64,000 bases of DNA. Source: a virus (taxonomy: Duplodnaviria > Caudoviricetes). The DNA lies in IMG/VR virus record IMGVR_UViG_3300047321_000298, positions 128,001-192,000 of that record. The stretch is one strand, 5' to 3'. The notes under the pieces are model-generated. The model searched no databases. It was not told the origin of the DNA and was given only the letters and a program-made list of their open reading frames with translations. Below are positions 1 through 64,000 of this stretch, piece after piece (within the stretch, counting starts at the first letter, position 1; each line of letters starts with the position of its first letter). The position numbers were made by a program, and so were the translations under genes.

Positions 1-14
1 ACGACCTTAGCCCC

Positions 15-428
15 ATGAACAACCTCCGTGCGCGCTCCGTGGTGGGCGAGCCTGCACCCGAAGTCGGAATGGGCGCGACCCTGCTCGTAGGCTCCGACCG
101 CTACGGGTGCACGATCCATGGAATCTTCAAAGACGGCGGCCGGGATGTGTTGGTCGTCACCCACGACGATTCGAAGCTCGTGGCGGGCTCTGTGGCGAGC
201 GAAGAGCAAGATTACGAATACACTCCGCGCCCGGACGGTCAGAAGATGTATTTCGTAAAGGATGCTCGCGGTTTCTGGCAAGAGATGGAGTACAAGGTTT
301 TCGAGTACGGTTACGACGAAGAGAAAGACGAACGGACAATCGTGCGTCAATCAAAACGTTTGTCAAAGGTCGGCTCACGTGGCCTTCAGATCGGGACACG
401 TGAAGAGTACCGCGACCCGACTTTCTAA
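15..428 (+). CDS. hypothetical phage protein (137 aa)
   Basis: ORF with phage-like codon usage, followed by a terminator hairpin. Confidence 0.75.
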   Translation: MNNLRARSVVGEPAPEVGMGATLLVGSDRYGCTIHGIFKDGGRDVLVVTHDDSKLVAGSVASEEQDYEYTPRPDGQKMYFVKDARGFWQEMEYKVFEYGYDEEKDERTIVRQSKRLSKVGSRGLQIGTREEYRDPTF

Positions 429-453
429 TACCTTTCAAAAGCGTACGCACAAC

Positions 454-479
454 AGGGGCAAATATTTGCCCCTTTTCTT
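454..479 (+). terminator. intrinsic terminator
   Basis: Perfect 20-bp palindrome AGGGGCAAATATTTGCCCCT (454-473) followed by TTTCTT. Confidence 0.8.
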
Positions 480-489
480 CGTTCTGTTG

Positions 490-517
490 TTGACGTTTTG
501 TGCAGAACCTGTAAAAT
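490..517 (+). promoter_or_regulatory. early sigma70-like promoter cassette copy 1
   Basis: TTGACG-ttttgtgcagaacctg(16)-TAAAAT, then TCTGTAG and GCGAACCAGGGG leader. Confidence 0.85.
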
Positions 518-560
518 CGTTTCTGTAGTGACCGATTCGAAGCGAACCAGGGGACCGAGA

Positions 561-743
561 ATGATGAACCAGAAACCGATGATGCGACCGACCCGCAAAG
601 AAAATCTGCGACTCAATCTCGGTTGGCACCTGAAGGACTATCACGGGACAGTCAGGTTCGAGGGCAAGGAGGCCGCAGCGAACTATGCGGCGTACATCCT
701 GAAGCGAATTGAGCAACTCGGCGGCCTAATGGGGAGGTGGTGA
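561..743 (+). CDS. hypothetical early protein (60 aa)
   Basis: ATG after cassette leader/RBS; start corrected from the ORF track. Confidence 0.6.
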   Translation: MMNQKPMMRPTRKENLRLNLGWHLKDYHGTVRFEGKEAAANYAAYILKRIEQLGGLMGRW

Positions 744-745
744 AA

Positions 746-934
746 ATGTTGAGCGTTCAGGTCCGAAGCGGTGCGCAGGTGTTGCGGGTTTTGAGTCCCG
801 CCCAATTCCTGGGAGCCCAGGTAATGCCGAGCGCGATGTTTGTTGAAGACGCAATCATACGCTTCAACGCGGTTCAGGCCGAAGTAGGTGCTCCGGAGCG
901 TGCCCTGTTGGTCCGGGCTCCGGTTCTCCACTAA
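746..934 (+). CDS. hypothetical early protein
   Basis: GGAGG RBS, abuts upstream stop. Confidence 0.55.
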   Translation: MLSVQVRSGAQVLRVLSPAQFLGAQVMPSAMFVEDAIIRFNAVQAEVGAPERALLVRAPVLH

Positions 935-950
935 ACTCCAGGTGATCGAA

Positions 951-1112
951 ATGCAGACCAGATTCAGCAAACTCCGTGCGGGTGATGCCTTCCAGTTCGA
1001 AGTAAACGGCCCCGTGTTCGTGAAGTGCCGTGGTGGCTTCCGGCCTGGTTGTGGTGGCCAGCTTCACGCGTGCGCACCCCATCAAGTCGTGTTCAAGTTC
1101 AACGCTAACTAA
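951..1112 (+). CDS. hypothetical early protein (53 aa)
   Basis: AGGTG RBS before ATG 951. Confidence 0.6.
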   Translation: MQTRFSKLRAGDAFQFEVNGPVFVKCRGGFRPGCGGQLHACAPHQVVFKFNAN

Positions 1113-1127
1113 TACGAGGTGATTCAA

Positions 1128-1343
1128 ATGGCAGATGCAACACTCGTCGTTCCTCCCGCCTACGAAGCTCAGTTGTTCGGTCAAGGGTACTGCGCCGCGC
1201 AGATTTCCGCGCGCAAGGTTACGCTCGTGAAGTTTGGCGAAGCCAAGGGCCCGTCGCGTTTCTACAACAAGTTCCAGGCGGTCGCGCAGATGTCGTTCGC
1301 TGAACTTGTTCAATTTGTTCTCAACCAAGGCCCGAAACAATGA
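1128..1343 (+). CDS. hypothetical early protein
   Basis: GAGGTG RBS before ATG 1128. Confidence 0.7.
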   Translation: MADATLVVPPAYEAQLFGQGYCAAQISARKVTLVKFGEAKGPSRFYNKFQAVAQMSFAELVQFVLNQGPKQ

Positions 1344-1570
1344 CCACAGTGTATCAATTTCCCAACGGTTTCCGTCGCGAAGCTCAAGATACGTTCGGCT
1401 GGCTCCGTCACTATCAGTTCACACCTAGCTGGGTGCCGAACGAGAACGACGCAAACGGCGTTGCAATCGCAATTCCGGAAAATGAGATTTCCCAATTGCG
1501 TCTGCTCCAGAAAAACAACCCAGCACGCTGGGGGTCGCCTCCGAACGCCGCAGAAACTAAATCGGCGTAA
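1340..1570 (+). CDS. hypothetical early protein
   Basis: ATGA overlap with upstream gene. Confidence 0.7.
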   Translation: MTTVYQFPNGFRREAQDTFGWLRHYQFTPSWVPNENDANGVAIAIPENEISQLRLLQKNNPARWGSPPNAAETKSA

Positions 1571-1595
1571 ATATCATTGTCTGTCTAAAATCGTG

Positions 1596-1623
1596 TTGAC
1601 GTTCTGTGCAAAAGGCGTAAAAT
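1596..1623 (+). promoter_or_regulatory. early promoter cassette copy 2
   Basis: TTGACG-ttctgtgcaaaaggcg(16)-TAAAAT; leader GAAACAAACCAGGAG. Confidence 0.85.
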
Positions 1624-1665
1624 CGTTTCTGTGGTGATTGATTTGAAACAAACCAGGAGAACGAG

Positions 1666-1842
1666 ATGAATGCAGTCAGGCACGTAGCGTACGAAAACGG
1701 CGCGATTCGTAACGCCGAAGGTGTGTTGGTCGCGTTTTATGACGCTGAAGCGCGGCAACTGAATGTTAATGGTTTCGTTCTCACGTTCTACGCTGAAAAT
1801 CTCGAAGCCGCGATGGAAATCGTCGCTCGTCGGGTCCCGTGA
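1666..1842 (+). CDS. hypothetical early protein (58 aa, MNAVRHVAYENG...; below ORF-track cutoff)
   Basis: Translated by hand; AGGAG RBS in cassette leader, TGA 1840-1842. Confidence 0.7.
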   Translation: MNAVRHVAYENGAIRNAEGVLVAFYDAEARQLNVNGFVLTFYAENLEAAMEIVARRVP

Positions 1843-1932
1843 CGCTGCAGGCGCGGCCCCCACTGGATCAGCACAGCGACCCCGTGAAGTCACTGTGCTG
1901 ACCGAGCAAATCATTTGACTGGAACAAGACAC

Positions 1933-2139
1933 ATGAGCTACCGAGTAATCGTAAAGATCGAGGTCGTCAACGAAGAGGGTGATCCGGTTAACTACAAGGG
2001 GTACGTTGGGGTCGTCGGCAGAAAGCATTCGCCCCTGGAGACCTCCCAGGAATTCAGCGAGCACGAAGCGATTGCTGATGCTCATCAGCAACTCAACAAC
2101 GTTTTCCACCTCATCGAAGCCGCACAGAAGCTCAAGTGA
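1933..2139 (+). CDS. hypothetical protein
   Basis: ORF MSYRVIVKIE...; GGA RBS-like. Confidence 0.6.
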   Translation: MSYRVIVKIEVVNEEGDPVNYKGYVGVVGRKHSPLETSQEFSEHEAIADAHQQLNNVFHLIEAAQKLK

Positions 2140-2147
2140 TTCTCTAG

Positions 2148-2176
2148 TTGACGTTTTGTGCATCGATCTGTACAAT
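2148..2176 (+). promoter_or_regulatory. early promoter cassette copy 3
   Basis: TTGACG-N17-TACAAT; leader TCTGTTGGATGTGAAACGAACCCGGAG. Confidence 0.85.
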
Positions 2177-2213
2177 GGGTTCTGTTGGATGTGAAACGAA
2201 CCCGGAGCTAGAA

Positions 2214-2375
2214 ATGGAACAGTTGCCCTACCGATTGCATTGCGCCAATGGCGGCCGTTTGTTTTTCTCGACCATCGGCAAGGCCCGCGCAGCGCGCAGA
2301 CAGCATGGCGGCTCGATCCGGATGCTGATGCCTGGTGGTGACGCAGCAAACCCGCTTCACTGGATCGCTCTCTAA
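2214..2375 (+). CDS. hypothetical early protein (53 aa)
   Basis: ATG after GGAG of the cassette leader. Confidence 0.65.
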   Translation: MEQLPYRLHCANGGRLFFSTIGKARAARRQHGGSIRMLMPGGDAANPLHWIAL

Positions 2376-2398
2376 TCTCACGGACTCAGGAGAAAAAC

Positions 2399-2653
2399 AT
2401 GGCACTCGCCCAAAACGAAATCAACGCAATCGTGATGCAGTACCCCAGCGGAAAGTTCGGCTATGTCGGCTGGCGCGTCCCCGGTGAACTGAGCTTCCTG
2501 GCGACTCCGGAAGAGCTTCAAAAGGCGCGCGATGCAGGTATCACCCAATTCCTCAAGAAGCGCGTGTTCGAGACGCAGGATGAAGCCAACGAGGTGCTGT
2601 CTGCATGGCTCGAAGCTCACCCGGAATACACGAACGTCGGTGGTATTGCGTAA
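2399..2653 (+). CDS. hypothetical early protein
   Basis: AGGAG RBS. Confidence 0.75.
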   Translation: MALAQNEINAIVMQYPSGKFGYVGWRVPGELSFLATPEELQKARDAGITQFLKKRVFETQDEANEVLSAWLEAHPEYTNVGGIA

Positions 2654-2711
2654 GGCGTGTCACGTCGATCTGTGGATGATCATTCAGTAACCCGAACAAT
2701 GGAGAAAGCTG

Positions 2712-2918
2712 ATGTTTGAGGTGCTATTTTCGCCCGTAGGTGAGAAGACGCTGGCTCTGCGCTTCACCCTCACGGGGTCCTCCAACCTGGTGGAATTCCT
2801 TCGAACCATGGGCCTTACCCGCGAAAAGGCCCGCTCCGTCGTAAAGAACGTGGAGAAGGGGCGTTTTCCTCCGCTGCTGCTGCCGTCGTCGGATTTGCTG
2901 CATTTGAAAATGCTCTAA
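2712..2918 (+). CDS. hypothetical protein
   Basis: GGAG RBS. Confidence 0.6.
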   Translation: MFEVLFSPVGEKTLALRFTLTGSSNLVEFLRTMGLTREKARSVVKNVEKGRFPPLLLPSSDLLHLKML

Positions 2919-2927
2919 AAATACGTA

Positions 2928-2956
2928 TTGACGTTTTGTGCGCTGATCTGTACAAT
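2928..2956 (+). promoter_or_regulatory. early promoter cassette copy 4
   Basis: TTGACG-N17-TACAAT; 59/61 nt identical to copy 5. Confidence 0.9.
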
Positions 2957-2988
2957 CGTTTCTGTGGTTGAGAGAAACGAACCGGAGA

Positions 2989-3258
2989 ATGAAAATGGTG
3001 ACCAAGGTAAAGCTTCGCAACATGCTGGCTGTTCAACTCCCAGAAATCGAAGTTCGCGGAAAGGGCGAAAACTGGGAAGTCGAATGCCCGGATCGTCGCG
3101 CTGCCGTTCTGTTCCGCCGTTTCTGCCGTCGCAACAAGATCGCGTACAACGGCTTCTACACTGGCTACGGCGCACTGATCGCTCGCCAGGGCCCGGGGCC
3201 GCAAGGCTACGAATACACCTGCGATTTCGGTGACAAGGCAAGCATTCACCACTACTGA
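2989..3258 (+). CDS. hypothetical early protein
   Basis: ATG after GGAG of the cassette leader (alternative ATG 2995). Confidence 0.75.
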   Translation: MKMVTKVKLRNMLAVQLPEIEVRGKGENWEVECPDRRAAVLFRRFCRRNKIAYNGFYTGYGALIARQGPGPQGYEYTCDFGDKASIHHY

Positions 3259-3274
3259 TACGCGGAATCGAGAC

Positions 3275-3300
3275 AGGGGCCGAAAGGCCCTTTTCTTTAT
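3275..3300 (+). terminator. intrinsic terminator
   Basis: GGGCC-GAAA-GGCCC then TTTTCTTT. Confidence 0.8.
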
Positions 3301-3307
3301 TCTCCTG

Positions 3308-3336
3308 TTGACGTTTTGTGCGGTGATCTGTACAAT
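3308..3336 (+). promoter_or_regulatory. early promoter cassette copy 5
   Basis: TTGACG-N17-TACAAT. Confidence 0.9.
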
Positions 3337-3373
3337 CGTTTCTGTGGTTGAGAGAAACGAACTGGAGAGCGAA

Positions 3374-3592
3374 ATGAGAGCAGCCCTCGTGATGGTCCGG
3401 AACCTGGCAACTGTGACCGAGTGTCTTGATGCTATAGACGGCATCGAGCGCGATCCGGTCAACACCGTGGGCGGCATCAACGCGTTTTACAGCGGACAGC
3501 AGACGTTCCTCACCCCAGGTGCACAGCGGAAGATTGAAGCGATTCAGCGGCACCTCGAAGCCCTTGGCGGGGATGACGAAGAAGGAATGTGA
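3374..3592 (+). CDS. hypothetical early protein
   Basis: ATG after GGAG of the cassette leader. Confidence 0.7.
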   Translation: MRAALVMVRNLATVTECLDAIDGIERDPVNTVGGINAFYSGQQTFLTPGAQRKIEAIQRHLEALGGDDEEGM

Positions 3593-3649
3593 TTACGAGC
3601 CCTCGAAAAGCTTGAGGGGCGCTCAGAGCAACCAGGACAAGGGAAAACA

Positions 3650-3871
3650 ATGCAGATCGACAGGCAATCCTTCGATACATGGGCCGCTGAAAAGACGGTC
3701 GAGTTCGCGGCAACCACTGTGGCGGGGCACCGTCCGCATGTGCGTGAACGACTGATCTTCCACGTGATCGTGGCCGGTAGCTTCAAGGTGACGAAAGGCA
3801 GCAAAACGCTGTACGCCGGAACGTCCTTTGACGAAGCGGCCGGACACTTCAATGCAGGAGCTAACGCCTAA
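3650..3871 (+). CDS. hypothetical early protein
   Basis: AAGGGA RBS. Confidence 0.7.
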   Translation: MQIDRQSFDTWAAEKTVEFAATTVAGHRPHVRERLIFHVIVAGSFKVTKGSKTLYAGTSFDEAAGHFNAGANA

Positions 3872-3888
3872 ATATTTCCGTTTTCTTG

Positions 3889-3916
3889 TTGACGTTTTGT
3901 GCACGACCTGTATAAT
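3889..3916 (+). promoter_or_regulatory. early promoter cassette copy 6
   Basis: TTGACG-N16-TATAAT; 44/46 nt identical to the copy at 43606. Confidence 0.9.
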
Positions 3917-3955
3917 AGGTCTTGTTGGATGTGAAACGAACCAGGGGATTTAAAA

Positions 3956-4258
3956 ATGATCTACGCTCCCGAACTTGGCCAAGTTGCTGAAGCCCGCGTT
4001 TTCAACATTGAACACAACTACGGCTCCAGCTACAACGTGGTGTGGAAGGCCGAAGACGACGTGTGCGCGCGTGAGGTTCTTCGCAAGCTGCGTATTCGCC
4101 CCGCGTTCCGCAGTGAGTTCGAACTGCGCCCTCTGGGTTGCGGCAACCTCTGGAGCGAACGTCTTGGTTCGGACGTGTACCAAATCCTGGTGACGAGCGC
4201 CGCTTATCGCAAGCTCTCCGACATCGACGTTGCAGCGATCCTCGAACTTCTGGACTGA
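3956..4258 (+). CDS. hypothetical early protein
   Basis: First ORF after promoter, AGGGG RBS. Confidence 0.75.
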   Translation: MIYAPELGQVAEARVFNIEHNYGSSYNVVWKAEDDVCAREVLRKLRIRPAFRSEFELRPLGCGNLWSERLGSDVYQILVTSAAYRKLSDIDVAAILELLD

Positions 4259-4261
4259 TAC

Positions 4262-4426
4262 ATGTACACGATTCAACTTGAAAACGGCGAAACCTTGATC
4301 AATGGTCTTGATGACAGCGGGCTCGATAACTGGTGGGCCGCGAATCAGAATCAATATTTCGGGCTTCGTGTGGAGAACGGCAACACAATCATCGTTTGCC
4401 GGACCTCGATTCCGTTGACCAACTAA
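4262..4426 (+). CDS. hypothetical protein (54 aa, MYTIQLENGE...; below ORF-track cutoff)
   Basis: Translated by hand; fills the gap between neighbours. Confidence 0.55.
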   Translation: MYTIQLENGETLINGLDDSGLDNWWAANQNQYFGLRVENGNTIIVCRTSIPLTN

Positions 4427-4436
4427 GGTGGCGCGT

Positions 4437-4685
4437 ATGCCCAAGCTCTCTGTTCCGACTCCAAGTGATCTTATGCGCATGCTCGATAACGCAGGCGTCG
4501 AAGGCGTGCTTAGATCGTCGTTCCTGCCTCTGGAGCAGCGTCACGGTACGCGACTATTCCTATCGTATGAAAACGGCTGGTATCGCGTCCATACGCGTTT
4601 TGAAAACTTCTTCCAGCGCCGTACCCTGCAACCGGCCGCCGATTACTACGAGCGCGTTTTGTTGGGCACTCAGGAGCTTCCTTAA
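4437..4685 (+). CDS. hypothetical protein
   Basis: AAGGTG RBS. Confidence 0.6.
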   Translation: MPKLSVPTPSDLMRMLDNAGVEGVLRSSFLPLEQRHGTRLFLSYENGWYRVHTRFENFFQRRTLQPAADYYERVLLGTQELP

Positions 4686-4747
4686 CCAGGGCAACGCAGC
4701 CCGCGACCGCGCAGCCGACCAAACAACCAGCCCGTAAGAGAGGCCCC

Positions 4748-5038
4748 ATGCCTGAATTCAAAGTACGCTACTGCAAGCCTGCTCCTATCACCCTCAAACG
4801 TTGGCTCGACGCTAACGCAGACAAGGTAGAAGAGTTCGACAAGGGCCATGGGTACTGCGGAGACCGCTATCACGATTTCGCCTACGATATCCTGCTTCGC
4901 GCCGGATGGCGCATGTGCGATGACTACGTACACACGCTCATCGAGCAGACCGTAGCTGACATGCTCTCGCAATTACGTTCCATCGTGCCCTGCGACTGCG
5001 ATGAGTGTCAGGAACGCAAGCAGGAGCAAACGAAATGA
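4748..5038 (+). CDS. hypothetical protein with C-terminal CxCxxC motif
   Basis: GAGG RBS; PCDCDEC. Confidence 0.75.
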   Translation: MPEFKVRYCKPAPITLKRWLDANADKVEEFDKGHGYCGDRYHDFAYDILLRAGWRMCDDYVHTLIEQTVADMLSQLRSIVPCDCDECQERKQEQTK

Positions 5039-5286
5039 AATGCGATGTAAAGCTGTTCAACGAGATTCTGGAGACGCGGTCCATGACCCTGATCCAGCAT
5101 CAGATTGACGAAAAGATGACGGGGCTCGACCTCATCGAGCGCTATGATCGGGAAGCATTCACAAGGATTCTGAGCACAAACGACCTCGATGAGGTGTACT
5201 TGATCTGTCATGAGCGGCTGACTGACTACCACAGGGAGCAGTGCCTGGTTCTGAAAGAGTGGTTGAATAAAAAGAAATCTTGTTGA
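5035..5286 (+). CDS. hypothetical protein, paralog of 46120-46425
   Basis: ATGA overlap; shares DLDEVxLICxERL with 46120; stop lies in the next -35 box. Confidence 0.75.
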   Translation: MKCDVKLFNEILETRSMTLIQHQIDEKMTGLDLIERYDREAFTRILSTNDLDEVYLICHERLTDYHREQCLVLKEWLNKKKSC

Positions 5287-5310
5287 CGTTCTGTGCAGGA
5301 CCTGTATAAT
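5283..5310 (+). promoter_or_regulatory. early promoter cassette copy 7
   Basis: TTGACG-N16-TATAAT; leader AAACGAACCAGGAG. Confidence 0.9.
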
Positions 5311-5352
5311 CGTTTCTGTAGCAGGACAGATCAAACGAACCAGGAGCGGAAG

Positions 5353-5697
5353 ATGAGCCAAGTCGAATACACCAAGGAAGAACGGATGCAAATCGCTAAC
5401 ACTATCATCCAACAACTCGGTGGTCCCGGCCGCCTCAAGGCCATGGCCGGTTGCAAGGACTTCACAGCGATTGACGCGGGTGTTCAATTTGGTATCGGCA
5501 GGAACGCGGCAGGGATCAACAAGGCAATCATCAAGCTCCGCGCTGACGACACCTACGATGTCGAATTTGGCACCGTTCGTATGAACCGGAAGACTTTCGA
5601 GTGCACTTGGACTGTGAAGGACAAGACCGAAGGCGCGTACGCTGACATGCTCAAGAGCCTCTTCGAGCGCGCAACCGGAATGTATCTCACGTTCTAA
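5353..5697 (+). CDS. conserved phage/plasmid hypothetical protein (IxQQLGG...AMxG family)
   Basis: IANTIIQQLGGPGRLKAMAG and DTYDVEF resemble a widespread uncharacterised phage family (from memory). Confidence 0.8.
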   Translation: MSQVEYTKEERMQIANTIIQQLGGPGRLKAMAGCKDFTAIDAGVQFGIGRNAAGINKAIIKLRADDTYDVEFGTVRMNRKTFECTWTVKDKTEGAYADMLKSLFERATGMYLTF

Positions 5698-5804
5698 AAC
5701 CAAGGCCGTCAATGGAATGTCTTTCATCGCATGGCACGGATGGGACCGGTTCGCCGATCCTATAATCGTATTCAAGATCAACGCAACAAAGAAAGGTGAT
5801 TCAA

Positions 5805-5981
5805 ATGACCGAAGCCGAACAAATAAACCAACTTCGTAACGCACTTGAAACGCTTGTTGAGCTTCACGCTAATTGGGATAAAGGAACGGCGTATATTCCG
5901 GTTGCATTTATGCACAAGAATAACGCTGCTATTGCCGCCGCGCGTGAAGCGATGCGCAACAGTCAAACGCGAATCGGTTAA
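5805..5981 (+). CDS. hypothetical protein (58 aa)
   Basis: AAGGTG RBS; TATAAT at 5761 upstream. Confidence 0.6.
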   Translation: MTEAEQINQLRNALETLVELHANWDKGTAYIPVAFMHKNNAAIAAAREAMRNSQTRIG

Positions 5982-6053
5982 GTAATCGCAATGGACCTGC
6001 TAACGGTCATTTGTGCAAGGGGCCTGCGGGCCCTCGCGTTTATCCAGCGCTCT

Positions 6054-6061
6054 AGTAAATA
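6054..6061 (+). promoter_or_regulatory. AGTAAATA motif (candidate phage-specific promoter)
   Basis: Intergenic, right after a GC hairpin (6015-6040), heads the structured region. Confidence 0.5.
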
Positions 6062-6072
6062 AGAAGTAAGAA

Positions 6073-6368
6073 CAGCATACAGAGGGCATCATGTGGTCCA
6101 TTGTTTCGGTGCTGCGGATGGTATTTGCGGTGTGCGTACCGTACGCCCCGTGGCGTGATTTAACTTCTACTGCGGCATCAGCGTGCAGCCGCAGGAATAG
6201 CCGGGGTTGCAGGCCCCTCCAACAGGAATATGGCTAGCTGCTGCGGCTGTAATGGACGCACCCAGCACAGCCGCTTCCATGAACCTAGAGAAAGGTCTAC
6301 TATGGGACTGGTGGCCGCTCATTGACTCATGCGTTAACCTAACGGAGCACATGAGGGGCCGTCACCGG
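6073..6368 (+). ncRNA. candidate structured non-coding RNA, class unknown
   Basis: Seven consecutive stem-loops found by hand (e.g. CTGCGGC/GCCGCAG, GCGGCTGT/ACAGCCGC, ~20-bp hairpin 6308-6368) between AGTAAATA and a terminator. Confidence 0.55.
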
Positions 6369-6370
6369 GG

Positions 6371-6406
6371 AAAAGCCGCGAGCCTAAAAACTTGCGGCTT
6401 TTTCTT
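6371..6406 (+). terminator. intrinsic terminator (CCTAAAAA loop)
   Basis: AAAAGCCGCGAG-cctaaaaa-CTTGCGGCTTTT then TCTT. Confidence 0.85.
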
Positions 6407-6415
6407 AATCTCTTG

Positions 6416-6443
6416 TTGACGTTTTGTGCATCAAGCGTATAAT
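6416..6443 (+). promoter_or_regulatory. early promoter cassette copy 8
   Basis: TTGACG-N16-TATAAT. Confidence 0.85.
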
Positions 6444-6484
6444 CGATTCTGTAGTGCTGATCAACCTGATCCGGGAGTGTAGAA

Positions 6485-7693
6485 ATGCTGACAGTCGCTG
6501 AATACCGCGTTGGTGAATTCCAGAAGAAAATCGAAACATTCAACCGGAAGGCTGCAAAGCTTCAACTCCCCGCAATCTCGTACCGCCAGGTCGATAGCTT
6601 CATCAAGACCATCACGCCTGTCGTTGGCCAGGACGAAGAGGGCCGCGTGATCCAGGGTGAACCGTTCGACATTGTGATGTTCAACTACGAACTCGAAGGT
6701 GCGCTACCCCGGATCAACGGCTGGGCCTTTCACTCACGTGTCGAGCCGACTGACGAGGAAGGCGTGAACCTGGTATACGCAGCGCCCGGATTCGAAGCTG
6801 TTGAGCGTCTGCGCTCCACTCCGATGATCTGCGAGCACTGCAACCGTAACCGTAAGCGCTCGCTGGTGTACCTGCTGCAGAATGCAGAGACGGGCGAACA
6901 GAAGATCGTTGGCAAGTCCTGCCTGAAAGATTTCCTCCCTGACGCGGGAATCGAAAATCTTCTGGCTTACCTTGAATACCTGAAGAAGGTTGAAGAATTC
7001 GAGGAAGACGAAGACTACGAACGCATGCGTTTCAACGCTGTATACGACACGGAACGGGCCATTGCAGAGGCTCTGGTACTGATCAAGCGTAACGGCTACG
7101 TGTCGAAGAAGTTGAGCGCCGAAAAGCCTGATTTGATCCCCACGGCCGTATTTATGGGTCGCAAGGATCAGAAGGAAGCAAACAAGCTGTACACGGCGGA
7201 AGAAATCCGGGCGCAGTTCAGCAATGATGAGCTTGAAGCCCTGGCAGGTTGTGAAGTGCGTAACGTGATCGACTATGTGAATTCGCAAAATCCTGATCGT
7301 TCGGATTTCATCTACAACCTGCAAACGATCATGGTCCAGAAGGCATGCCCGTCCCGGATGTTCCCGTTCGTTGCGGCCGGGGTCCAGATGTATCTCAAGT
7401 CGCTCGAAAACAAAGCGAAGAAGGAAGCGAAGTCGAACGAGCACCTTGGTCAGATTGGCGTACGTTCCGATTTCATGGGGCTGACCGTAGTTCGTGTGAC
7501 TCCTGTCGAAGGTGCATACAACATGACCTACATCACGGGCTTCGAGGATGAGCAGGGTAACTCGATAGTGTGGTTCGCATCGAAGCGGATTGCAGAAGTG
7601 GGTAAGACCGTGAACCTCAAAGCGACGGTCAAGAAACACGATGAGTACAAAGGCCGTAACCAGACGATCATAACGCGCGGCGCGCTTATCTAA
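6485..7693 (+). CDS. 402-aa protein with Zn-ribbon-like CxxC...GxxC and C-terminal OB-fold-like region
   Basis: CEHC...GKSC; C-terminal HLGQIG...FEDEQGN..VWF...LKATVKKHDEYKG..QT pattern typical of phage OB-fold-like domains. Confidence 0.8.
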   Translation: MLTVAEYRVGEFQKKIETFNRKAAKLQLPAISYRQVDSFIKTITPVVGQDEEGRVIQGEPFDIVMFNYELEGALPRINGWAFHSRVEPTDEEGVNLVYAAPGFEAVERLRSTPMICEHCNRNRKRSLVYLLQNAETGEQKIVGKSCLKDFLPDAGIENLLAYLEYLKKVEEFEEDEDYERMRFNAVYDTERAIAEALVLIKRNGYVSKKLSAEKPDLIPTAVFMGRKDQKEANKLYTAEEIRAQFSNDELEALAGCEVRNVIDYVNSQNPDRSDFIYNLQTIMVQKACPSRMFPFVAAGVQMYLKSLENKAKKEAKSNEHLGQIGVRSDFMGLTVVRVTPVEGAYNMTYITGFEDEQGNSIVWFASKRIAEVGKTVNLKATVKKHDEYKGRNQTIITRGALI

Positions 7694-7747
7694 TTACATA
7701 CACGGGGCTCTACGGAGAGCCCTGCGTTCAAAAAACCAAGATCAGAC

Positions 7748-7755
7748 AGTAAATA
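7748..7755 (+). promoter_or_regulatory. bipartite AAAACC-N10-AGTAAATA motif
   Basis: AAAACC 7732-7737, after hairpin 7704-7723. Confidence 0.6.
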
Positions 7756-7765
7756 AGGAAGAGAG

Positions 7766-7972
7766 ATGAAAGCGGTTCGCGTTGCCCTGATCGTCGGCCC
7801 ATTCATGTTCGCGGCGTTTGAATTTTCGAAGTATCTTCACGTACTGGGGTTAGCAGGTGACCAGAAAACATATTATTGTGCGGGGCGTGACCAACGATTC
7901 GCGTACGCCCGTGGCGCTGGACCCGTCCATCGACCTGTCGAAGATCGCACGGGTTCATCATTTGCTCGATGA
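7766..7972 (+). CDS. possible small membrane protein
   Basis: Good RBS, hydrophobic N-terminus, but overlaps 7857 ORF by 116 nt. Confidence 0.4.
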   Translation: MKAVRVALIVGPFMFAAFEFSKYLHVLGLAGDQKTYYCAGRDQRFAYARGAGPVHRPVEDRTGSSFAR

Positions 7973-8129
7973 GAAGCTGTATCGGGAAATCGGGACCCTG
8001 CATTGGCGCTCGACTTTTCTCGAAGATAAGATGCACGATTGGGATGTGCGCCGTGGTCAGTTCTTCTACTACGCGCACTCGTGTGAAAAAGGTGATGTAG
8101 TGGACCTGGTACTGGAGATTGCAGAATGA
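7857..8129 (+). CDS. hypothetical protein
   Basis: GTG start; ATGA coupling with the next gene. Confidence 0.6.
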   Translation: MTRKHIIVRGVTNDSRTPVALDPSIDLSKIARVHHLLDEKLYREIGTLHWRSTFLEDKMHDWDVRRGQFFYYAHSCEKGDVVDLVLEIAE

Positions 8130-8401
8130 GCGATTTTTTCGGCCTGAGGGGATCGGCCAAAGAGAAGGCCGAAGATGCGCATCACGCAAAGGATGCAGCG
8201 CTGCGGACACTCGATGACGCGATTCGCTCGGTGCGTGGCGTTGCGCTCGATAAGATTGCGGCGCTCGTTCGGCTACACGGAGACACGCCGGTTTCGACCG
8301 CGACGCTTCGCGACATCCTGAACGCGTCTAACAAAGCAATTGATGCTGCAACGCGCATGTACGAAGCAAAAGTCAAACAGATCGAGGAAGCGTACAAATG
8401 A
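8126..8401 (+). CDS. hypothetical helical protein
   Basis: ATGA overlaps at both ends. Confidence 0.75.
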   Translation: MSDFFGLRGSAKEKAEDAHHAKDAALRTLDDAIRSVRGVALDKIAALVRLHGDTPVSTATLRDILNASNKAIDAATRMYEAKVKQIEEAYK

Positions 8402-8688
8402 AAGAAGGTGATCGTCCGGCATTCCCGGCCCATAGCTTTTACAGCGACGGCTCCCCGCAACTTCCGGACGCGACGAACAGCGGGGTGACCTTGCGCGACT
8501 GGTTTGCGACGTTTGCGCCACGGCCACAGAAGTGGCAAATCGACCTAGCGATGCAGAGTGATAGGAATCGAAATCCGCACAACGACTCGCATAAACCTCC
8601 GATCAGATCGCAGACGGAGGTGATCGCCGCCCTACGTTACGACTACGCAGATGCGATGATCAAAGCCCGTAGCTCGAACCGGAAATAG
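8398..8688 (+). CDS. conserved phage hypothetical protein (PAFP...GxTLRDxFA...ADAMxxAR family)
   Basis: PAFP, GVTLRDWFA and YADAMIKAR motifs of a common proteobacterial phage family. Confidence 0.8.
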   Translation: MKEGDRPAFPAHSFYSDGSPQLPDATNSGVTLRDWFATFAPRPQKWQIDLAMQSDRNRNPHNDSHKPPIRSQTEVIAALRYDYADAMIKARSSNRK

Positions 8689-8705
8689 ACGTTGTTCTGA
8701 TGTCG

Positions 8706-8734
8706 TTGACCGTTGTCACTTTGTGCATTACACT
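8706..8734 (+). promoter_or_regulatory. possible sigma70 promoter (cassette-like)
   Basis: TTGACC-N17-TACACT with TTTGTGC in the spacer. Confidence 0.45.
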
Positions 8735-8763
8735 GGGCACGTGATTGATAGCCCCGCGCGTAA

Positions 8764-9183
8764 ATGAATCTTGAACTGATCCCGTTTGATCCCGTCAAGG
8801 CCGCCCATGGGGCCCAGGTCATGACGCGCGATTTTCGCAAGGTTGACTTCGAAGTTTATAACCCCCGGCTCAAAGAACCGGTCCGGTGCCGCGCCATCAT
8901 CGGCAGCACGTTGAACCCGCTGACGTTTTTCGAGAATGGCCGCCGCGTTCTGGAAAAAGAAACGAAGGACGATCTTTTCCTGACTGCTCCCCGGACTATC
9001 GAGGGCGAAGCGGAACCGGATGTGCAAATCGTTGCGCTTGTCGTGGATATGGCGAGCAAACAGAAGGGCGGAAAGCGGACAGTCAAGAAGATGACGCCTG
9101 AGCAGTTCGGACATGTCGCAACCCCCGAACAGATCGCGAAGGCCCTGAAGAACGTCCAACAACGGACCCGGAAAGAAAAATGA
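8764..9183 (+). CDS. hypothetical protein
   Basis: 139-aa ORF coupled to the next gene. Confidence 0.7.
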   Translation: MNLELIPFDPVKAAHGAQVMTRDFRKVDFEVYNPRLKEPVRCRAIIGSTLNPLTFFENGRRVLEKETKDDLFLTAPRTIEGEAEPDVQIVALVVDMASKQKGGKRTVKKMTPEQFGHVATPEQIAKALKNVQQRTRKEK

Positions 9184-9554
9184 GCACCGAGTTTCTGATT
9201 CGCCAAAAGATCAAAGCGCTGAACGGCGCTCGGTACGAGCTAGAGAACGGTGGGGCTCTGACCTTGTGCAACGCCCTGAGCAACACGCTCAACGGCCCGC
9301 ACCCGAAGAACGTGCACATTCCGGTTCAGTGGTGGAACGAGACGTACAAGCAAGGCGTGCGGGAACTCACGAGCTATATGCGCGCTGCGATCAAGCCCCA
9401 TCGAGACCTGAGCGGCTGGCTGAAGGCAAACGGAATGCCAGGCGACTATGTGAGTACGTTCAAGGCCCGTTTTTCATGGCTCGAATGGATGTGGCTTTGC
9501 CTGAAAGAAGACCTCGCAGAATTGGAGAGCGCGAAGAGTGAAGCAGTCACCTGA
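9180..9554 (+). CDS. hypothetical protein
   Basis: ATGA overlap. Confidence 0.7.
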   Translation: MSTEFLIRQKIKALNGARYELENGGALTLCNALSNTLNGPHPKNVHIPVQWWNETYKQGVRELTSYMRAAIKPHRDLSGWLKANGMPGDYVSTFKARFSWLEWMWLCLKEDLAELESAKSEAVT

Positions 9555-9732
9555 TCAACCAAATCCCTACATCGTTGCTTTTGTCGTGCAGCTAGCTAGG
9601 TCCGGCAACTACACCGCCCGCCAGATAACGACTGTGACGCGGTCCGAATTCGTGGGATCGGCAAGTCTTCCGGAAATTAACGCAGCTATAAAGAACGCAG
9701 CAGATCGGCTGCTTAAACAGCATGAGCGCTAA
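9538..9732 (+). CDS. hypothetical protein
   Basis: Short overlapping ORF in the gene string. Confidence 0.55.
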   Translation: MKQSPDQPNPYIVAFVVQLARSGNYTARQITTVTRSEFVGSASLPEINAAIKNAADRLLKQHER

Positions 9733-9964
9733 GATGAAAGAGCGAACTAAAGAAGAATTCACGGCCCGCTTTCGCGGAGTTGCTCCCCACAAGGTAGCAC
9801 GGGCTCTTACGGCGTTGGTCCCAGGCATTAGCTTTAGCGGCTGTTCAAAGGGTCACCTTGCCGACGTGTGGGTTTCGTGTCTAACGAGTCACGGTTACGA
9901 AAAGGTACGCCACGTCGAACTGGATGACCTCGAAGCGAAAATCAAGGATTTCTACCCGAAATGA
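9722..9964 (+). CDS. hypothetical protein
   Basis: Overlapping gene string. Confidence 0.65.
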   Translation: MSAKMKERTKEEFTARFRGVAPHKVARALTALVPGISFSGCSKGHLADVWVSCLTSHGYEKVRHVELDDLEAKIKDFYPK

Positions 9965-10131
9965 AAGCCAAGCTACTAGAGAAACCGGACGGCTACACGA
10001 GCCGTTACTACGAGGTCACGGTCGGCAAGGAGTATACGGTACTCGATACACGGGGTTCGTGCTTCCTGATCCGTGATGACACTGGGGAAGAAGCAACAAT
10101 CGCAACCGCCAGGTTCGAGGTAACTGGATGA
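9961..10131 (+). CDS. small SH3-like beta protein (56 aa; below ORF-track cutoff)
   Basis: Translated by hand: VTVGKEYTVLDTRGSCFLIRDDTG; ATGA overlap. Confidence 0.65.
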   Translation: MKAKLLEKPDGYTSRYYEVTVGKEYTVLDTRGSCFLIRDDTGEEATIATARFEVTG

Positions 10132-10171
10132 TCGAACAACTGCGGACCTGACTCTGTCGGCACGCGCAAAG

Positions 10172-10200
10172 AAAAGGAGCCATTGGGCTCCTTTTTTATT
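10172..10200 (+). terminator. intrinsic (bidirectional-type) terminator
   Basis: AAAAGGAGCC-attg-GGCTCCTTTT then TTATT. Confidence 0.9.
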
Positions 10201-10203
10201 TGG

Positions 10204-10262
10204 AAATCTAAGCTGCTCCAGTAAATAGGCTAGTGAAACACCCCTCAACCCGCAACTAGCCT
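10204..10262 (+). promoter_or_regulatory. bipartite AAATCT-N10-AGTAAATA motif plus leader hairpin
   Basis: Motif 10220-10227; hairpin AGGCTAGT/ACTAGCCT 10227-10262. Confidence 0.65.
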
Positions 10263-10271
10263 GGGGCAGTC

Positions 10272-11387
10272 ATGAAAGAAAGTCCGTTCGCACGCAAATC
10301 CAGCGTGGCGGCTCCCGTAGTCCCCCTTCATCAGGACACTAGCGAAAACGCGCTGGCCGTCCGTCAATCCACGTTCGTAGCCGGAAAATCAAAGGCGCTG
10401 CCCGTCATCCGCTGGACAAGCGATGACATCGACCGCATTGGCTCAGAAGCCTCGAAGCGCAACACAGCGCTCACGGATCGCGTTACGAAGAAGATGACGT
10501 TGAACCGCTTGGGCGACATCGGCAGTCTACTGGCCGATCTTCAAACGAAAGCGAACGGGATGGAACCCGGCAATCTGCTCAACAAGGGCGGAGTCTTTGG
10601 CTGGTTTCAGCAAAAGTTCGTGGACATCCGCAAGGAACTCACTATCCGTTTCACGACCGTCGATGAAGCATTCGAAAAGCTCGTCGGTGGTATTTCTGCG
10701 CACGTCGGTGTGCTGCGCGAATGGGAAAAAGACGATGACGTGATGTACGCGGAGAACTATGAGCGCTTCCGCGACTTCCTGCAATCGAAGAACGAAATCG
10801 AAGCGGTGATCGCGGAACTGACTGCAGCGGTTAATGCATGGCCCGATGCCGATCCTGCCGACCCAGAGGCTGTGATGAAAGCGCAGCAACGGCTGGCCGC
10901 ACAGGAACTGCTCAACCGCGCTGAGGTGCGTCGCGAAAGCATCTTGCGGAGCATGACGAAATGCGAGACGAACGGCCCGGAAATTCTGATGATGAAATCC
11001 GTGTCCTCGAAGCTGATCGCGAAGTTCACGGCCGACGCGACCGACATCGTTCCCGAAATCAAACGCGAAATCGCGAAGGAAATCCAGCGACTGAACACGA
11101 TGGACGCAATCGCCGTTCAGCAGGCGTTCAAGGACTTCGCCAACACGACACTGACGCAAGGCGCTCAGCGCTCAAAAGACATGGTGCTCGCTGGCAACAA
11201 GGCATTCAACGAAGCCACGATCACGACGAACACGATCAGCACAATCCAGAACTCGGTACGCGACATGGTTACAGGCGCGCAAACGATCATGGAAGAGGCG
11301 CGTGCGCGACGTGACCAGGAGCAACGCCAGATTGAAGCGAACCAAAAACTGCTGCTGGCCGATCTGCAAAAGCGCGGCGCAGTGTAA
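10272..11387 (+). CDS. telA: toxic anion resistance protein, TelA/KlaA family
   Basis: 371-aa helical protein with TelA-type layout; first gene of a Ter-type cluster. Confidence 0.8.
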   Translation: MKESPFARKSSVAAPVVPLHQDTSENALAVRQSTFVAGKSKALPVIRWTSDDIDRIGSEASKRNTALTDRVTKKMTLNRLGDIGSLLADLQTKANGMEPGNLLNKGGVFGWFQQKFVDIRKELTIRFTTVDEAFEKLVGGISAHVGVLREWEKDDDVMYAENYERFRDFLQSKNEIEAVIAELTAAVNAWPDADPADPEAVMKAQQRLAAQELLNRAEVRRESILRSMTKCETNGPEILMMKSVSSKLIAKFTADATDIVPEIKREIAKEIQRLNTMDAIAVQQAFKDFANTTLTQGAQRSKDMVLAGNKAFNEATITTNTISTIQNSVRDMVTGAQTIMEEARARRDQEQRQIEANQKLLLADLQKRGAV

Positions 11388-11409
11388 ATCTTTTTAACGG
11401 AGAAGAAAA

Positions 11410-12171
11410 ATGAGCGATCAGAGTTTCGTGTTGGACCTCTCGAAGTCCTTCGAACTGAATCTGGAAAAAGCGGGTGTCACAGAAATCCCGGTGTTGCGTA
11501 CGCGCGCAGCAATCGACAAGAGCGGCAGCATGAGCATGAACTTCGCACGCGGCTTTGCACAGCGCGCGGTCGATCTGTTCATCGCTGCGGCCCTCAAGTT
11601 CGATGACAACGGCGAACTGGAAATCGGTTTCTTCAACGAGAGTTTTGACGAAACGCCCGTTGCGGTGCTGGCTGATGCCGGTGTCTACATGACCACGAAG
11701 GCCCGTCATATCCGCGCAGATGGTGGCACGCGTTTCGATCCGATCATCGAATGGACGCTGGAAGAAGACACGCGAGAAGGCGCAGGCAGCACCGCTACAG
11801 AGAAGCCGGGTTTCTTCGGCCGCATGTTCGGTAAGAAGCCGGTCACGACGAAGATCGAAAGCGCGCTGCCTGAGTGTGGTCAGTACACGGGCATCATCAC
11901 TGACGGCGAACTGTCTGCGCGGGATAAGGCCCTGTTCGAAGCTAGCCTGACACGCATGAACGTGGCTGACTCGTTCTATCAGTTCATCGGCATCGGTTCC
12001 GACGTGGACAGCGACTATCTGGAGCGTGTCTGCGGGCAGTACCCGAATCTGGCTTTCGTCCAAATCGAAGACCCGCTGTCGTTCGACAATGACGAGTTCT
12101 ATGCAGAACTCTGCGGCGAAAAGCTGGTCGCGTGGATCGACCAATACAACGCAGCGCGGAGTGGCAAGTAA
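11410..12171 (+). CDS. vWA (TerF-like) domain protein
   Basis: MIDAS DKSGS, GGT, IITDG, QFIGIG motifs. Confidence 0.9.
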   Translation: MSDQSFVLDLSKSFELNLEKAGVTEIPVLRTRAAIDKSGSMSMNFARGFAQRAVDLFIAAALKFDDNGELEIGFFNESFDETPVAVLADAGVYMTTKARHIRADGGTRFDPIIEWTLEEDTREGAGSTATEKPGFFGRMFGKKPVTTKIESALPECGQYTGIITDGELSARDKALFEASLTRMNVADSFYQFIGIGSDVDSDYLERVCGQYPNLAFVQIEDPLSFDNDEFYAELCGEKLVAWIDQYNAARSGK

Positions 12172-13196
12172 TGAAAAAGTTGATTCTGATTCCGCTGCTC
12201 ATCGCGACGGGCGCGCTGTTCGCGCTGTGGTACAAGACGCATGATATGTCGTATCTGTACCAGGCTATCACGCTGTCCCTGATCGAAATATCGATGTCGT
12301 TCGATAACGCGGTAGCCAACGAGCGGAAGCTCCGCAACATGTCGAACTTCTGGCGCGAGATGTTCTTTTGGGTCGGTCTACCGATTGCAGTCGTTGGCAT
12401 GCGGTTCTACATTCCGCTCGAAATCGTGGCACAGATCGAAGGCATTGGTGTGAACGACGCCTACCACATGGCGATGACGAACAGCGTCCATTTTGCTGAA
12501 ACCCTAACCTCCGCGCATCAGGCAATCGCTGGGTTCGGCGGTGCGTTCTTGCTGCTGACTGCACTTGAGTTCTTCACGGGTGACGAGAAGGAGCATGTGT
12601 GGATTCCGGGCGAAGAGATTCTGTCGAAGATTGGCGTGATCAAGGGTTTGGAATTCGTCGCAGTGTTCGCAGCAACGTTGCTCGCCTATGTCGAAACGCA
12701 CAGCGTTCCCCTCGTTCTGGCTTCGCTGGCTGGTTGCATTACGTTCGTCGCAATGGGCGCACTGAAGCAGGGTATGGAGCACGTAGACGGCTGGTTGGGT
12801 GCGAGCGGTAGCTCGGTAGCTCGCGTTCTGTCTGGCGGCTTGGGCGGCTTCCTTTACCTTGAAGTGCTGGACGCGAGTTTTTCGCTCGATGGTGTTGTGG
12901 CAGCATTCGCGATTTCCAAAAACATCTGGGTGGTTGCTGTCGGTCTCGGCATCGGTGCTGCGTTCGTGCGTGAACTCACGCTATGGATGCTCAAGTCCGG
13001 GCTGACCGCATCCTTGAAGTTCCTGCCGAACGGCGCGTTCTTCTCGATCCTGGCGCTCTCGCTGTCGATGTACTACACGGCAGCACACGAACTTCCTGAG
13101 TGGTTGATTGCCGCTATGTCGGTCGGTTTCATCGTGGCCGCTGGCGTCTCGTCACTCGTTTCTAACCGTAACGCTGTCGCAACACAAGGAGCATGA
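12171..13196 (+). CDS. DUF475 / TerC-like integral membrane protein
   Basis: EISMSFDNAVAN and LYLEVLDASFSLDGVVAAFA motifs; many TM segments; TAATG coupling. Confidence 0.9.
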   Translation: MKKLILIPLLIATGALFALWYKTHDMSYLYQAITLSLIEISMSFDNAVANERKLRNMSNFWREMFFWVGLPIAVVGMRFYIPLEIVAQIEGIGVNDAYHMAMTNSVHFAETLTSAHQAIAGFGGAFLLLTALEFFTGDEKEHVWIPGEEILSKIGVIKGLEFVAVFAATLLAYVETHSVPLVLASLAGCITFVAMGALKQGMEHVDGWLGASGSSVARVLSGGLGGFLYLEVLDASFSLDGVVAAFAISKNIWVVAVGLGIGAAFVRELTLWMLKSGLTASLKFLPNGAFFSILALSLSMYYTAAHELPEWLIAAMSVGFIVAAGVSSLVSNRNAVATQGA

Positions 13197-13197
13197 C

Positions 13198-13785
13198 ATG
13201 GCCGCTTTTGAACTCGATCTGGTCAAGGACAAGGGTTTCGAACTCGATCTGAACAAGGAATTCCCAACACTCTCGAAGCTGCGTTTCGAAGTGACGTGGA
13301 AGGAGCATCCGGTCAATAAGTCGTCGCATCAAGACGGCTACGACCTGGACCTGTCGGTGTTTGCGCTCGACGCAGAAGGTATCGTGGAAGCGCCGAAGCA
13401 CATTCTGTTCTTCAACAACAAGAATGTGTTCGAAGGCGCTGGCATTCTGCCGAAGGACAACCGCACGGGCGGCAAAGAGTTCCTGACGCTCGATCTGACG
13501 AAGTTCCCCGACTTCATCAAGCAACTCGACATGTACGTGAACATCTTCGAAGCGGTGAAACGTGCGCAGACGTTCCTGATGATGCAGGACGCGAGGGTCA
13601 AGCTGATCGATGACGAAAAGGGCGAAGACTTGATCACGCTGAAGCTCACGGACTACACGAACGACAACGCGTTGCACGTCGTGTCGCTCCCGCGTAACGA
13701 CAACGGCTTCACGTTCAAGCTGGTCGGCGCGTCGGCAGCGGTCGATAGCGGCCTGAACAGCATCCTCGCGAACTACCGTCCGTAA
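13198..13785 (+). CDS. terD: TerD-family protein
   Basis: DLDLS, FFNN, DNRTG..E, VNIFEA..R.QTF motifs. Confidence 0.9.
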   Translation: MAAFELDLVKDKGFELDLNKEFPTLSKLRFEVTWKEHPVNKSSHQDGYDLDLSVFALDAEGIVEAPKHILFFNNKNVFEGAGILPKDNRTGGKEFLTLDLTKFPDFIKQLDMYVNIFEAVKRAQTFLMMQDARVKLIDDEKGEDLITLKLTDYTNDNALHVVSLPRNDNGFTFKLVGASAAVDSGLNSILANYRP

Positions 13786-13794
13786 GGAGTCGAA

Positions 13795-14070
13795 ATGGGG
13801 TTCATGGTTTCTGTGGATGGTATGCGGGCACCCAAATACGTGCATGCAACGATTGACGACGCGATAACGGAGGCTATGCGCATTCAGCAATTGAGTGTGG
13901 AGCAGCGCGGCTGGTGCCAGCCTGTGCGCATCACTGAAGAAGTCATGACCCTGCCATCGGTGCAGCGCAACGGCCTGATGAATCTCGACGAGCTAGACAT
14001 CATCAGGAACAGCGTTCAAGTCAAGATCGACACGATGGTCCAACTTTTCAGGCGCTGCGTTAAATCGTGA
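13795..14070 (+). CDS. hypothetical protein
   Basis: AAGGAG RBS. Confidence 0.7.
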   Translation: MGFMVSVDGMRAPKYVHATIDDAITEAMRIQQLSVEQRGWCQPVRITEEVMTLPSVQRNGLMNLDELDIIRNSVQVKIDTMVQLFRRCVKS

Positions 14071-14098
14071 AAATTTAGCCAGCTATTGCTGGGGCAGC

Positions 14099-14147
14099 AG
14101 TAAATAGGGAGTTGAGGGGGTTTTCCTCTCAACTCCTTTTTTCTTTT
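14099..14147 (+). terminator. AGTAAATA immediately followed by a strong terminator-like hairpin
   Basis: GGAGTTGAGGGG-tttt-CCTCTCAACTCC then TTTTTT. Confidence 0.8.
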
Positions 14148-14159
14148 CGCGGGGCGTCT

Positions 14160-14366
14160 ATGCATCAATTGCCAGTCATCGTGAAGCGTACGGCGCTCCC
14201 GATTGACTTCAACGAGGGCACGTACTATTTCGACCCCTCCGATGAACGCTGGAAGCCTTATCGCAGCGTTCCGTACGACTACGGCGTTATCCGAAATTTC
14301 TTTCGCCGGTTGAAGCTCGCATACGGCGTCTTCACCGGCCGCTACGACTGTCTTGACTGGTCCTAA
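14160..14366 (+). CDS. hypothetical protein
   Basis: GGGG RBS-like, ATG 14160. Confidence 0.55.
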   Translation: MHQLPVIVKRTALPIDFNEGTYYFDPSDERWKPYRSVPYDYGVIRNFFRRLKLAYGVFTGRYDCLDWS

Positions 14367-14390
14367 TTCTCACAAAACACGGAGCTAACA

Positions 14391-14903
14391 ATGAACAACC
14401 AAAAAACCGATAACCTGGTGCAGATGATCGAGTCGCTGGTCCAGGAACAGACGTTCTCGCTGGACGCCGTCGAAGCAATCAAGGCGCTGCGTGACAGGGC
14501 TGAAAGCGTTCAGCAAAAACTGGAAGAGACGCAGCAAACACTTCAGAAGACTCGCGACCAAGTCACCGAGGTGACCGCCAAGGCTGAGAGCCTGCGCGAA
14601 GAACTGAATGCATGGAAGAAACGCGAAGCCGAACTGGCGACTCGCGAACGCAACATCTTCGCACTGGAAATGAAGGCGGCTGTAGCTGAGGCGAAGGCAG
14701 ACGCCTACCAAACGTCCATGAAGATCACGTTCGCTCCGAACCTCGTGCGCAATGCCGTACAAAGTTTCGGCGGCAGTAACCAGAATGGTGGTTACAACAC
14801 CATCAACGAAAGCTCAACCCGGACAGTAGTTGACGGCTACGCGCGTGACGGTGATGCGGATGCAAACGGCGGTGCAGGTGCTCAGCCGAAGAACACGCTC
14901 TAA
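14391..14903 (+). CDS. coiled-coil hypothetical protein
   Basis: GGAG RBS; heptad-like central region. Confidence 0.75.
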   Translation: MNNQKTDNLVQMIESLVQEQTFSLDAVEAIKALRDRAESVQQKLEETQQTLQKTRDQVTEVTAKAESLREELNAWKKREAELATRERNIFALEMKAAVAEAKADAYQTSMKITFAPNLVRNAVQSFGGSNQNGGYNTINESSTRTVVDGYARDGDADANGGAGAQPKNTL

Positions 14904-14912
14904 AAGAAAAAC

Positions 14913-16136
14913 ATGAACCAGAACGAAATTTACGAATCCTGGTTCCAGGGGCGTGCTCGCTTCTGGACCGGACAAATGCCAGTGGAGCAGGAAGCTCTGG
15001 ATCAGGTGCGCAACATTTCTCAGTTGCCCATTTTGGCCGGTCACGTTGCGCTCATGCCGGACATTCACTTCGGAATGGGTGCGACGGTCGGTTCAGTCAT
15101 CCCGCTGAATAGCGCGGTGATTCCGGCCGCTGTTGGTGTCGATATCGGCTGCGGTATGGTGGCGGTTCAAACGACCCTCAAGGCGTCCGATCTGCCTGAC
15201 TCGTTGCACGACCTGAGGCACCAGATCGAACGCGATGTGCCGACTGGCTTTAACTATCACAATCGTCCGATTTCGCTGCACGCGAAGGGTCTGGAGGGGC
15301 TCGCGCTGGAGCAAACGCGCACGAATCTTCTGGGACGATTCTCTGATCTTCGGATCATGAAGCGCGTTGGCCGCTTCGATGAGAAGCGCATGGAATTGCA
15401 GCTTGGAACGTTGGGCGGAGGCAATCATTTTGCCGAAATCTGTCTGGACACCAAACAAAATGTGTGGGTGATGCTGCACTCCGGTTCGCGCAACGTCGGC
15501 AAGACAATCGGGGAGTGCGCAACTGAACTCGCTAAAGAGGAAGTCAAGAAGAAGCACGTCGAACTGGTTGACTACAACCTTGCGTGGTTTGCCGAAGGCG
15601 AGCCCCTGTTCGATGAGTACGTTGAGGGCCTGAACTGGGCGCAGGAATATGCGCGGCTGAACCGTGATCTGATGCTCCTGCTCGTACTTGATGCAATGAA
15701 GCGCAAGCTCCCGGAGTTCACGCTAGTCAACAAGGCCGTAAATTGCCACCACAACTATCTGTCGAAAGAGACGCACTTCGGACGCGATATGTGGATCACG
15801 CGTAAGGGCGCTGTGTCCGCTCAGAAAGGACAGCTTGGCATCATCCCCGGATCGATGGGCGCTAAGTCGTTCATCGTGTGCGGCAAGGGTCACGAGGCGG
15901 CTTATTGCTCGTGCTCCCACGGTGCGGGCCGTAAGCTGTCACGAACCAAGGCGAAAAAGCTGTTCTCGATTGACGATCTGCGCGAGCAAACGGCGGGTGT
16001 TGAGTGTCGGAAAGACGGCGGAGTTCTGGACGAACTGCCCGCTGCCTATAAGGACATCGATGAGGTGATGGAAGCTCAATCGGACTTGGTAGAAGTGAGA
16101 GCCGAACTCAAGCAGATTCTCTGTATCAAGGGCTAG
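14913..16136 (+). CDS. rtcB: RtcB-family RNA ligase (3'-phosphate/5'-OH)
   Basis: MPDIH, VGVDIGCG, GTLGGGNHF, HSGSR, HHNY, RKGA, IPGSMG, SHGAGR, YKDI motifs. Confidence 0.97.
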   Translation: MNQNEIYESWFQGRARFWTGQMPVEQEALDQVRNISQLPILAGHVALMPDIHFGMGATVGSVIPLNSAVIPAAVGVDIGCGMVAVQTTLKASDLPDSLHDLRHQIERDVPTGFNYHNRPISLHAKGLEGLALEQTRTNLLGRFSDLRIMKRVGRFDEKRMELQLGTLGGGNHFAEICLDTKQNVWVMLHSGSRNVGKTIGECATELAKEEVKKKHVELVDYNLAWFAEGEPLFDEYVEGLNWAQEYARLNRDLMLLLVLDAMKRKLPEFTLVNKAVNCHHNYLSKETHFGRDMWITRKGAVSAQKGQLGIIPGSMGAKSFIVCGKGHEAAYCSCSHGAGRKLSRTKAKKLFSIDDLREQTAGVECRKDGGVLDELPAAYKDIDEVMEAQSDLVEVRAELKQILCIKG

Positions 16137-16138
16137 AC

Positions 16139-16756
16139 ATGGGCACTCTTTACTTCACGGCCGATCTGCACTTCAACCACCGCTCAATCCTGAATCCCGA
16201 ATACACGAATCGCTGGGAAGCTCTACCTTGTGATGAGGCGCACCTGACGCTAAGCGAACAGATCGAAGCTCACAATCGTTGGATCATCGACACGATCAAC
16301 GAGCGCGTCACCGACAAAGACCACCTGTATTTTCTAGGTGACGTGGCGTTCGGTTCGAGGTGGGAAGCCGCTGCGCTGATCGACCAGATTAACGGTCACA
16401 AACACCTGGTGTGGGGCAACCATGACTCGAAGCTCGTGGACTTCTACAAAGCGTCCGGCCTGTTCGAGACTGTGACTAAGTACGCAGAGGTCATTTACTC
16501 GAAAAAGCGCCTGGTCTTGTTCCATGCTCCGATTGCCGAATGGGAAAACGGTCATCACGGCGCTATCCATCTGCACGGGCACACGCACGGAAATTTCGAC
16601 TACGAGAGAGCGGGGCTCTCGAACAAGCGGATTCTCGACGTGGGCTGGGACAACTCGAAGAAGGCGTTGGGTTTCTACGGACCGATTTCCTTCGAGCAGG
16701 TTGAAAGCTACATGGAGGGTCGCGAGTCGATCACCCACCACGGGCAGGCAGACTGA
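16139..16756 (+). CDS. calcineurin-like metallophosphoesterase
   Basis: DLHFNH, LGD, GNHD, HGHTH motifs. Confidence 0.93.
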   Translation: MGTLYFTADLHFNHRSILNPEYTNRWEALPCDEAHLTLSEQIEAHNRWIIDTINERVTDKDHLYFLGDVAFGSRWEAAALIDQINGHKHLVWGNHDSKLVDFYKASGLFETVTKYAEVIYSKKRLVLFHAPIAEWENGHHGAIHLHGHTHGNFDYERAGLSNKRILDVGWDNSKKALGFYGPISFEQVESYMEGRESITHHGQAD

Positions 16757-16757
16757 C

Positions 16758-16946
16758 ATGGCAAAGCAGAATAAACGCGAATTCGTGGTGTATGTGCGGA
16801 TGAACGGGGAGCCCAAAGGATGGACATACATGCTAATGGCTCGATCCGCTGGGCATGCGGTGGAGCGCATCCTGTGGCATACGGGTTGGCTTCCCGCGCA
16901 ATACGGTGACCGATTCGTGACTGCCGTTGCAGAGATACCCTTTTGA
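16758..16946 (+). CDS. hypothetical protein
   Basis: ATG 1 nt after the upstream stop. Confidence 0.6.
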   Translation: MAKQNKREFVVYVRMNGEPKGWTYMLMARSAGHAVERILWHTGWLPAQYGDRFVTAVAEIPF

Positions 16947-16952
16947 GGAAAA

Positions 16953-17129
16953 ATGGATAAATCCCAGTGGGTGTTTTTGGGCGTTTGCGTTCCGCTAGTC
17001 GTCGTTGCTATGGTCCTCTGTGTCGGGCTGCTCATCGTGATCTATTGGGCGATGGCCTGGACTCTGGGGTCGTTCCTGGGGATCATGGTCGGAGCCTTCG
17101 TCAATGGATTTCGCGTGCTGGCTAGTTGA
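16953..17129 (+). CDS. small membrane protein (58 aa; below ORF-track cutoff)
   Basis: Translated by hand; GAGG RBS; two hydrophobic stretches; stop in the next -35 box. Confidence 0.65.
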   Translation: MDKSQWVFLGVCVPLVVVAMVLCVGLLIVIYWAMAWTLGSFLGIMVGAFVNGFRVLAS

Positions 17130-17153
17130 CGGTCTGTGCACCATGTGTATAAT
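17126..17153 (+). promoter_or_regulatory. early promoter cassette copy 9 (divergent)
   Basis: TTGACG-gtctgtgcaccatgtg(16)-TATAAT. Confidence 0.8.
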
Positions 17154-17185
17154 GGGTTCCGTAGGTTAACCCCACGGAGCCCAAC

Positions 17186-17491
17186 ATGGCGAACTTGCTG
17201 TACGTAACCCTGCTTAGCAGCGAAAACACATACCTCACATACCCGTGTGAGGGTTTGCTTCAGATTCTGGAGTACGGCACCGATGGATCGATCATCGCTG
17301 CGGGCTTCCGGGTCAAGCGTGATATCTCAGAGTACAACGGGAAATTCAACTCGCTGTACAGCGCGCAGGTGCAAGTCAGCAAACCTACGTTCCAATATGA
17401 ACCGGGCAAGTCGTCGTTCCGCCACTGGAAGGCAGCTACCGAAGCAACCGGAATCAAGCCGGACTACTCCGACTCTCCGAACGCCTTCTGA
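17186..17491 (+). CDS. hypothetical early protein
   Basis: GGAG RBS. Confidence 0.7.
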   Translation: MANLLYVTLLSSENTYLTYPCEGLLQILEYGTDGSIIAAGFRVKRDISEYNGKFNSLYSAQVQVSKPTFQYEPGKSSFRHWKAATEATGIKPDYSDSPNAF

Positions 17492-17548
17492 ACAGAGGCA
17501 CAAAACTGGCTGTAATCGTGAATTCGGGTGTCTGAGACGAGGCTTAGA

Positions 17549-17764
17549 ATGAATGCAACGCAGATTATCGAAAAGGTGCAGAGTGGTTCGTACCGGCTCG
17601 TTCAGGCGGCAGGAACACCCGGATTCACGGTTGAGCGGCTACACAAGGGTCAGTGGTTAGTAGGCGTCCGGATCAGCACCAACGCGGGTCGGGCTGCGGC
17701 TTCGAAGCTGCAAGAGTCGAAGGGCGTCCACTACACCTTCTGGTACGGCAACAACGGAGCATAA
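17549..17764 (+). CDS. hypothetical protein
   Basis: GAGG RBS. Confidence 0.65.
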   Translation: MNATQIIEKVQSGSYRLVQAAGTPGFTVERLHKGQWLVGVRISTNAGRAAASKLQESKGVHYTFWYGNNGA

Positions 17765-18043
17765 ATGAACCTGGCACTTGTATTGAATCTCCGTCGAACG
17801 ATGGAAGTATCTCCGTCGAACGATGACGCGTACCAAACGATCCTGCGAATCCTTGATGAACAGATCGCGAGCACCGTAGCGAAGCTTGAGCCGCTCAACA
17901 CGTCCGAAATAGCGGTTTTGCTAACCGGCAACCTGGTTGCAGCCCTCAAGCTATATCGTGAACGCACGGGCGCATTACTGGCTGAAGGAAAGGTCATGTG
18001 CGACGATTACATTGCACGTGTGTCGCGCGGCTCGATTATCTAA
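17765..18043 (+). CDS. hypothetical protein
   Basis: Directly abuts upstream stop; GGAG RBS. Confidence 0.7.
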   Translation: MNLALVLNLRRTMEVSPSNDDAYQTILRILDEQIASTVAKLEPLNTSEIAVLLTGNLVAALKLYRERTGALLAEGKVMCDDYIARVSRGSII

Positions 18044-18050
18044 ATAGCTG

Positions 18051-18078
18051 TTGACGTTTTGTGCATAAAGCGTATACT
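18051..18078 (+). promoter_or_regulatory. early promoter cassette copy 10
   Basis: TTGACG-N16-TATACT; leader GCGAACCGGAG. Confidence 0.85.
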
Positions 18079-18117
18079 CGGTTCTGTGGTTGAAACGAAA
18101 GCGAACCGGAGAACGAA

Positions 18118-18531
18118 ATGCCTGCATTGTTCAAAGTCCTTGGTTACGACGATGGAGTTCACATCTGCGATTGCTGCGGAAAGGCTGACCTCAAGGGAAC
18201 CTTCGGCATCGAGATGATCGAGAGCGGCGAAATCCTCAACTACGGCAGTGTGTGCGTGACCCGCAACACCGGCCGTCCGATGAAGGAACTCAATGCGATG
18301 GCCAGGGCTTACGAAGCGGAACGGATCGCGGCGGCGGTTGCTGAGTACCGGGCGACTCCTGAGTATGCAGCGTCTGAAGCGAAGTTCAAGCAAGCACGTG
18401 AAATGCAAAAGGCTGATCGGCATTTTATCGGCGCGCAATTCAAGGCGTTCGTTCTTGCTGAGTCGGATGCGGCCAATGCGGTGCGGAAGTCGATAGCTCA
18501 AAAGCATAAGGTCGCTGTCTATCAAATCTGA
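18118..18531 (+). CDS. early protein with CxxC...GxxC Zn-binding-like N-terminus
   Basis: ICDCCG...GE....GSVC, same spacing pattern as in 6485 protein. Confidence 0.8.
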   Translation: MPALFKVLGYDDGVHICDCCGKADLKGTFGIEMIESGEILNYGSVCVTRNTGRPMKELNAMARAYEAERIAAAVAEYRATPEYAASEAKFKQAREMQKADRHFIGAQFKAFVLAESDAANAVRKSIAQKHKVAVYQI

Positions 18532-18569
18532 ATTTAGATCGGGGGTGAAGCCCCGATCACGGAGAGGAC

Positions 18570-18752
18570 ATGTATTACGTGGCATATGCCTGCGGGTTTC
18601 TCGCGATTCGCAACACGGACAAGGGGCTGAACAAGACAGTGCCCGTCGTTGACGTACGTGAAGCGAAACCGTTTACAAATTTCGCTGAGGCTGACGAGGA
18701 AGCGCGTGGGCGCATCCAAGGTCATTACGCAATCTTGAACACTGGAGCATAG
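18570..18752 (+). CDS. hypothetical protein
   Basis: GGAGAGG RBS after hairpin 18537-18558. Confidence 0.65.
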   Translation: MYYVAYACGFLAIRNTDKGLNKTVPVVDVREAKPFTNFAEADEEARGRIQGHYAILNTGA

Positions 18753-18755
18753 GCA

Positions 18756-19451
18756 ATGCCGCAAATCTACGAAGAGCCCATATCGACGCGCAGTGACGGA
18801 CCGCGCGACGAAATCAAGGTCACTCATCCGGCCTACGCCCAGATTTCTGCCTCTCACGTGACGGGCGGTGCTTATCTGTACGGCTCCGATTTCCAACACC
18901 AGCACTACGTGTGCATCAGAATCAGGCGCTCGGAATTGAACCGGCACTTGTCCAATGACTGGCAGTCCGGCCAAGAGGAACTGATCGAAGTCGCGCTGAG
19001 CGAATCGCAGTGGGCGTCATTCGTGTCTTCGATGAATCGCGGCATGGGCGTTCAGTGCACGCTCCAGCACATCAACCACAAGCAGGTGCCCCAAATTCCG
19101 GCACCCCGTTCCACTCTAAAGGACTTCAAGGCTGAAGGCTCTGAGGCGGCACGTGACGCGCTCAAGTTGGTCACGGAGGTCATGACAGACATTGAGTCCT
19201 CGAAGCTCTCACAGAAGCAGAAGGACGAGTTGATGCGGAAGCTCGACCGCATCAAGAGCAACACGCGGAGCAACCTGAAGTTCGTGCTCGAACAGTTTGG
19301 CGAGCATATGGAAGCGACCGTGAACAAGGCCAAAACCGAAATTTCGGCATACGCAAATCATCTGATCGTCGCATCTGGGCTGGCCAAGCTGGCGGGCATC
19401 AAGGGCACCAAGAAAATTCTTGGCTACGAAGAACGGAAGGATGACGAATGA
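18756..19451 (+). CDS. hypothetical protein (231 aa)
   Basis: Long ORF, typical codon usage. Confidence 0.8.
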   Translation: MPQIYEEPISTRSDGPRDEIKVTHPAYAQISASHVTGGAYLYGSDFQHQHYVCIRIRRSELNRHLSNDWQSGQEELIEVALSESQWASFVSSMNRGMGVQCTLQHINHKQVPQIPAPRSTLKDFKAEGSEAARDALKLVTEVMTDIESSKLSQKQKDELMRKLDRIKSNTRSNLKFVLEQFGEHMEATVNKAKTEISAYANHLIVASGLAKLAGIKGTKKILGYEERKDDE

Positions 19452-19714
19452 TCCTGACGGATACGCAGGCGCTCCATATTGTCGATATGTTGCAAAGCGC
19501 GAAACGCAGGTTGCCAGTGCTCCGCGAGTTCAATCTCATGTTCGCGGCCGATGAGGCGCTCGTGTCTTTCCATTACAACGAGAACCTCATACCGCGTCTT
19601 ACGGGATTTCCCATCGTGGTGTCAAGATTATTGACGGTACACAGAACTGGTACCGCCCATGACACTGAGGATTATTTCGATCTGCATGCGTTCAGAAGCG
19701 CTTATCGGCTATGA
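19448..19714 (+). CDS. hypothetical protein
   Basis: ATGA overlap. Confidence 0.65.
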   Translation: MILTDTQALHIVDMLQSAKRRLPVLREFNLMFAADEALVSFHYNENLIPRLTGFPIVVSRLLTVHRTGTAHDTEDYFDLHAFRSAYRL

Positions 19715-20046
19715 GAAAAGGTCAGTTCAAGTCAAGCGAAGACGCTATAGACGCGAAATGCCAGCACACGAGTCCTTGTTCTGACTGTCCGTGGACGCGC
19801 AAATCGCTCAACGGCTGGCTTGGTTCCCTGTCGGCTGACGAGTGGGTGCGGATCGCTCACTCGGACTCTGTGGTGGACTGCCATACGCTCCGTGGCGCAC
19901 AGTGTGCGGGTATCGCGGTCTACCGCAGGAACGTGGCAAAGATGGCGTATCCGCCGAATCTGAAGCTCGAAGCAGATCGCGTGAACGTGTTTGCAAATCC
20001 TATGCAGTTCGTTGAGCACCACTCCAAGGTGCCTGGAAGAAAATAA
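19711..20046 (+). CDS. Cys/His-rich putative metal-binding protein
   Basis: PCSDCPW...GWLG...CH....QCAG pattern. Confidence 0.75.
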   Translation: MRKGQFKSSEDAIDAKCQHTSPCSDCPWTRKSLNGWLGSLSADEWVRIAHSDSVVDCHTLRGAQCAGIAVYRRNVAKMAYPPNLKLEADRVNVFANPMQFVEHHSKVPGRK

Positions 20047-20047
20047 A

Positions 20048-20431
20048 ATGGCAAAGTTCAAAGAAGAAAAATCCTGGCTTAGCTTCCCCGGCAACTCGGA
20101 GGGTATTGACGACTCCAGATTTGCGGAGAATGGCGCTGGCATCACGCAGCGGGTGCACGATATCCAGGCTCGTGCGCGCCAGATCGACCAAGTTGCTAAT
20201 AACCTGATGGCGGTCGGTATGGAGCTTCCAGCGCGCCAGCTATTCGCGATGACTCAGGATATCAGGGACCTGTGCGAGCCGATTCCTAAGATCGTGCTGA
20301 AGGAACTGGATAGCAGTATTGCGCATGGCAAGCACATGATGGGCGGGCTGCTGGCCGTGGCCCTGAAGATGGGCGAGAAGGACGGCCAGATTCACGAACT
20401 CGAAACTAAGCTGCAGGACACCAGTCACTGA
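20048..20431 (+). CDS. hypothetical protein
   Basis: ATG 1 nt after the upstream stop. Confidence 0.7.
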   Translation: MAKFKEEKSWLSFPGNSEGIDDSRFAENGAGITQRVHDIQARARQIDQVANNLMAVGMELPARQLFAMTQDIRDLCEPIPKIVLKELDSSIAHGKHMMGGLLAVALKMGEKDGQIHELETKLQDTSH

Positions 20432-20433
20432 AA

Positions 20434-20868
20434 ATGGCGAAAATCAAATTATCCAAAGCGGTGCAGGACAAGCTCGAAGCGGAGCGGCTGGAACGCAACA
20501 AGGTTAGGCTCTTCGATTTGATTGTCCGCATCGAGCAGATGCATAAAGCTGAGGTGCGTGGAGTGGACCCGGTCAGCTTTGAGCATGGGGTGGAGGGGGG
20601 ATTTAAGCCGGGGTTCCGTGTCGCCCTCAGGTGCTACGAGGGTCCTAAGGATTTGTCCGGCTGCCATGATCGCAAAGTTCTTCGCATCGACGCGGAAGAT
20701 TGGGAATTCGAGGTTATGGACGAATACCTGAACCAGCTTCAGTGGCGCGATGATGAAGCGAAACGAAAGCAAGCTGAACGTGATGCCGAGCTTCGAAAGC
20801 TTTCTCCGAAGCAGCGCGAAGTCCTTGGGTTCGGCAATTGGCGCGACCCTCTGACAGTACAAGCTTAA
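20434..20868 (+). CDS. hypothetical protein
   Basis: 144-aa ORF in the gene string. Confidence 0.7.
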   Translation: MAKIKLSKAVQDKLEAERLERNKVRLFDLIVRIEQMHKAEVRGVDPVSFEHGVEGGFKPGFRVALRCYEGPKDLSGCHDRKVLRIDAEDWEFEVMDEYLNQLQWRDDEAKRKQAERDAELRKLSPKQREVLGFGNWRDPLTVQA

Positions 20869-20871
20869 CCC

Positions 20872-20919
20872 GGTTCCTCCTGATTGCATATTTCGAAATC
20901 ACAATCAGGGGACGGAACC
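20872..20919. repeat. imperfect inverted repeat with central palindrome
   Basis: GGTTCC..CCTGATTG / CAATCAGG..GGAACC around ATTTCGAAAT. Confidence 0.75.
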
Positions 20920-21011
20920 TCTATAACCTATGCTCGGTAAATATAGCCAGACTATATCTGTACATTTGCTATAATCGGCAGGTGCACAAATCGACAAGGA
21001 AGTGACAAAGC

Positions 21012-21758
21012 ATGAAGCGTATTACATGGAAGCCGGATCAGCGCCTACAGGTCGCAAAGCGTTCGCATCAACTGATCACCGATCCGCTATTTACCGGGTC
21101 CAGGCTCGAAGCCGTGCGTCAAGCGCAGGCCGAACTCCTTCCTCGCGAAGTGCACCGCGATCTGACTAACATACAGATGGTGAGTAAATGGATTGAACCT
21201 CTGTGGGCAGAGATGAACACCCACAAGTCAGGACCGGCTCCCGCAATTCAGCCCGTGGTCGATCATCGAGCCGAAGCCCATTATCAGGCGAAGCAGCTAG
21301 CACTATCTGAACTCTCCACACACGATCTGCTATCAGAGTACATGCGGCGCATTACCGATCTAACATCAGAGCGGCGCATCCGAACGATAGTCCAGGAACA
21401 AGTGCAACTTGAACTCGAACGCGCGATTCCCGGATGGAAGCCTACAAGCTACATCGAAGAACCTGAGGTAGCGGAGAAGGTCGCGGACAAACCTCACGTC
21501 CTGATTCTAGGTTTGATGGAAGACCAAAAGCAGATCATCGAAAATAAGTATCGCGGCAAACTCGATTTGCATTTCAGGGCTGGTTCCGAGGGTGCCAAGC
21601 ACGTTAAATCGATGACAGGTACGATGGACCTGACGATCAAAACGAAATGGTGCAAAGGCCACTTGGGTTCAACGAGCGGCTGGCCGAACTTCACATCCTC
21701 TTCAGGCGGGCTGTCAGACATTCAACGTCTGATCAACCAGCGTTTCAAAATTCAATGA
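21012..21758 (+). CDS. hypothetical protein (248 aa)
   Basis: AAGGA RBS; TATAAT at 20970 and GGTAAATA at 20936 upstream. Confidence 0.8.
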   Translation: MKRITWKPDQRLQVAKRSHQLITDPLFTGSRLEAVRQAQAELLPREVHRDLTNIQMVSKWIEPLWAEMNTHKSGPAPAIQPVVDHRAEAHYQAKQLALSELSTHDLLSEYMRRITDLTSERRIRTIVQEQVQLELERAIPGWKPTSYIEEPEVAEKVADKPHVLILGLMEDQKQIIENKYRGKLDLHFRAGSEGAKHVKSMTGTMDLTIKTKWCKGHLGSTSGWPNFTSSSGGLSDIQRLINQRFKIQ

Positions 21759-21811
21759 CCTATGTGCGTGCCGGTTAGTCGGCACCCAGTCAGACAAACA
21801 AGATTTGAAAA

Positions 21812-22522
21812 ATGAAAATACAAAGCAGGTTTCGTGACTACTACGATTATGTAGCTCACATCTATGGTGGCGGGGACCCGAAAAATACATATGTCCGTGA
21901 CATCATCGTTCCCGACAGAGTCACGCCTCTCGGTGAAAAGTTCGAAGAAACGGCGGAATTTCGTGAACCCGAATTCGAACTGTGGGTGCCTGGCGATTAC
22001 CAGTTGGCAGACGGATCGATGCAACAGTTCTTCGGTATCTCGATAGCCGGAAAAGTGTACATCGTGACCCGTGTCCACAACGTTGGTACCTGGTCATACA
22101 CGAACAACCGCTACGAGGGTGACCACACGGAACCGTGGAAGATCGCGACGTACGGCGATCTGAGTAAGCGACAAATCCGCGCCTATCGCCAATCCCTCCC
22201 GTCCGGCCGCGAACCTGATCACGTCATCCGTTGCGGCGTTCCGTCTCCCGAAGCGGGGGCGCTGTCCAAGCGACTGAAAGCGCCAGTTTTCAAGTTCGAT
22301 AATCACTACAGCACGCGTGTGTACGGACGCTGTCCGCTGCTATCGGAGTACGGAATTCCCCCAGTGCTCGAACCTGAGCAAGCGTACCAGGAGATTTCCA
22401 TGTTCCTGATGTCTGTAGTCAATGAATCACCAGACTCGATGCCACGTGCAGAGATGACCAACGTACAGAAGGTCGAGAGCCACGGGTTCGACAAACGCAT
22501 CAGCTTCCGACACAGGAAATAA
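21812..22522 (+). CDS. conserved jumbo-phage-type hypothetical protein
   Basis: MKIQSRFRDYYD N-terminus and KVESHGFDKRISFRHRK C-terminus. Confidence 0.8.
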   Translation: MKIQSRFRDYYDYVAHIYGGGDPKNTYVRDIIVPDRVTPLGEKFEETAEFREPEFELWVPGDYQLADGSMQQFFGISIAGKVYIVTRVHNVGTWSYTNNRYEGDHTEPWKIATYGDLSKRQIRAYRQSLPSGREPDHVIRCGVPSPEAGALSKRLKAPVFKFDNHYSTRVYGRCPLLSEYGIPPVLEPEQAYQEISMFLMSVVNESPDSMPRAEMTNVQKVESHGFDKRISFRHRK

Positions 22523-22524
22523 AT

Positions 22525-22839
22525 ATGAGTATGTACAACGGCTTTCTGTCCGGCGATGACCTACGGGAGATTCTTAAGGACGAGGTGTCGCTGGCTCTGT
22601 TTCGGATTGACGAGCAGATTCGCCAAAAGATCAGAGATTTTGGGTGGACCAACTCCATTAACGTCAACGCTGATATCCCTCCGCACGCGGCCGATGAGGT
22701 CCGGAAGATACTGCGAAACCGTGGATTTCACGTGATCGTCAGTCCGTCCGTGTTTCGTGTAGGACGTTGCACTCTCGATGTGCGTTGGATCGGTGCCGGT
22801 TGTCCATCGGATGGCGCTCCCAACAATGGAGGTCACTAA
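22525..22839 (+). CDS. hypothetical protein
   Basis: AGGA RBS. Confidence 0.65.
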   Translation: MSMYNGFLSGDDLREILKDEVSLALFRIDEQIRQKIRDFGWTNSINVNADIPPHAADEVRKILRNRGFHVIVSPSVFRVGRCTLDVRWIGAGCPSDGAPNNGGH

Positions 22840-23183
22840 TGTTAGTGCTCGTTGACAGGGTAGTTACCGAACTTGACACGCAGAACATTGCGACGTACGC
22901 GCTGTTGATGCGGCATCACTTCGACGCGGTGCTAGCGGCTTACTCCAATCACGGGCCTGTGCAAATCAAGTACGGGTCTCCGCAGGAAGCGCTGCGCACC
23001 GTTCAGATGCTCAACCGGCATTTGATATGTCTAAAAGGCTTCTATCGGGCAGGCGTGCGGGTTCATGCACGCGGCCCCTACGTCGTTGCCGTGTCTGCTT
23101 GTGCGCAGCTTGAAAGCGTCAGTCTGTACACGGTAGATAAAAACAGAAATTTCCGCATGCCCGCGTCAAAACAGATGCACTGA
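22839..23183 (+). CDS. hypothetical protein
   Basis: TAATG coupling, GGAGG RBS. Confidence 0.65.
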   Translation: MLVLVDRVVTELDTQNIATYALLMRHHFDAVLAAYSNHGPVQIKYGSPQEALRTVQMLNRHLICLKGFYRAGVRVHARGPYVVAVSACAQLESVSLYTVDKNRNFRMPASKQMH

Positions 23184-23226
23184 CAGTAAATAGGGAAGTA
23201 GGACAACCAGCAACGGACCTACTCCC
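23169..23226 (+). promoter_or_regulatory. bipartite AAACAG-N10-AGTAAATA motif plus leader hairpin
   Basis: Motif 23185-23192; hairpin GGG-A-AGTAGG/CCTACTCCC 23193-23226. Confidence 0.6.
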
Positions 23227-23229
23227 GAA

Positions 23230-23451
23230 ATGAAGATCATCAAAGAGGGCAGACTTCCTCAAGAAAAGGTCTACCGTACTTCGTGCGGCAATTGCGGCAC
23301 CGTCTTCGAGTTTAAAGAAGCAGAGGCAAAGTACACATGCGATCAGCGCGACGGTGACTTCTACACTCTACACTGCCCCCTGCGGGGCTGCGGGGCTGCG
23401 GTCGCGCTGTACACGAGTCGGCTCACCGCGTACGAGGTTGCGGCATCGTGA
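23230..23451 (+). CDS. small Zn-ribbon protein
   Basis: CGNCG...CPLRGCG. Confidence 0.75.
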   Translation: MKIIKEGRLPQEKVYRTSCGNCGTVFEFKEAEAKYTCDQRDGDFYTLHCPLRGCGAAVALYTSRLTAYEVAAS

Positions 23452-25361
23452 ACTTCAAGAAGATGACGCTGGCGGAGCGGCAGAAGCTCTACATCAAGGC
23501 TAAGCACGCCTACTACGAAAAGAAGACGCTGATCCTGACAGACGGCGAATTCGACAAGCTGGAAGACCTTCTGACGGCTGAGGTTCCCGACTGGGACGAA
23601 CTCCACAAGACCGGGGTGCGGACCGATGACGGACGGTCCGAAATCGAGCTTCCGCAATTCATGCCGTCGTTAGACAAGGCGTATCCGGAGCAGGTACCGA
23701 AATTCGTCAAGCGATTTGCTCATGATCGATTCACGGGCATGGACAAGCTCGATGGCACGTCTCTGTTCCTCCGGTACGTCAAGGGTATGCCTACGCTGCT
23801 GGTCACGCGTGGCGACGGCACCAAGGGCCGCGATATCTCGTTCCTGATCCCTTCTCTGGTGAAGCTGAAGCGCATCCCTGCCGAAATCGGAGAGGCGGGC
23901 GTTTTTGACGTGCGCATCGAAGCTGTGATGGCAAAGAAGATGTTCAGCCGAAACTGGTCGAAAAAGGTCAATCCGAAATACGGGGCAGACAACGCGCGTC
24001 AACTGGTGAATGGTGCGTTCCTTCGCAAGAAGGCGTCAACCGTCTTGGGCGACATCGATCTGGTCGTGCTGGGCGTCTACGGCATGACGATTGCCCACGG
24101 CTTGGAGCTTGCGGACGAACTTGGCTTCATGACGGTTGCCTGTTTCGATAACGTCCGAAGCTCAAATTTTGAAAAATTGCTCGAAGAACGCAAAGCCTCT
24201 AGTAAATACGAAATTGACGGGATGGTGTTCGCTGATCCGAGCGTGAGCCTGAGCTACGAAAACGCCCACAAGCCGAAGTGGATTTTCGCGTTCAAGATCA
24301 ACAACGACGCGGACGCGTACGAGGTTCGAATCCTGGACATCGAATACGCACGTACACGTCTGAATCGCTGGTCGGCCGTGTGCGTGGTCAATCCGACACA
24401 AATGGATGGGGTGGTGGTTGAGCGGGTGACCGCGCACAACGCGGGCTGGATGATGGAAAACGGCATTGGCCCGGGTGCGCGGATCAAGGTCCTGCGTTCG
24501 GGTGGCGTCATTCCGAAGATCGTCGGTGTAGTGGAGCGAGCACAGTTCAAGGAACCGCCCGGGGCTTATGAGCAGCGCGGACGTTTCCTGTATGCGCTCG
24601 ATGTCGATACGGCGCAGCAGATAAGGGCTTTGCACTTTTTCATGACGACTCTAGGAATTGAGTTGCTGGCTGAGAAGACGCTGGAGAAGTTGTACGAGGT
24701 CGGGTTCACCGAAGCACGCGTCTACCTGGCGTTGGCCGGTCATATCGGAAATCGTAGCGCTGTGTACCTGAAAGCAGGGCAACAGTTCACAAAGGCCGGT
24801 CTGGGCGAAAAGCAGGCAGAGAACATTTTTCAGGAGTTGAAGCGCGTGCTCGATTCGACAATCACGCTGAAAAAGCTGATGGTAGCTTCCGGTTGCTTTG
24901 ACGCGGGCATGGGTGAGCGCAAGCTCTCGCAACTCGAAGACGCGGGTATTTCCATGCGTGAGCTTGGGAACATGCGCTCGGATGAAATCGCAACGGTGAT
25001 CCCACAGATTAAGGGGTTCTCTCAAAAGACGACGTTGCTGATCCGTGACGGTGTGCGCTCGTTCCGTGCTTGGTACAAGCCGATTCACGGACTCTTAAAG
25101 ATCGACGGTGCGCTGCCCGCCAAGAAAGCAACAACCGGAAGACTGTCGGGCATGAAGTTTACGTGGACAGGGTACCGTGCGCCGGACGAGGAACAGACGA
25201 TTCTTGCGAACGGTGGCGCGATTGTTTCGTTCTCGGCTAAGACCTCTGTCCTCTTCTACAAGGAAGGCGGGAAAGCCTCAACGAAGGTTGCGAATGCTGG
25301 AGACCGCGCGATGACCTGGCAGCAGTTCGAACTGCAATACCTTGGACGGATGTGCGCATGA
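23448..25361 (+). CDS. ligA: NAD-dependent DNA ligase
   Basis: KLDG active site, TRGDG..GRDIS, EIDGMV, AFK, SGGVIPKI, HhH-like region and BRCT-like C-terminus. Confidence 0.95.
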   Translation: MNFKKMTLAERQKLYIKAKHAYYEKKTLILTDGEFDKLEDLLTAEVPDWDELHKTGVRTDDGRSEIELPQFMPSLDKAYPEQVPKFVKRFAHDRFTGMDKLDGTSLFLRYVKGMPTLLVTRGDGTKGRDISFLIPSLVKLKRIPAEIGEAGVFDVRIEAVMAKKMFSRNWSKKVNPKYGADNARQLVNGAFLRKKASTVLGDIDLVVLGVYGMTIAHGLELADELGFMTVACFDNVRSSNFEKLLEERKASSKYEIDGMVFADPSVSLSYENAHKPKWIFAFKINNDADAYEVRILDIEYARTRLNRWSAVCVVNPTQMDGVVVERVTAHNAGWMMENGIGPGARIKVLRSGGVIPKIVGVVERAQFKEPPGAYEQRGRFLYALDVDTAQQIRALHFFMTTLGIELLAEKTLEKLYEVGFTEARVYLALAGHIGNRSAVYLKAGQQFTKAGLGEKQAENIFQELKRVLDSTITLKKLMVASGCFDAGMGERKLSQLEDAGISMRELGNMRSDEIATVIPQIKGFSQKTTLLIRDGVRSFRAWYKPIHGLLKIDGALPAKKATTGRLSGMKFTWTGYRAPDEEQTILANGGAIVSFSAKTSVLFYKEGGKASTKVANAGDRAMTWQQFELQYLGRMCA

Positions 25362-25597
25362 ACAAGACCTTGCGCGCGCTGATTGTGCTCAGCTTCGGAG
25401 CTTTCTGGCTGCTCATTTCGTTGCAGATATTCGGCCCCGCACTTGACCGAATATTCGCGGCGCACAGCGATAGTTTTCTGATTCGATTCGCTGCGCTTCT
25501 TACGTACGCTATGTGCACCTCTGCAAGCTTGCATGCCTGTGACAATTTCGTCCTGGGTATCCACGCAGTGTGGCTCAAGCGGAGGAAGCGCAAATGA
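25358..25597 (+). CDS. small membrane protein
   Basis: ATGA overlap; two hydrophobic segments. Confidence 0.6.
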   Translation: MNKTLRALIVLSFGAFWLLISLQIFGPALDRIFAAHSDSFLIRFAALLTYAMCTSASLHACDNFVLGIHAVWLKRRKRK

Positions 25598-25935
25598 CGT
25601 TCACATTCGACAACCACGAGAAGCTGAAGAACGGATTCCCGGTCGAAGACTGTCCTTACTGCGGTGAGGAAGAGTGCGAGGCGGAATGGTGCGATGTAGG
25701 AGTCGGCTACGTACAGATGGGCCCGTATCATTGCACCTCGTGCGGGGCGTTCTCGATTGGTGCCTATGACCGAACGACGCCGACCGACGAAGAGCGTAAG
25801 TGCGGATGGTACCGGCCGGATCGCAGACCGCTGCCGGACACTGTCTCGACAATCGGCGGGCGCGTCATTGACTCCAGTACCGCGCTCGGACTGTACCGCA
25901 TGGGCGTAGTTAACAAGGTGCCTTTTCACATATGA
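25594..25935 (+). CDS. Cys-rich Zn-ribbon protein
   Basis: CPYCG...CEAEWCDVGVG...HCTSCGA. Confidence 0.75.
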   Translation: MTFTFDNHEKLKNGFPVEDCPYCGEEECEAEWCDVGVGYVQMGPYHCTSCGAFSIGAYDRTTPTDEERKCGWYRPDRRPLPDTVSTIGGRVIDSSTALGLYRMGVVNKVPFHI

Positions 25936-26141
25936 AAGTCGTACTCAAGAAGACTGGACCGCATTCATTCGAAGCGGACCCCGTGGATCGGTCGGGGTCG
26001 CCGCGCGTTGGGCGGGGCAGGACCCTGCTCGAAGCCTACGGCAATTTCCTGATCCAGTATCAAGATGAACTGGGCTTGAAACTGGTGGTTGACTCATCCG
26101 CCTGGGACGCAGAGAACCGACGTAGGAAGAAACGTCGATGA
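25932..26141 (+). CDS. hypothetical protein
   Basis: ATGA overlap. Confidence 0.65.
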   Translation: MKVVLKKTGPHSFEADPVDRSGSPRVGRGRTLLEAYGNFLIQYQDELGLKLVVDSSAWDAENRRRKKRR

Positions 26142-26362
26142 CAGGTATCGAATATCTCAGGTCGCTACACGGGGTCTGTTATTTTCAAACCCGGGAAAAG
26201 GGCACAGGTCTGGCTTCTAATTCAGAACTCGGAAGGTGGTTGAAGGATAAGGCGTTGCGAATTAATGGTCTGCCTGTTGGGCCGATGGATCAGATACCAA
26301 CGCCAATTAACTCGGTTGTTTTGTTTCCGAAGTCGCAGCAGCGTCGCACAACGATTCTTTAG
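26138..26362 (+). CDS. possible S4-like RNA-binding domain protein
   Basis: GLASNSELGRWLKDKALRING resembles the S4 consensus (LA.S.S.AR..I..G.V.VNG). Confidence 0.5.
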   Translation: MTGIEYLRSLHGVCYFQTREKGTGLASNSELGRWLKDKALRINGLPVGPMDQIPTPINSVVLFPKSQQRRTTIL

Positions 26363-26449
26363 ATATTCACCAGAAATAGCGCAAAGAGCACCATTTAATA
26401 TTTGTGAAACTGTTACACTGATCGTCAACTTTTTTAACTGGGTAAACAA

Positions 26450-26746
26450 ATGAATTCCGTAACTCGCACCGAAACCGCTGCTGTCACCGAAGCATCGCCG
26501 GTCAATCAACCCGCAGCAGAAATCTCGCTGGCTTACTTGCAACTCGCGTTCGAGCGCACCTACAAGGGCCCTGTTGGTCTCGCACCGAACGCACCGGAGG
26601 AACAACGCCACTTGCAATTCTCGAAGCGCAAGAACGGCACGTATCAAAGCGACCGACTCCAGAACATCTTCCAAGGGTTTTGCTTGGCTATGCAGTCGAT
26701 CAACGATTCGTCTATCGCGTTCTCCGATCTGAAGAACGGCAAGTGA
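26450..26746 (+). CDS. hypothetical protein
   Basis: 98-aa ORF; extended -10-like TGtTACACT at 26411-26419. Confidence 0.7.
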   Translation: MNSVTRTETAAVTEASPVNQPAAEISLAYLQLAFERTYKGPVGLAPNAPEEQRHLQFSKRKNGTYQSDRLQNIFQGFCLAMQSINDSSIAFSDLKNGK

Positions 26747-26754
26747 GGGTCTCG

Positions 26755-27047
26755 GCTCCCGTGATTACGCGATGCCCCGGTTTGTTGGAACGGGGCAGCG
26801 AATTCATGGGGGTTTGGGAAACTGCAGAGATAGGCTCTAGCTGCTCGGAACCTAGAGGGAGGTGCGGCAAGACCAGCAAGCGTTTGCTTACTCGTCGGCT
26901 ACGCTAACAAGTTGGGTCCTGTCGGTCCTGAGCGGATGTTGGTTGTGCCGGTTCTCAAATCTGATGCGAGGGTCACTACGACGTACGCGGACGGAGTCCG
27001 GTAATCGGCGGCTATACCCCATATCCCGGAACGTGTCCCGTGGGAGC
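26755..27047 (+). ncRNA. candidate structured non-coding RNA, class unknown
   Basis: No convincing ORF; nested long-range helices GCTCCCGTG/CGTGGGAGC and ATGGGG/CCCCAT enclose several hairpins. Confidence 0.35.
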
Positions 27048-27108
27048 GTGCGGCTGTTTGGGTGCGCGCGTTTGTTTGAATTTTGCAAGTTCAGTTTCCC
27101 TATTCGCC

Positions 27109-27414
27109 ATGAATTATTGGTCTTCGTACTTCGCAGCCCTAGCCCAGCAGCTACGATCACTCAGCTACGTTTCTTCGGTCGAATGCTCACTCTCAGGTGA
27201 GCGTGCTGATCATGCCTGCTTGGTCGTGGACACAAACATAGTGCTCACGCTGTCAATGATAACAGAAATTTTCGCTGCGGTGCAAAAACTCGTGGGGGAT
27301 CAGAGCAACCCTCAAATCGACCTTGGCCCCAAGACAATTATCCTGGCCGATCTTGTATATACCCGAACTACGGTTGAAACCAATGCCCCATCATTTATTG
27401 GATATAGCTACTGA
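27109..27414 (+). CDS. hypothetical protein
   Basis: ATG 27109; weak RBS; visibly AT-richer codons. Confidence 0.5.
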   Translation: MNYWSSYFAALAQQLRSLSYVSSVECSLSGERADHACLVVDTNIVLTLSMITEIFAAVQKLVGDQSNPQIDLGPKTIILADLVYTRTTVETNAPSFIGYSY

Positions 27415-27847
27415 TGCCAGTTCCAGCGATTTTGATGACGACGATTTTCTGGATATAGCCGATGAATTTGGGCACGTAGTGGATCGCGTTCCCGAAGACG
27501 ATCAGACGGGCTTCGCAGATTTTCCGCTTTCCGGTTTTATTGAATATTCTCGAAGACTTGTAGTTTTGGCGCGTACCTACTCGCAGCCTCAGCCCAGCCC
27601 CGGAATTTCAAACGATCTGGAATTAGCAGTTGCCAAAGCCACGCGCGATGCGTTGGCGTCCGAATTAGACAAGAAATATCAAGGGCAAACGTGGTTGCCC
27701 ATGGACCCGTACGTGTTTAGTCACGTTCAGCTTTATTCAGCGATCAGAAATTACGAGAAATTAAAACACGATGAAATACTTCAGCAGACAGAACAGGCTT
27801 CAGAGGCGGATGCGCTCGCTGCAGATTCTCAGGGCGGGGAAAGTTAG
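27383..27847 (+). CDS. acidic hypothetical protein
   Basis: SDFDDDDFLD acidic N-terminus; AT-richer codons. Confidence 0.6.
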   Translation: MPHHLLDIATDASSSDFDDDDFLDIADEFGHVVDRVPEDDQTGFADFPLSGFIEYSRRLVVLARTYSQPQPSPGISNDLELAVAKATRDALASELDKKYQGQTWLPMDPYVFSHVQLYSAIRNYEKLKHDEILQQTEQASEADALAADSQGGES

Positions 27848-27993
27848 CGAGCAGCGCCATCTGGCCGCAACGCTAGCTCCAGTCAAGTCGATTCCACCTC
27901 ACTACGTTGAAATGAACCTGAAGCTCGTCCGTGAAATCGGTGCGATGGACGAGGAACTCCGGTTGATCAACGAAGAGCTAAAAATCTTCGCTG

Positions 27994-28044
27994 AAACCTG
28001 AAACGCTCCAGTAAATACGAAGTGAGGGCAGCAGAGTCCCTCAC
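27994..28044 (+). promoter_or_regulatory. bipartite AAACCT-N10-AGTAAATA motif plus leader hairpin
   Basis: Motif 28010-28017; GTGAGGG/CCCTCAC hairpin 28022-28044. Confidence 0.65.
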
Positions 28045-28072
28045 CATCCATCGTATGAGCTAGGAGATAGCA

Positions 28073-29185
28073 ATGTCTGAAGCAACACAACCGACTGAGC
28101 CGATGTTCGATCTGCTTTCGCTGATCGGAAAGTTCCGCATGTTCCACAACGGCCATAAGCACGTGGTGGACGAGGCACTGAAGAGAACGCGAAATCTGCT
28201 GATCTGCATTGGTTCAGCCAACCGGCCGCGTTCGCGCCATCTCCCATGGACCGCTGCTGAGGTCGAACAGATGATCCGCATGGTTTATCCGTTGGATTCT
28301 GAGGCGGGCGGTCGTATCAAGATCGTGCAACTGGATGACTGGATGCACGACAACGATTTCATGTGGTTGATGAACGTGCACAAGGCTGTAGCAAAGGAAG
28401 AACAGGCGCTGCGCTCACTTCACGGTCAACGAGCACCGATTAAAACAGGGCTCGTCGGATTCTCGAAGGACCACACGTCTTACTACCTGAAGAAGTTCCC
28501 GCAGTGGGGTTCGGTCGATGTCGGGCCGTACCGGCAGGACGGAAAGATACTCAATGCTACCGATCTACGCGCTCTGTTCTTTGCGCGCGGTGAGGCTGTG
28601 CTTAGTTCCTACGTCCCCCGTCAGGTCGCTGGTTTTATCTACGACTGGACGGAGCGCCATCCGCAGACGGTTTCGTACCTGAAGGACGCAATCGAGTTTG
28701 CAGGCGACTACAAAAAGAAGCACAAGTTTGTCGGGACCAATGCGTACGACCCCGTACACAGCACGACAGACGCCATTCTTATCCAGAGCGGTCACGTGCT
28801 TCTGGTGCGCCGCAAATTCCATCCGGGCAGGGGCCTTTGGGCGCTTCCTGGTGGCTTCCTGAAAGCAACGGAGCCCACGCGCGAGGCGGTAACGCGCGAA
28901 CTGAAGGAAGAAACGAAGATCGCGGTTAAGAAAGGAGTGCTCGATCTGGCATTCCGTTTCAAGACCGTATTTTCGGATGTCAATCGGTCGGATGATCGTG
29001 GCCGCATTATCACTCACGCGTACTTGTACCTGTTGAATGATCGTGCGGAGCTTCCGGCAATCGAAGCAGCAGACGACGCGGATAAAGCTAAGTGGGTTCC
29101 CTTGGGCCTGCTCGACCCGCGTGAGATGTACAGCGATCACTTCTTCATCATCATGAAGATGATCAATCTGATTCCGGTTGACTGA
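28073..29185 (+). CDS. nadM: bifunctional NMN adenylyltransferase / ADP-ribose pyrophosphatase (NadM-Nudix)
   Basis: N-terminal GKFRMFHNGH (HxGH) and NATDLR; C-terminal Nudix box WALPGGF...RELKEET. Confidence 0.93.
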   Translation: MSEATQPTEPMFDLLSLIGKFRMFHNGHKHVVDEALKRTRNLLICIGSANRPRSRHLPWTAAEVEQMIRMVYPLDSEAGGRIKIVQLDDWMHDNDFMWLMNVHKAVAKEEQALRSLHGQRAPIKTGLVGFSKDHTSYYLKKFPQWGSVDVGPYRQDGKILNATDLRALFFARGEAVLSSYVPRQVAGFIYDWTERHPQTVSYLKDAIEFAGDYKKKHKFVGTNAYDPVHSTTDAILIQSGHVLLVRRKFHPGRGLWALPGGFLKATEPTREAVTRELKEETKIAVKKGVLDLAFRFKTVFSDVNRSDDRGRIITHAYLYLLNDRAELPAIEAADDADKAKWVPLGLLDPREMYSDHFFIIMKMINLIPVD

Positions 29186-29192
29186 GGAAATT

Positions 29193-29531
29193 ATGGGGAT
29201 TGGTATTGGTAGTAGATGCAGCAGTTCGCCGTATTCGGTGCCGAATTCGAACCCTGACCCATCGCGTTTCACGATTCTTGATTGGGCTGCGTTTGGTTTG
29301 TTTCTAGTCCTCAAGGTTCACTATCCGGATGCTCGCAACTACGAGGGCATCAAGATCATGGTGTACGAGGGGTTTCGAGACACCGAAGCACTCCGCAGGG
29401 CTGTATCAAACAGGCTCGATCCTCACTTTTCCGAATCGGGCGTTTCCCCAATCGCGCGGTTCGAGCCGACAGACGCCGGTTGGATAAACGCCAGTCAGTT
29501 CGCACAAGTGTTGTCTACACGTCGCATCTAG
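29193..29531 (+). CDS. conserved hypothetical protein
   Basis: GAGG RBS; YPDARNYEGIKIMVY...LDPHF...PIARFEPT pattern. Confidence 0.75.
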   Translation: MGIGIGSRCSSSPYSVPNSNPDPSRFTILDWAAFGLFLVLKVHYPDARNYEGIKIMVYEGFRDTEALRRAVSNRLDPHFSESGVSPIARFEPTDAGWINASQFAQVLSTRRI

Positions 29532-29583
29532 TACCCCGCTACACAGAGTGGCGGGTTCTCAATCTATGCTAGGAGATAGCAAA

Positions 29584-31017
29584 ATGTTTGATATTTCATC
29601 CGCGTTGGACAGTGACTCATACAAGCTCGGCCATTCGAAAATGTTGCCGGAATCTGCTGACTACATGTGTTCGTACGGGGAAGCCCGTTCGGACGAACGT
29701 TGGAGGCAATCCGTTTTTACTGGTCTTCAGTCCTGGTTGATGGGTCTGAAGCCGGTGACGGCCGGTGACGTTGAAGAAGCTCGTGATCTGGCGATTCCGC
29801 ACTGCGGAGTTTTCAATTTCGACGGCTGGATGCGTGTGGTCAATGAACTCGGTGGTGTCCTCCCGATCCGCATTGATGCGCTCCCTGAGGGTACCGTTGT
29901 ACCGAATCACAATGCGCTGTACCAAGTACGCAATACGAAATCTGGCTTCTCGTGGGTTACTCAGTTTATCGAAACTCCGCTGCTGCGCGCCGTGTGGTAT
30001 CCGACAACGGTTGCCACACTTAGCTGGCACGTGAAGCAGGACATTCGTGCGTTTCTTGAGAGGACGTGCGACAACCCCGAACAGGAATTGCTGTTCCGAC
30101 TGCATGACTTCGGGGCCCGTGGTGCGTCGTCTCTTGAAACGGCTGCTCGTGGCGGTCTCGCCCACCTCATCAATTTCAACGGAAGCGATACGCTGCCAGC
30201 GTTGATGATGGCACGGCGTTACTACGACGAGCCGCTTGCGGCCTACAACATTCCGGCGATGGAACACTCAACGGTATGTGCGTGGGGCCGTGATGGTGAA
30301 GAGCGCGCCTACGCCAATGCGATTGATAAGTTTCTGACGGGACCGGGCACTATGCTTTCGATCCCGCCTGACGCTTACGATCTGCACAACGCAATCGACG
30401 TGATCATCGGGAAGAACCTCAAGGACAAGATCATCAAGTCCGGAGGTCGTCTGGTGGTTCGTCCTGATTCGGGCGATCCCGTTTCAGAGGTGATGTTTGC
30501 GTTGCGGTCACTGGCCAAAAACTTTGGCTATACGACCAACAGCAAGGGCTTCATGGTGCTGCACCCCGCCGTTCGCATCATTCAGGGTGACGGGGTGAAT
30601 GAGCAGTCTATCCACGCAATCATGACGGCCATGGAAATCAATGGGTTCTCCATTGAAAACGTGGCTTTCGGTATGGGTGGCGGTTTGCTCCAGTCCGTCA
30701 ATCGTGACACGCTGGGCTTCGCTCAAAAGGCGAACGCAGTGTCGAACGGTCAGTATGCATGGATCGGCATCAGCAAAGCACCGGCTACGGCACTTCAGAA
30801 GACCTCGAAGAAGGGTGTTCAGATGGTCGTGCGCGAAGAGGGCCGCATCGTTACGGTTCCTGAGGGCACGTACCCGGCTGAGCGCAACCTTCTGCAGCCC
30901 GTGTGGCAAGACGGTCAGCTTCTGCGCAAGCAGTCGCTTCAGAGCCTGCGGGACAACAGCAACGAATTTACGTGGAATTTTGAGTCACAAAGTCTGCGTG
31001 AATTAAAAGCTGCGTAG
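29584..31017 (+). CDS. nadV: nicotinamide phosphoribosyltransferase (NAMPT)
   Basis: DSYKLGH, HDFGARG, PAMEHS, VVRPDSGDP, IIQGDG, GMGGGLLQ..NRDT; start corrected to ATG 29584 by RBS. Confidence 0.96.
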   Translation: MFDISSALDSDSYKLGHSKMLPESADYMCSYGEARSDERWRQSVFTGLQSWLMGLKPVTAGDVEEARDLAIPHCGVFNFDGWMRVVNELGGVLPIRIDALPEGTVVPNHNALYQVRNTKSGFSWVTQFIETPLLRAVWYPTTVATLSWHVKQDIRAFLERTCDNPEQELLFRLHDFGARGASSLETAARGGLAHLINFNGSDTLPALMMARRYYDEPLAAYNIPAMEHSTVCAWGRDGEERAYANAIDKFLTGPGTMLSIPPDAYDLHNAIDVIIGKNLKDKIIKSGGRLVVRPDSGDPVSEVMFALRSLAKNFGYTTNSKGFMVLHPAVRIIQGDGVNEQSIHAIMTAMEINGFSIENVAFGMGGGLLQSVNRDTLGFAQKANAVSNGQYAWIGISKAPATALQKTSKKGVQMVVREEGRIVTVPEGTYPAERNLLQPVWQDGQLLRKQSLQSLRDNSNEFTWNFESQSLRELKAA

Positions 31018-31023
31018 TAAATA

Positions 31024-31064
31024 GGGGGTAGAGGGCCACAAACCTTCTACCCCCTTTCTCTTTT
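31024..31064 (+). terminator. intrinsic terminator directly after AGTAAATA (31016)
   Basis: GGGGGTAGAGGG-ccacaaa-CCTTCTACCCCC then TTTCTCTTTT. Confidence 0.85.
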
Positions 31065-31078
31065 CGGAGCTACAAAAA

Positions 31079-31435
31079 ATGGGCGTCGTCGTACACCGCA
31101 TCATCTCGGTCACTGGCCCGACTGATGCAACAAAGGCAGCACACGATTTCATATCGGCAGAAGCTCCCGATGACACCATTTGCTTCATCGGCCCGCTCTT
31201 CCAGCAGATCAACGGAACCGACACGTTCTGCATTCACAGCAACGGCTCGAAAAGCGGCTACGAAGAAGAACGCAGTTGTGCAACATTCATGAATGAGGTC
31301 GCAAAGTGGCTGGGAAGCGCAGAACGTCTGCAGTTCATTGACGTGTCCTATTCGAAGGATCGACACATGGACGCGGGCGACTTCACCCGGATCGAGAACG
31401 CGACGTACAAGAACAGAGAGACCGAAGATGCCTGA
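31079..31435 (+). CDS. hypothetical protein
   Basis: GGAG RBS. Confidence 0.7.
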   Translation: MGVVVHRIISVTGPTDATKAAHDFISAEAPDDTICFIGPLFQQINGTDTFCIHSNGSKSGYEEERSCATFMNEVAKWLGSAERLQFIDVSYSKDRHMDAGDFTRIENATYKNRETEDA

Positions 31436-31811
31436 TAAGTTGAGAGTTACCAATTCAGCGATCCGCGCGTCAGAGGACGCTGTAAAACAGGCTCAGGATG
31501 ACCTGAAGCGTACCAGGTATGCGGTGACCACCATCTGTTCCCATGCGACCGTTGGTGAGGCTCCACACCAGCAGAACGCTCATGTAAGGAACTTTCCGCC
31601 TCTGCGCGTGTGTATGACCTGTGGGCTGGTCGAAGAAGGCTGGTCATGTGGCTACCTCGTTTTGGATAACGAGCTTGCGTACTCACTGACGCGTGATCAG
31701 GTCTACGACATACGGTCCGTCACGGTTGAGCAGGAAGACAAGGGGCCGCTCCTGCGCAAAGAGGTAACGCTCAAGCAGTTGATCGCACAGAAACTGGGAA
31801 TCGAAAAATGA
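31428..31811 (+). CDS. hypothetical protein (CxxC motif)
   Basis: RVCMTCGLVE; coupled to Thg1 gene. Confidence 0.65.
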   Translation: MPDKLRVTNSAIRASEDAVKQAQDDLKRTRYAVTTICSHATVGEAPHQQNAHVRNFPPLRVCMTCGLVEEGWSCGYLVLDNELAYSLTRDQVYDIRSVTVEQEDKGPLLRKEVTLKQLIAQKLGIEK

Positions 31812-32689
31812 AAAAAGATGCATTCGGGGACCGCATGAAGCGGTACGAACTGGAAGATGCCGGACGCCGCTTGATGCCGCGTCTGCCGATCATGGCTCGG
31901 TTAGATGGTCGCGCGTTCCACTCCTTCACCCGTGGCCTGGAATACCCGTTCGACGCACGGTTCACCCACTGCATGATCGAGACGATGAAGTTCCTGGTTA
32001 AGCACTGGAATGTGACGCTGGCGTATCGCCAGTCGGACGAAATCACACTGTACTGGGAAAACTCGGACATCGACGCGCAGATGCCGTTCGACGGCCGGGT
32101 CCAGAAACTGGTATCGCTTCTCGCTTCGTCTGCATCGGTTCGTTTCTACCAGCTTATCCACGAGCACCTGCCGGAAAAGGACGACAAGATTCCTGAACTT
32201 GACTGCCGCGTGTGGCAGCTTCCGACCTACGGCGAGGTCTACAACGCGTTTCTGTGGCGCGAGCAGGACGCGACTCGCAACTCGTTGCAGATGGCAGCAC
32301 GTTCGCTTTACTCGCACAAGCAACTGCACGGTAAGGGCTATGCGGCACTCCACGACATGCTGCATGAAAAGGGCGTCAACTGGAACGACCTACCTGCATT
32401 CTTCAAACGCGGGACCTACGCGCGCACGTTTCGGTCCGTGAAGATTTTCACGAAAGAAGAACTGGAAGCGATGAACGACAAGGCACGGTCCCACGCTCTA
32501 CAGAACCCGGTTCTTCGGTCTGAGGTTCGCTGCGTCGTCGCTAACCCGCTAAGCGAATACGGGATGTTGGCCAACTTGCTCGCGGAAGCTGGCTCCGAGG
32601 AATCCCCAATCAGCAAAGGCATGTTGCGGGAAGCCCGTAATCGGGAAGCCCTGAAGAAAAATGGTCTTGTCAATTGGAGCTTCAAGTGA
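31808..32689 (+). CDS. tRNA(His) guanylyltransferase Thg1-like protein (3'-5' polymerase)
   Basis: GDRMKRYE, RLDGRAFH, QSDEITL, FDGRVQK, DCRV, WREQDA.RNS motifs. Confidence 0.93.
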   Translation: MKKDAFGDRMKRYELEDAGRRLMPRLPIMARLDGRAFHSFTRGLEYPFDARFTHCMIETMKFLVKHWNVTLAYRQSDEITLYWENSDIDAQMPFDGRVQKLVSLLASSASVRFYQLIHEHLPEKDDKIPELDCRVWQLPTYGEVYNAFLWREQDATRNSLQMAARSLYSHKQLHGKGYAALHDMLHEKGVNWNDLPAFFKRGTYARTFRSVKIFTKEELEAMNDKARSHALQNPVLRSEVRCVVANPLSEYGMLANLLAEAGSEESPISKGMLREARNREALKKNGLVNWSFK

Positions 32690-33234
32690 GCCGAGAAGAA
32701 TACGTACCGAACGAACGCATCGTGGACCGCGCTGTTTATTTGTGGCTCAAGGCGCTCCGTAAGCCTCAGTACAACAACGGCGGCGGTCTTGAATCCTTCA
32801 TGGCGTCAGGTATAGCTTCCATGCTTCCGAAGAATAATGACGAGCAGACACTCGCTCGCTTCGGTGCCGAACTCAAAACGCTGCTGATGAGTGGAGAGGT
32901 GAGCCAATACGGGAACGGAGAGTCGTTCACGCATTATCAGACGTATCTGGGCGTGGACTACCACCCCGACAAAACACTGAGTACTGCGGCTGAGGCGGCC
33001 GGATTGAAGATGGAGTTCCCGTGGAAAACGTCCATGCATCTGTGGACTAACTACGTTCAGTTCAGTCTCGGCTACGGTAACCGTGGGCTATATCACTACC
33101 CGCTGAGCAACGGCAAGTGGTTGCTTACGACGTTGACCGGGGCTCCGGAGCACGTCACGGGGCTCTGCGAGCTTGCGGAAAGCAGGCTTAGCGAGGGTGC
33201 GCCGTGCCCAATCTTCTATCACATCGAAGAGTGA
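32686..33234 (+). CDS. hypothetical protein
   Basis: GTGA overlap. Confidence 0.7.
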   Translation: MSREEYVPNERIVDRAVYLWLKALRKPQYNNGGGLESFMASGIASMLPKNNDEQTLARFGAELKTLLMSGEVSQYGNGESFTHYQTYLGVDYHPDKTLSTAAEAAGLKMEFPWKTSMHLWTNYVQFSLGYGNRGLYHYPLSNGKWLLTTLTGAPEHVTGLCELAESRLSEGAPCPIFYHIEE

Positions 33235-33237
33235 TAA

Positions 33238-34044
33238 ATGCGCCAAAGAATCATAGAAGCCCTTCGCTGGATCGAGCACAAAGAAAAGGTCAAGATTCTC
33301 GTTGCTGTCGAAGCCGGGTCGCGGGCCTGGGGCTTCGAGTCCCCAGACTCTGATTTCGACGTGCGCTATGTGTACGTCCGGCGACCGACTGCCTACCTGG
33401 AAATTGACGACCGGCGCGATGTGATCGACCACTACCACCAGCAACCGTATATCCAAGGATCGGGGTTTGATGATCCGCTGCTTGATATCACGGGGTGGGA
33501 CGTGAAGAAGGCTTTGCAATTGCTGCGCAAAGGCTCACCCCAACTTCAGGAGTGGTTGAACAGCACCACGATTTACATCGAGGGCCAACGCCAAAGCTTG
33601 CTTGATCTGTCGAATTCGATCAACCGGTTTGAGCCTGTGTACATGTTCTATCGGTCGATGGCAGCGAACAACTTCCGGACGTATCTGCAGGGCGACATGG
33701 TTCGCTACAAGAAGTATTTGTATGTGATTCGTCCACTGCTCGCTGCCCAGTGGGTCCTGACGTATCGCACGTTTCCACCTGTCGATTTCCGGACGCTACT
33801 GCTCGATGTGATCCAGCAGTACGAGACGATGTTCCCGCACCTACGCGAAGCCATCGAACGGCTGCTCGAACGGAAGGCTAAGGCCAGCGAGTTGGAGGAC
33901 GCGCCGCGTGACGAGGTTTTGCACGAGTGGATTCGATGGGAATTTGACCGCAAACCCCATCAGATGGATGACCCGGTGTCAGACCCGACGCCCCAACTGA
34001 ACAGTTTCTTTCATCGGGTGCTATGTGGAAAAGAGCTACGTTGA
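33238..34044 (+). CDS. RlaP/YcgL-like DNA pol-beta-superfamily nucleotidyltransferase
   Basis: EAGSRAWGFESPDSDFDVR (GS...DxD), GWDVKKAL, KKYLY..RPLL. Confidence 0.9.
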   Translation: MRQRIIEALRWIEHKEKVKILVAVEAGSRAWGFESPDSDFDVRYVYVRRPTAYLEIDDRRDVIDHYHQQPYIQGSGFDDPLLDITGWDVKKALQLLRKGSPQLQEWLNSTTIYIEGQRQSLLDLSNSINRFEPVYMFYRSMAANNFRTYLQGDMVRYKKYLYVIRPLLAAQWVLTYRTFPPVDFRTLLLDVIQQYETMFPHLREAIERLLERKAKASELEDAPRDEVLHEWIRWEFDRKPHQMDDPVSDPTPQLNSFFHRVLCGKELR

Positions 34045-34339
34045 TTCAGCGGTGCAAATCGAGTGTGCCGTCTCCGCTGACGGTACGGCGATTCACGCCG
34101 GTCAAATCTGGAAACACAAACGGTCGAAGTTCCATTCGGTGTTTGTGGTCACCTCCGTCTACGAGCGCTCCTATCAAGGCGGCAAGAACTCACGAGCCCG
34201 CGTTAAGGGAGTTCTGATTTCGTCCGGTGACCCGCAATCCTGCGACCCATCAAGATCGTTAGACGTTGAGTCACTCCGAACGATGTACCCGTTCATCCAC
34301 TTCGAGCCGTACAAGCCAAGACCTGAGGAAGATAAATGA
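34025..34339 (+). CDS. hypothetical protein
   Basis: Overlapping gene string. Confidence 0.55.
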   Translation: MEKSYVDSAVQIECAVSADGTAIHAGQIWKHKRSKFHSVFVVTSVYERSYQGGKNSRARVKGVLISSGDPQSCDPSRSLDVESLRTMYPFIHFEPYKPRPEEDK

Positions 34340-35067
34340 GCAGCGCAAAAGATCATGAACTGGAGGCAGAACTCCAGCGACTTCAGGCCAACGCACCGCG
34401 CCTGAAACCCGAAGACATCGACGCGGTAATCGTGGGCACCACCTACACCAAGCTACCGTCAGAAAAAGTGCTGGTGTGTGAACTCACGCTTCGAAACAAG
34501 TACACGGTGCGCGGCGAATCGGCTGTCGTATCCATCGCCAACTACAGGCAAGAGGTCGGCGAGCGCATCTCGAAAGAGCGGGCGTACGCGAAAATCTGGG
34601 AGCTTGAGGGCTATCTGCTTCAGCAGCGCCTTTACGAGCAGGCACTCGCCTCAGTCGGCGGGGTGGCGGTACCAGCTACGGCGCAGCGAACCTATACCCG
34701 CAACGATGTGCAGACCTGGCGCGACGATGCATTTAAGACCGCGCTGTCGCTGATAGAGCGTATCAAGCTGATCGACGGAAATCCGGACCACGATTTTGTG
34801 CGCGGCCAACTCGATATGGTCACCTGTGCGATTGACGGCTTGATTTCAAAGGACTACGAACAAGCATGGTACCTGGCCTCAGCGCTCCGCCGGACCTTCA
34901 ATGGTGAAAATCTGCCGCTCGTGCTGGGTTTCGAACAGAGCGTGACAGAACAGACTGGGTACTACGGCACCGGCCCGGAGCAGTGGGGGCCGCACGATCA
35001 GGCACCCGGGTTTTTCACGGACAATCATCAGCCGTGTCAACCGTTCGTGTGGCGTTTCGCGGACTAA
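34336..35067 (+). CDS. Gp49/Gp66-family domain protein with C-terminal extension
   Basis: PRLKPEDIDAVI...VCELTLRN.YTV.GESA.V...NY..EVG..I...A..KIWELEGYLL matches the N4 gp49/Sf6 gp66 family pattern (from memory). Confidence 0.8.
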   Translation: MSSAKDHELEAELQRLQANAPRLKPEDIDAVIVGTTYTKLPSEKVLVCELTLRNKYTVRGESAVVSIANYRQEVGERISKERAYAKIWELEGYLLQQRLYEQALASVGGVAVPATAQRTYTRNDVQTWRDDAFKTALSLIERIKLIDGNPDHDFVRGQLDMVTCAIDGLISKDYEQAWYLASALRRTFNGENLPLVLGFEQSVTEQTGYYGTGPEQWGPHDQAPGFFTDNHQPCQPFVWRFAD

Positions 35068-35082
35068 CCCCGTAGTTTGTTG

Positions 35083-35112
35083 TTGACGTGCTGTTGACGT
35101 TTTGTGTATGAT
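35083..35112 (+). promoter_or_regulatory. degenerate early cassette with tandem TTGACG
   Basis: TTGACG at 35083 and 35094 (second with TTTTGTG); TATGAT 18 nt after the first. Confidence 0.5.
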
Positions 35113-35144
35113 GAACACATAAACTAAACAACAAGGGGTTCGAA

Positions 35145-35225
35145 ATGAACGCAACGTTTCCTGGTTTCATTGGGGCCTGTGCTGTTGGGGCAATTCTGGC
35201 AATCATGATTGCAGCCAGCATGTAA
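35145..35225 (+). CDS. 26-aa hydrophobic peptide
   Basis: MNATFPGFIGACAVGAILAIMIAASM; AAGGGG RBS. Confidence 0.5.
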   Translation: MNATFPGFIGACAVGAILAIMIAASM

Positions 35226-35264
35226 GGGTTTTAAAATCCGGGCTTCCGTTTTTGAAGTTTTGAA

Positions 35265-35351
35265 ATGAGCGACGATCTACACTACGCGTGCGGCATGTTG
35301 TTTCTTTGCGCGCTGCTGGCCGCCCTATTGACCGTGCCCGATTTACTCTAA
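35265..35351 (+). CDS. 28-aa hydrophobic peptide
   Basis: MSDDLHYACGMLFLCALLAALLTVPDLL; weak RBS. Confidence 0.4.
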   Translation: MSDDLHYACGMLFLCALLAALLTVPDLL

Positions 35352-35357
35352 TCCAAA

Positions 35358-35819
35358 ATGAAAGAGTCAAAAGCTACAGTTGACCGGTGGATGGCTGAGA
35401 AAGCCGCCTCAGGTTTCCAGTTTATGTTTGTTGTGTGCGATACGTTCGACTATCAACAGTATCCGGTTGGCGTCAAAGCTTCCGAGTTTTGGAGCATGCA
35501 CGAGCGCTATCACGGGATGGACATGCAGCGCATCGAGGGATACTACGACTTGTCCACGAAACAGACGCTCATCAACTTTCCGCCAAAGGTCGAGCCGGAA
35601 GCGTACATGTTGACTCTGCTGAAGGCCCGACCGACCCATACGACGTTCACTGTCCATATGGACTATCAGCGCCGGAAACTGACCGAAATCGACACGACTG
35701 AGCGTCAGGCGCTGGAACAGGTGCGCGAGGCGCTGCTTGATCCACAAAACCCGCACGTTGCAAGTCGCGCAAACAACGCACTGAACATCATCGACAAGGT
35801 AATAGGCGAGCCAAAATGA
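35358..35819 (+). CDS. hypothetical protein
   Basis: FMFVVCDTFDYxxYPV motif; typical codon usage. Confidence 0.7.
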   Translation: MKESKATVDRWMAEKAASGFQFMFVVCDTFDYQQYPVGVKASEFWSMHERYHGMDMQRIEGYYDLSTKQTLINFPPKVEPEAYMLTLLKARPTHTTFTVHMDYQRRKLTEIDTTERQALEQVREALLDPQNPHVASRANNALNIIDKVIGEPK

Positions 35820-36289
35820 GCGATAACCTGATGACCAAGACGGAAATCATGAAGTTGATCGCAGCGGGTCGAATTCATGAATCGTTCGTGCACTCGATTG
35901 AAGGCACGTTCGACATCACGGAGATGCGAGCACGCGCGTCTGGGTCGCAGGTAGTCACCGTGCCGATCCAGTCGGTATTGCCGTTCGTCCTCGAAAATCG
36001 GGTGTTCGAACTGGATCGGGTGTTCGAACTGGACGACAACAGTTGGAAGAACGACCCCGCGATGTGCGTCGTTTTTGACCGGGCCGAAGTCGTTGAGCAC
36101 CTGCTGGTGGATGGCGTTCACCGGATCATGCGCCGGTACCACGAGGGGTTAGAAGACTTCGAATGCTACTTCGTGGCCGAAAGAGACATCGTTCGGCCGG
36201 ACATGTCCAAGTGGCAGGACGGTACCGAACGCGGCTTAGACTGGGGTACCGAAATCGTGGTTGACGGCAAGATCGTAAAGCGTAGTTAA
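35816..36289 (+). CDS. ParB/Srx-like fold protein
   Basis: LLVDGVHR motif. Confidence 0.55.
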   Translation: MSDNLMTKTEIMKLIAAGRIHESFVHSIEGTFDITEMRARASGSQVVTVPIQSVLPFVLENRVFELDRVFELDDNSWKNDPAMCVVFDRAEVVEHLLVDGVHRIMRRYHEGLEDFECYFVAERDIVRPDMSKWQDGTERGLDWGTEIVVDGKIVKRS

Positions 36290-36309
36290 AACAACTATTC
36301 GGGGAATCT

Positions 36310-36621
36310 ATGAAATATCTGGTCGCTGGTTTGCTTAGTGCGGTGGCGTTCGCCATCTCTTTTTTCTTTCAGGCCGCAATGTGGGTCCGGCTGTACGCGG
36401 GACTCGAACCGCCGATCTTCTTCTTTGTTCTCCTGTCCGTTGTGGTCGGCGCGTTCTTTTTCTTGGGGTACGCCGTCGCTGACTGTACGTCTGGCCGCAC
36501 CCCGGTCAAAGACGAAGCCGACGAGTGGAAGCCCGTGCGGAGGTCGATTGATGAGCACGGAGCGGAATTCGTGAGCGCTCAGGAGATTCGCTTTCGCATG
36601 AAAAAGAGGTACCCAAGTTGA
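36310..36621 (+). CDS. membrane protein
   Basis: Two N-terminal TM segments. Confidence 0.65.
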   Translation: MKYLVAGLLSAVAFAISFFFQAAMWVRLYAGLEPPIFFFVLLSVVVGAFFFLGYAVADCTSGRTPVKDEADEWKPVRRSIDEHGAEFVSAQEIRFRMKKRYPS

Positions 36622-36902
36622 TGGACCCGCGTTTGAAAGAGGGTGACGCCTATCAAATTCGAAGGTATGACCGGGACAACACGGTAACCCCCGGTTGGGG
36701 AGAGTGGGAGACTGTGACGCGTCAGAAGTATGACGATGTTTGCGCCTACATAGAGATGGGTTACCTGTTTTACCAGGCTCGATCACTGACCTGTAGTCAC
36801 GCCGTGTGCCACAAGCTTTCGCCACCTGACGACTGTCCGGGCACGCAAGAAGTAGGAATTGCAAAAGAATTTCGGGGAAATCCATTCGCCTTCCGTAAAT
36901 AA
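36621..36902 (+). CDS. hypothetical protein
   Basis: TGATG coupling, GAGG RBS. Confidence 0.6.
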   Translation: MDPRLKEGDAYQIRRYDRDNTVTPGWGEWETVTRQKYDDVCAYIEMGYLFYQARSLTCSHAVCHKLSPPDDCPGTQEVGIAKEFRGNPFAFRK

Positions 36903-36937
36903 GCTGATGTAGGGGCCAGACCGAGTCCCTCACATCA
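36878..36937 (+). promoter_or_regulatory. bipartite AAATCC-N10-CGTAAATA motif plus leader hairpin
   Basis: Motif 36894-36901; TGATGT-AGGG/CCCT-C-ACATCA hairpin 36905-36937. Confidence 0.6.
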
Positions 36938-36951
36938 ACAAGGAGCGGAAG

Positions 36952-38682
36952 GTGTCAACGATTGGAACTGAAACTATCGAGCAGCAAAAGAAGCGCCTGG
37001 GCACGGACTCTGATTCGGATTACAGCGCGTTTCTGGCCCACGTGAAATCGACGTTCAAGAAGGCGGTAGCCGATCAGGACGCCCGCCTCTTCTATGTGAG
37101 TTTTGATCCGGCCGATGCTCCGGGCCCGACCGAAGACGACGAAGACGCGCCTCTCGCTCTTTTCGATCACTACCTCGCGCACATCCATCCGTCGCAACGT
37201 CAGGTCCACACCTGCAGCACGTGCCGTTCGTTCATGAAGCGATACGGCGGGCTCGTGACCGTGTCGAAGAAAGGTCGCATCAAGTCGGCGCTGTGGGACG
37301 AAGAAGGGTATGAAGGCCCGTACGAAGACGCAATATGTGGTCTGCGTCAGGAAGTCGAGAGCGCGCACATCAAGGGCGTGTTTCTGACCAAGGAAATCAA
37401 GCTCGGTTATGAGACCACTGGCGGCGCATACTTCAGCGAACCTGAATGGAGTCACCTGTCTGTGTCGGTGCCCCGTCATCTGATCTTCCAAAGCTCGTTG
37501 CTGTCGGCCAAGCAAAAGATGGCGGCCAAGCGCGAGGACTACAAAAACATGGTCAGGGCTCTGACCGAGTTTTCGATTGACACCGTAAATCAGGCAGTGG
37601 CTCTTCTGGAATCGAACGCGCTGTACCGTGCAGATGCGGTTCTTGGGCCCGCGAAGTTCCTGCAAGAGGTGCTGCTCGAACGCGCGGGCGTGAACAACCG
37701 CCAGTACCGGGCTAACTTGCTGTGGAAGCGCGTGGCTTCCGCTCCTGATGGTTTCCTGCATCCGAACTCTTCAATGATCGGTACGCTGCTCGATGACATC
37801 CAGAAGGGGTTGAAGTTTGACGCGGTGAAGGCGCGTTTTGCCGAGAAGATGGCACCGACGCAATACATGCGACCACAGGTAGCACCGAAGGCCGGTAACA
37901 TCCAGCAAGCTGAAACGATCATCGCTAAGCTCAACGCGGCAGGTGCTCTGGAGCGTCGCTTTGCTCGTCTCGAAGACATCCAGACGATCTGGCACCCGCA
38001 GCGACAGGTGTCGAAGCGGTCATCGGCCGATGAAGGTGGTGTGTTCTCGCACCTGCAATCGAAGGGGGCAGCACTCTCGGCTAATCTGGAGCCGATGCGC
38101 GGTATGCAACCGAGCGTGATGACGTGGAGCCTCTTCCGCTCGAAAGTCCTGCCGAAAGCACTGCGAATCCAGGTGTACACGCAGCCCCATGGGCTGTACG
38201 GAGCCTACACGACTGCGGCGTATGAAGACGCGGAGCCGATCATCCAGTGGGACAACACGGAGCGCCGCAACCCCGTTGCCTGGTACGTGTACCACGCTGG
38301 CTCGTCTGCGCATCAGTGGGGGTTGGCCGCAAACGCTTGGATCGATGTATCAGCCATGAGCCTGCAACCGCACCAGTGGTTCGAGGAAGAGAAGTACATG
38401 CACCATGGTGAAGGCGTTCTGCTCGTTCTTCCGAACTGTCGGGATTCGCAGTACAAACGGGCGGGCAATGCTCTGTTTCCGCAGTGCCTGCGCTCCGAGT
38501 TGCATGGAGTCCGCGCGACTATCGAGGCGTACTCGCAAACCGCTGTCCTGTCTGGTGCCGATGAGCCGAATCTCGCTTGCGGTATCAAGTTCAACAAGGA
38601 CAACAATCTGCGCGGCATCCTGTTCCGAGTCCAGAAGAATGACGGGACAGTCATGAGCTACGCGCTGGATCGCTGGGAATAA
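36952..38682 (+). CDS. 576-aa conserved phage hypothetical protein
   Basis: AAGGAG RBS; HTCSTCRSFMKRYGGLV motif. Confidence 0.85.
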   Translation: MSTIGTETIEQQKKRLGTDSDSDYSAFLAHVKSTFKKAVADQDARLFYVSFDPADAPGPTEDDEDAPLALFDHYLAHIHPSQRQVHTCSTCRSFMKRYGGLVTVSKKGRIKSALWDEEGYEGPYEDAICGLRQEVESAHIKGVFLTKEIKLGYETTGGAYFSEPEWSHLSVSVPRHLIFQSSLLSAKQKMAAKREDYKNMVRALTEFSIDTVNQAVALLESNALYRADAVLGPAKFLQEVLLERAGVNNRQYRANLLWKRVASAPDGFLHPNSSMIGTLLDDIQKGLKFDAVKARFAEKMAPTQYMRPQVAPKAGNIQQAETIIAKLNAAGALERRFARLEDIQTIWHPQRQVSKRSSADEGGVFSHLQSKGAALSANLEPMRGMQPSVMTWSLFRSKVLPKALRIQVYTQPHGLYGAYTTAAYEDAEPIIQWDNTERRNPVAWYVYHAGSSAHQWGLAANAWIDVSAMSLQPHQWFEEEKYMHHGEGVLLVLPNCRDSQYKRAGNALFPQCLRSELHGVRATIEAYSQTAVLSGADEPNLACGIKFNKDNNLRGILFRVQKNDGTVMSYALDRWE

Positions 38683-38707
38683 AGGCGAAAGCTGAGTTAA
38701 TGCTCGT

Positions 38708-38732
38708 GGGCCCCGTAATTCGGGGCTCTCTG
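38708..38732 (+). terminator. possible terminator hairpin
   Basis: GGGCCCCG-taatt-CGGGGCTC; weak U-tract. Confidence 0.5.
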
Positions 38733-38755
38733 CACGTTACCACCTGAAAAATAAA

Positions 38756-39280
38756 ATGAACAAACTTCAGATTAAGAAAAGTGCCTGGCACTATCGGCTG
38801 GCGCTCAAATTCGGTTGGACTGAACTGGTACGGAACCCGAACTGGGGTTACCGTGATACGCCGATGTACGTACCGAACGATGACTTCTGCTCCTATCTGC
38901 GACGCGTCCTTCTGGGGCTAGCGATTATCGCGCTGTGTGCTGGCATGCTCGCTTTCTATTGCTACTGCAATTACCTTCTCTGCGTAGACTTGCTGAAAGG
39001 CACCTTCGTATTTCAAAACGGCCCGCTTCGCCAGCTTTTTGCCGTGACTTTTGACGTGATTATCGTGGTCCTGGCAGCAGGTTGGGTCTTGTGGAATACG
39101 TGGATTCATTGGGGCTTGGGTGATTGGGTGTATGAAAAAACGGAGGGTTGGAGGGATGCCCTTTACGAAAAGTCCTATGCCAAACGAAAGACCAAGCCTG
39201 CGCGCGATCCGTTTTACAAGGCCGCGTACGAAACATTGAAGCACAAGTTCTGCATGAAGATCGAGGTAACGAATGACTAA
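38756..39280 (+). CDS. membrane protein
   Basis: Two hydrophobic segments. Confidence 0.7.
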   Translation: MNKLQIKKSAWHYRLALKFGWTELVRNPNWGYRDTPMYVPNDDFCSYLRRVLLGLAIIALCAGMLAFYCYCNYLLCVDLLKGTFVFQNGPLRQLFAVTFDVIIVVLAAGWVLWNTWIHWGLGDWVYEKTEGWRDALYEKSYAKRKTKPARDPFYKAAYETLKHKFCMKIEVTND

Positions 39281-39503
39281 CGCGTTCGACAAATTCACAG
39301 AACTGTATAAGTCCGATCCGTCAGCACCGCATCTGCGCTTAGGTCAGTTCTTCTGCAATCTGTACATACGCGAATCGTGGCCCGAACTCTACTACGAAGC
39401 AGATGATTCGAAGGCCGCCGCGCTGATCTGTGATTGGCTGGAGCGTCACCAGTACACCGACAGTCTGCCGAAGCCCCAAAACCGCATCCAACTTCCGCAC
39501 TGA
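39273..39503 (+). CDS. hypothetical protein
   Basis: GAGG RBS; LRLGQFFCN motif. Confidence 0.7.
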   Translation: MTNAFDKFTELYKSDPSAPHLRLGQFFCNLYIRESWPELYYEADDSKAAALICDWLERHQYTDSLPKPQNRIQLPH

Positions 39504-39511
39504 GCCCAACT

Positions 39512-39928
39512 ATGGATAACGCAAAAGAGTATGCCTCGCTGGTGGCCAATGGCGCGGTCCTTGACACGCTGGTTGCTTTGATCGAGCGGGGCCCACTGGA
39601 TGACGGCAGTGTGCCCTCCAAGCGCGGTCGCGACACGCTGATCGCCCACGGGTGCGCGCAACGGGTGATCATGCGCTCCGAAGACGGCTACACGGCCGCA
39701 ACGCTAAAGGGTGCCGATCTGTATCGGTACGCCTTTGGCAACGCAGACACCCTGAAGCAAGCTGCCGAGCGTCGCACTGCCGAGCGCGCGATTGCGAACG
39801 CTCGGACGATCCAGCTTAAACAGGCCAGCGTAACAACCCACGCGGAGTGCACACATTGCACCAACGTGCGTCTCTGCAAGGCAGAACACGGATGTGCGGC
39901 ATATCACGGCATCAACCTCTGGGGCTAA
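39512..39928 (+). CDS. hypothetical protein
   Basis: ATG 39512; possible winged-helix-like N-terminus. Confidence 0.6.
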   Translation: MDNAKEYASLVANGAVLDTLVALIERGPLDDGSVPSKRGRDTLIAHGCAQRVIMRSEDGYTAATLKGADLYRYAFGNADTLKQAAERRTAERAIANARTIQLKQASVTTHAECTHCTNVRLCKAEHGCAAYHGINLWG

Positions 39929-39931
39929 CCT

Positions 39932-40201
39932 GTGACCAAGAAACGATTCAAAGCCTCGGACACCGTGGCATTCAACGTCGAAGCCGTTGAGGTGAATGGC
40001 GAGCACTTCATCTCGATTCGCAAGATGTACCAGACGCAGAAGGAACCTGGCGTGTGGAAGCCCGGGTTTCAGGGCATCACGCTTCCGCTGAAGGGCGTCA
40101 AGAAAATAGCCGACTACGCTGCGACGATTGCTGCTGATCCGGCCACGGAGTTCCTTCATATCGAGCCGAAACCCAAGGGCGAGAAGAAGGGTAAGAAATG
40201 A
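39932..40201 (+). CDS. PC4/p15-like ssDNA-binding protein
   Basis: GEHFISIRKMY....G.WKPG.QGITLP matches the PC4 pattern. Confidence 0.75.
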   Translation: MTKKRFKASDTVAFNVEAVEVNGEHFISIRKMYQTQKEPGVWKPGFQGITLPLKGVKKIADYAATIAADPATEFLHIEPKPKGEKKGKK

Positions 40202-40608
40202 CAGAGCAAACCGATCCGCAAAAACTACGGGCAGCACTGGAGCAGAAGGCGCTGGATTCAGAACAGCGTATGTCGTCCGCTCTGACGAGCGCCGCGTTTC
40301 AGCTTGTGCAGGCTTTAGCCAATCGGAGAGTTGACGGCATCAATCTCCGTATCGAGCGCGAGCGTCTAGATTTCGTGATGCGAACTCAGGCGGTGTGGAC
40401 GCCCGCTGGAGCCTTTGGATATTTGAAGTATCAGATGGATGGTGCTTCATTCGTCATCCAGGCGATGACCTACGAGCGGGCAATCGATAGAGCGATGAGA
40501 GATGAAACAGACGGAAATCGAGATAGTAGCAGCCCATCGTATACGTGTACTCCGCAAGCTGCACGAGAACCCGACGCCAGAACTGAAAGCGGAATTTCGG
40601 AAGCTTAA
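40198..40608 (+). CDS. hypothetical protein
   Basis: ATGA overlap; C-terminal ~35 aa overlap the next ORF. Confidence 0.55.
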   Translation: MTEQTDPQKLRAALEQKALDSEQRMSSALTSAAFQLVQALANRRVDGINLRIERERLDFVMRTQAVWTPAGAFGYLKYQMDGASFVIQAMTYERAIDRAMRDETDGNRDSSSPSYTCTPQAAREPDARTESGISEA

Positions 40609-40753
40609 TGAGCGTATGCTCGAACTCAGCCCACGGGTTCATCCAGATCAGTTGGTCGCACTAAATCGGACGCTGGGTGCGCTCAATCGTGCGCGCTCTG
40701 AGATGGATGAACTAGACAAATTAATAGCGAGCGTCACGCGTTCATTTTACTGA
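40502..40753 (+). CDS. hypothetical coiled-coil protein
   Basis: 83-aa ORF with typical codon usage. Confidence 0.6.
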   Translation: MKQTEIEIVAAHRIRVLRKLHENPTPELKAEFRKLNERMLELSPRVHPDQLVALNRTLGALNRARSEMDELDKLIASVTRSFY

Positions 40754-40764
40754 CGCCCGCCATT

Positions 40765-40814
40765 AAATCCTGGACGCTGAAGTAAATAGGTTGTGTAGGA
40801 CACGCCTACTAACC
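40765..40814 (+). promoter_or_regulatory. bipartite AAATCC-N10-AGTAAATA motif plus leader hairpin
   Basis: Motif 40781-40788; GGTTG-T-GTAGG/CCTAC-TAACC hairpin. Confidence 0.65.
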
Positions 40815-40835
40815 CAAACTTCACACAGGACCAAA

Positions 40836-41702
40836 ATGAATCTGGACACCTACACTCGCGTAGTTGGATCGACAGCCGCTGAATTTGCCGAACTGGAACT
40901 GAGTATTGACCAGCTATTTGCCTGGCAAATACTCAAAATGAATCAAATGTACGAACTGCCGATGAACCGCTTTCCGACGCTGGACGGTCTGGGCGAAACT
41001 CCGGTTCAGCGCATGCAAGGTTTCATGAAGACCCTGCAGAAAGAAATGGAAGAGGGCAAGGAAGTTCTGGCGGCTCTGGTCTATCGCGAGTGGTTGCAGA
41101 AGGGCGTAGATGTCACGCAGGAAGGTCTGCTGTCCGGTCTCATGACCAAGCTCGAAATCACGGACGACAGCCGCGCGAAGAAGGTGATTGCATTCCTTCA
41201 GCAGTACACGGTTGAGGCGCAACTCGAAGAACTGAGCCGCCAGATTCTCGTGCAGCTTGCCGATTGGCTTGGTGACATGAGCGTGTTCAATCGTTCGGAA
41301 GCCCTGAAGTATGGCATCCCGCTCGAAGGCGTTCTGGCGTGCATCATGGGCTCGAACTTCACGAAGCTGGATGAGAACGGCCAGCCGATCAAGGACGAGA
41401 ACGGCAAGTTCCTGAAGGGACCGAATTTCCTTCCGCCCGAAGATCACATCTACGCGACGCTGTTCGAAGCAGATGCGCTGCAGCAGGAAGCTTACGACCT
41501 GTCGATGAAGGTGCGCGAGCAGCAGGCGATTGCCGTGCCGGTCCTGCTCAATCCGCTGGCCGCGATTGTCGAGCGTATCGAGGAAGTTGCGGAAGCCCAG
41601 GCCGTCGATGCTGAGGAAGATGACGAAGGCGAGGAACTGGAACACGATCATGAAGCTGAGCACGCGGCCACGGCCGGTGATTCAGTCTTCGGCGCAGAGT
41701 AA
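40836..41702 (+). CDS. MazG/PRA-PH-like NTP pyrophosphohydrolase
   Basis: LADWLGD, SNFTKL..NG.PI.DENGK.LKGPNF.PP; acidic tail. Confidence 0.8.
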   Translation: MNLDTYTRVVGSTAAEFAELELSIDQLFAWQILKMNQMYELPMNRFPTLDGLGETPVQRMQGFMKTLQKEMEEGKEVLAALVYREWLQKGVDVTQEGLLSGLMTKLEITDDSRAKKVIAFLQQYTVEAQLEELSRQILVQLADWLGDMSVFNRSEALKYGIPLEGVLACIMGSNFTKLDENGQPIKDENGKFLKGPNFLPPEDHIYATLFEADALQQEAYDLSMKVREQQAIAVPVLLNPLAAIVERIEEVAEAQAVDAEEDDEGEELEHDHEAEHAATAGDSVFGAE

Positions 41703-41708
41703 GATGCC

Positions 41709-41951
41709 ATGTTCGTTTTCTACGGTGACCGCGATCTACCGCCCGAATTCATCAGGGCGTGTGAGGGCTTGGTAACCATCGCAAACAATCAGGAGCTAAC
41801 ACCTGAACAACGCGAGCGGGCGCTAAAGGAAATACGACGCATTGCCCTCAACTTATGCCGTGAGCTTCAGCCGAACAATCTGCAACGAGAGGTGACTCCG
41901 CTGATCGGCGGCACGCTGTTCGATGATGTGTACTGGGTTCGAAAAGAGTGA
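41709..41951 (+). CDS. hypothetical protein
   Basis: 80-aa ORF before a terminator. Confidence 0.55.
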   Translation: MFVFYGDRDLPPEFIRACEGLVTIANNQELTPEQRERALKEIRRIALNLCRELQPNNLQREVTPLIGGTLFDDVYWVRKE

Positions 41952-41955
41952 AAAC

Positions 41956-41986
41956 GGCCGGGGCCTAAAAATCCCGGCTTTTTCTT
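41956..41986 (+). terminator. intrinsic terminator (CCTAAAAA loop)
   Basis: GCCGGGG-cctaaaaa-TCCCGGC then TTTTTCTT. Confidence 0.85.
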
Positions 41987-41996
41987 CATTCTGTTG

Positions 41997-42024
41997 TTGA
42001 CGCTTTGTGCAGCACGTGTACAAT
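41997..42024 (+). promoter_or_regulatory. early promoter cassette copy 11
   Basis: TTGACG-N16-TACAAT; leader 36/37 nt identical to copy 3. Confidence 0.9.
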
Positions 42025-42061
42025 AGATTCTGTTGGATGTGAAACGAACCAGGAGCTAGAA

Positions 42062-42250
42062 ATGACCAAGATCGATCAGTTGGAAGCGCAAGTTCGCGAG
42101 ACGTTCGCTTTGGGTCACGAGCGTGCGTATGTCGAAGCCGGTATCTACAAGTTCTACATGCCCAACACGATCTTGGCTTTACAGAAGCGCGGCTACAAGG
42201 TTGAAAGTCCGAAGGTTGGTGTTTATTACGTCTACCCGAAAGGTGCTTAA
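42062..42250 (+). CDS. hypothetical early protein
   Basis: AGGAG RBS in the leader. Confidence 0.7.
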   Translation: MTKIDQLEAQVRETFALGHERAYVEAGIYKFYMPNTILALQKRGYKVESPKVGVYYVYPKGA

Positions 42251-42454
42251 ATGTCCGTGATCCAAGCCCAAGAAGAATTCATTGCTCAGGTCAACGCGTG
42301 TGTGCGGCCGGGTGACAGGCAACACCGAGTGAAACGCTCAGCTAACCGGAAGCTCGCTGACTATCTGAATGCGGTGGGCTACACCGCAGAACAGATCAGG
42401 CAAGCGCAGATCGACGCGTGGGATGTGGCAGAACTTGAGAATAGAGCGGACTGA
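42251..42454 (+). CDS. hypothetical early protein
   Basis: Abuts upstream stop. Confidence 0.7.
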   Translation: MSVIQAQEEFIAQVNACVRPGDRQHRVKRSANRKLADYLNAVGYTAEQIRQAQIDAWDVAELENRAD

Positions 42455-42457
42455 TCA

Positions 42458-42955
42458 ATGGCTTCCGATGACGAAGAAATGATTTGCAGTATCTGCAGCA
42501 AGCCGATCCTGGATGGAGAAGGCCGGTACACCGCTGGCGAGCACAGGGGCATATTCCGGCACTGGGACTGCTACAAGCCCGATCTGGACAAGATTGACCG
42601 GCTAATGAAGGAGTTGAAGTCCGACATCGACAGCTTGGGGCCCATAAAGAAACGCAGGAGCCCCTGCCGCCCCGGGGATGGACCCACGGCCAAGCGTCTC
42701 GGTCTGAAGATCGTGAAGGCTCTTAAACGCCAGCTTGACCTGGATGTGACCATCGATCATCTGGATTTCTGGGTTCAGCCTCCAACATACCGTGGTCCCC
42801 GATGGGACCTAGCAATATGGGGCTGCACAGTTGAGCACCCGGATATTGTGGGTGGCAGGCTCATGCTTCATTCGTGGGAGCCCATGACCAAACTCGCGAA
42901 GCAGGAGACGGTGACGTTATTCCCCGAAGGCGTTCTAACTTTCGACGTTGGCTAA
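42458..42955 (+). CDS. hypothetical protein with N-terminal CxxC...HxxC
   Basis: ICSICSK...RHWDC. Confidence 0.7.
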   Translation: MASDDEEMICSICSKPILDGEGRYTAGEHRGIFRHWDCYKPDLDKIDRLMKELKSDIDSLGPIKKRRSPCRPGDGPTAKRLGLKIVKALKRQLDLDVTIDHLDFWVQPPTYRGPRWDLAIWGCTVEHPDIVGGRLMLHSWEPMTKLAKQETVTLFPEGVLTFDVG

Positions 42956-42963
42956 GTTTTTTG

Positions 42964-42991
42964 TTGACGGTTTGTGCGCGACGTGTACAAT
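42964..42991 (+). promoter_or_regulatory. early promoter cassette copy 12
   Basis: TTGACG-N16-TACAAT; leader GAAACGAAACGGGG. Confidence 0.85.
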
Positions 42992-43032
42992 GGGTTCTGT
43001 AGTGAGTGATCTGAAACGAAACGGGGAACGAA

Positions 43033-43266
43033 ATGGACTACGCAGCTAACCTTGCTCTCTTCCTTCAAGAAAAGACCGGAACGATTTTCGGTGAATGGGA
43101 TGGGCGGATGACCGCAGCAGAGCAGCGTGCGTTGTTCGGTCGCTTTCTCGGAAAGGGATTGCTCTGTATCAACGGTTTGACTGAAGTGGTGGAACACCAT
43201 GTCAAGGTCTGTTTTGGAACGGACAGCGATTGCACCGCACGTGTCGCCTGGCGCGATCTGAAGTAA
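43033..43266 (+). CDS. hypothetical early protein
   Basis: First ORF after promoter. Confidence 0.7.
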   Translation: MDYAANLALFLQEKTGTIFGEWDGRMTAAEQRALFGRFLGKGLLCINGLTEVVEHHVKVCFGTDSDCTARVAWRDLK

Positions 43267-43275
43267 AAAGGATAA

Positions 43276-43440
43276 ATGATGAGCAGCCTTCTTAAAACAG
43301 CAAGCTGGGTCATTCGCAACATCGAGACTCAGGAAGTCGTGATGGAGACGTTCAACGAAAACCTCGTGGCGAAATTGAACGTCGCGAAGTACGAAGCTGT
43401 GCCGATCCTCGAATATCTTCAAAGCCTCAACCGGAGCTAA
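43276..43440 (+). CDS. hypothetical protein (54 aa; below ORF-track cutoff)
   Basis: Translated by hand; AAGGA RBS. Confidence 0.65.
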   Translation: MMSSLLKTASWVIRNIETQEVVMETFNENLVAKLNVAKYEAVPILEYLQSLNRS

Positions 43441-43444
43441 AAAC

Positions 43445-43609
43445 ATGTTCGGAAAATCGATTTCGCGTCACGCCTACTCGCTGGATAAGCGAGATGCCAA
43501 GATGGCTGCGTGTCGTGGGTTGCTTAACCGCGCACGAATCTCGCGGAACCACGTGGAGATCACCCGGTTGACGCGCGAACTGAAACTTCTTGGTCAAAGT
43601 ATTTGTTGA
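43445..43609 (+). CDS. basic hypothetical protein (54 aa; below ORF-track cutoff)
   Basis: Translated by hand; GGAG RBS; stop in the next -35 box. Confidence 0.55.
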   Translation: MFGKSISRHAYSLDKRDAKMAACRGLLNRARISRNHVEITRLTRELKLLGQSIC

Positions 43610-43633
43610 CGTTCTGTGCACGACCTGTATAAT
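43606..43633 (+). promoter_or_regulatory. early promoter cassette copy 13
   Basis: TTGACG-N16-TATAAT. Confidence 0.9.
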
Positions 43634-43674
43634 GGGTCTTGTTGGATGTGACTCGAAACGAACCGGAGAACGAG

Positions 43675-44169
43675 ATGGCTTTTATGGACCAAATCAAGAA
43701 GGCAAAGATCGCGGCGGCCCTCAAGAAGGTGATGCCTAACGACTGGAAGTACAGCCTGGCGGTTCGGCACCACAGCCGGATTGTGTTGACCATCAAGCAA
43801 GCTCCGGTTGATCTGATCGGTATCATCAACGCGAAGAACAAGGCGTACGCAGAGAAGTGGGGTGAGGATTTTCGGGAGTGCAGCGACTACGTACAGTTGA
43901 GCCCCTACCACCTCGAACGGAACTACGAGGGTGACGTGCTCAAGGTCCTCGAAGCTGCGAAGGCCGCACTGTACAGCGCTGACTACTACGACCACAGCGA
44001 CGCGCAAACCGACTATTTCAACTGCGCGTACTACGTCGATATGAACATCGGCAAGTGGAACAAGCCGTTTGTGTGCAGCGCAAAGGCGAAGGGCGAACCG
44101 GATAACGGCAACAAGTTCGCGAAGTTCATGGAGCAGGTTCTCAGCCCGGTCGAAATGCTTGACGAATAA
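43675..44169 (+). CDS. conserved phage hypothetical protein (MAxM.Q.KK.KIA family)
   Basis: SLAVRHHS, YYDHSDAQTDYF...YYVDMNIGKWNKP motifs of a widespread uncharacterised phage family (from memory). Confidence 0.85.
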   Translation: MAFMDQIKKAKIAAALKKVMPNDWKYSLAVRHHSRIVLTIKQAPVDLIGIINAKNKAYAEKWGEDFRECSDYVQLSPYHLERNYEGDVLKVLEAAKAALYSADYYDHSDAQTDYFNCAYYVDMNIGKWNKPFVCSAKAKGEPDNGNKFAKFMEQVLSPVEMLDE

Positions 44170-44174
44170 ACAAC

Positions 44175-44198
44175 GGGGCCTACAAGGGCCCCATTTTT
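44175..44198 (+). terminator. intrinsic terminator
   Basis: GGGGCC-tacaag-GGCCCC then ATTTTT. Confidence 0.8.
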
Positions 44199-44208
44199 CG
44201 CTTCTGTG

Positions 44209-44236
44209 TTGACGTTTTGTGCTGTCTCTGTATAGT
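44209..44236 (+). promoter_or_regulatory. early promoter cassette copy 14
   Basis: TTGACG-N16-TATAGT. Confidence 0.8.
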
Positions 44237-44273
44237 AAATCCTGTAAACGCAAAAAGAACTGAGGACAACATC

Positions 44274-44615
44274 ATGCCTAGCAGTAAATATGAATTGGAC
44301 CCGTCACTCACGTTCGAGCAGGCACAGGAAATCGCGGACAAGCTACAAGCGGCCTGGAGCGCTGCGGGCAACGCCCTGAGCGCTTTTGTCGATGCTCAGG
44401 GTCCACGGGGTCCCATGAATCTGACGCCGGATAGCGTACGGCTGATGCCTCAATATCGGACGCTTCAAAGCGAACTCCAAAGTGCACGTGTTCGAGCGCA
44501 ACGTTTCGGTGCGTTGTACACGCGGAAGTTCAAGAAAGAAATCCGCGATTCCGTGATGGCACGTCGGAAAGCGATGATGAAAGCGAACCAGGAAAACGAA
44601 AGTGAACAATCTTAA
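44274..44615 (+). CDS. hypothetical early protein
   Basis: GAGGA RBS. Confidence 0.75.
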   Translation: MPSSKYELDPSLTFEQAQEIADKLQAAWSAAGNALSAFVDAQGPRGPMNLTPDSVRLMPQYRTLQSELQSARVRAQRFGALYTRKFKKEIRDSVMARRKAMMKANQENESEQS

Positions 44616-44952
44616 CGGCGATGACCAGGCGCAAACGAAAGACGCATGGCCCATGCTGAAGCCGCTGCACTTGGAGGCTCTTATGTTTGCGTACAACGAG
44701 GGCTACTCAAAAGCGTTCGATGGGCGAATGTTCCCGAACCCGTTTGTGGAGTCTGGTTCGCAGGCTGCAGCATGGGCTCTTGGCACACGTGACGGCACAG
44801 AGGCGCGCAATAAGTCGCAGGCTCAGGCAGACATGCTTCCCGAATTGCGACTGTATGCGTTTGCTCTGGCGACATCAGTTACGAGCAACAAGCATGCGAC
44901 TACGGCCATGAAAAAGCTGGCTGACTCCATGCTGAAACTTTTGAACAAGTGA
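44602..44952 (+). CDS. hypothetical protein
   Basis: AYNEGY...NPF...AAWALG resembles an RMF-like phage repeat motif. Confidence 0.6.
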   Translation: MNNLNGDDQAQTKDAWPMLKPLHLEALMFAYNEGYSKAFDGRMFPNPFVESGSQAAAWALGTRDGTEARNKSQAQADMLPELRLYAFALATSVTSNKHATTAMKKLADSMLKLLNK

Positions 44953-44961
44953 GAGGAAATT

Positions 44962-45156
44962 ATGGGCGTTCGGACAACAGCGGATGAGAAAGTTGAATCG
45001 GCACTCGAAAACATCAACAACGCGATCCAATCCCTGTCTGACATCGTGGTCAACCAGTGTTGGGGTCACGATTCGTGGAACGTAGAGTACCGCGCAAAAC
45101 TGGAAGAGTCGTTCCTGTCGCTGATGGAAATTCGAAAAAAGCTTGAGGGTTGTTGA
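44962..45156 (+). CDS. hypothetical protein
   Basis: GAGG RBS; stop in the next -35 box. Confidence 0.7.
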   Translation: MGVRTTADEKVESALENINNAIQSLSDIVVNQCWGHDSWNVEYRAKLEESFLSLMEIRKKLEGC

Positions 45157-45181
45157 CGTTTTGTGCGGCGCTCTGTACAAT
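45153..45181 (+). promoter_or_regulatory. early promoter cassette copy 15
   Basis: TTGACG-N17-TACAAT; leader GACGAACCAGGAG. Confidence 0.9.
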
Positions 45182-45219
45182 CGTTCCTGTAGTGATTCGA
45201 GACGAACCAGGAGAACGAA

Positions 45220-45468
45220 ATGTTGGCACTGAGCGCGTGTGAATACCGGAAGGCAAGCAAAACTCTCGTTGTTTCTTCTGCTCTGGTTGGTCCCGGTTTT
45301 CCTCGCAAGATCGAAGTGAAGAGCCACCACACTGGCTCGGTAGTCGAGTTCGAAGTTGACGTTGAAGCGGGTATCGCTGCTGAATTCTGGGATGGTGAGA
45401 TGTGCGAGTATGTTCCGGTCGAACCGGTACCCAACGTCGTCAAGCTCGTTGTCTCCAACTTCTGCTGA
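45220..45468 (+). CDS. hypothetical early protein
   Basis: AGGAG RBS. Confidence 0.75.
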   Translation: MLALSACEYRKASKTLVVSSALVGPGFPRKIEVKSHHTGSVVEFEVDVEAGIAAEFWDGEMCEYVPVEPVPNVVKLVVSNFC

Positions 45469-45476
45469 GAAAAATC

Positions 45477-45680
45477 ATGTACCTCGTTCAAGTGACCTAT
45501 TGGGAAACGGTGAATGGGACTCGTGCTTGGGTGAACGAGCACGAACTTCAGGTTGTGGATCAACAGCAGTTGGATGTCGAAATCGACGTAGAGAACGTTA
45601 GTCTTCGGATGAAGAACGCGGGCTACGATGAGGTTGTGATTTCGTGCGCCGGTCTGGATTTTTTCCGAACACTCAAATAA
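45477..45680 (+). CDS. hypothetical protein
   Basis: ATG 45477. Confidence 0.6.
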   Translation: MYLVQVTYWETVNGTRAWVNEHELQVVDQQQLDVEIDVENVSLRMKNAGYDEVVISCAGLDFFRTLK

Positions 45681-45686
45681 CAGAAC

Positions 45687-46139
45687 ATGACCATTTTTAA
45701 AGATTTCGCCGTGCTCGCTGATTTGAAAAAGCAGTATGAAGATCAGCAGGCACGAATCGACGCGTTGGTTGATGCGCAGGAGCAATTGAGCCTCCGCATT
45801 CGTAGGGCTTCGCGGGTTAAAGAAGTAACGAAAGATGGGATAGCCCTGGACACGACCGTAGCTTTTCTGAAACGCGAGGGCGGTTACGCATCCACGGTTC
45901 CGCTGCACGACGAAGACGGACGCCGGACCGTTGACGTTTACCAGAAGCGGGGCGCACACCACAAAGGGTGGGCAGTTAAGGTCAACTCGTTCGGAGGCTT
46001 CAAAGAGGAATTCTACGGCGGTAAAGTTTTAGGTCTGGACGCAGCGTGGAGTAAATCGAAGGCCGCGCGTGTAGCTATTGCGTGGCTAACGTTTGGAAAA
46101 ATCCTGGAGGATCAAGCGAATGACGTTGCAACAACCTAA
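45687..46139 (+). CDS. hypothetical protein
   Basis: 150-aa ORF. Confidence 0.7.
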   Translation: MTIFKDFAVLADLKKQYEDQQARIDALVDAQEQLSLRIRRASRVKEVTKDGIALDTTVAFLKREGGYASTVPLHDEDGRRTVDVYQKRGAHHKGWAVKVNSFGGFKEEFYGGKVLGLDAAWSKSKAARVAIAWLTFGKILEDQANDVATT

Positions 46140-46425
46140 AGACAAGCCCCATAAAGTCTTCGAGAAAATACGTTTGTCAAAAGCATTGTCGTCTATTCAG
46201 CTACGCGCTGAGCGGGCACTAGCCCGGTATCAGGATGACGGTATCGACCTGAGCCCCACGGATATGGTGCTTCTGAAACAGATTATCCATGCGGATGATC
46301 TGGATGAAGTGCATCTGATCTGCGCTGAGCGCTTGGGTCACGACGACGAAGCGAAGAAGCTGCGCACGTGTATTTCAGGTAAGGCTGAGCGTGGGGACGG
46401 AAGGGCGATAGGTATCGTCCTGTAG
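46120..46425 (+). CDS. hypothetical protein, paralog of 5035-5286
   Basis: GGAGG RBS; DLDEVHLICAERL. Confidence 0.75.
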   Translation: MTLQQPKDKPHKVFEKIRLSKALSSIQLRAERALARYQDDGIDLSPTDMVLLKQIIHADDLDEVHLICAERLGHDDEAKKLRTCISGKAERGDGRAIGIVL

Positions 46426-46433
46426 TCCAAGCG

Positions 46434-46444
46434 TTCAATTTCAT
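46434..46444 (+). promoter_or_regulatory. TTCAATTTCAT motif (candidate late promoter)
   Basis: Exact 11-mer also at 51100; both head virion-type gene blocks. Confidence 0.4.
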
Positions 46445-46525
46445 GATTGAAAATCTAACAGGGTATTCAACCAGAATCTGAACCGTTCAGGTGTCTGGGT
46501 TTGTGAACTTCAGGATGAGTAAATC

Positions 46526-48079
46526 ATGAAACTTAATGCAGCGTCACGCTTGACCGCTAACTGGTGGGACAATCTCGGACCGGATGGTCAGGCCCAATAC
46601 CTCAAGGACCACCCGAACTCGGAGAAAGCCAAGGAAGCCCGCCAGCAACAGCAGAAGACTGGCGAGAAGCCAAAGGCTGAAGAGAAGCCGAAAAAGGAAG
46701 AGCCACAGAAGCAAACTCCGAAGGCTGACGACGAGCCGGACGCAGAAGGGAAAAAACAGAAGCCGGAACCGGAGCAGAAAAAGCCGGAACCAAAGGCTGA
46801 CGATTCCGAGCAGAAGCAACCGGAACCAAAGGCTGACGAACCGGCCGCACAGGAGCCGAAAGCCGCACCCGGGATCGATGAGAAGCCGAAGCAAAAACCG
46901 CTCGCTCCTGGCCGCCCGTTGGCAGACTTTGCGAAAGAACGCGACGATCCGACCTTCACTGCGGAGAAGCTGTTCGCAAAGCTGAAGCCTGAGGATGCTC
47001 AGGAAATCAAGGACAAGACGCAACAGGCGATGCGCCTGCCGCCGTCCGACAAGGAATACATCAAGAACGGCGAGTACACTCCGGAACGCAAACGGCTGCA
47101 CCAGGAGATTACCCGCAAGATTCTCACACCGGACCGCATCAAGGCCGCGACGCCAAAGCCTGGCGAGAACCCGACGTTCATCGTGCTCGGTGGGCGTGGG
47201 GGTTCTGGCAAATCTTCGTTCACGCATAACGAGGAAACCGGCGCACCTGCGACAGTCAGCGAGTTCGATTCGTCCAAGTTCCTGACGCTGGACGCGGATG
47301 CGATCAAGCAGATGCTGTATCCGCCGTATGAAGGCTGGAACGCGAACCAGGTGCACGAAGAATCGTCCGAACTGTTCGATCAGATCATGAAGACGGCGCA
47401 AGGCATGGGTCTTAACATCATCTCGGATGCGACGCTCAAGTCAGACAAGATGGGCTCGCAGTTGGAAGAACTCGCAGCGAAGGGTTACGACATCGAGGGG
47501 CACTACATGTACCTGCCGCGTCAGAAAGCTGCTGAGCGCGCTTGCGGACGCTACCTGAAGGATGGCCCGGGTAACCGGGGCCGTCTGGTGCCGCCTGAGG
47601 TTATCTTGGGCAACGTCAACAACGAAGCGAACTTCGACAAGCTGAAGAAATATTTCAAGCGCTGGTCGGCCTACAACAACGATGTGGCTCGTGGCGAAAA
47701 TCCGCAGTTGATTGACCATTCCGATTTGAATCCGAAGAAGACTGATGCACGAGTCGTCAAATCGTCATATAATCGAAGCGTCGTAAAGGCACACCAGCTT
47801 CTTTTTGGTGGCCTGCGTAGGCTTTTGCTGGCAGATAACGAGGGGGCCGATATGGGCACTCAGGAACAAGAACAACCGCAATATACCGCCGACTCGTGGG
47901 AAAACGATCCGTATCTCACGAACAATCCTGAACGTGAAGCGCGGGTGAAGCGTGACACGTACCCGATGATGAAGGCGCTTGGTATCCGGACCTCGCAAGT
48001 CAAGGACCCGCAGACGAAAGCTGAGTACATCGCCTATCTCAAGGGCGAACAGGGTGCTAAGGACGAACAGAGCGAGTGA
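46526..48079 (+). CDS. zeta-toxin-like P-loop kinase with low-complexity N-terminal half; AAxRL N-terminus
   Basis: IVLGGRGGSGKS Walker A, LDADAIK, VHEES, ISDATL, GR.VP; KEPQ-rich repeats. Confidence 0.85.
   Translation: MKLNAASRLTANWWDNLGPDGQAQYLKDHPNSEKAKEARQQQQKTGEKPKAEEKPKKEEPQKQTPKADDEPDAEGKKQKPEPEQKKPEPKADDSEQKQPEPKADEPAAQEPKAAPGIDEKPKQKPLAPGRPLADFAKERDDPTFTAEKLFAKLKPEDAQEIKDKTQQAMRLPPSDKEYIKNGEYTPERKRLHQEITRKILTPDRIKAATPKPGENPTFIVLGGRGGSGKSSFTHNEETGAPATVSEFDSSKFLTLDADAIKQMLYPPYEGWNANQVHEESSELFDQIMKTAQGMGLNIISDATLKSDKMGSQLEELAAKGYDIEGHYMYLPRQKAAERACGRYLKDGPGNRGRLVPPEVILGNVNNEANFDKLKKYFKRWSAYNNDVARGENPQLIDHSDLNPKKTDARVVKSSYNRSVVKAHQLLFGGLRRLLLADNEGADMGTQEQEQPQYTADSWENDPYLTNNPEREARVKRDTYPMMKALGIRTSQVKDPQTKAEYIAYLKGEQGAKDEQSE
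46784..46839 (+). repeat. intragenic 36-nt-period direct repeat (PEPKAD)
   Basis: CCGGAACCAAAGGCTGACGA at 46784-46803 and 46820-46839. Confidence 0.85.
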
Positions 48080-48082
48080 TCT

Positions 48083-48586
48083 ATGACCTTCATCCAGCGT
48101 CTACTGGCAACAGCAGACGGGGAAGAGGATCAGGGGCCACTGGCTGACACTGAATATTGGGCAAAACGCGGCGCAGGTTGTGTGCTAATGGCACAGTCTA
48201 CGCTGCGTTTTCTTTTGCCCATGCGCTCCGCACAGGTTTCCGAACCCCACACCTACGGCACGTGGGGTGGCGGAATCGACGGATCAGAAAGTCCTGGGGC
48301 ATCCGTTCGTCGCGAGCTACGCGAAGAAGCCGGTTATGTCGGTGTTTCCTCCCTTTACCCGTTGCTCGTCTATCGCGATCTTGATCAAGGTCGCGTCTAT
48401 CACAATTTCCTCGCCGTCGTCCCTGAAGAGTTCGAGCCCGTTCTGAACTGGGAGACGGAACACGCAATATGGGTGCCATTTGACGAATTCCATCAACCTC
48501 TGCATCCGGGGTTGGAGTCCTTGCTGAAAGACCCGTATTCAATACGAACGATCAATTCGCATATGGAGCGGGCTTATCATGTATAG
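48083..48586 (+). CDS. Nudix hydrolase; RLLATA N-terminus
   Basis: GTWGGGIDGSESPGASVRRELREEAG Nudix box; LHPGL. Confidence 0.9.
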   Translation: MTFIQRLLATADGEEDQGPLADTEYWAKRGAGCVLMAQSTLRFLLPMRSAQVSEPHTYGTWGGGIDGSESPGASVRRELREEAGYVGVSSLYPLLVYRDLDQGRVYHNFLAVVPEEFEPVLNWETEHAIWVPFDEFHQPLHPGLESLLKDPYSIRTINSHMERAYHV

Positions 48587-48788
48587 GATACATTGGCAGT
48601 GGGTTGTAATTAATGGCGCAGTATCAACGGCCGATATGTTCGTCACGGTATTTTCGCTCATTGTCATCTCACAATGCATTCCGTGTTTTGCGATTCAGCT
48701 TGTTTCGTCGCTGTTTATCCGACAGCCCTACGAACACTGCCTGAGAGCTAAACGCCGGTCCCGTTATATCCAAAGGGTGGCGACATGA
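48579..48788 (+). CDS. possible hydrophobic hypothetical protein
   Basis: Overlaps both neighbours (ATGA at the end) but atypical composition. Confidence 0.35.
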   Translation: MYRIHWQWVVINGAVSTADMFVTVFSLIVISQCIPCFAIQLVSSLFIRQPYEHCLRAKRRSRYIQRVAT

Positions 48789-49291
48789 ATGCAGCGCACA
48801 GACTTTTAGCTACCGCCATTCATCCGGAAGTTCAGCATATGGTGGATACAACGCTCAAGATGCTAAAGCGGAAGTTTCCGAAAGTCCCCAAAAAGCTGAA
48901 GGTTGTTTTTGAAAGGCGGGTGGGCGCTACGTTCGATCCGTGGGACTGGGAACTCAAGATGTCTGACTACGGGCTCGATCAGCCGCTGCACGTGGTAGAT
49001 AAAGAGGAAGATCAGGCTCAAGGCCCCGGAACCCTCCAGTACGGTCTGGAGGGCACCCTAATCCACGAATTCGGGCACGCGGTCAACGCAACGATCATCA
49101 AGCTCCACAGGCAGGACGATGACGCTCTGGGCGCATGGCAGCAGACGAAGCATGAATTGGAGCAAAAGCTAGGACACCCATCGGCCTACGCGAAGAAAAA
49201 CAATAGCGAGTGGTTTGCTGAACAGTTCCTGTACGAGATGAAGGGCCACGGGCATGCGCTGCTCGATGCAATCCAAGAGTGGAGCAAATAA
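48785..49291 (+). CDS. zincin-like HExxH metallopeptidase; AAxRL N-terminus
   Basis: GTLIHEFGH...PSAY...NNSEWFAEQF. Confidence 0.8.
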   Translation: MNAAHRLLATAIHPEVQHMVDTTLKMLKRKFPKVPKKLKVVFERRVGATFDPWDWELKMSDYGLDQPLHVVDKEEDQAQGPGTLQYGLEGTLIHEFGHAVNATIIKLHRQDDDALGAWQQTKHELEQKLGHPSAYAKKNNSEWFAEQFLYEMKGHGHALLDAIQEWSK

Positions 49292-49878
49292 TGAAGATAC
49301 ACGCAGCGCAACGATTGCTCGGCTCCGCGTGGCAGGGGCACTTCAAGCTGGAGCTACCGGACGCCGTACGCGAAGAAATCCACGACATCATGAACAAGCT
49401 GTCCGCAGATTTCCCCACGCTGGCACATATCAACATCGAAGCTGGCGATCCGGAGTGGATGGAGAATATTCTCGCAACGAAGAGTCTGACGGCGCTGTAC
49501 CTGAACGCTCATTATTTTCAGGACCCCGAAAAGCTGCGTGTGCATTTCGAGAACTGGAAGGGTTTGCAGGTTGAACCAACGCTGACGGGCACGATTATCC
49601 ACGAGTGCGGACACATTCTGGCCAATCAGGTGCTGCAAAAAGCGGGCGCGCGTAAATTCAATAACGTACTAAAGAAACACCTGAGTGATCTTAACGGCAT
49701 CTGGAATTATGAGAGTCCCTCGTCCTACGGCCAGGAGAACACCTCAGAATTTCTCGCTGAAGCGTTCGTTGCACATTATCTCGGCAAACACGCGTGGGAC
49801 CCGATAGGTGAGTTCGGAACAATGTCTATGGCAACCAGCAATGCAGTCTGGACAGCCATGCGCAAACTTTTGAAATAG
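49291..49878 (+). CDS. zincin-like HExxH metallopeptidase (paralog of 48785); AAxRL N-terminus
   Basis: GTIIHECGH...PSSY...NTSEFLAEAF; TAATG coupling. Confidence 0.8.
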   Translation: MKIHAAQRLLGSAWQGHFKLELPDAVREEIHDIMNKLSADFPTLAHINIEAGDPEWMENILATKSLTALYLNAHYFQDPEKLRVHFENWKGLQVEPTLTGTIIHECGHILANQVLQKAGARKFNNVLKKHLSDLNGIWNYESPSSYGQENTSEFLAEAFVAHYLGKHAWDPIGEFGTMSMATSNAVWTAMRKLLK

Positions 49879-49887
49879 GAGATTAGC

Positions 49888-50283
49888 TTGACTACAGGAA
49901 TCAATGCGGCGCATCGGCTAATCGCAGCCTCTGCTGAAGATGCGATACGCGAAGCAATCAACAACGCACCCAACCAGCACATCGGCAAGCCGTTCCCTGT
50001 CGTCACTCACTTCAACGGCGTGACGGTCCCCTTTATGGCCTACATCACGCGTATCGCTAACTCTGCGGAGCAGATGCGCGGGTCTTTCACCAAGGTCACT
50101 CTGACAACGGTGAAATGGGGCTTGCTGATCAAGGGTCATCCAAAGTGCTGGATTGCGGCGCACTACATACTGGATCAAAAGAACCGGCTGAAGGAAAGCG
50201 GCTTACCGTCGCGTATCGAAGACCACGAAGCCGAAAAATTCTTCCACGACTGCGGTGTTCCGGTTCCTCCCCATCTCCAGTAA
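49888..50283 (+). CDS. hypothetical protein; AAxRL N-terminus
   Basis: AGGAG RBS, TTG start, INAAHRLIAA. Confidence 0.7.
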   Translation: MTTGINAAHRLIAASAEDAIREAINNAPNQHIGKPFPVVTHFNGVTVPFMAYITRIANSAEQMRGSFTKVTLTTVKWGLLIKGHPKCWIAAHYILDQKNRLKESGLPSRIEDHEAEKFFHDCGVPVPPHLQ

Positions 50284-50318
50284 ATAAAAAGTAGGTACAC
50301 AAAAACTGGGGTGGCAGA

Positions 50319-50765
50319 GTGGCAAAGCAGGCTGATGAAGATCGCATGGCTATGGACATCGCGTATCTGGCGGCTGAACGGTCTCATGATCCTAAGCATG
50401 GAGTCGGGTGTGCAATTGTGACACCCGACCACATGATTACGCTGGGCTGGAACGGGATGCCTCAAGGTATGGACAACCAGATGCGCGAGCCGCGTCTCGT
50501 GCGAACCGCTTGTGGCTGTCTGCATTTCCAGGACAAGACCAAGCCGGAAGTCATGCATGCCGAGTTCAACGCTCTATCGAAGTTCGTCGGATCGACAGCT
50601 TCCACAGAAAACGCAAAACTCTACACGACGTTGAGCCCGTGTCTCCCGTGCGCGATATTCGCACATCGAGCCAAGATCGAACGCGTGATCTACGACCAGG
50701 TGTACCTGGACGGGGCAGGAATTGAATTTCTGCTTGAACGGGGAATAGTAGTCACGAGGATTTGA
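50319..50765 (+). CDS. dCMP deaminase
   Basis: GWNG, HAEFNAL, TLSPCLPCA motifs. Confidence 0.92.
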   Translation: MAKQADEDRMAMDIAYLAAERSHDPKHGVGCAIVTPDHMITLGWNGMPQGMDNQMREPRLVRTACGCLHFQDKTKPEVMHAEFNALSKFVGSTASTENAKLYTTLSPCLPCAIFAHRAKIERVIYDQVYLDGAGIEFLLERGIVVTRI

Positions 50766-50768
50766 TCA

Positions 50769-51068
50769 ATGGGTGGGTATGTATTTGACGGGATAGGTTC
50801 AGCAGCGAGAGAAGCACAACGACTCGAAGCGTGGACAGCGGTTAGAGAGGGGCTCCACGGCATCAACGGACAGTGGTTGACCAACTACCATGAGCAGTCG
50901 GTGACGTTCAGGCACAGGAGGCGAGGGCACAACGTAAGGGTAACGCTAGCTGGCGAGGTCTACACTGACCTGAAGTTGCGCGCAGGAGCGTACAAATCGA
51001 ACGTTCACAAGTCTGATCTGAAGTCGGCGCTGATCTACACCAGGCAATTTCTCGAAGAGCACGTATGA
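50769..51068 (+). CDS. hypothetical protein
   Basis: GAGGA RBS. Confidence 0.6.
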   Translation: MGGYVFDGIGSAAREAQRLEAWTAVREGLHGINGQWLTNYHEQSVTFRHRRRGHNVRVTLAGEVYTDLKLRAGAYKSNVHKSDLKSALIYTRQFLEEHV

Positions 51069-51071
51069 ACG

Positions 51072-51099
51072 AAGCCCGCCATAGAGCGGGCTTTTTCAT
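51072..51099 (+). terminator. intrinsic terminator
   Basis: AAGCCCGC-cataga-GCGGGCTT then TTTCATT. Confidence 0.85.
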
Positions 51100-51110
51100 T
51101 TCAATTTCAT
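51100..51110 (+). promoter_or_regulatory. TTCAATTTCAT motif (candidate late promoter)
   Basis: Immediately after a terminator, ahead of the neck-like gene block. Confidence 0.4.
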
Positions 51111-51141
51111 AGCATCGACTACAAATTAGTGAGGTGCCACA

Positions 51142-52389
51142 GTGCCCTACGTTGATCGCTCAAATTCCAGAATAATGCCTGCAAACTCGCGCACCGCCGA
51201 CGTTGCAGAAAAGGCGATCCAGGAAATTATCCCGGTGCAGCAGCGTCGTTACTACGATAGCTTTCGCGTGCAAGGCATACAGTGCATCCATTATTCGCGA
51301 CTCACCTCCGGACGCAAGTGCAACTGTCAATCTTCGGCAAAACAGTTGAATGGTCTGCTCGATAAAAGCGGTAAGGCGAGCACCGGAACCATCAACCAGT
51401 TGTTGACCGGCAACCTCGAATTCAACGTCACTCCGTACAACTTCGATCAGAAGAGGCTCCCCGGAGTAACGAGCGCCCAGACTTCTCCGCAGGCACCAGC
51501 AAACAAGAATCAGGGGGTGTTCGACATCGCGACTGCGTCCGACGATATCCCGTTTGCTGACCTGATCAAAGGGACGCACGGCATGGGCGACAACGGTCCA
51601 GTCGAAAACACGACGATTGATGAACTCGTGGGTGACTGGGACCCTTCGATCATGGGCTTCTCCGACGTTGCGTGCCCGATCTGTTTCGGTACCGGCTTCG
51701 TATCCGGTTTCTCACCGTTTCACGGTCACCGTCAGGTGCTGGCCGTGCCCGATGTTCAGTTGCTGGCTGGCTCTGACATCGACACGCTCAAGCGCCCATT
51801 CACAGCACAGACACCCGGCTTCAACGTCGTCGTGATACTGCCCGCTGGAGCCATTGGAATTGACGTGTTCCGCGTCTGGAATATGGCGAACCCCGTGAAC
51901 AATGTGCAGATGTCGGTTGACGGTACGCCTCTCACTTCAGAGGCACAGTTGATGCAGTACTGCAACGGCAAACCACATCTGTTGCGCTTCACGGGGCCGA
52001 ACGGTCAACCGTTCGAATTCACGCACCTCGAAATACAGTTCCAGTTGACTACAGAATCTGTGTACTTCGAATTCCCCAAGCGCTCAACTTCGAACAACAC
52101 GGACCTTCTCGAACAGATGGAGCCGTTCAACATCATCGTTTCACCCAATCTCCCAACTCTCGAATCGATGGACATCATCGTTGAGCAGCAGCTAGGAAAA
52201 ATTCTGGTTGTTCAGAACACGAACCCTTGGCGTTCGCGTCAGCGAAACGTGCTGGGATGGGAAGCACAGGTGCGAGTGATCCAGCCCATGGAACTGTTCC
52301 GTATCTTGCCGATGCGTGGGCGGGTGATGAACAAAGACGCGACCACTAGGATGGTGCGGCCGAACTCTACAGGACCGCGCGTCACTTAA
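51142..52389 (+). CDS. probable virion neck/head-completion-type protein
   Basis: GRKCNC and CPICFGTGF..G motifs seen in jumbo-phage neck-type proteins (from memory); position. Confidence 0.55.
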   Translation: MPYVDRSNSRIMPANSRTADVAEKAIQEIIPVQQRRYYDSFRVQGIQCIHYSRLTSGRKCNCQSSAKQLNGLLDKSGKASTGTINQLLTGNLEFNVTPYNFDQKRLPGVTSAQTSPQAPANKNQGVFDIATASDDIPFADLIKGTHGMGDNGPVENTTIDELVGDWDPSIMGFSDVACPICFGTGFVSGFSPFHGHRQVLAVPDVQLLAGSDIDTLKRPFTAQTPGFNVVVILPAGAIGIDVFRVWNMANPVNNVQMSVDGTPLTSEAQLMQYCNGKPHLLRFTGPNGQPFEFTHLEIQFQLTTESVYFEFPKRSTSNNTDLLEQMEPFNIIVSPNLPTLESMDIIVEQQLGKILVVQNTNPWRSRQRNVLGWEAQVRVIQPMELFRILPMRGRVMNKDATTRMVRPNSTGPRVT

Positions 52390-52398
52390 GGACGATAT

Positions 52399-53202
52399 AT
52401 GGAAGCAGCAAAAAGACTGGCAGCATCGGAAAAATCATGTTCGATGGAACTACCGCGTTTCCGTTACATGGACGACGTGACGCGGTATCTGTCGAACATG
52501 CGGTCAGATATCGAAGACTCTGAGAATCTAATCAGGGTTACACAGAAGGCGCTGGCGTCGCTCACCAAAGCAAAGATCGAAGCACAAAAGATCGACCCGG
52601 AAATCAAGAAGAAAGTCGTGCCGTCCGTGTCAAAGCTCCAGTCACAGTATGGCCTGATTGAAGACCTCTACGAGAAGCACCGGACACTGGAATCCGTCGA
52701 GTCGCAGATCACGCTGCAGTTTCCCGTGCGCAAGGGCGAGGTCTACGAGCGGACAACTGCGACGCTGCGTGAACTGAAGAAGAAAGTGGAAACACAGTTG
52801 CGGACGGTTCTAGATTTCCTTCGCGACATCTCGAACAAGCACGAGCCCAAGTCTTTCGCGAAATATCGACAGGCGGTGATTCAGGAAATTCAGGAGCGGC
52901 TGGAATTCCGCGACTCCGAGCAGTATCTGTATGTGTCCACTGCCGACTCTGACCTGATTTTCACCTCGTACTTCCTGTTGAATGACGTGCTGACAGAGGA
53001 CAGGCGGAAGGTTCCGAACCTGTACGTATCTATTCAGTGGGTGGTTGGTACAGGCGTCTTCACGCATCTGTCCAACGAGTTCGAACTCCCCGAAAGTCTG
53101 ACACACGAGCCGGGTACCGAGTGCAAGACGATGGCGGAGACGGTCACCTCGCTTTCGAACCTACTCAGCGCAGAAGGCTTCTTCAATAAACAAGGTAAAT
53201 GA
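52399..53202 (+). CDS. hypothetical (probable virion) protein; AAxRL N-terminus
   Basis: MEAAKRLAAS; AAGGA RBS; coiled-coil N-half. Confidence 0.75.
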   Translation: MEAAKRLAASEKSCSMELPRFRYMDDVTRYLSNMRSDIEDSENLIRVTQKALASLTKAKIEAQKIDPEIKKKVVPSVSKLQSQYGLIEDLYEKHRTLESVESQITLQFPVRKGEVYERTTATLRELKKKVETQLRTVLDFLRDISNKHEPKSFAKYRQAVIQEIQERLEFRDSEQYLYVSTADSDLIFTSYFLLNDVLTEDRRKVPNLYVSIQWVVGTGVFTHLSNEFELPESLTHEPGTECKTMAETVTSLSNLLSAEGFFNKQGK

Positions 53203-53203
53203 T

Positions 53204-53566
53204 ATGTACGCGAAATTAGATAGGCGTCAGGGGCAATTCCACAGCGTGGAGCTAAAGCTTGTGTCGAAACAGGGGAAGACGCTGAAGAACTGGTGCAAGC
53301 CTGAAGAAATGAACACGTATCTCAGAGAGAACGGCTTCAGGAATGGCCCTGGCGGCACGCTCGAAACAGACAAAGAGTTGCAGAAGAAAGGAACGTTCGC
53401 AGACGCCCAGCACCTCGCTACAGACGGAGACTTGCCGATTGGCAACTTGGACATGAAGACAGGAGGCGGCGTGAATAACTACGCGATGCCCTCGATCCCG
53501 GTTCAAGGCGCGGCAGAGCGGCTGCTCGCAACCAAAGAATGGCCTTTCCCTGAGAAGGATGAATGA
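53204..53566 (+). CDS. hypothetical protein with C-terminal AAERLLAT
   Basis: AAGG RBS. Confidence 0.7.
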   Translation: MYAKLDRRQGQFHSVELKLVSKQGKTLKNWCKPEEMNTYLRENGFRNGPGGTLETDKELQKKGTFADAQHLATDGDLPIGNLDMKTGGGVNNYAMPSIPVQGAAERLLATKEWPFPEKDE

Positions 53567-55113
53567 TTATGGCGGCACCCTTTCTGTTTTTCAAAGAAGT
53601 CCTACCCGACCTGTCGTATCAGGTAGACATCTCGCAGTACATCAACCAAGCCGAAACGATTACGTCAATCGTAGCCTCTGCGCCGCTTCCCACATCGTCC
53701 GCACCCCTGGCCGTCACGATCACCTCAGGACTCAGTCCCGTGATCCGGATGACAGCATCTGGCGGCAATGAAGCTGTGAGCTACGGCTACACACTGACGG
53801 TCACGACGACAGCACAGGTGCTTCTGTTCACGGTCGCAATCACCGTACAGGACCCGTCCTTTGTTCCGTACATCACTTCGAACCCAAGCGCCTTCCAAGA
53901 CCTCGTTGACGAGATTCAAGCGGGCGACGCGGCAATCGCTTCATCCGTTTTCGCGTTTCCTGCCGGTATCGATCCTTCAGGCGGTTTCGTCACGTGGGAG
54001 CTTCTGGCGAGTGACGGCACAGTGTATTCAGCCGGTAACGCGTTCGAGTACAAGATCATCCAGAATGGTCTGTCGAACACGGTGATTTCGCGCTGCGTTA
54101 TCTCGGTTCCGTCCACGGTCCCGCCGTCGCTGGACGGCCAGAAATACCAACTTCGATACACGCTGGCTCTGCCTCAGGACTCAGGAACCCCACAAGACCC
54201 GACGACCGGCGCGCTGTCACAGAACACGTTCTTCCAGTTCGAAAATATCCGCGTCGTATCGCTTACGAACGTTCCGCTCGGTACTCAGCCATCTGTGGAG
54301 CTTCAGGGCGTCAACGCAACTGTTTCGCTGGTCACAGATAAGCCCTACGACAACGTGACGGTTGAAATATGGGCGGGTACTTCGCAGGTTGCTCCCGCGT
54401 CGGTGATTCAGGAATTCGAGCGCACGGCGACTGGTTTCTGCTTTTCTGGCGTGATCAACACGTCACAGTTCCAAGTATCGCTGGTTCCGTATCAGGTGAT
54501 CTGGAAATACTGGGCGTCGAATAATCCCGGTGTCGTGTACCAAGAATCGGCCGATCTGTTTGTGATCAACCCTTCGATCATGAACGCGATCAACAACGTC
54601 AAGGACAAGATCAACAAGGCGCGCACAACGCTCTACGGTCATCCTGATCTGTTGTATCCGAACGCCGTGATCATGACTTGGCTGCGCCGTGGGGCAGATG
54701 CGTTTAACGCTGCATACGGTCAGTTCACTAGCTTCACCATGACCGACGCGCTGGGCCCGATCCGCGAATTCTGGCTGCTCGAAGCCGAACTGTCAGCCAT
54801 CCGAGCGCAATACCTGGCTGAGGGTGAGAAAGCATTCGACTTCCAAGGCGGTGCAATCTCACTCGAAGTGGATCGTACGCAGTATCTCGATACTGCTGCG
54901 CAGGCGATAGAAAACGTACTCGATCAACAACTGAAGCTGATCAAGCAAAACCTGATCATCAAAGGCAACACGTCCGGAACAGGCGCGTCTGGAGCGAACG
55001 CTGGTGCCCTTCAACCGGGTGCTATCGGGGCCGTTGGAATCACCATCACTCCCGCAAGCATGTTCGGACGTTTCTCCCCAGCGTATGGACTAAGTGGGCC
55101 GCGCAATTTGTAA
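53563..55113 (+). CDS. probable virion structural protein (beta-rich N-terminus, head-tail adaptor-like C-terminus)
   Basis: Thr/Val/Ser-rich beta segments; helical C-terminal EGEKAFDFQGGAISLEVDRT region. Confidence 0.6.
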   Translation: MIMAAPFLFFKEVLPDLSYQVDISQYINQAETITSIVASAPLPTSSAPLAVTITSGLSPVIRMTASGGNEAVSYGYTLTVTTTAQVLLFTVAITVQDPSFVPYITSNPSAFQDLVDEIQAGDAAIASSVFAFPAGIDPSGGFVTWELLASDGTVYSAGNAFEYKIIQNGLSNTVISRCVISVPSTVPPSLDGQKYQLRYTLALPQDSGTPQDPTTGALSQNTFFQFENIRVVSLTNVPLGTQPSVELQGVNATVSLVTDKPYDNVTVEIWAGTSQVAPASVIQEFERTATGFCFSGVINTSQFQVSLVPYQVIWKYWASNNPGVVYQESADLFVINPSIMNAINNVKDKINKARTTLYGHPDLLYPNAVIMTWLRRGADAFNAAYGQFTSFTMTDALGPIREFWLLEAELSAIRAQYLAEGEKAFDFQGGAISLEVDRTQYLDTAAQAIENVLDQQLKLIKQNLIIKGNTSGTGASGANAGALQPGAIGAVGITITPASMFGRFSPAYGLSGPRNL

Positions 55114-55124
55114 AGGATAACCAG

Positions 55125-55481
55125 ATGCTCAATGTCTTACCTGATCTTCGTTATCTGGCAGCTAACGGGATGGACCTGGTACTGATGGTTATGGTAGCTG
55201 CGTCCGTCGCTATCTTGCTCAAAATCCAGAGAACGAAGGATGACTACGATCTGCGCTCCGTCATATCTGACGAGAACGGACAACCCTCAATCCACAAGAT
55301 CGGACAACTGATCGCGCTAATGCTGTCTACGTGGATGCTGGTGTATCTGGCACTCCACAACCAGATGACTGAAGGTTATTTCGGTACGTACATGGGAATC
55401 TGGGCAGCGGCTCAGGCAGCAGATAGATGGCTGGGTCGTGGTGGAGATAAGCCGGAAGGCGACAGACCTCCGGAGCGGTAA
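55125..55481 (+). CDS. small multi-TM membrane protein (holin-like candidate)
   Basis: 2-3 hydrophobic segments, charged C-terminus. Confidence 0.55.
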   Translation: MLNVLPDLRYLAANGMDLVLMVMVAASVAILLKIQRTKDDYDLRSVISDENGQPSIHKIGQLIALMLSTWMLVYLALHNQMTEGYFGTYMGIWAAAQAADRWLGRGGDKPEGDRPPER

Positions 55482-55515
55482 TTTGAGGTAGTAACTCAAC
55501 CAAAAGGAATCGATC

Positions 55516-56010
55516 ATGACGATTAACTACGTGCAGTTGAAAGAAGCTATGGCCGCAGCAGGACTTCCTGTTTCGCAGGGTGCCGCGTGGCTGGGCTCGG
55601 ATGATGGTTTGTACATTCAGCAGTACGTTCCGGGGGTCGCCTACGCAGCAGGTGTACGCCCTGACCGTTCGAACGCACATTACGGTCTGGCGTACGCGGG
55701 GGCTATGCCTGCTGCCCTCTCTGCTGCTGTTACCGGCGCTCAGTACAGCGCAACGCTCGCAGGTTCTCCGCTGACCGGTGTGCACTCATCAGCCCCGGTT
55801 ACCTGGACGCTGACTGAAGCACACAAACCGGCCGGTGCAACCGTGTCGTATCTGTGGGCGCTGGGTGATGGCACGAACCAGACCACCTCAGTCCCGTCCG
55901 TCACACGCACTTACACGGCTGCTGGCTCGTTCACCGCGACGTGCACTCCGACCATCAACGGAATTCCGCAGACCCTCGTGACGGCTGCGGCACCGGCAGT
56001 TCTGACGTAA
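55516..56010 (+). CDS. PKD/Ig-like domain virion protein
   Basis: YLWALGDGT...VTRTYTAAGSFTAT PKD signature. Confidence 0.85.
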   Translation: MTINYVQLKEAMAAAGLPVSQGAAWLGSDDGLYIQQYVPGVAYAAGVRPDRSNAHYGLAYAGAMPAALSAAVTGAQYSATLAGSPLTGVHSSAPVTWTLTEAHKPAGATVSYLWALGDGTNQTTSVPSVTRTYTAAGSFTATCTPTINGIPQTLVTAAAPAVLT

Positions 56011-56020
56011 GGGGTAGCAC

Positions 56021-56341
56021 ATGTGGCAGCGCCGTGTGCGGACCGGACGTAGGAACTCGCACGGCGTTGCTCCCATCCGTCGCGAGAATTACTCAACTGT
56101 GAACGGCTTTACGCAGAAAGACGGGTGGTGGGAAGTACGTAAGAAGGTCGAGAAGAGGTCAGGTGGGAAATGTGAAGCGTTGATCGCGGGTGTGCGATGC
56201 GGCGCGAAAGGCACCGACGTTCACCACATCATCCCCCTATCAAAGGGAGGGACGAACAGCCTTTCAAATCTGCTCATGATCTGTCTCTCCTGCCACGAAA
56301 AGCGCCACCGTCATCTGTTCAGGGCTGGTTACAGTAAATAA
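56021..56341 (+). CDS. HNH endonuclease
   Basis: CEA...C....DVHHIIPLSKGGTNSLSNL..ICLSCH..RH. Confidence 0.93.
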   Translation: MWQRRVRTGRRNSHGVAPIRRENYSTVNGFTQKDGWWEVRKKVEKRSGGKCEALIAGVRCGAKGTDVHHIIPLSKGGTNSLSNLLMICLSCHEKRHRHLFRAGYSK

Positions 56342-56357
56342 AAGGTAAGAGGTAGTT

Positions 56358-56795
56358 ATGGAAAACGAACAGCAGTTGCAGCAACTGATTACGCTGTTTC
56401 TCGAAATCAATCCGAACCCGTCAGATCAGCAATTCCACATGCTGGCTGACAGCATCGGTGTGGATCACGAAGCACTTGAAGCAGTGTCGTACGCGATGCT
56501 TGCCAAGGATGGTCCGCAACAATCTGTTATGTCCGGAACCGAAGACCTGTCGGAATCGCAAAAGGTTCTGGACGGTGACTACGATCCGAACGTCACGTCG
56601 CCCGATGATCTGCTGTTGAACGACGGCGCACCCGAAGGCACGTCGAACATTCAGGAACTGCAAGACGACCTGTACGACGATGGCGTGGCGGCCGACGACA
56701 TTGGGCTAGGCGTATCGAGCGATAAGGATGCGATGGTTTCTGATGGCGCACCTGCCGTCCAGTTGAAAGCACACTCACGACTCATGGGTGGCTAA
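56358..56795 (+). CDS. acidic hypothetical protein
   Basis: GAGG RBS after AGTAAATA (56333); ends LKAHSRLMGG. Confidence 0.75.
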   Translation: MENEQQLQQLITLFLEINPNPSDQQFHMLADSIGVDHEALEAVSYAMLAKDGPQQSVMSGTEDLSESQKVLDGDYDPNVTSPDDLLLNDGAPEGTSNIQELQDDLYDDGVAADDIGLGVSSDKDAMVSDGAPAVQLKAHSRLMGG

Positions 56796-57479
56796 ATGGC
56801 CGATCCGTTTCTGTCGAATCTGGGGATTGACTCGCTGAAGCAGGCGAGACCCCCAACGGGTTCTGCGTTTCCGCTGGCGTTCAATCAGAACAACTCGTAC
56901 ATCTGGCAAGAGGCGGTTCAGCTAATCACTTCGTCAGGGGACGCCGCCACTGACTGGGTACTCGCTATCCGAAAGTACGTGGATATCTGCGAACAACGCG
57001 ATCTGTTTCCTTTTCAAAATGTCCAGGCCAACCGCAACGACTCGATTGCAGATTATCTGCGCGAGCGACGCACCGCGTTCGTTCAGTTCTGTGAGGCTGT
57101 CGAGTTTTTCACAGACATGAAGGTACGGGACACGCAGCGAAAGGTAACGATGACGGACTCTGGTTTCATGCTCCGTGGCGAAGCCAAGGTTCGGGTGGAG
57201 GACCCTTCCTTCGACCAATGGCTACAGCAGAAACCGGCAATGCAGTCGGTAAATGACCGGTTCTCTCGCTCTCTGATGTCTGGGATCGACGTATTTGCAG
57301 AGCGCGGTGAGTCTGATGTCTGGACCCTTGGGTACGAGATTGCATGTCCGATGTATCCGGAAGTTCCAGATAGCCCGCTGCCGTCCCGCGCCACGCTGGA
57401 AAACTTTGTCCTGTCCGTTTTGTGGATGCCTGTTTTGCGGTGCATGCGTCCATCTAATCTTGCTCACCGTTTGATCTAG
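56796..57479 (+). CDS. hypothetical protein
   Basis: Abuts upstream stop. Confidence 0.75.
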   Translation: MADPFLSNLGIDSLKQARPPTGSAFPLAFNQNNSYIWQEAVQLITSSGDAATDWVLAIRKYVDICEQRDLFPFQNVQANRNDSIADYLRERRTAFVQFCEAVEFFTDMKVRDTQRKVTMTDSGFMLRGEAKVRVEDPSFDQWLQQKPAMQSVNDRFSRSLMSGIDVFAERGESDVWTLGYEIACPMYPEVPDSPLPSRATLENFVLSVLWMPVLRCMRPSNLAHRLI

Positions 57480-57484
57480 GAGAA

Positions 57485-57826
57485 ATGATGGACTACGTTT
57501 CAATCATCGGGGATGTGCTTCATGTTGTGATCGCCGCGCCTCTGTTGGGTGTCGGCATCGTGATCGGTGCTATCGGCTACCGCTACCTGCTGAAGAACGA
57601 GCCTTCGCTGCTCAACAGTCTTGTGTCGGCGGCCTACACGGACCTTCAAGCCGCGCTGAAGGCTCTGGAGGCGAAAGCTGGAGCCGCAGTAATGCCCACC
57701 CCAGCGACGACCACGGCAGCGGCACCAACGAGCGCTGCGCCAGCCGCCGTAGTAACCACAGCCGTGGATGCTGCCGCTGCTGTAACCACCACAGCCGCAA
57801 CACAAGTAACAGACGCTAGTAAATAA
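57485..57826 (+). CDS. membrane-anchored protein with Ala/Thr-rich tail
   Basis: AGGAG RBS; N-terminal TM; low-complexity C-terminus. Confidence 0.7.
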   Translation: MMDYVSIIGDVLHVVIAAPLLGVGIVIGAIGYRYLLKNEPSLLNSLVSAAYTDLQAALKALEAKAGAAVMPTPATTTAAAPTSAAPAAVVTTAVDAAAAVTTTAATQVTDASK

Positions 57827-57859
57827 AAAGTGAGAAAGCAAATCTGTTGCTAAATTTTC

Positions 57860-57889
57860 ACCCGGCACCTAAAAAGTGCCGGGTTTTCG
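57860..57889 (+). terminator. intrinsic terminator (C-CTAAAAA loop)
   Basis: ACCCGGCAC-ctaaaaa-GTGCCGGGT then TTTCGT. Confidence 0.8.
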
Positions 57890-57906
57890 TCGTTCCTTAA
57901 AAGACC

Positions 57907-60900
57907 ATGAAACTGCGCCCCTCTACAAATCTGATCGTCCCGCAGCATCTCGCCCTTCCGCGCGCTCAACTGAAAACGGGGTTCTTCCATGTGTACGGCG
58001 CGCACTATGCGGGCTCTCCGGTCATGTACATGACGAAGCTATGGGCGTCGCTGTTCTTTCCGTCCCTAACGCTGAATCCCAAGTTCGGACAGTCACGCAA
58101 CCGGGCGAAGATCGGAGATGCGCTGCGCAGGCTCACGCGTCCGTCCTACCTCAAAGTCAAGATCGAGCGCCAGTTCAAGGACCCGCACATCATTGCGTCG
58201 GTTCCGGTCTTTTCGTGCTCTGCAAACAATGCAGGCGGCGCATTCTCTTTCCTTTACGATCACTTCGTGCGCCCACCGCGCACGAACGACGCGTACATGC
58301 CAACGGCCGAACAGGAAGCAGAAATTCAGGGACTCCGGGCGTATTTCACGGACGAGTCACAGGAGGCTCAGGAGATTGTCTTTTCTCCGCTTCAGGTGCT
58401 GCACTCGCTCCGACATCTGACTCAGAATGAGCAGGGGATGCTCCGCCAGTCTCTGCAATCAGTGCGAATCGTGCGGAAGAAGGGGCTTGCGGTTTTCTTC
58501 GTTGACTTCAAAATCACGAGAGCGGAAGCGCAGCAACTCACCACAACCGAATGGCACCAGCTTCGCGAAATCGACATCTATCCGCTGCTCCTGCAATGGA
58601 CGATGACTAGTTTCGGTGAGCGTGAACCAGCGCCGCTGGCATCGTTCCCGATTTCGAAGATTGCACTGTCGTTGCCCGCGTCTCACGTCGAATCGGCGCG
58701 CGTCAGTGAGCATGGGCTGTCGATTGGGCCCAACGGCAAACCGTACTACCTGCCGCGATCAATTGATCGTCAGCATACCGTTCAATACGAGGATGCATAC
58801 ACGCAGGCCGGTATGCGTCCGGATGGATCGTATGCGCTGACAGACATTCACGAAGGGGCAGAAGCTCACGCGGCCGGTACGGAAATCAAGGTGAAGCTTC
58901 CGAAGTCTGTGCCTGTCCTGATCGACTGGGTGAACAACAAATATTCGTACACGGATACGAACGGGCTGCTCCACGTGATGGACCTGATGCGTTTCCGGAA
59001 GGCTGAGATTCCGCACGTCCGCATCTTGCTCGCAGAACACTACATCACCGAAGAGCGTTTGGAGCTATTCCTGAAGTTGGGGAAAGCTGCGGGCGTCAAG
59101 GACATGGAGTTCATGCCAACAAACGACGATCTTGAACGCGCGCCGTACACGATTCGTCACGAGTTGATGCGTGCGGCCACGCCTAAGCGGTGGTTTGATG
59201 TTGCGCTGCTCGGCTGGCAGATCGATAAGGACCGCGAGGACTTGCCGTTCCGGGAAGTGTCAGCTACCGCTTACCCGCCGTTCCGGCCGCTGGCTGAGTT
59301 TCTCAAGCTGATCTGCAAAGAAGTGTTGGCGAACCTAGCTGCGGTGTATCGTGAATATTCGGTGCGAACGGTCATGGAGAATCTGTCGTGGCTCGTGATG
59401 ATGGCTGAATACAACGAGCGCTTTGACCAGATACAGGCTGAGGACTTGCTCATTCGCAAACCCGCAATCGAGCAGGGAGTACTTCCGGATTGGTCACTTC
59501 CGGAGTGCCCGCTGATCAACCGTTCGCTTGACATCGGTCTGATTCCCCATCAGGTGAAAGTCAGGAACCTGCTACGCGAATCGCCGCTGTTTGCGTTGAT
59601 TCCGGTGCAGGCGGGCGGAGGTAAGACTCTGTTGCTGCTGACTGACATCCTGTACGAAATCCAGCGCGGAAATCCGGGGCCTTTCCTCATCATGTGCCCG
59701 GGGCATCTGGTTTCGAACTACGTGAACGAAGTGCTGTATTTCACGGGCGGGCGTATGAACGTGATGCCCGTCACGTCTGCGGTAATTCGTGAGCATGGCG
59801 TGGAGCGCCTACAGGAAATGATGGAGGCGCTGCCCATTAATTCGCTGGTCGTCGTGGACTACGACACGTTGAAATACCGGCAGCAAACAATCTGCTACGG
59901 AACGACACCGGTCGCTTTGTATCCAGTGATCGATTTCCTGCGTCAGTTCAGTTTCGCGTACGCCGGACTTGACGAGAGTCACCGCGTGAAGCGGGATACG
60001 GCACGAACCAAGGCCGCGATGTGCCTGATCACGGATATTCCGAAACTGCGCCTGGCGTCAGGCACGATGGCCCATGATTCCCCGTCAGATATCGCGATGC
60101 AGGTTGCTTCGATGGACCCGACATTGTTCGGCACGCGCGAGGAATTCAACCGTAAGTACGGATCGTATGTATCGGGTGGTCGGGTCATGCATTGGAGAGA
60201 GGGCGCACAGGAACAGATCAGACACAAAATCAATTCGCGGATCGTCGTGGCTGGAGCCATGCGCAAGGAATGGGCTGCATTCCTGCCGACCAAACGCGAA
60301 TGGATCGGCGGTGTCGAACTCAAAACTAACCAGCAGCTAGTGTACGACTCGATTCTTGAAGAGACGTTGGAAAAAATCCAGGAGGATGCGAAGGAGAACA
60401 AGGAACTCGCGAAGTTCCTGAAGCCCCAAACGAGCATTGTGCCGAGCCAGAACGATCCAGAAGCGGACGACGATGATCCGCTGGACGAAGACGCCGGGTC
60501 GGACCTCGCGTCGCTTCTACGGCCGTATTTGGCCCGTCTGGAGCGATTCTTGTTGGCACCGGGCAAAGACGAGCTTGGGGCGAAGCTACTGGAAGGCAAT
60601 GATCTGGTTTCACCGAAGGCTAAAGCTGTAATCGAGCGCCTCAAGCTGCACATGTTCGGCGGGAAGGTCCGGGATTCAGAAGGGGTGGAGCAGGAAGTTG
60701 GCCCAACACCTGGAAAGGTCCTGATCTTCACGAACTACATTATCTCGGCTGAAGCGATTTGGGAGCTAGCTGGTCCGGAGCTTCAGAAGTGCGGGATTCT
60801 GTACAAGGCCGAAGACAAGTCCGAGTGCGTTGCACGCTTCGAGAAGCTCGATTCGCTGCAATGGATGGTCGGTGTCGAGCAGTCGATGAACGAAGGTTTG

Positions 60901-62475
60901 AATTTCCAGTTCGTGAGTCGGACGATTCGACCTGAGGCTGTGTGGAATCCGGGGACTCTCGAACAGGGTAACTCCCGGACCGGGCGTCCTCAGTTGAAGA
61001 CGGTCGATCAGCGTACGTCCGTCTACTACGATTCGCTCGTGATAAACCGGACAATCGACATAACGAAGACTGCGCGACTCATCTCGAAAATCATTTCCGT
61101 GGCGAAGTTCGAGAACTCGGAGAATCCGGAATTCAGCACCATACCGGATGTTCCGATCATCAAGATGTCGCTTGATGCAATCCAGATGTTCAACACGTGG
61201 GAGTACATTGACGATGCACATCCGGGACTAGCGTCGTACGCTGCTGCGCTATCGAAGTACGAACAGGTACGTAATAGGGACTATGAAGCGTATCTGTCGA
61301 AGTATGTGTCGAAGTACGGCAATCGCCCAGTTCGTACAGCAATCCCAATTGCAGACGATCCTGAGGGTTCGGCGTTCATGGGGTCACTGCCGTATGTACC
61401 CGGCTCAGACATCCCGATGAAGGAGCGAATTCGCGCCGTACGCGTTGATGATTACCTCAACCAGATCGAAGAAGAGTTGTCTGACTCGGACGAGGAAGAA
61501 TCGGAGGGTTCGCTACAGCGCAAGATCGAGTATCTCAAGACACGACGAGTGCACACGTCATTTGGCGAAGGTCAGGTGCGGCGCTGCGGCCCGAACTCGA
61601 AGCACGTTCTCGTGCAGCTTGATTCGGATTACTCCGTGGCCGTCCGAAAGTCTGCGTGTTTTATGCTTCAGGGAAAGACTCAGGAATCGGTGCGCGAGGT
61701 CTTGGCCGAACGTTTGCGACTGGACTTCAAGAAGGTGCGTGCGGTACCTGCGTCACTCTTCAAGGAATCCCGGCAGAAATCGAAAGCTCGAATTCTGCGC
61801 GAGCAGCGCATTGCGGCTAGAGCAGAACGTGTGCGAATTCGCGAACGACGTAAGGCGCTGAGTATCAAGCTGTCACTCGTCATGAGCAACGGGTTCTTCG
61901 GACTGTCGTATGCAGCGGACGACAATCAGAAGGCAATGCAAACGCTTCAGGCGAACGGTTTCCGTTCGAGTGCCGCGTTCTACTTTGCAAAGCTCGGATC
62001 GGGTAAGGCTCTGGCACGGCAGTTGAATCGCTGGGAAGAAAACGGCCTGCAGCCGGATCGCAAACACCTGAAGGAGGGTTCTGCTCAGTGGTTCTCTGAA
62101 GTGTACCAGCAGATGGAAGCAGGAATCACCGGCCAACGATCTATCAATCGATTGCATCGCGCGGGCGTTCCGAATTTCTACCAGGTGAAGCACGTCGCGT
62201 GCGCTGACCGGCACGTGATCAAGCCGTACCCAGTTGTCGAAAATGGCGAGGTTTTCCTTGCTTTGCCTAAGGAAAATCAAGCTTGGACGAAAAATGCGAT
62301 CCGCCACTCTTCGCTGGAGTGGTTCGAGGGTGAGCCTTCGCTAACCTATTTTGGATCAATCAAGGATGTGCTACGCGTCGCAAAAGACCTGAAAGCCTCA
62401 GGAATCACTGTGCAAAACGCTGCATCCATCAATCGTAGCTTCAAAAAGCTGCGCGGACTCACAGTACGTACATAG
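57907..62475 (+). CDS. 1522-aa SNF2-like superfamily-2 helicase/ATPase
   Basis: AGGGKT, LDESH, ASGT, KVLIFTNY, WNPGTLEQGNSRTGR motifs; long unassigned N- and C-terminal regions. Confidence 0.85.
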   Translation: MKLRPSTNLIVPQHLALPRAQLKTGFFHVYGAHYAGSPVMYMTKLWASLFFPSLTLNPKFGQSRNRAKIGDALRRLTRPSYLKVKIERQFKDPHIIASVPVFSCSANNAGGAFSFLYDHFVRPPRTNDAYMPTAEQEAEIQGLRAYFTDESQEAQEIVFSPLQVLHSLRHLTQNEQGMLRQSLQSVRIVRKKGLAVFFVDFKITRAEAQQLTTTEWHQLREIDIYPLLLQWTMTSFGEREPAPLASFPISKIALSLPASHVESARVSEHGLSIGPNGKPYYLPRSIDRQHTVQYEDAYTQAGMRPDGSYALTDIHEGAEAHAAGTEIKVKLPKSVPVLIDWVNNKYSYTDTNGLLHVMDLMRFRKAEIPHVRILLAEHYITEERLELFLKLGKAAGVKDMEFMPTNDDLERAPYTIRHELMRAATPKRWFDVALLGWQIDKDREDLPFREVSATAYPPFRPLAEFLKLICKEVLANLAAVYREYSVRTVMENLSWLVMMAEYNERFDQIQAEDLLIRKPAIEQGVLPDWSLPECPLINRSLDIGLIPHQVKVRNLLRESPLFALIPVQAGGGKTLLLLTDILYEIQRGNPGPFLIMCPGHLVSNYVNEVLYFTGGRMNVMPVTSAVIREHGVERLQEMMEALPINSLVVVDYDTLKYRQQTICYGTTPVALYPVIDFLRQFSFAYAGLDESHRVKRDTARTKAAMCLITDIPKLRLASGTMAHDSPSDIAMQVASMDPTLFGTREEFNRKYGSYVSGGRVMHWREGAQEQIRHKINSRIVVAGAMRKEWAAFLPTKREWIGGVELKTNQQLVYDSILEETLEKIQEDAKENKELAKFLKPQTSIVPSQNDPEADDDDPLDEDAGSDLASLLRPYLARLERFLLAPGKDELGAKLLEGNDLVSPKAKAVIERLKLHMFGGKVRDSEGVEQEVGPTPGKVLIFTNYIISAEAIWELAGPELQKCGILYKAEDKSECVARFEKLDSLQWMVGVEQSMNEGLNFQFVSRTIRPEAVWNPGTLEQGNSRTGRPQLKTVDQRTSVYYDSLVINRTIDITKTARLISKIISVAKFENSENPEFSTIPDVPIIKMSLDAIQMFNTWEYIDDAHPGLASYAAALSKYEQVRNRDYEAYLSKYVSKYGNRPVRTAIPIADDPEGSAFMGSLPYVPGSDIPMKERIRAVRVDDYLNQIEEELSDSDEEESEGSLQRKIEYLKTRRVHTSFGEGQVRRCGPNSKHVLVQLDSDYSVAVRKSACFMLQGKTQESVREVLAERLRLDFKKVRAVPASLFKESRQKSKARILREQRIAARAERVRIRERRKALSIKLSLVMSNGFFGLSYAADDNQKAMQTLQANGFRSSAAFYFAKLGSGKALARQLNRWEENGLQPDRKHLKEGSAQWFSEVYQQMEAGITGQRSINRLHRAGVPNFYQVKHVACADRHVIKPYPVVENGEVFLALPKENQAWTKNAIRHSSLEWFEGEPSLTYFGSIKDVLRVAKDLKASGITVQNAASINRSFKKLRGLTVRT

Positions 62476-62546
62476 AAATACAAAAACCCTAATTTGATGA
62501 GCATGGGGCAGAAGTTGCCCCGCTCACTCTTTAGGAGCGTACTGCC

Positions 62547-63041
62547 ATGAGTTTCAACATCACAGCAATCAAAAAAGCGCTGGCTGATGCCGGTTACGAA
62601 GTCTCGAAGGTTGAGGGCATGCTCTCAACCGACTTCAAACACCTGCTGACGTTCGCTCACTTTCAATTCGGTTTGTCACCTGCCCAGGTTGGGTACGGCT
62701 TGGCTTATCCCGAAACCATCACCACCGATTTCCCCGGTCACCCGAACGCGACTTCCGCGCCGGTAGCTGCGGCTGTTGCCGAATCAGCACCTGTAGCCCC
62801 CGAAGCGCCGGTTGAAGCCCCGCAACCTGTTGCTGCGCCTGTTGCAGAAACTGCTGCTGAGACCCCGGCTCCGGAAGCTGCTCAGGAAACGCAAACCCCG
62901 GCCGCAGAAAACACCCAAGCTCCAGAAGCTGCTGAACAGGCCGATGCTGCACAGGAACCTGCTCAGGACGCTGAAGAAAAGCCCGCAGCAGCAGCGGAAG
63001 GCGCTACTGAACAAACGCAGAGCGAAGAAACCGCTAGCTAA
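62547..63041 (+). CDS. acidic Ala/Glu/Pro-rich protein (possible scaffold/internal core)
   Basis: AGGAG RBS; low-complexity APEAA-type C-terminal half. Confidence 0.75.
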   Translation: MSFNITAIKKALADAGYEVSKVEGMLSTDFKHLLTFAHFQFGLSPAQVGYGLAYPETITTDFPGHPNATSAPVAAAVAESAPVAPEAPVEAPQPVAAPVAETAAETPAPEAAQETQTPAAENTQAPEAAEQADAAQEPAQDAEEKPAAAAEGATEQTQSEETAS

Positions 63042-63052
63042 TCGGAGAACGT

Positions 63053-63454
63053 ATGACAGCGAAAGTTATAGGCAATCGCTCAGCATACTTCCGTGGCGGT
63101 TCAGATGGTATCGGACGGCGCAATCTGCCGGACGGCAACATCGGATGGGTTGGCGTCACCTCGAATACTCAGGGTGATGTCGCCTATCTCTCGGCTGTGG
63201 ATGTAACGAGCAATGACCGCCCCTTCCTAGGTTATTCACTTCAGGCAGTTGGGCACGTGGTTACGGTCGAGTTCACCCTGCAGAATTCAGGCTTGGCTAC
63301 GGACCCCGATCCGAGCGTGCAGGCCAGCGTGGCGTGGTGCAACTCAACCACTGTGACCCCGGGCACTGTCACACCGATCACGTTCCCCTTTTCTGCGCTA
63401 AAGATCACGTTCTCAGGCGGTGCAGGCACTGAGTGCTACGTCGTTTGCCGCTGA
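63053..63454 (+). CDS. hypothetical beta-rich (probable virion) protein
   Basis: GGAG RBS. Confidence 0.7.
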   Translation: MTAKVIGNRSAYFRGGSDGIGRRNLPDGNIGWVGVTSNTQGDVAYLSAVDVTSNDRPFLGYSLQAVGHVVTVEFTLQNSGLATDPDPSVQASVAWCNSTTVTPGTVTPITFPFSALKITFSGGAGTECYVVCR

Positions 63455-63470
63455 TCGGAGTACGTAAATC

Positions 63471-64000
63471 ATGGCAAAAATCCCACAGGCGTTTGCAAAC
63501 GCACTCTCAAAGCAGAAAGCAGCACCCACCGTCTACGTCCCGCAGAAACCAGACGCGACGATGGAAGACATGATGGATTCCCATTCGGTCGGCACGATGT
63601 CTCAGGGTGTAGAGACATTCGACGCTGAGCGGGAACCCGGAAAAATTCAGCAAATGAATAACCCGGACGGTGAAGAGCGCGGCAAGATGGATTTCGAAAC
63701 CTGGCTGCCATTCGCAGCTAAGGTCTACAAGATCAGCCCGCGTATCGAAGACTACATCATCGTCAACACGCTGATCTGTCCTTCAGACATTCCGAACCGA
63801 AACGGTATTGCGTTCCCCGCGACCGAACTCGGACGTTTTCTCCCACCGCCGATGAATCGCATGGTTTACAAGGCGTGGGCCGGATGTCCCGTGCATCTGG
63901 AGCATGACAACGAAGTGCACGAAAAAGCGTACGGCGTGATTCTTGACGCAGCCTTGATGAAGGTTGCGGGTTTCGGTGGCGGAAAGCTCTGGAAGGTTAT
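63471..64000 (+). CDS. putative prohead/capsid maturation protease-like protein, truncated at window end
   Basis: GGAG RBS; open to the window end; hand translation gives PNRNG.AF...EL and YKAWAGCPVHLEHDN....AYGVILDA, resembling jumbo-phage prohead proteases. Confidence 0.55.
   Translation, partial: MAKIPQAFANALSKQKAAPTVYVPQKPDATMEDMMDSHSVGTMSQGVETFDAEREPGKIQQMNNPDGEERGKMDFETWLPFAAKVYKISPRIEDYIIVNTLICPSDIPNRNGIAFPATELGRFLPPPMNRMVYKAWAGCPVHLEHDNEVHEKAYGVILDAALMKVAGFGGGKLWKV

Follow-up and report, generated by a model that had tools for sequence, protein, structure and literature searches.

Genomic context

The window analyzed here is a 64,000-nt stretch covering bases 128001–192000 of a virus record of 245.5 kb that has direct terminal repeats. 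Sequencing runs containing DNA of this phage are rhizosphere, plant, and soil metagenomes, and no RNA dataset is among the runs listed for the stretch. A gap of ~500 nt (5985–6484) separates a small gene (5805–5981) from a gene for a 402-residue protein (6485–7693), and a consensus sigma-70-type promoter at the end of the gap (6416–6443) serves the latter. Within the gap, a promoter box at 6054 is followed on the plus strand by a small open reading frame (ORF), a series of hairpins, and a terminator ending at 6406. A second copy of this unit was sought genome-wide and none was found. Positions 6054–6406 probably form a single, independent transcription unit, ~340 nt long, of an uncultivated soil/rhizosphere jumbo phage with a genome of 245 kb. 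The same good but not overwhelming probability attaches to the identity of its product, an mRNA whose 5′ half would code for a conserved 48-residue peptide and whose 3′ half would form a conserved, strongly folded 3′ UTR. Any role proposed for the unit below is one that we infer from sequence comparison.

The original prediction for this region was a novel noncoding RNA of ~300 nt with its own promoter and terminator. Half of that description held: the 3′ part is a real RNA structure with covariation, and the 5′ half has the signature of a coding sequence. Its lack of resemblance to known RNA families was confirmed with Rfam and ARAGORN. Rfam gave no match at gathering scores anywhere in the window. 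At E values up to 10, a search of 5900–6550 returned only a 12-bit SAM/SAH match (threshold 40), and ARAGORN found no tRNA or tmRNA.

The downstream 402-residue protein belongs to phrog_2319, a family of unknown function, and contains a CxxC...C motif. Its homologues, at 25%–30% identity, occur in many jumbo phages, among them phages of Vibrio and Aeromonas, Ralstonia phage RsoM2USA, and Salicola phage SCTP-2.

Promoter and terminator

The unit opens with the box AGTAAATA in the extended context ctctAGTAAATAagaAGTaag (6054–6072, plus strand), and transcription probably starts a few bases downstream of the box. There are 47 copies of AGTAAATA in the genome compared to 4.4 expected, an approximately 10-fold excess. 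Further sites in the window, located in the same count, include 7748, 10220, 14099, 28010, 31016, and 40781. Most copies lie directly upstream of genes, on the coding strand, and have a common downstream AGT. Genes behind the box code for SSB, DNA polymerase, SbcD, topoisomerase II, a DnaB-like helicase, a ParA-like protein, a cytidyltransferase/NUDIX protein, and a tRNA. The predicted promoter motif at 6054 is confirmed as a member of this over-represented phage class. Given the genes that it heads, AGTAAATA appears to be a promoter of the replication ("middle") class and to stand apart from the 23 sigma-70-like early promoters that crowd the region, and the expression timing of the unit would be that of its promoter class. 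The unit thereby helps define a second promoter class in an uncultivated jumbo-phage lineage.

We found no relevant literature on the AGTAAATA box. Bacteriophage T4 has comparable classes, namely the late box TATAAATA and the MotA-dependent middle promoters, and these are likewise short A/T-rich boxes that are over-represented and located just upstream of genes. The T4 late box and AGTAAATA differ at two positions. Unlike T4 late promoters, AGTAAATA heads replication and nucleotide-metabolism genes and a tRNA, and in this it resembles the middle class.

The early promoters comprise the copy at 6414–6452 of the window and 22 others in the genome, with the extended consensus TTGACGnTnTGTGCA...TGTAyAAT. 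They have a common leader that ends in GAAACGAACCnGGAG.

At the other end of the unit, a scan for intrinsic terminators identified 16 pairs followed by TTTTT at 6367–6406 on the plus strand, a strong terminator where one had been predicted. All homologues carry a terminator in the same place with a different stem sequence, so that position is kept and sequence is not.

Homologous copies and cassette mobility

Eight distinct copies of the unit were identified, one in the window and seven in contigs from public metagenome and sequencing-run assemblies (L060, L081, L062, L071, L067, L079, and L080). Distant relatives were reached through homologues of a 134-residue gene (5293–5697) and then with a profile of the peptide. 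The conserved block starts at an unchanged AGTAAATA box in seven of the eight copies (L080 is without the box) and is closed by the terminator in all eight. Neighboring genes on both sides vary between copies. The prediction of a discrete unit was borne out by these boundaries, which run from the box at 6054 to the terminator at 6406 and are kept in relatives, and the unit is conserved in seven further contigs of related jumbo phages. Judged by this comparison, the unit is a movable cassette, from box to terminator, that has different flanking genes in the seven other contigs. The prediction had also suggested that the RNA might be a substrate of RNA-repair enzymes. This was not supported, with no RNA-repair Pfam family listed among the called genes within 2.5–3 kb of the unit in relatives.

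Close variants in contigs from other rhizosphere runs keep 6019–6452 at ~98% identity and lack 5701–6018, where the window has the small upstream gene together with a promoter and a terminator of its own. One close relative has an extra 631-nt insert located between two copies of the promoter segment 6414–6452. The absent segment and the additional insert together indicate that the region is a patchwork of single-gene cassettes. Since the 631-nt cassette lies between two copies of 6414–6452, the promoter repeats seem to serve as joints at which recombination shuffles the cassettes. The unit is thus an example of single-gene cassettes being shuffled in a phage early region.

The small gene at 5805–5981 lies, together with its upstream region and its terminator, in an insertion of 318 bp; four related phage populations have only AAG at this position. 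In relatives, PIN-domain genes are found in the equivalent early regions, in two contigs beside a small VapB gene or a (faint) RHH gene. Two other related contigs have BrnT/BrnA gene pairs that adjoin the homologue of gene 5293–5697. These toxin-antitoxin-type genes are located at L066:2258–2823, L081:1130–1707, L060:2532–2897, L072:575–1094, and L073:1941–2460.

Further searches delimit the distribution of the unit. The region had no blastn match among GenBank phages, and exact and gapped patterns had none in IMG/VR or in GTDB genomes. A DNA search of five distant relatives, found through the 402-residue neighbor, gave chance-level matches only. Metagenome-contig relatives of the 402-residue protein are all below 52% identity and are all without the element. 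A 17-mer search returned five matches, a number consistent with chance, and these were rejected. Two of the sites are in IMG/VR contigs (L074:7338–7354 and L076:5949–5965), where the frame reads VAVCVP directly after a hydrophobic segment within a larger, secreted-looking protein. These are probably chance matches, though the common frame is curious.

A conserved small ORF in the 5′ half

An ORF encoding 48 residues occupies 6091–6237 on the plus strand and is preceded by the Shine-Dalgarno (SD) sequence GAGGG (6082–6086), 4 nt before the ATG. It is open in all eight copies, with lengths of 41–50 codons. Start codon, stop codon, and SD are kept, and every indel is a multiple of three nucleotides. 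A GAGG/GGAG-type site lies 4–8 nt upstream of the start codon in each copy, with a spacer that differs in sequence. Values of dN/dS range from 0.24 to 0.6, and differences between close pairs are most frequent at the third codon position, followed by the first and then the second. The window and L060, for example, differ at 7, 3, and 11 sites at codon positions 1, 2, and 3. Two close variants have two synonymous changes and one Ser-to-Pro change, the latter also found in L060. Gene callers independently called the ORF on five related contigs (L067, L071, L079, L080, and L081) and did not call it on L060 or L062. Genes this small are commonly overlooked in phages. No other frame is conserved on either strand across the copies. 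A 70-residue ORF on the plus strand (6207–6419) and a 61-residue ORF on the minus strand (6167–6352) were rejected as candidates because they are not conserved.

By its pattern of substitution, 6091–6237 behaves as a protein-coding small ORF. The kept frame and SD site, the indels in multiples of three, and the excess of third-position differences amount to codon-level conservation, and the claim of a purely noncoding RNA failed on this evidence. A reading in which the whole 340-nt transcript acts as RNA, with the frame held open through RNA-level constraint only, would be favored by the atypical codon usage of the ORF. Its log-likelihood is −0.45 per codon in frame compared to +0.09 to +0.45 for neighboring genes, and no frame in the gap scores like the genes of this genome. 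The absence of a protein family match, the strong structure and covariation of the 3′ half, and a single invariant ORF block frozen at the nucleotide level, synonymous sites included, would also fit. Against it stand dN/dS values well below 1 with mostly third-position substitutions, and a frame, start, stop, and SD that are kept through indels of three. The folding of the 5′ half likewise argues against this reading, which we regard as unlikely.

The minimum free energy (MFE) fold of 6054–6406 on the plus strand has an energy of −144.9 kcal/mol (z −3.36, with none of 100 shuffles as good), and the opposite strand has a z score of −1.71. On the plus strand, a genome scan in 350-nt windows, with correction for G+C, places the region 6th of 2455. 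The excess is unevenly distributed. When the stretch is split, the 5′ UTR with the ORF has a z score of −0.4 and the 3′ UTR one of −6.3. Across copies, the ORF part including the leader ranges from −0.4 to −1.8, no better than shuffles in any homologue. An MFE better than that of shuffled controls, as predicted, was therefore obtained for the whole stretch and for the 3′ UTR, and not for the 5′ UTR and ORF alone. Three helices had been proposed between 6073 and 6194 (CAGCAT/GTGCTG, GCGTA/TACGC, and CTGCGGC/GCCGCAG), and none is kept in relatives when a five-copy alignment is inspected by eye. The first of them, described as burying the SD and the start codon, is reduced to 3 bp in the related copies, and the folding energy of the 5′ part is ordinary. 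A predicted junction at 6198–6236 is present in the MFE fold. It includes a tentative G/C-rich hairpin, GGGGU/GCCCC, over G-x-R-P codons (6203–6217, plus strand). Each homologue has a G/C hairpin of 4–5 bp near this site, although an ungapped alignment gave no clear signal for it, and the hairpin may be a by-product of Gly/Pro/Ala codons.

The other top structured windows of the scan are coding, or are terminator or tRNA regions, and are unrelated to the unit. Two of them are outside the window or at its edge. Genome positions 86601–86950 are mostly intergenic, with a tRNA-like stretch and a strong hairpin, and 196501–196850 has a long perfect terminator hairpin between genes.

The predicted peptide

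The peptide has a hydrophobic N-terminus, an invariant AVCVP, usually a Y-x-P-W, and a basic central part that varies; it ends in (Q/K)(Q/L)(E/D)YG, which is QQEYG in the window copy. An AF2 model places a helix at residues 3–15 and is of low confidence elsewhere. Searches of Pfam, PHROGs, and the ESM Atlas gave no match, nor did a word search with the single sequence. With a profile, only 5 clusters were recovered among 1.84 billion representatives, and just five called members were present in a collection of 5.8 billion sequences. The peptide has no detectable relatives outside the small clade of copies, and this and the weak AF2 model count against an mRNA that codes for it. It would belong to a new family. 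Judging by composition, this small peptide most likely associates with a membrane. A lipoprotein or Sec signal at the N-terminus was considered and rejected by eye, as Val precedes the Cys. Such a signal is also unlikely on account of the hydrophobic segment, which is only 12–14 residues long and in one member has an Asp inside it.

These features raise the possibility of a type I toxin-like module, in which a membrane-damaging peptide would be encoded by an mRNA that folds itself into an inactive form and is neutralized by an antisense or trans-acting RNA. A peptide of 41–50 residues (below 60) with a modeled hydrophobic N-terminal helix would suit this, as would a highly structured mRNA with a possible long-range contact. 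The PIN and RHH/VapB-like genes of two contigs and the BrnT/BrnA genes of two others show that toxin-antitoxin-type genes are present among these cassettes. However, the scan found no minus-strand promoter, and the minus strand folds less well. Complementarity to the rest of the phage genome does not exceed chance, no conserved helix covers the SD region, and the 5′ part folds with ordinary energy. The setting is also unfavorable, with the unit carried by a lytic-type jumbo phage under a promoter that it has in common with replication genes. As the tests for an antisense RNA and for a partner in the phage genome both failed, the unit lacks what defines a type I toxin-antitoxin pair, despite a similar general plan, and we judge such a module improbable, although the host might encode a partner. 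We found no relevant literature on type I toxins in jumbo phages.

A structured 3′ UTR

The 3′ UTR, from the stop codon to the terminator, folds with z scores of −3.2 to −7.0 against dinucleotide-shuffled controls in all eight copies, and the plus-strand energy is below the minus-strand energy in every copy. It is a conserved structured RNA element (6238–6406). Three consecutive hairpins predicted at 6243–6274, 6275–6307, and 6308–6368 are all present in the MFE fold and are referred to as H1, H2, and H3.

H1 (6243–6274, plus strand) begins 5 nt after the stop codon and consists of two stem segments and an internal loop. Compensatory double changes occur in 7 of its 11 pairs, and 93% of alignment cells are paired compared to 30%–53% in slid controls. 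None of 500 shuffles reached its score. The stem in L080 needs several G-U pairs and is possible only in plus-strand RNA. The hexaloop ACGCAC (6256–6261) is invariant in all eight copies.

H2 (6275–6307, plus strand) is a hypervariable spacer hairpin in the MFE fold of the window. A close relative differs from it by six substitutions and three deletions, and other hairpins replace it in L060, L062, L067, and L079. The layout from H1 to the terminator differs between lineages, and the stretch between H1 and H3 is not a rigidly conserved fold.

H3 (6308–6368, plus strand) is a long interrupted hairpin with an inner stem (6326–6331/6350–6355) and an 18-nt apical loop (6332–6349). Seven copies keep the loop (..UAACCUAACGGAG..), L067 and L080 only weakly. 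The stem sequence around it differs in most lineages, with inner stems of CUCAUG/CAUGAG, CACG/CGUG, GCGCG/CGCGC, AUGGUCG/CGACCAU, and AUGGCCGG/CCGGCCAU. A G-to-A change at 6314 in relatives converts a G-U pair of H3 to A-U. RNAalifold predicted no pairs for the tip of H3, where the register shifts by one base between lineages. In L071 (3551–3583), the apical segment is the exact reverse complement of that in the other copies and is flipped between the stem arms, which makes a strictly sequence-specific RNA role for the H3 loop hard to reconcile.

The flipped segment in L071 bears on whether these inverted repeats act in DNA, as recombination-prone palindromes or as binding sites for a double-stranded DNA-binding protein, with RNA folding incidental. 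Such a reading would explain two further observations, that the minus strand of the 3′ UTR, too, is folded well beyond its shuffles and that the region is especially prone to gain and lose cassettes. In contrast, the plus strand is always the more stable of the two, and several stems tolerate G-U pairs in the plus strand that would be A-C mismatches in the minus strand. The element is also always flanked by a promoter and a terminator that point the same way. We give a role at the DNA level very little credence.

A second possibility concerns the two loops. Conserved loops on covarying stems are the usual signature of a recognized or pairing loop, and both H1 and H3 present a sequence-conserved loop on a covarying stem. 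The unit could therefore be a dual-function RNA, with a 3′ domain, possibly released by processing, that acts in trans via these two loops. It might then be a base-pairing regulator, a decoy for a factor that reads early ribosome-binding regions, or a partner in intermolecular loop-loop pairing. Within the H3 loop, UAACGGAG is similar to AAC(C)GGAG, the context found in the 23 early leaders, although the similarity is short and judged by eye, and two complementary hexaloops described below could equally pair between molecules. On the other hand, a search of the phage genome gave no target, its other hairpins contain neither of the loop motifs, and the H3 loop is inverted in one homologue (L071). 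A search for RegA or RegB detected no homologue, and the search controls also gave no match. These modes taken together have only a small probability. The same low probability applies to a 3′ domain that acts beyond its own mRNA as an early-leader decoy, as a regulator of host RNA, or by forming dimers or rings via ACGCAC-GUGCGU, with translation of the peptide through the GUGCGU hairpin switching its activity. The decoy or scaffold role mentioned in the original prediction found no supporting evidence and is retained only as this low-probability reading of the 3′ domain.

A candidate contact between the ORF and the 3′ UTR

In the preferred reading, a structured mRNA that codes for the peptide, the conserved H1 loop has a candidate partner within the ORF. 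The only nucleotide block of the ORF that is invariant in all copies is TGCGGTGTGCGTACC (6126–6140), 15 nt in length. Ten 6-mers are common to the eight ORFs, all of them from this block, and ACGCAC is the only 6-mer common to the eight 3′ UTRs. The block contains GTGCGT, the exact complement of the H1 loop; we estimate the chance of this at ~10/4096. TGCGGTGTGCGTACC codes for Ala-Val-Cys-Val-Pro, and the synonymous sites of A-V-C-V are fixed in all copies, in contrast to those of other conserved residues. RNAalifold predicts a small hairpin inside the ORF (6126–6143, plus strand) with a 7-pair stem without variation that presents GUGCGU (6132–6137).

GUGCGU and ACGCAC are both invariant in the eight copies, and each is predicted to be in or at a hairpin loop. 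Complementary invariant loops, the ORF hairpin, and the frozen synonymous sites lead us to propose a loop-loop contact in which the H1 loop would pair with the GUGCGU hairpin of the ORF within one mRNA. The elements are small. The ORF hairpin is weak in the consensus fold (−7 kcal/mol), and the ACGCAC/GUGCGU duplex would have only 6 bp (−7.7 kcal/mol). Since neither partner varies, covariation speaks neither for nor against the contact.

The phage-specific AGTAAATA promoter would, in this explanation, drive an mRNA whose first half is translated into the 48-residue peptide. The H1 loop ACGCAC would pair with the GUGCGU loop in codons 14–16, and this contact between the ORF and the 3′ UTR might couple or limit translation, or might compact or stabilize the mRNA. 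The remaining hairpins and the terminator may protect the 3′ end.

Kissing complexes such as those of ColE1 RNA I/RNA II, the HIV-1 dimerization site, and phi29 pRNA likewise have perfect 6-nt loop complementarity. Unlike in those complexes, both loops proposed here are in one mRNA, one of them is inside a coding sequence, and the contact is predicted from conservation. The unit has no resemblance to ColE1, HIV-1, or phi29 pRNA in sequence or genomic setting. Alone, it answers no long-standing question. It would be a compact case of an mRNA in which the coding part and the 3′ UTR are both under RNA-level constraint, and it offers a concrete 6-bp loop-loop hypothesis that is open to synonymous changes.

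Comparison with known systems

The mRNAs of type I toxins (hok/sok of plasmid R1, AapA1/IsoA1, and Fst/RNA II) also code for a peptide of ~50 residues with a hydrophobic helix. They and the unit are alike in being heavily folded and much longer than the ORF, with long-range contacts proposed or known. Unlike in those mRNAs, the structure of the unit is in its 3′ UTR and not around the start codon, and the SD is outside any conserved helix. The unit also has no sequence similarity to type I systems, has no antisense or trans-acting antitoxin RNA that could be found in the phage genome, and belongs to a jumbo phage, where it stands behind a promoter of the replication class.

Dual-function small RNAs (RNAIII/delta-haemolysin, SgrS/SgrT, and SR1/SR1P) are also short transcripts that combine a small ORF with conserved hairpin loops. 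They differ from the unit, in which the ORF fills the 5′ half, no target RNA is predicted, and the loops are not C-rich or otherwise complementary to an SD.

The aimP-aimX arrangement of the arbitrium system in Bacillus phages likewise places a peptide gene, of ~43 codons, ahead of a noncoding RNA, and its peptide too combines a hydrophobic N-terminus with a conserved pentapeptide at the C-terminus. Unlike arbitrium, the unit has no adjacent AimR-like receptor, its N-terminus is too short for a typical signal peptide, its flanking genes vary between copies, and its RNA region lies in its own transcript.

Follow-up and report, generated by a model that had tools for sequence, protein, structure and literature searches.

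In phage T4, a capsid-targeting sequence is common to diverse internal defence proteins; its clients, many of them small, are anti-restriction factors encoded in variable arrays, and they are sent into the prohead core and ejected with the DNA (PMC3012670). In phage P1, the 30 N-terminal residues of DarB suffice for packaging into the head, the signal being longer than 9 and not longer than 30 residues (PMC9024508). Many non-structural proteins, the genes of which are partly clustered, are packaged in the heads of the jumbo phages phiKZ and SPN3US (PMC13282480). Another framework is that of the polyvalent proteins, in which the zincin MPTase is a hub domain and zincins of this class were proposed to process the polyvalent proteins themselves (Iyer, Burroughs, Anand, de Souza and Aravind 2017, PMC5512222).

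The locus considered here is a 64,000-nucleotide section (the window) of the 245,517-bp genome of a jumbo myophage, the kin of which are phiRSL1, BcepSauron and Motura. Many late proteins of this phage carry a short common peptide, [LI]-N-A-A-x-R-L-x-A-[ST] (the tag). In our opinion, the chances are about even that this tag is an address label that loads about 20 unrelated proteins into the virion, as a functional counterpart of the T4 capsid-targeting sequence and of the N-terminal signal of P1 DarB. A literature search for the virion proteome of this clade found none.

As with the T4 sequence of IPI, IPII, IPIII and Alt, a peptide of about ten residues is placed at the extreme N-terminus of otherwise diverse proteins. 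The T4 peptide reads MKTYQEFIAE, and the consensus LNAAxRLxA[ST] has no similarity to it; the two phage lineages are also unrelated, and homology to the T4 family was rejected because the consensus shares nothing with that peptide. The number of putative clients is 19–20 here against about 4–5 in T4 and includes sizeable enzymes. Internal, C-terminal and multiple copies occur as well, and removal by a protease is not evident. P1 likewise uses an N-terminal head-loading signal, and the head module of the phage under study includes the gene of a DarB-like SNF2 protein; however, P1 loads a few Dar proteins in a stepwise hierarchy with no common consensus tag reported, and the DarB-like protein is untagged here. 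As an analogy, the comparison with T4 made in the preliminary description of the locus seems apt, as does that with the P1 DarB signal.

The inner-body and ejection proteins of phiKZ and SPN3US, which represent an unrelated lineage, have long propeptides that the head protease cuts at S/A/G-x-E, and we know of no short N-terminal consensus common to the head-packaged proteins of these phages. Encapsulin cargo-loading peptides are short, flexible and terminal and dock diverse cargo inside an HK97-fold shell, while extracellular contractile injection systems load cargo into a contractile-tail particle by means of N-terminal packing signals; the loading peptides of both are position-tolerant and transferable. 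Sequences and systems differ from those considered here, and the likeness may be one of mechanism only.

Distribution and genomic context of the tag

In the whole 245-kb genome, 19 ORFs have the N-terminus M-x(0-3)-[LI]-N-A-A-x-R-L-x-A-[ST]. Six are situated within the window (Table 1) and 13 at genome positions 199,616-206,143, that is, 8-14 kb beyond the window end, around the genes for the tail sheath and tube. With a cut-off of E<=0.03, a 12-column tag profile run over the 245 kb gave these 19 sites and no others, all within 12.9% of the genome, and the only further match was a single 7-residue partial row with E 2. When the pattern was reduced to A..RL beginning between residues 2 and 9, 18 ORFs were counted vs 1.65 expected (Poisson P about 3e-13). 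One more ORF, which adjoins fibre-like genes, may be a 20th tagged one. The tagged proteins consist of 64-517 aa and have no more than one recognisable domain each; their folds (Zeta, Nudix, zincin and unknowns, by Pfam) are unrelated. A charge bias, as sometimes found in DNA-embedded internal proteins, was not seen among them. In the second cluster, several small tagged genes are adjacent and could be tandem duplicates, and three proteins have a further module in common behind the tag.

The preliminary description had contained six of these 19 ORFs; all the N-termini quoted there are present at the coordinates given, with plausible Shine-Dalgarno sequences, and the C-terminal tag copies reported for the 120-aa and 145-aa proteins are also there and are kept in homologues. 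It had further placed the tagged block behind a candidate late motif and near a prohead-protease-like gene. This gene indeed matches a head maturation protease family, and the tag is restricted to late or structural modules in the neighbourhood of the genes for head protease, scaffold and major head protein.

Table 1. Tagged genes, their untagged neighbours and promoter-like octamers in the window
Feature	Position	Strand	Remarks
Promoter-like octamer AATTTCAT	46437..46444	+	89 nt 5' of first tagged gene
Tagged protein 1, 517 aa	46526..48079	+	Tag MKLNAASRLTA at 46526-46558
Tagged protein 2, Nudix hydrolase, 167 aa	48083..48586	+	Degenerate tag MTFIQRLLATA
Tagged protein 3, zincin metallopeptidase (HEFGH), 168 aa	48785..49291	+	Tag MNAAHRLLATA
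Tagged protein 4, second zincin (HECGH), 195 aa	49291..49878	+	Tag MKIHAAQRLLGS
Tagged protein 5, 131 aa	49888..50283	+	TTG start behind AGGAG, tag (M)TTGINAAHRLIAAS
dCMP deaminase, untagged	50319..50765	+	PF00383; mid tagged block
Second copy of AATTTCAT	51103-51110		
Conserved 415-aa protein, no assigned function, untagged	51142..52389	+	phrog_21298; AATTTCAT upstream
Tagged protein 6, 267 aa, no family match	52399..53202	+	Tag MEAAKRLAAS
120-aa protein	53204..53566	+	Tag copy GAAERLLAT near C-terminus, 53510-53536
Head-tail connector protein, 516 aa, untagged	53563..55113	+	phrog_17327, E 1e-76
145-aa acidic protein	56358..56795	+	Terminal tag copy LKAHSRLMGG-stop, 56763-56792
SNF2-type helicase, 1,522 aa, untagged	57907..62475	+	Within head module
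Head maturation protease, 5' part of gene, 306 aa	63471..64000	+	phrog_18299, E 2e-86; crosses window end

The head maturation protease gene is followed by the genes for scaffold-like, decoration, major head, sheath and tube proteins. In every genome examined, tagged genes were found in structural modules only; in some relatives they are inserted directly between the protease and scaffold genes, as is a tagged zincin in the relative L016. In BcepSauron, tagged gp253 adjoins the portal and is near a 'tail tube initiator', and tagged gp276 is beside tail-fibre genes. The untagged neighbours include the SNF2-type helicase, the homologue of which in phage Matilda was named a DarB-like antirestriction protein, and the 415-aa protein (orthologues RSL1 ORF115 and BcepSauron gp095). 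The dCMP deaminase is untagged in RSL1 and BcepSauron too and acts as an internal negative control; the presence of this metabolic enzyme indicates that the block is not purely structural. The octamer AATTTCAT occurs in 10 copies in the genome, seven of them intergenic, in the right orientation and 33-89 nt 5' of a gene start, the head decoration gene being among those preceded by it. Its count inside the window alone showed no excess over chance.

This arrangement raises the question of a tail destination, with the tagged proteins being cargo of the tube lumen or baseplate or else factors of tail assembly. Thirteen of the 19 tagged genes directly follow the tail sheath gene and flank the tube gene rather than head genes, nearly every relative has a tagged, largely disordered acidic protein encoded in the interval from sheath to tube, and the positions of BcepSauron gp253 and gp276 and of the possible 20th ORF point in the same direction. 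In phages, the tape measure protein normally takes up the tube lumen, and the space seems limited for some 20 protein species, one of them a 57-kDa kinase. Tagged genes are also found in the head cassette, in the gap between protease and scaffold in relatives and adjoining the connector here, and domains of the cargo types occur in head-associated proteins. A tail destination seems quite unlikely.

Selection on the tag and its conservation in relatives

The Arg and Leu of the tag are invariant, yet five Arg codons and five Leu codons are used for them, which argues for selection at the level of the peptide; identical tag residues share the same codon in only 32% of cases. Related loci totalling 438 kb contained 37 strict tags on the gene strand vs four on the opposite strand. 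The tag is kept in all culturable relatives, among them BcepSauron, phiRSL1 and Motura, and in about 15 metagenomic relatives from IMG/VR, in lineage-specific flavours such as LNAAxRL, I.AAV.RL.ATEV and IQA.ARL.A, and the major head proteins of the genera sharing it are only 62-82% identical. It is absent in the sister PaBG group.

Tagged protein 3 gives a more detailed picture. In its nine zincin orthologues, R6, L7 and L8 are invariant and residues 2-5 vary, so that RLLA[ST] is retained and the residues ahead of it drift. The AF2 model has a mean pLDDT of 87, with residues 1-9 under 50, and alignments with distant homologues begin only at residue 9-12. By model and alignment, the tag is thus predicted to be disordered, to lie outside the zincin fold and to be separable from the cargo. 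Taken together, the data support the view of the tag as a selected, transferable signal distinct from the catalytic folds. Two proposals made earlier, that conservation acts on protein rather than DNA and that one tag is shared by unrelated folds, are borne out by the codon usage, the 19 ORFs found by profile and the separability from the zincin fold.

A tag merely inherited, that is, a duplicated N-terminal module spread by duplication and recombination with no present function, would agree with the possible tandem duplicates of the second cluster and with the module common to three proteins. However, R, L and A do not change even though their synonymous codons are mixed, the tag persists among genera with such divergent head proteins, and it is carried by unrelated folds and gained or lost within orthologous families. 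These codon and conservation data disfavour mere inheritance, which appears extremely improbable.

Internal and C-terminal copies

The tag is not restricted to N-termini. The homologue of the 120-aa protein in BcepSauron (gp093) has two tag copies, one of them at the extreme C-terminus, and that in RSL1 (ORF117) has a single internal copy followed by a 160-aa domain. For the 145-aa acidic protein, the C-terminal position of the copy is shared by BcepSauron gp090; in RSL1 ORF125 (two copies) and Motura gp180 (one copy), the copies are internal. Between sheath and tube, nearly all relatives keep a tagged acidic protein that is largely disordered and has extra internal copies. Such internal, C-terminal and repeated copies indicate a short docking motif rather than strictly a cleavage site.

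This observation bears on the possibility that the tag is chiefly a propeptide, in which a cleavage site of the head maturation protease is recognised and removed in one event. In T4, gp21 cuts off the capsid-targeting sequence. Some of the tags continue with A-[ST]-E (RLVASE, RLVATE and RLAASE in this phage, an ATEV run in L011 and RSL1), a sequence similar to the x-x-Glu sites that proteases of the T4 and phiKZ types recognise. In the sister group, the head proteins of PaBG are processed, and its major head protein sheds about 20% of its mass. Against this, the extreme C-terminal copies RLMGG-stop, RLMGQ-stop and RLAAGA-stop leave little or nothing to remove, and Glu behind the tag is in the minority here (3 of 19 at +5). 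No tag-like sequence is present near residue 70 of the major head protein, where its maturation probably takes place, and the tag-like stretch of the scaffold-like protein is not conserved. We regard the propeptide explanation as unlikely. The preliminary description had proposed a signal for both capsid targeting and cleavage; a selected peptide in structural modules agrees with the first part, and the cleavage part is weakened by the C-terminal, internal and multiple copies.

Cargo enzymes and the proposed role of the tag

Tagged protein 1 consists of the tag, a WW..L....Q.YLK.HPNS module, a Lys/Glu/Pro-rich linker and, at aa 207-375, a Zeta-toxin-type P-loop kinase. Its sequence places it in the Zeta toxin kinase family by the Pfam gathering score (PF06414 Zeta_toxin, E 4e-20, 72.6 bits vs cut-off 22.3) and by the Walker A motif GGRGGSGKS, which can be read directly. 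Tagged protein 2 matches PF00293 NUDIX (E 1.5e-13, 51.4 bits vs cut-off 21.1) and has an intact Nudix box Gx5Ex7REUxEExGU (G-GIDGS-E-SPGASVR-RELREEAGY); its orthologues BcepSauron gp099 (MEAAYRLL) and RSL1 ORF109 (MKINSAFRLLVTS) are tagged too, which extends the tag on this enzyme to three genera. Tagged protein 3 matches PF07737, the ATLF-type zincins (E 4e-7, 30.3 bits vs cut-off 27.4), has HEFGH and a downstream conserved E in EWFAEQF, and its model shows weak Foldseek similarity to lethal-factor and ArdC-type zincins (TM 0.5). Tagged protein 4 is slightly below the PF07737 cut-off (26.5 vs 27.4 bits), matches the zinc-finger protease family phrog_7153 and has the same active-site columns as tagged protein 3 at 27% identity. 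A family search for tagged protein 5 gave no match. The orthologues of tagged protein 6, RSL1 ORF116 and BcepSauron gp094, are without an N-terminal tag as annotated, so the tag is not obligatory in that family.

Many distant zincin homologues are domains of 549-2,370-aa proteins. The nearest phage homologues of the zeta kinase are domains of head-module proteins of 1,293-1,499 aa; such domains are found inside the 'head morphogenesis' protein PSS2 gp030 (1,499 aa) and HCTV-5 gp114, the latter placed between a Mu gpF-like gene and the head protease. The Nudix protein matches a portal-fusion PHROG. The tagged proteins therefore share with polyvalent proteins the domain vocabulary (zincin, zeta-kinase and Nudix), the late or structural context and a presumed early-strike effector role, but they are small and individually tagged, and the multi-domain fusion that defines polyvalent proteins is absent. 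The occurrence of the same enzyme types in head-associated polyvalent proteins of other phages also speaks for the earlier idea that they serve as phage payload.

The tag could also dock to a non-virion partner in the infected cell, with no packaging at all, so that late proteins are jointly controlled in activity, stability or localisation. This partner might be a host factor, a chaperone or hub protein of the phage, or a protease with a processing function, for which the tagged zincins are candidates. The variable position and number of tags are typical of generic short linear motifs, and zincins of this class have a proposed processing function. However, no HExxH proteins were found in the 41-kb structural regions of RSL1 and BcepSauron, although tags are present there, and zincins are thus not the universal reader of the tag. 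It is also hard to explain why host-directed enzymes are encoded in late structural operons unless they are carried to the next cell, and the tag is confined to structural modules in each genome examined. This non-virion role is fairly unlikely.

If the tag is a loading signal, it would act as a short linear docking motif that recruits about 20 clients during virion assembly, with the interior of the prohead as their most probable destination. Its receptor may be the scaffold, the inner capsid surface or another core protein, and the head protease may trim some tags, possibly at A-[ST]-E. The labelled proteins would leave with the DNA and act at the onset of the next infection, and zincin protease, zeta-type kinase and Nudix hydrolase, kinds of domain that other phages join in giant injected 'polyvalent' proteins, would be delivered one by one with their own tags, along with many small proteins. 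In a less conventional variant, part of the payload might travel in the contractile tail instead of the head, by analogy with extracellular contractile injection systems.

We tentatively suggest, at somewhat less than even chances, that RSL1-like jumbo phages have swapped a giant polyvalent protein for a plug-and-play, position-tolerant docking motif of nine residues. If this is true, any protein could be added to the ejected payload, the roughly 20 clients per genome would be exchanged rapidly between related phages, and the tag could be used as a portable cargo-loading signal for this clade.

Distribution and anatomy of the tag

The tag is carried by 19 ORFs of the 245,517-bp record, which has direct terminal repeats and contains the window as bases 128,001–192,000. 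Six of them lie in the window and were known from the preliminary description, whose N-termini were all recovered in place, each behind a Shine-Dalgarno-like sequence. The 13 others, found by scanning the whole genome, directly follow the sheath gene and flank the tube gene on both sides. Aligned on the arginine, the consensus is M-x(0-3)-[LI]-N-A-A-x-R-L-[LIVT]-A-[ST] (n=19), with Arg and Leu present in 19/19 sequences and Ala at position -3 in 18/19. A six-frame search of the genome with a 12-column tag profile gave 19 sites at E<=0.03, and its sole additional row was a partial match of 7 residues (E 2). Eighteen ORFs, where 1.65 were expected, contain the minimal pattern A..RL at residues 2-9 (P about 3e-13). 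A possible 20th tagged ORF has a second copy of the tag at its C-terminus (ELNAAARLAVATPNI-stop) and adjoins the genes of a 751-aa protein and a repeat-rich fibre-like protein.

In the 19 tags, the invariant Arg is encoded by five codons and the invariant Leu also by five, a codon is shared by only 32% of identical tag residues, and nucleotide identity is 58%. Since synonymous codons are scrambled under the invariant R and L, selection acts on the peptide, as had been claimed. For the same reasons, explanations at the DNA level (a promoter, a downstream box or a recombination site) were rejected. A Sec or Tat-type secretion signal was also rejected, because on direct reading no hydrophobic core follows the tag.

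The AlphaFold2 model of the 168-aa zincin (10-sequence alignment; pLDDT 87, pTM 0.85) has pLDDT <50 at residues 1-9, exactly those of the tag, and a globular domain from about residue 13. In an exhaustive HMMER search, the alignment of remote zincin homologues starts at query residue 9-12. Therefore, the tag is a flexible peptide appended to the domain. Among nine orthologues of this zincin, R6-L7-L8 are invariant and residues 2-5 are variable. Mere ancestry as the source of the likeness of the tags is, in our opinion, highly improbable.

The position of the tag is not fixed. Copies are located at or near the C-terminus of the 120-aa ORF (53204) and the 145-aa ORF (56358), and at the very C-terminus of their BcepSauron homologues, gp090 and gp093; the C-terminal end of BcepSauron gp098 reads ...VELHAAERLLDS... 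Two internal copies are present in RSL1 ORF125 and two, again internal, in RSL1 ORF141; in RSL1 ORF117, an extra domain comes after the copy. The conserved acidic protein whose gene stands between those of sheath and tube bears the tag at its N-terminus and once more internally. At residue 205 of BcepSauron gp075 there is a second copy, and at this point a separate tagged protein begins in the phage studied here. Such tolerance of position, together with the multiple copies, suggests a short linear docking motif and is ill-suited to a role as cleavage site only. A docking role unconnected with packaging seems rather unlikely. The tagged zincins are improbable as a universal reader of the tag, because tags are present and no HExxH protein was found in the 41-kb structural regions of RSL1 and BcepSauron.

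Tagged proteins and their domains

The functional labels given to the tagged proteins of the window were borne out by Pfam and motifs. The zeta-type kinase matches Zeta_toxin (E 4e-20) and its Walker A motif is intact, the Nudix hydrolase matches NUDIX (E 1.5e-13) and its Nudix box is intact too, and two ATLF-type zincins both contain HExxH, one scoring above and one just below the Pfam cut-off. These four belong to the five of six clients in the window that are of moderate size. The clients of the second cluster (n=13) are mostly of 64-156 aa, with no family detected. Searches of Pfam, PHROGs and the Atlas yielded no informative match to the small tagged proteins or to the 131-aa and 267-aa proteins, and no bias in charge or pI was found among the tagged proteins.

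Several client domains are also known from large phage proteins. Members of the zincin family exist both as small free-standing proteins and as domains of proteins of 549-2,370 aa, some of which contain several; according to Iyer et al. (PMC5512222), the zincin 'MPTase' is a hub of polyvalent proteins, which were inferred to be injected along with the phage DNA. The zeta domain has its closest phage relatives inside larger proteins, namely cyanophage PSS2 gp030 (1,499 aa, annotated as 'head morphogenesis', its gene separated from the upstream portal gene by a few small genes) and halovirus HCTV-5 gp114 (1,293 aa, with a ParB nuclease domain, its gene flanked by a Mu gpF-like gene and that of the head protease). 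The Nudix client also matches a PHROG of portal fusions. The zeta gene was found in none of the cultured relatives and, therefore, the list of clients turns over between related phages.

A second module, W[WF]..L....Q..Y[LI]K.HP.SK(YA), directly follows the tag in the zeta kinase, a 376-aa protein and a 109-aa protein. BcepSauron gp075 contains it three times, and in BcepSauron gp098 and RSL1 ORF112 the order is reversed, with the module ahead of the tag. A similar module is found in a 126-aa protein of the untagged phage PhiXhv-12, whose gene comes after that of the tail tube. This module might be a part of the loading apparatus.

Related phages and genomic setting

The major head protein shares 82% identity with those of Burkholderia phages BcepSauron and BcepSaruman, 76% with that of Ralstonia phage phiRSL1, 73% with that of BCSR5 and 62% with that of Achromobacter phage Motura, and only 37-43% with those of PaBG and of Erwinia, Dickeya and Xanthomonas jumbo phages. 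A megablast search with the region gave 0 matches among phage records. Around the tagged block, RSL1 and BcepSauron are collinear with this phage, the order being Nudix, dCMP deaminase, a conserved 415-aa protein, connector, DarB-like SNF2 helicase, head maturation protease (assigned by a match to phrog_18299), acidic scaffold-like protein, decoration-type virion protein, major head protein, tail sheath and tail tube.

Tagged proteins accompany these genes in the cultured relatives. In BcepSauron they are the Nudix protein gp099, gp091, gp077, gp075, gp253 (encoded two genes after the portal) and gp276 (adjoining a tail-fibre gene). In phiRSL1, where the tag has the form I.AAV.RL.ATEV, they are the Nudix protein ORF109, ORF111 and ORFs 120, 123, 124, 126, 127 and 133. 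In Motura, at least 8 proteins have the tag, in the form IQA.ARL.A; their genes lie in the interval from connector to helicase and behind the tube gene. Searching with the major head protein yielded 25 IMG/VR loci, in which ORFs with the tag repeatedly follow the sheath or the tube gene and also stand, notably, between those of protease and scaffold; the ORF in this last position is a zincin in one locus (L016). Related loci totalling 438 kb contain 37 distinct strict tags on the strand of the genes, as against 4 on the other strand.

No tag was found in the 50 kb that surround the PaBG head and tail genes, nor in the corresponding region of Xanthomonas phage PhiXhv-12, which marks the tag as specific to the lineage of RSL1, Saruman and Motura. 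Because PaBG has no tag in those 50 kb, its gel-based virion data are not transferable. The tag is nowhere described in the accessible literature on RSL1-like phages, and no virion proteome for the clade was found in the literature on RSL1, BcepSauron and Motura; the Matilda preprint states that virion composition is still to be determined.

Some features of neighbouring genes were also recorded (see the table). The octamer AATTTCAT has 10 copies in the genome, seven of them intergenic, 33-89 nt upstream of a gene start and in the right orientation; among the downstream genes are those of the first tagged protein, the 415-aa protein and the head decoration protein. The octamer may be a phage-specific (late?) promoter element, but its sites are too few for statistics. 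The SNF2-type helicase of the head morphogenesis module is conserved in RSL1, BcepSauron and Motura, and its homologue is named a DarB-like antirestriction protein in the Matilda preprint. It is untagged and, if packaged, must use another route. A further region seemingly contains genes of NAD-salvage and tRNA-repair type, judging from ORF translations alone.

Coordinates of tagged ORFs and of other features in the genome, the window and the loci L002, L003, L005 and L029 (the last from an IMG/VR relative)
Feature	Location	Description
Thirteen tagged ORFs	genome 199,616-206,143	
Possible 20th tagged ORF	genome 15,965-16,249, outside the window	94 aa, GTG start, tag MRVDAANRLAAD
Second module	window 46562-46640; L002 8950-9020, 10972-11040; L003 25570-26380	
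Octamer AATTTCAT	window 46437-46444, 51103-51110; genome 194113, 202051, 87977(-), 58167(-), 53246(-)	
SNF2-type helicase	window 57907-62475	1,522 aa
Head protease	L005 6471-7391 (starts at window 63471)	
Head protease within a longer ORF	L029 5051-7036	661-aa ORF
N-arm of major head protein	L005 9964-10150	residues 34-46, GE[IL]NASSKRDLIN
Putative NAD-salvage and tRNA-repair-type genes	window 28073-34044	ORF translations
489-aa ORF	window 29548-31017	in the NAD-salvage/tRNA-repair-type region; ORF translation
Thg1-like start	window 31808	ORF translation

Destination of the tagged proteins

The best-supported reading is that of a capsid-targeting label or, worded with more caution, a virion-targeting one. 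The flexible label of 9-10 residues would bind the client to a component of the assembling particle, and the docked client would become enclosed and later exit with the DNA; receptor, packaging, trimming and ejection are all postulated steps. Delivery of clients to the next cell is proposed because host-directed enzymes in late structural operons otherwise make little sense. We give the head an even chance of being the destination. The tail, considered because thirteen tagged genes are grouped around the sheath and tube genes, is a distinctly improbable one.

A complex predicted for the tag (residues 1-40 of the zincin), the major head protein and the C-terminal domain of the scaffold-like protein scored 0.00 and carries no weight either way. 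The tag-like stretch NASAKQRLAAAK of the 526-aa scaffold-like protein is not kept in homologues and, thus, is not part of the system. The N-arm of the major head protein, conserved down to PhiXhv-12, resembles the tag (ELNAAxRLL) with different spacing. As a counterpart of the tag, its segment GE[IL]NASSKRDL was set aside, since the register differs, and remains a lead only; the likeness could be due to chance or to the tag mimicking a scaffold-binding segment of the capsid protein.

The second half of the original proposal, cleavage at the tag, is weakened. A-[ST]-E follows some tags and would suit a Glu-specific head protease; however, Glu is missing from most tags of this genome, and C-terminal copies leave little or nothing to be removed. 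Cleavage is thus optional at best. A pure propeptide, as a sub-case of head targeting, is unlikely, and the region of the major head protein near residue 70 is unlike the tag. Homology of this protein to the deposited phage G capsid chain starts near residue 70, and the loss of about 20% of mass by the major head protein of PaBG, of the sister group, is consistent with a cut near that residue.

The head protease itself, named by PHROG only, had 0 matches in sequence searches against Pfam and PDB, and its AF2 model (9-sequence alignment) was too poor for a fold search (mean pLDDT 44.6). An invariant Cys-rich insert, C..C...C.....C.H, separates the putative catalytic Ser (NTYSMGA) of the protease from its conserved C-terminal block and looks like a zinc ribbon inside a prohead protease. 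In an IMG/VR relative, the protease forms the C-terminal 150 residues of a 661-aa ORF and is thus fused to a large N-terminal extension, an arrangement that recalls how polyvalent proteins end in assemblin-type peptidases.

To our knowledge, the molecular details by which phages select non-structural proteins for packaging are understood in very few cases, above all in T4 and, to some extent, in P1 and phiKZ. The capsid-targeting sequence of T4 is functionally closest to the tag and not homologous to it; by this analogy, a capsid-targeting label would have a precedent exact in kind. Unlike the T4 sequence, the tag has four to five times as many clients, including enzymes, tolerates internal, C-terminal and multiple positions, and shows no evident obligatory cleavage. 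The tagged clients have a domain vocabulary in common with polyvalent proteins but lack their defining feature, fusion in one giant polypeptide.

If the virion-targeting reading is true, sequence alone would suffice to predict the payload injected by an entire clade of jumbo phages, whose hosts are Ralstonia, Burkholderia and Achromobacter and which are studied for biocontrol or therapy. Each genome would offer about 20 candidate early-acting effectors or anti-defence proteins, mostly without known function, and a short tag would be available for loading foreign proteins into RSL1-like phages. Domains of polyvalent proteins would then be deliverable unbundled, too.
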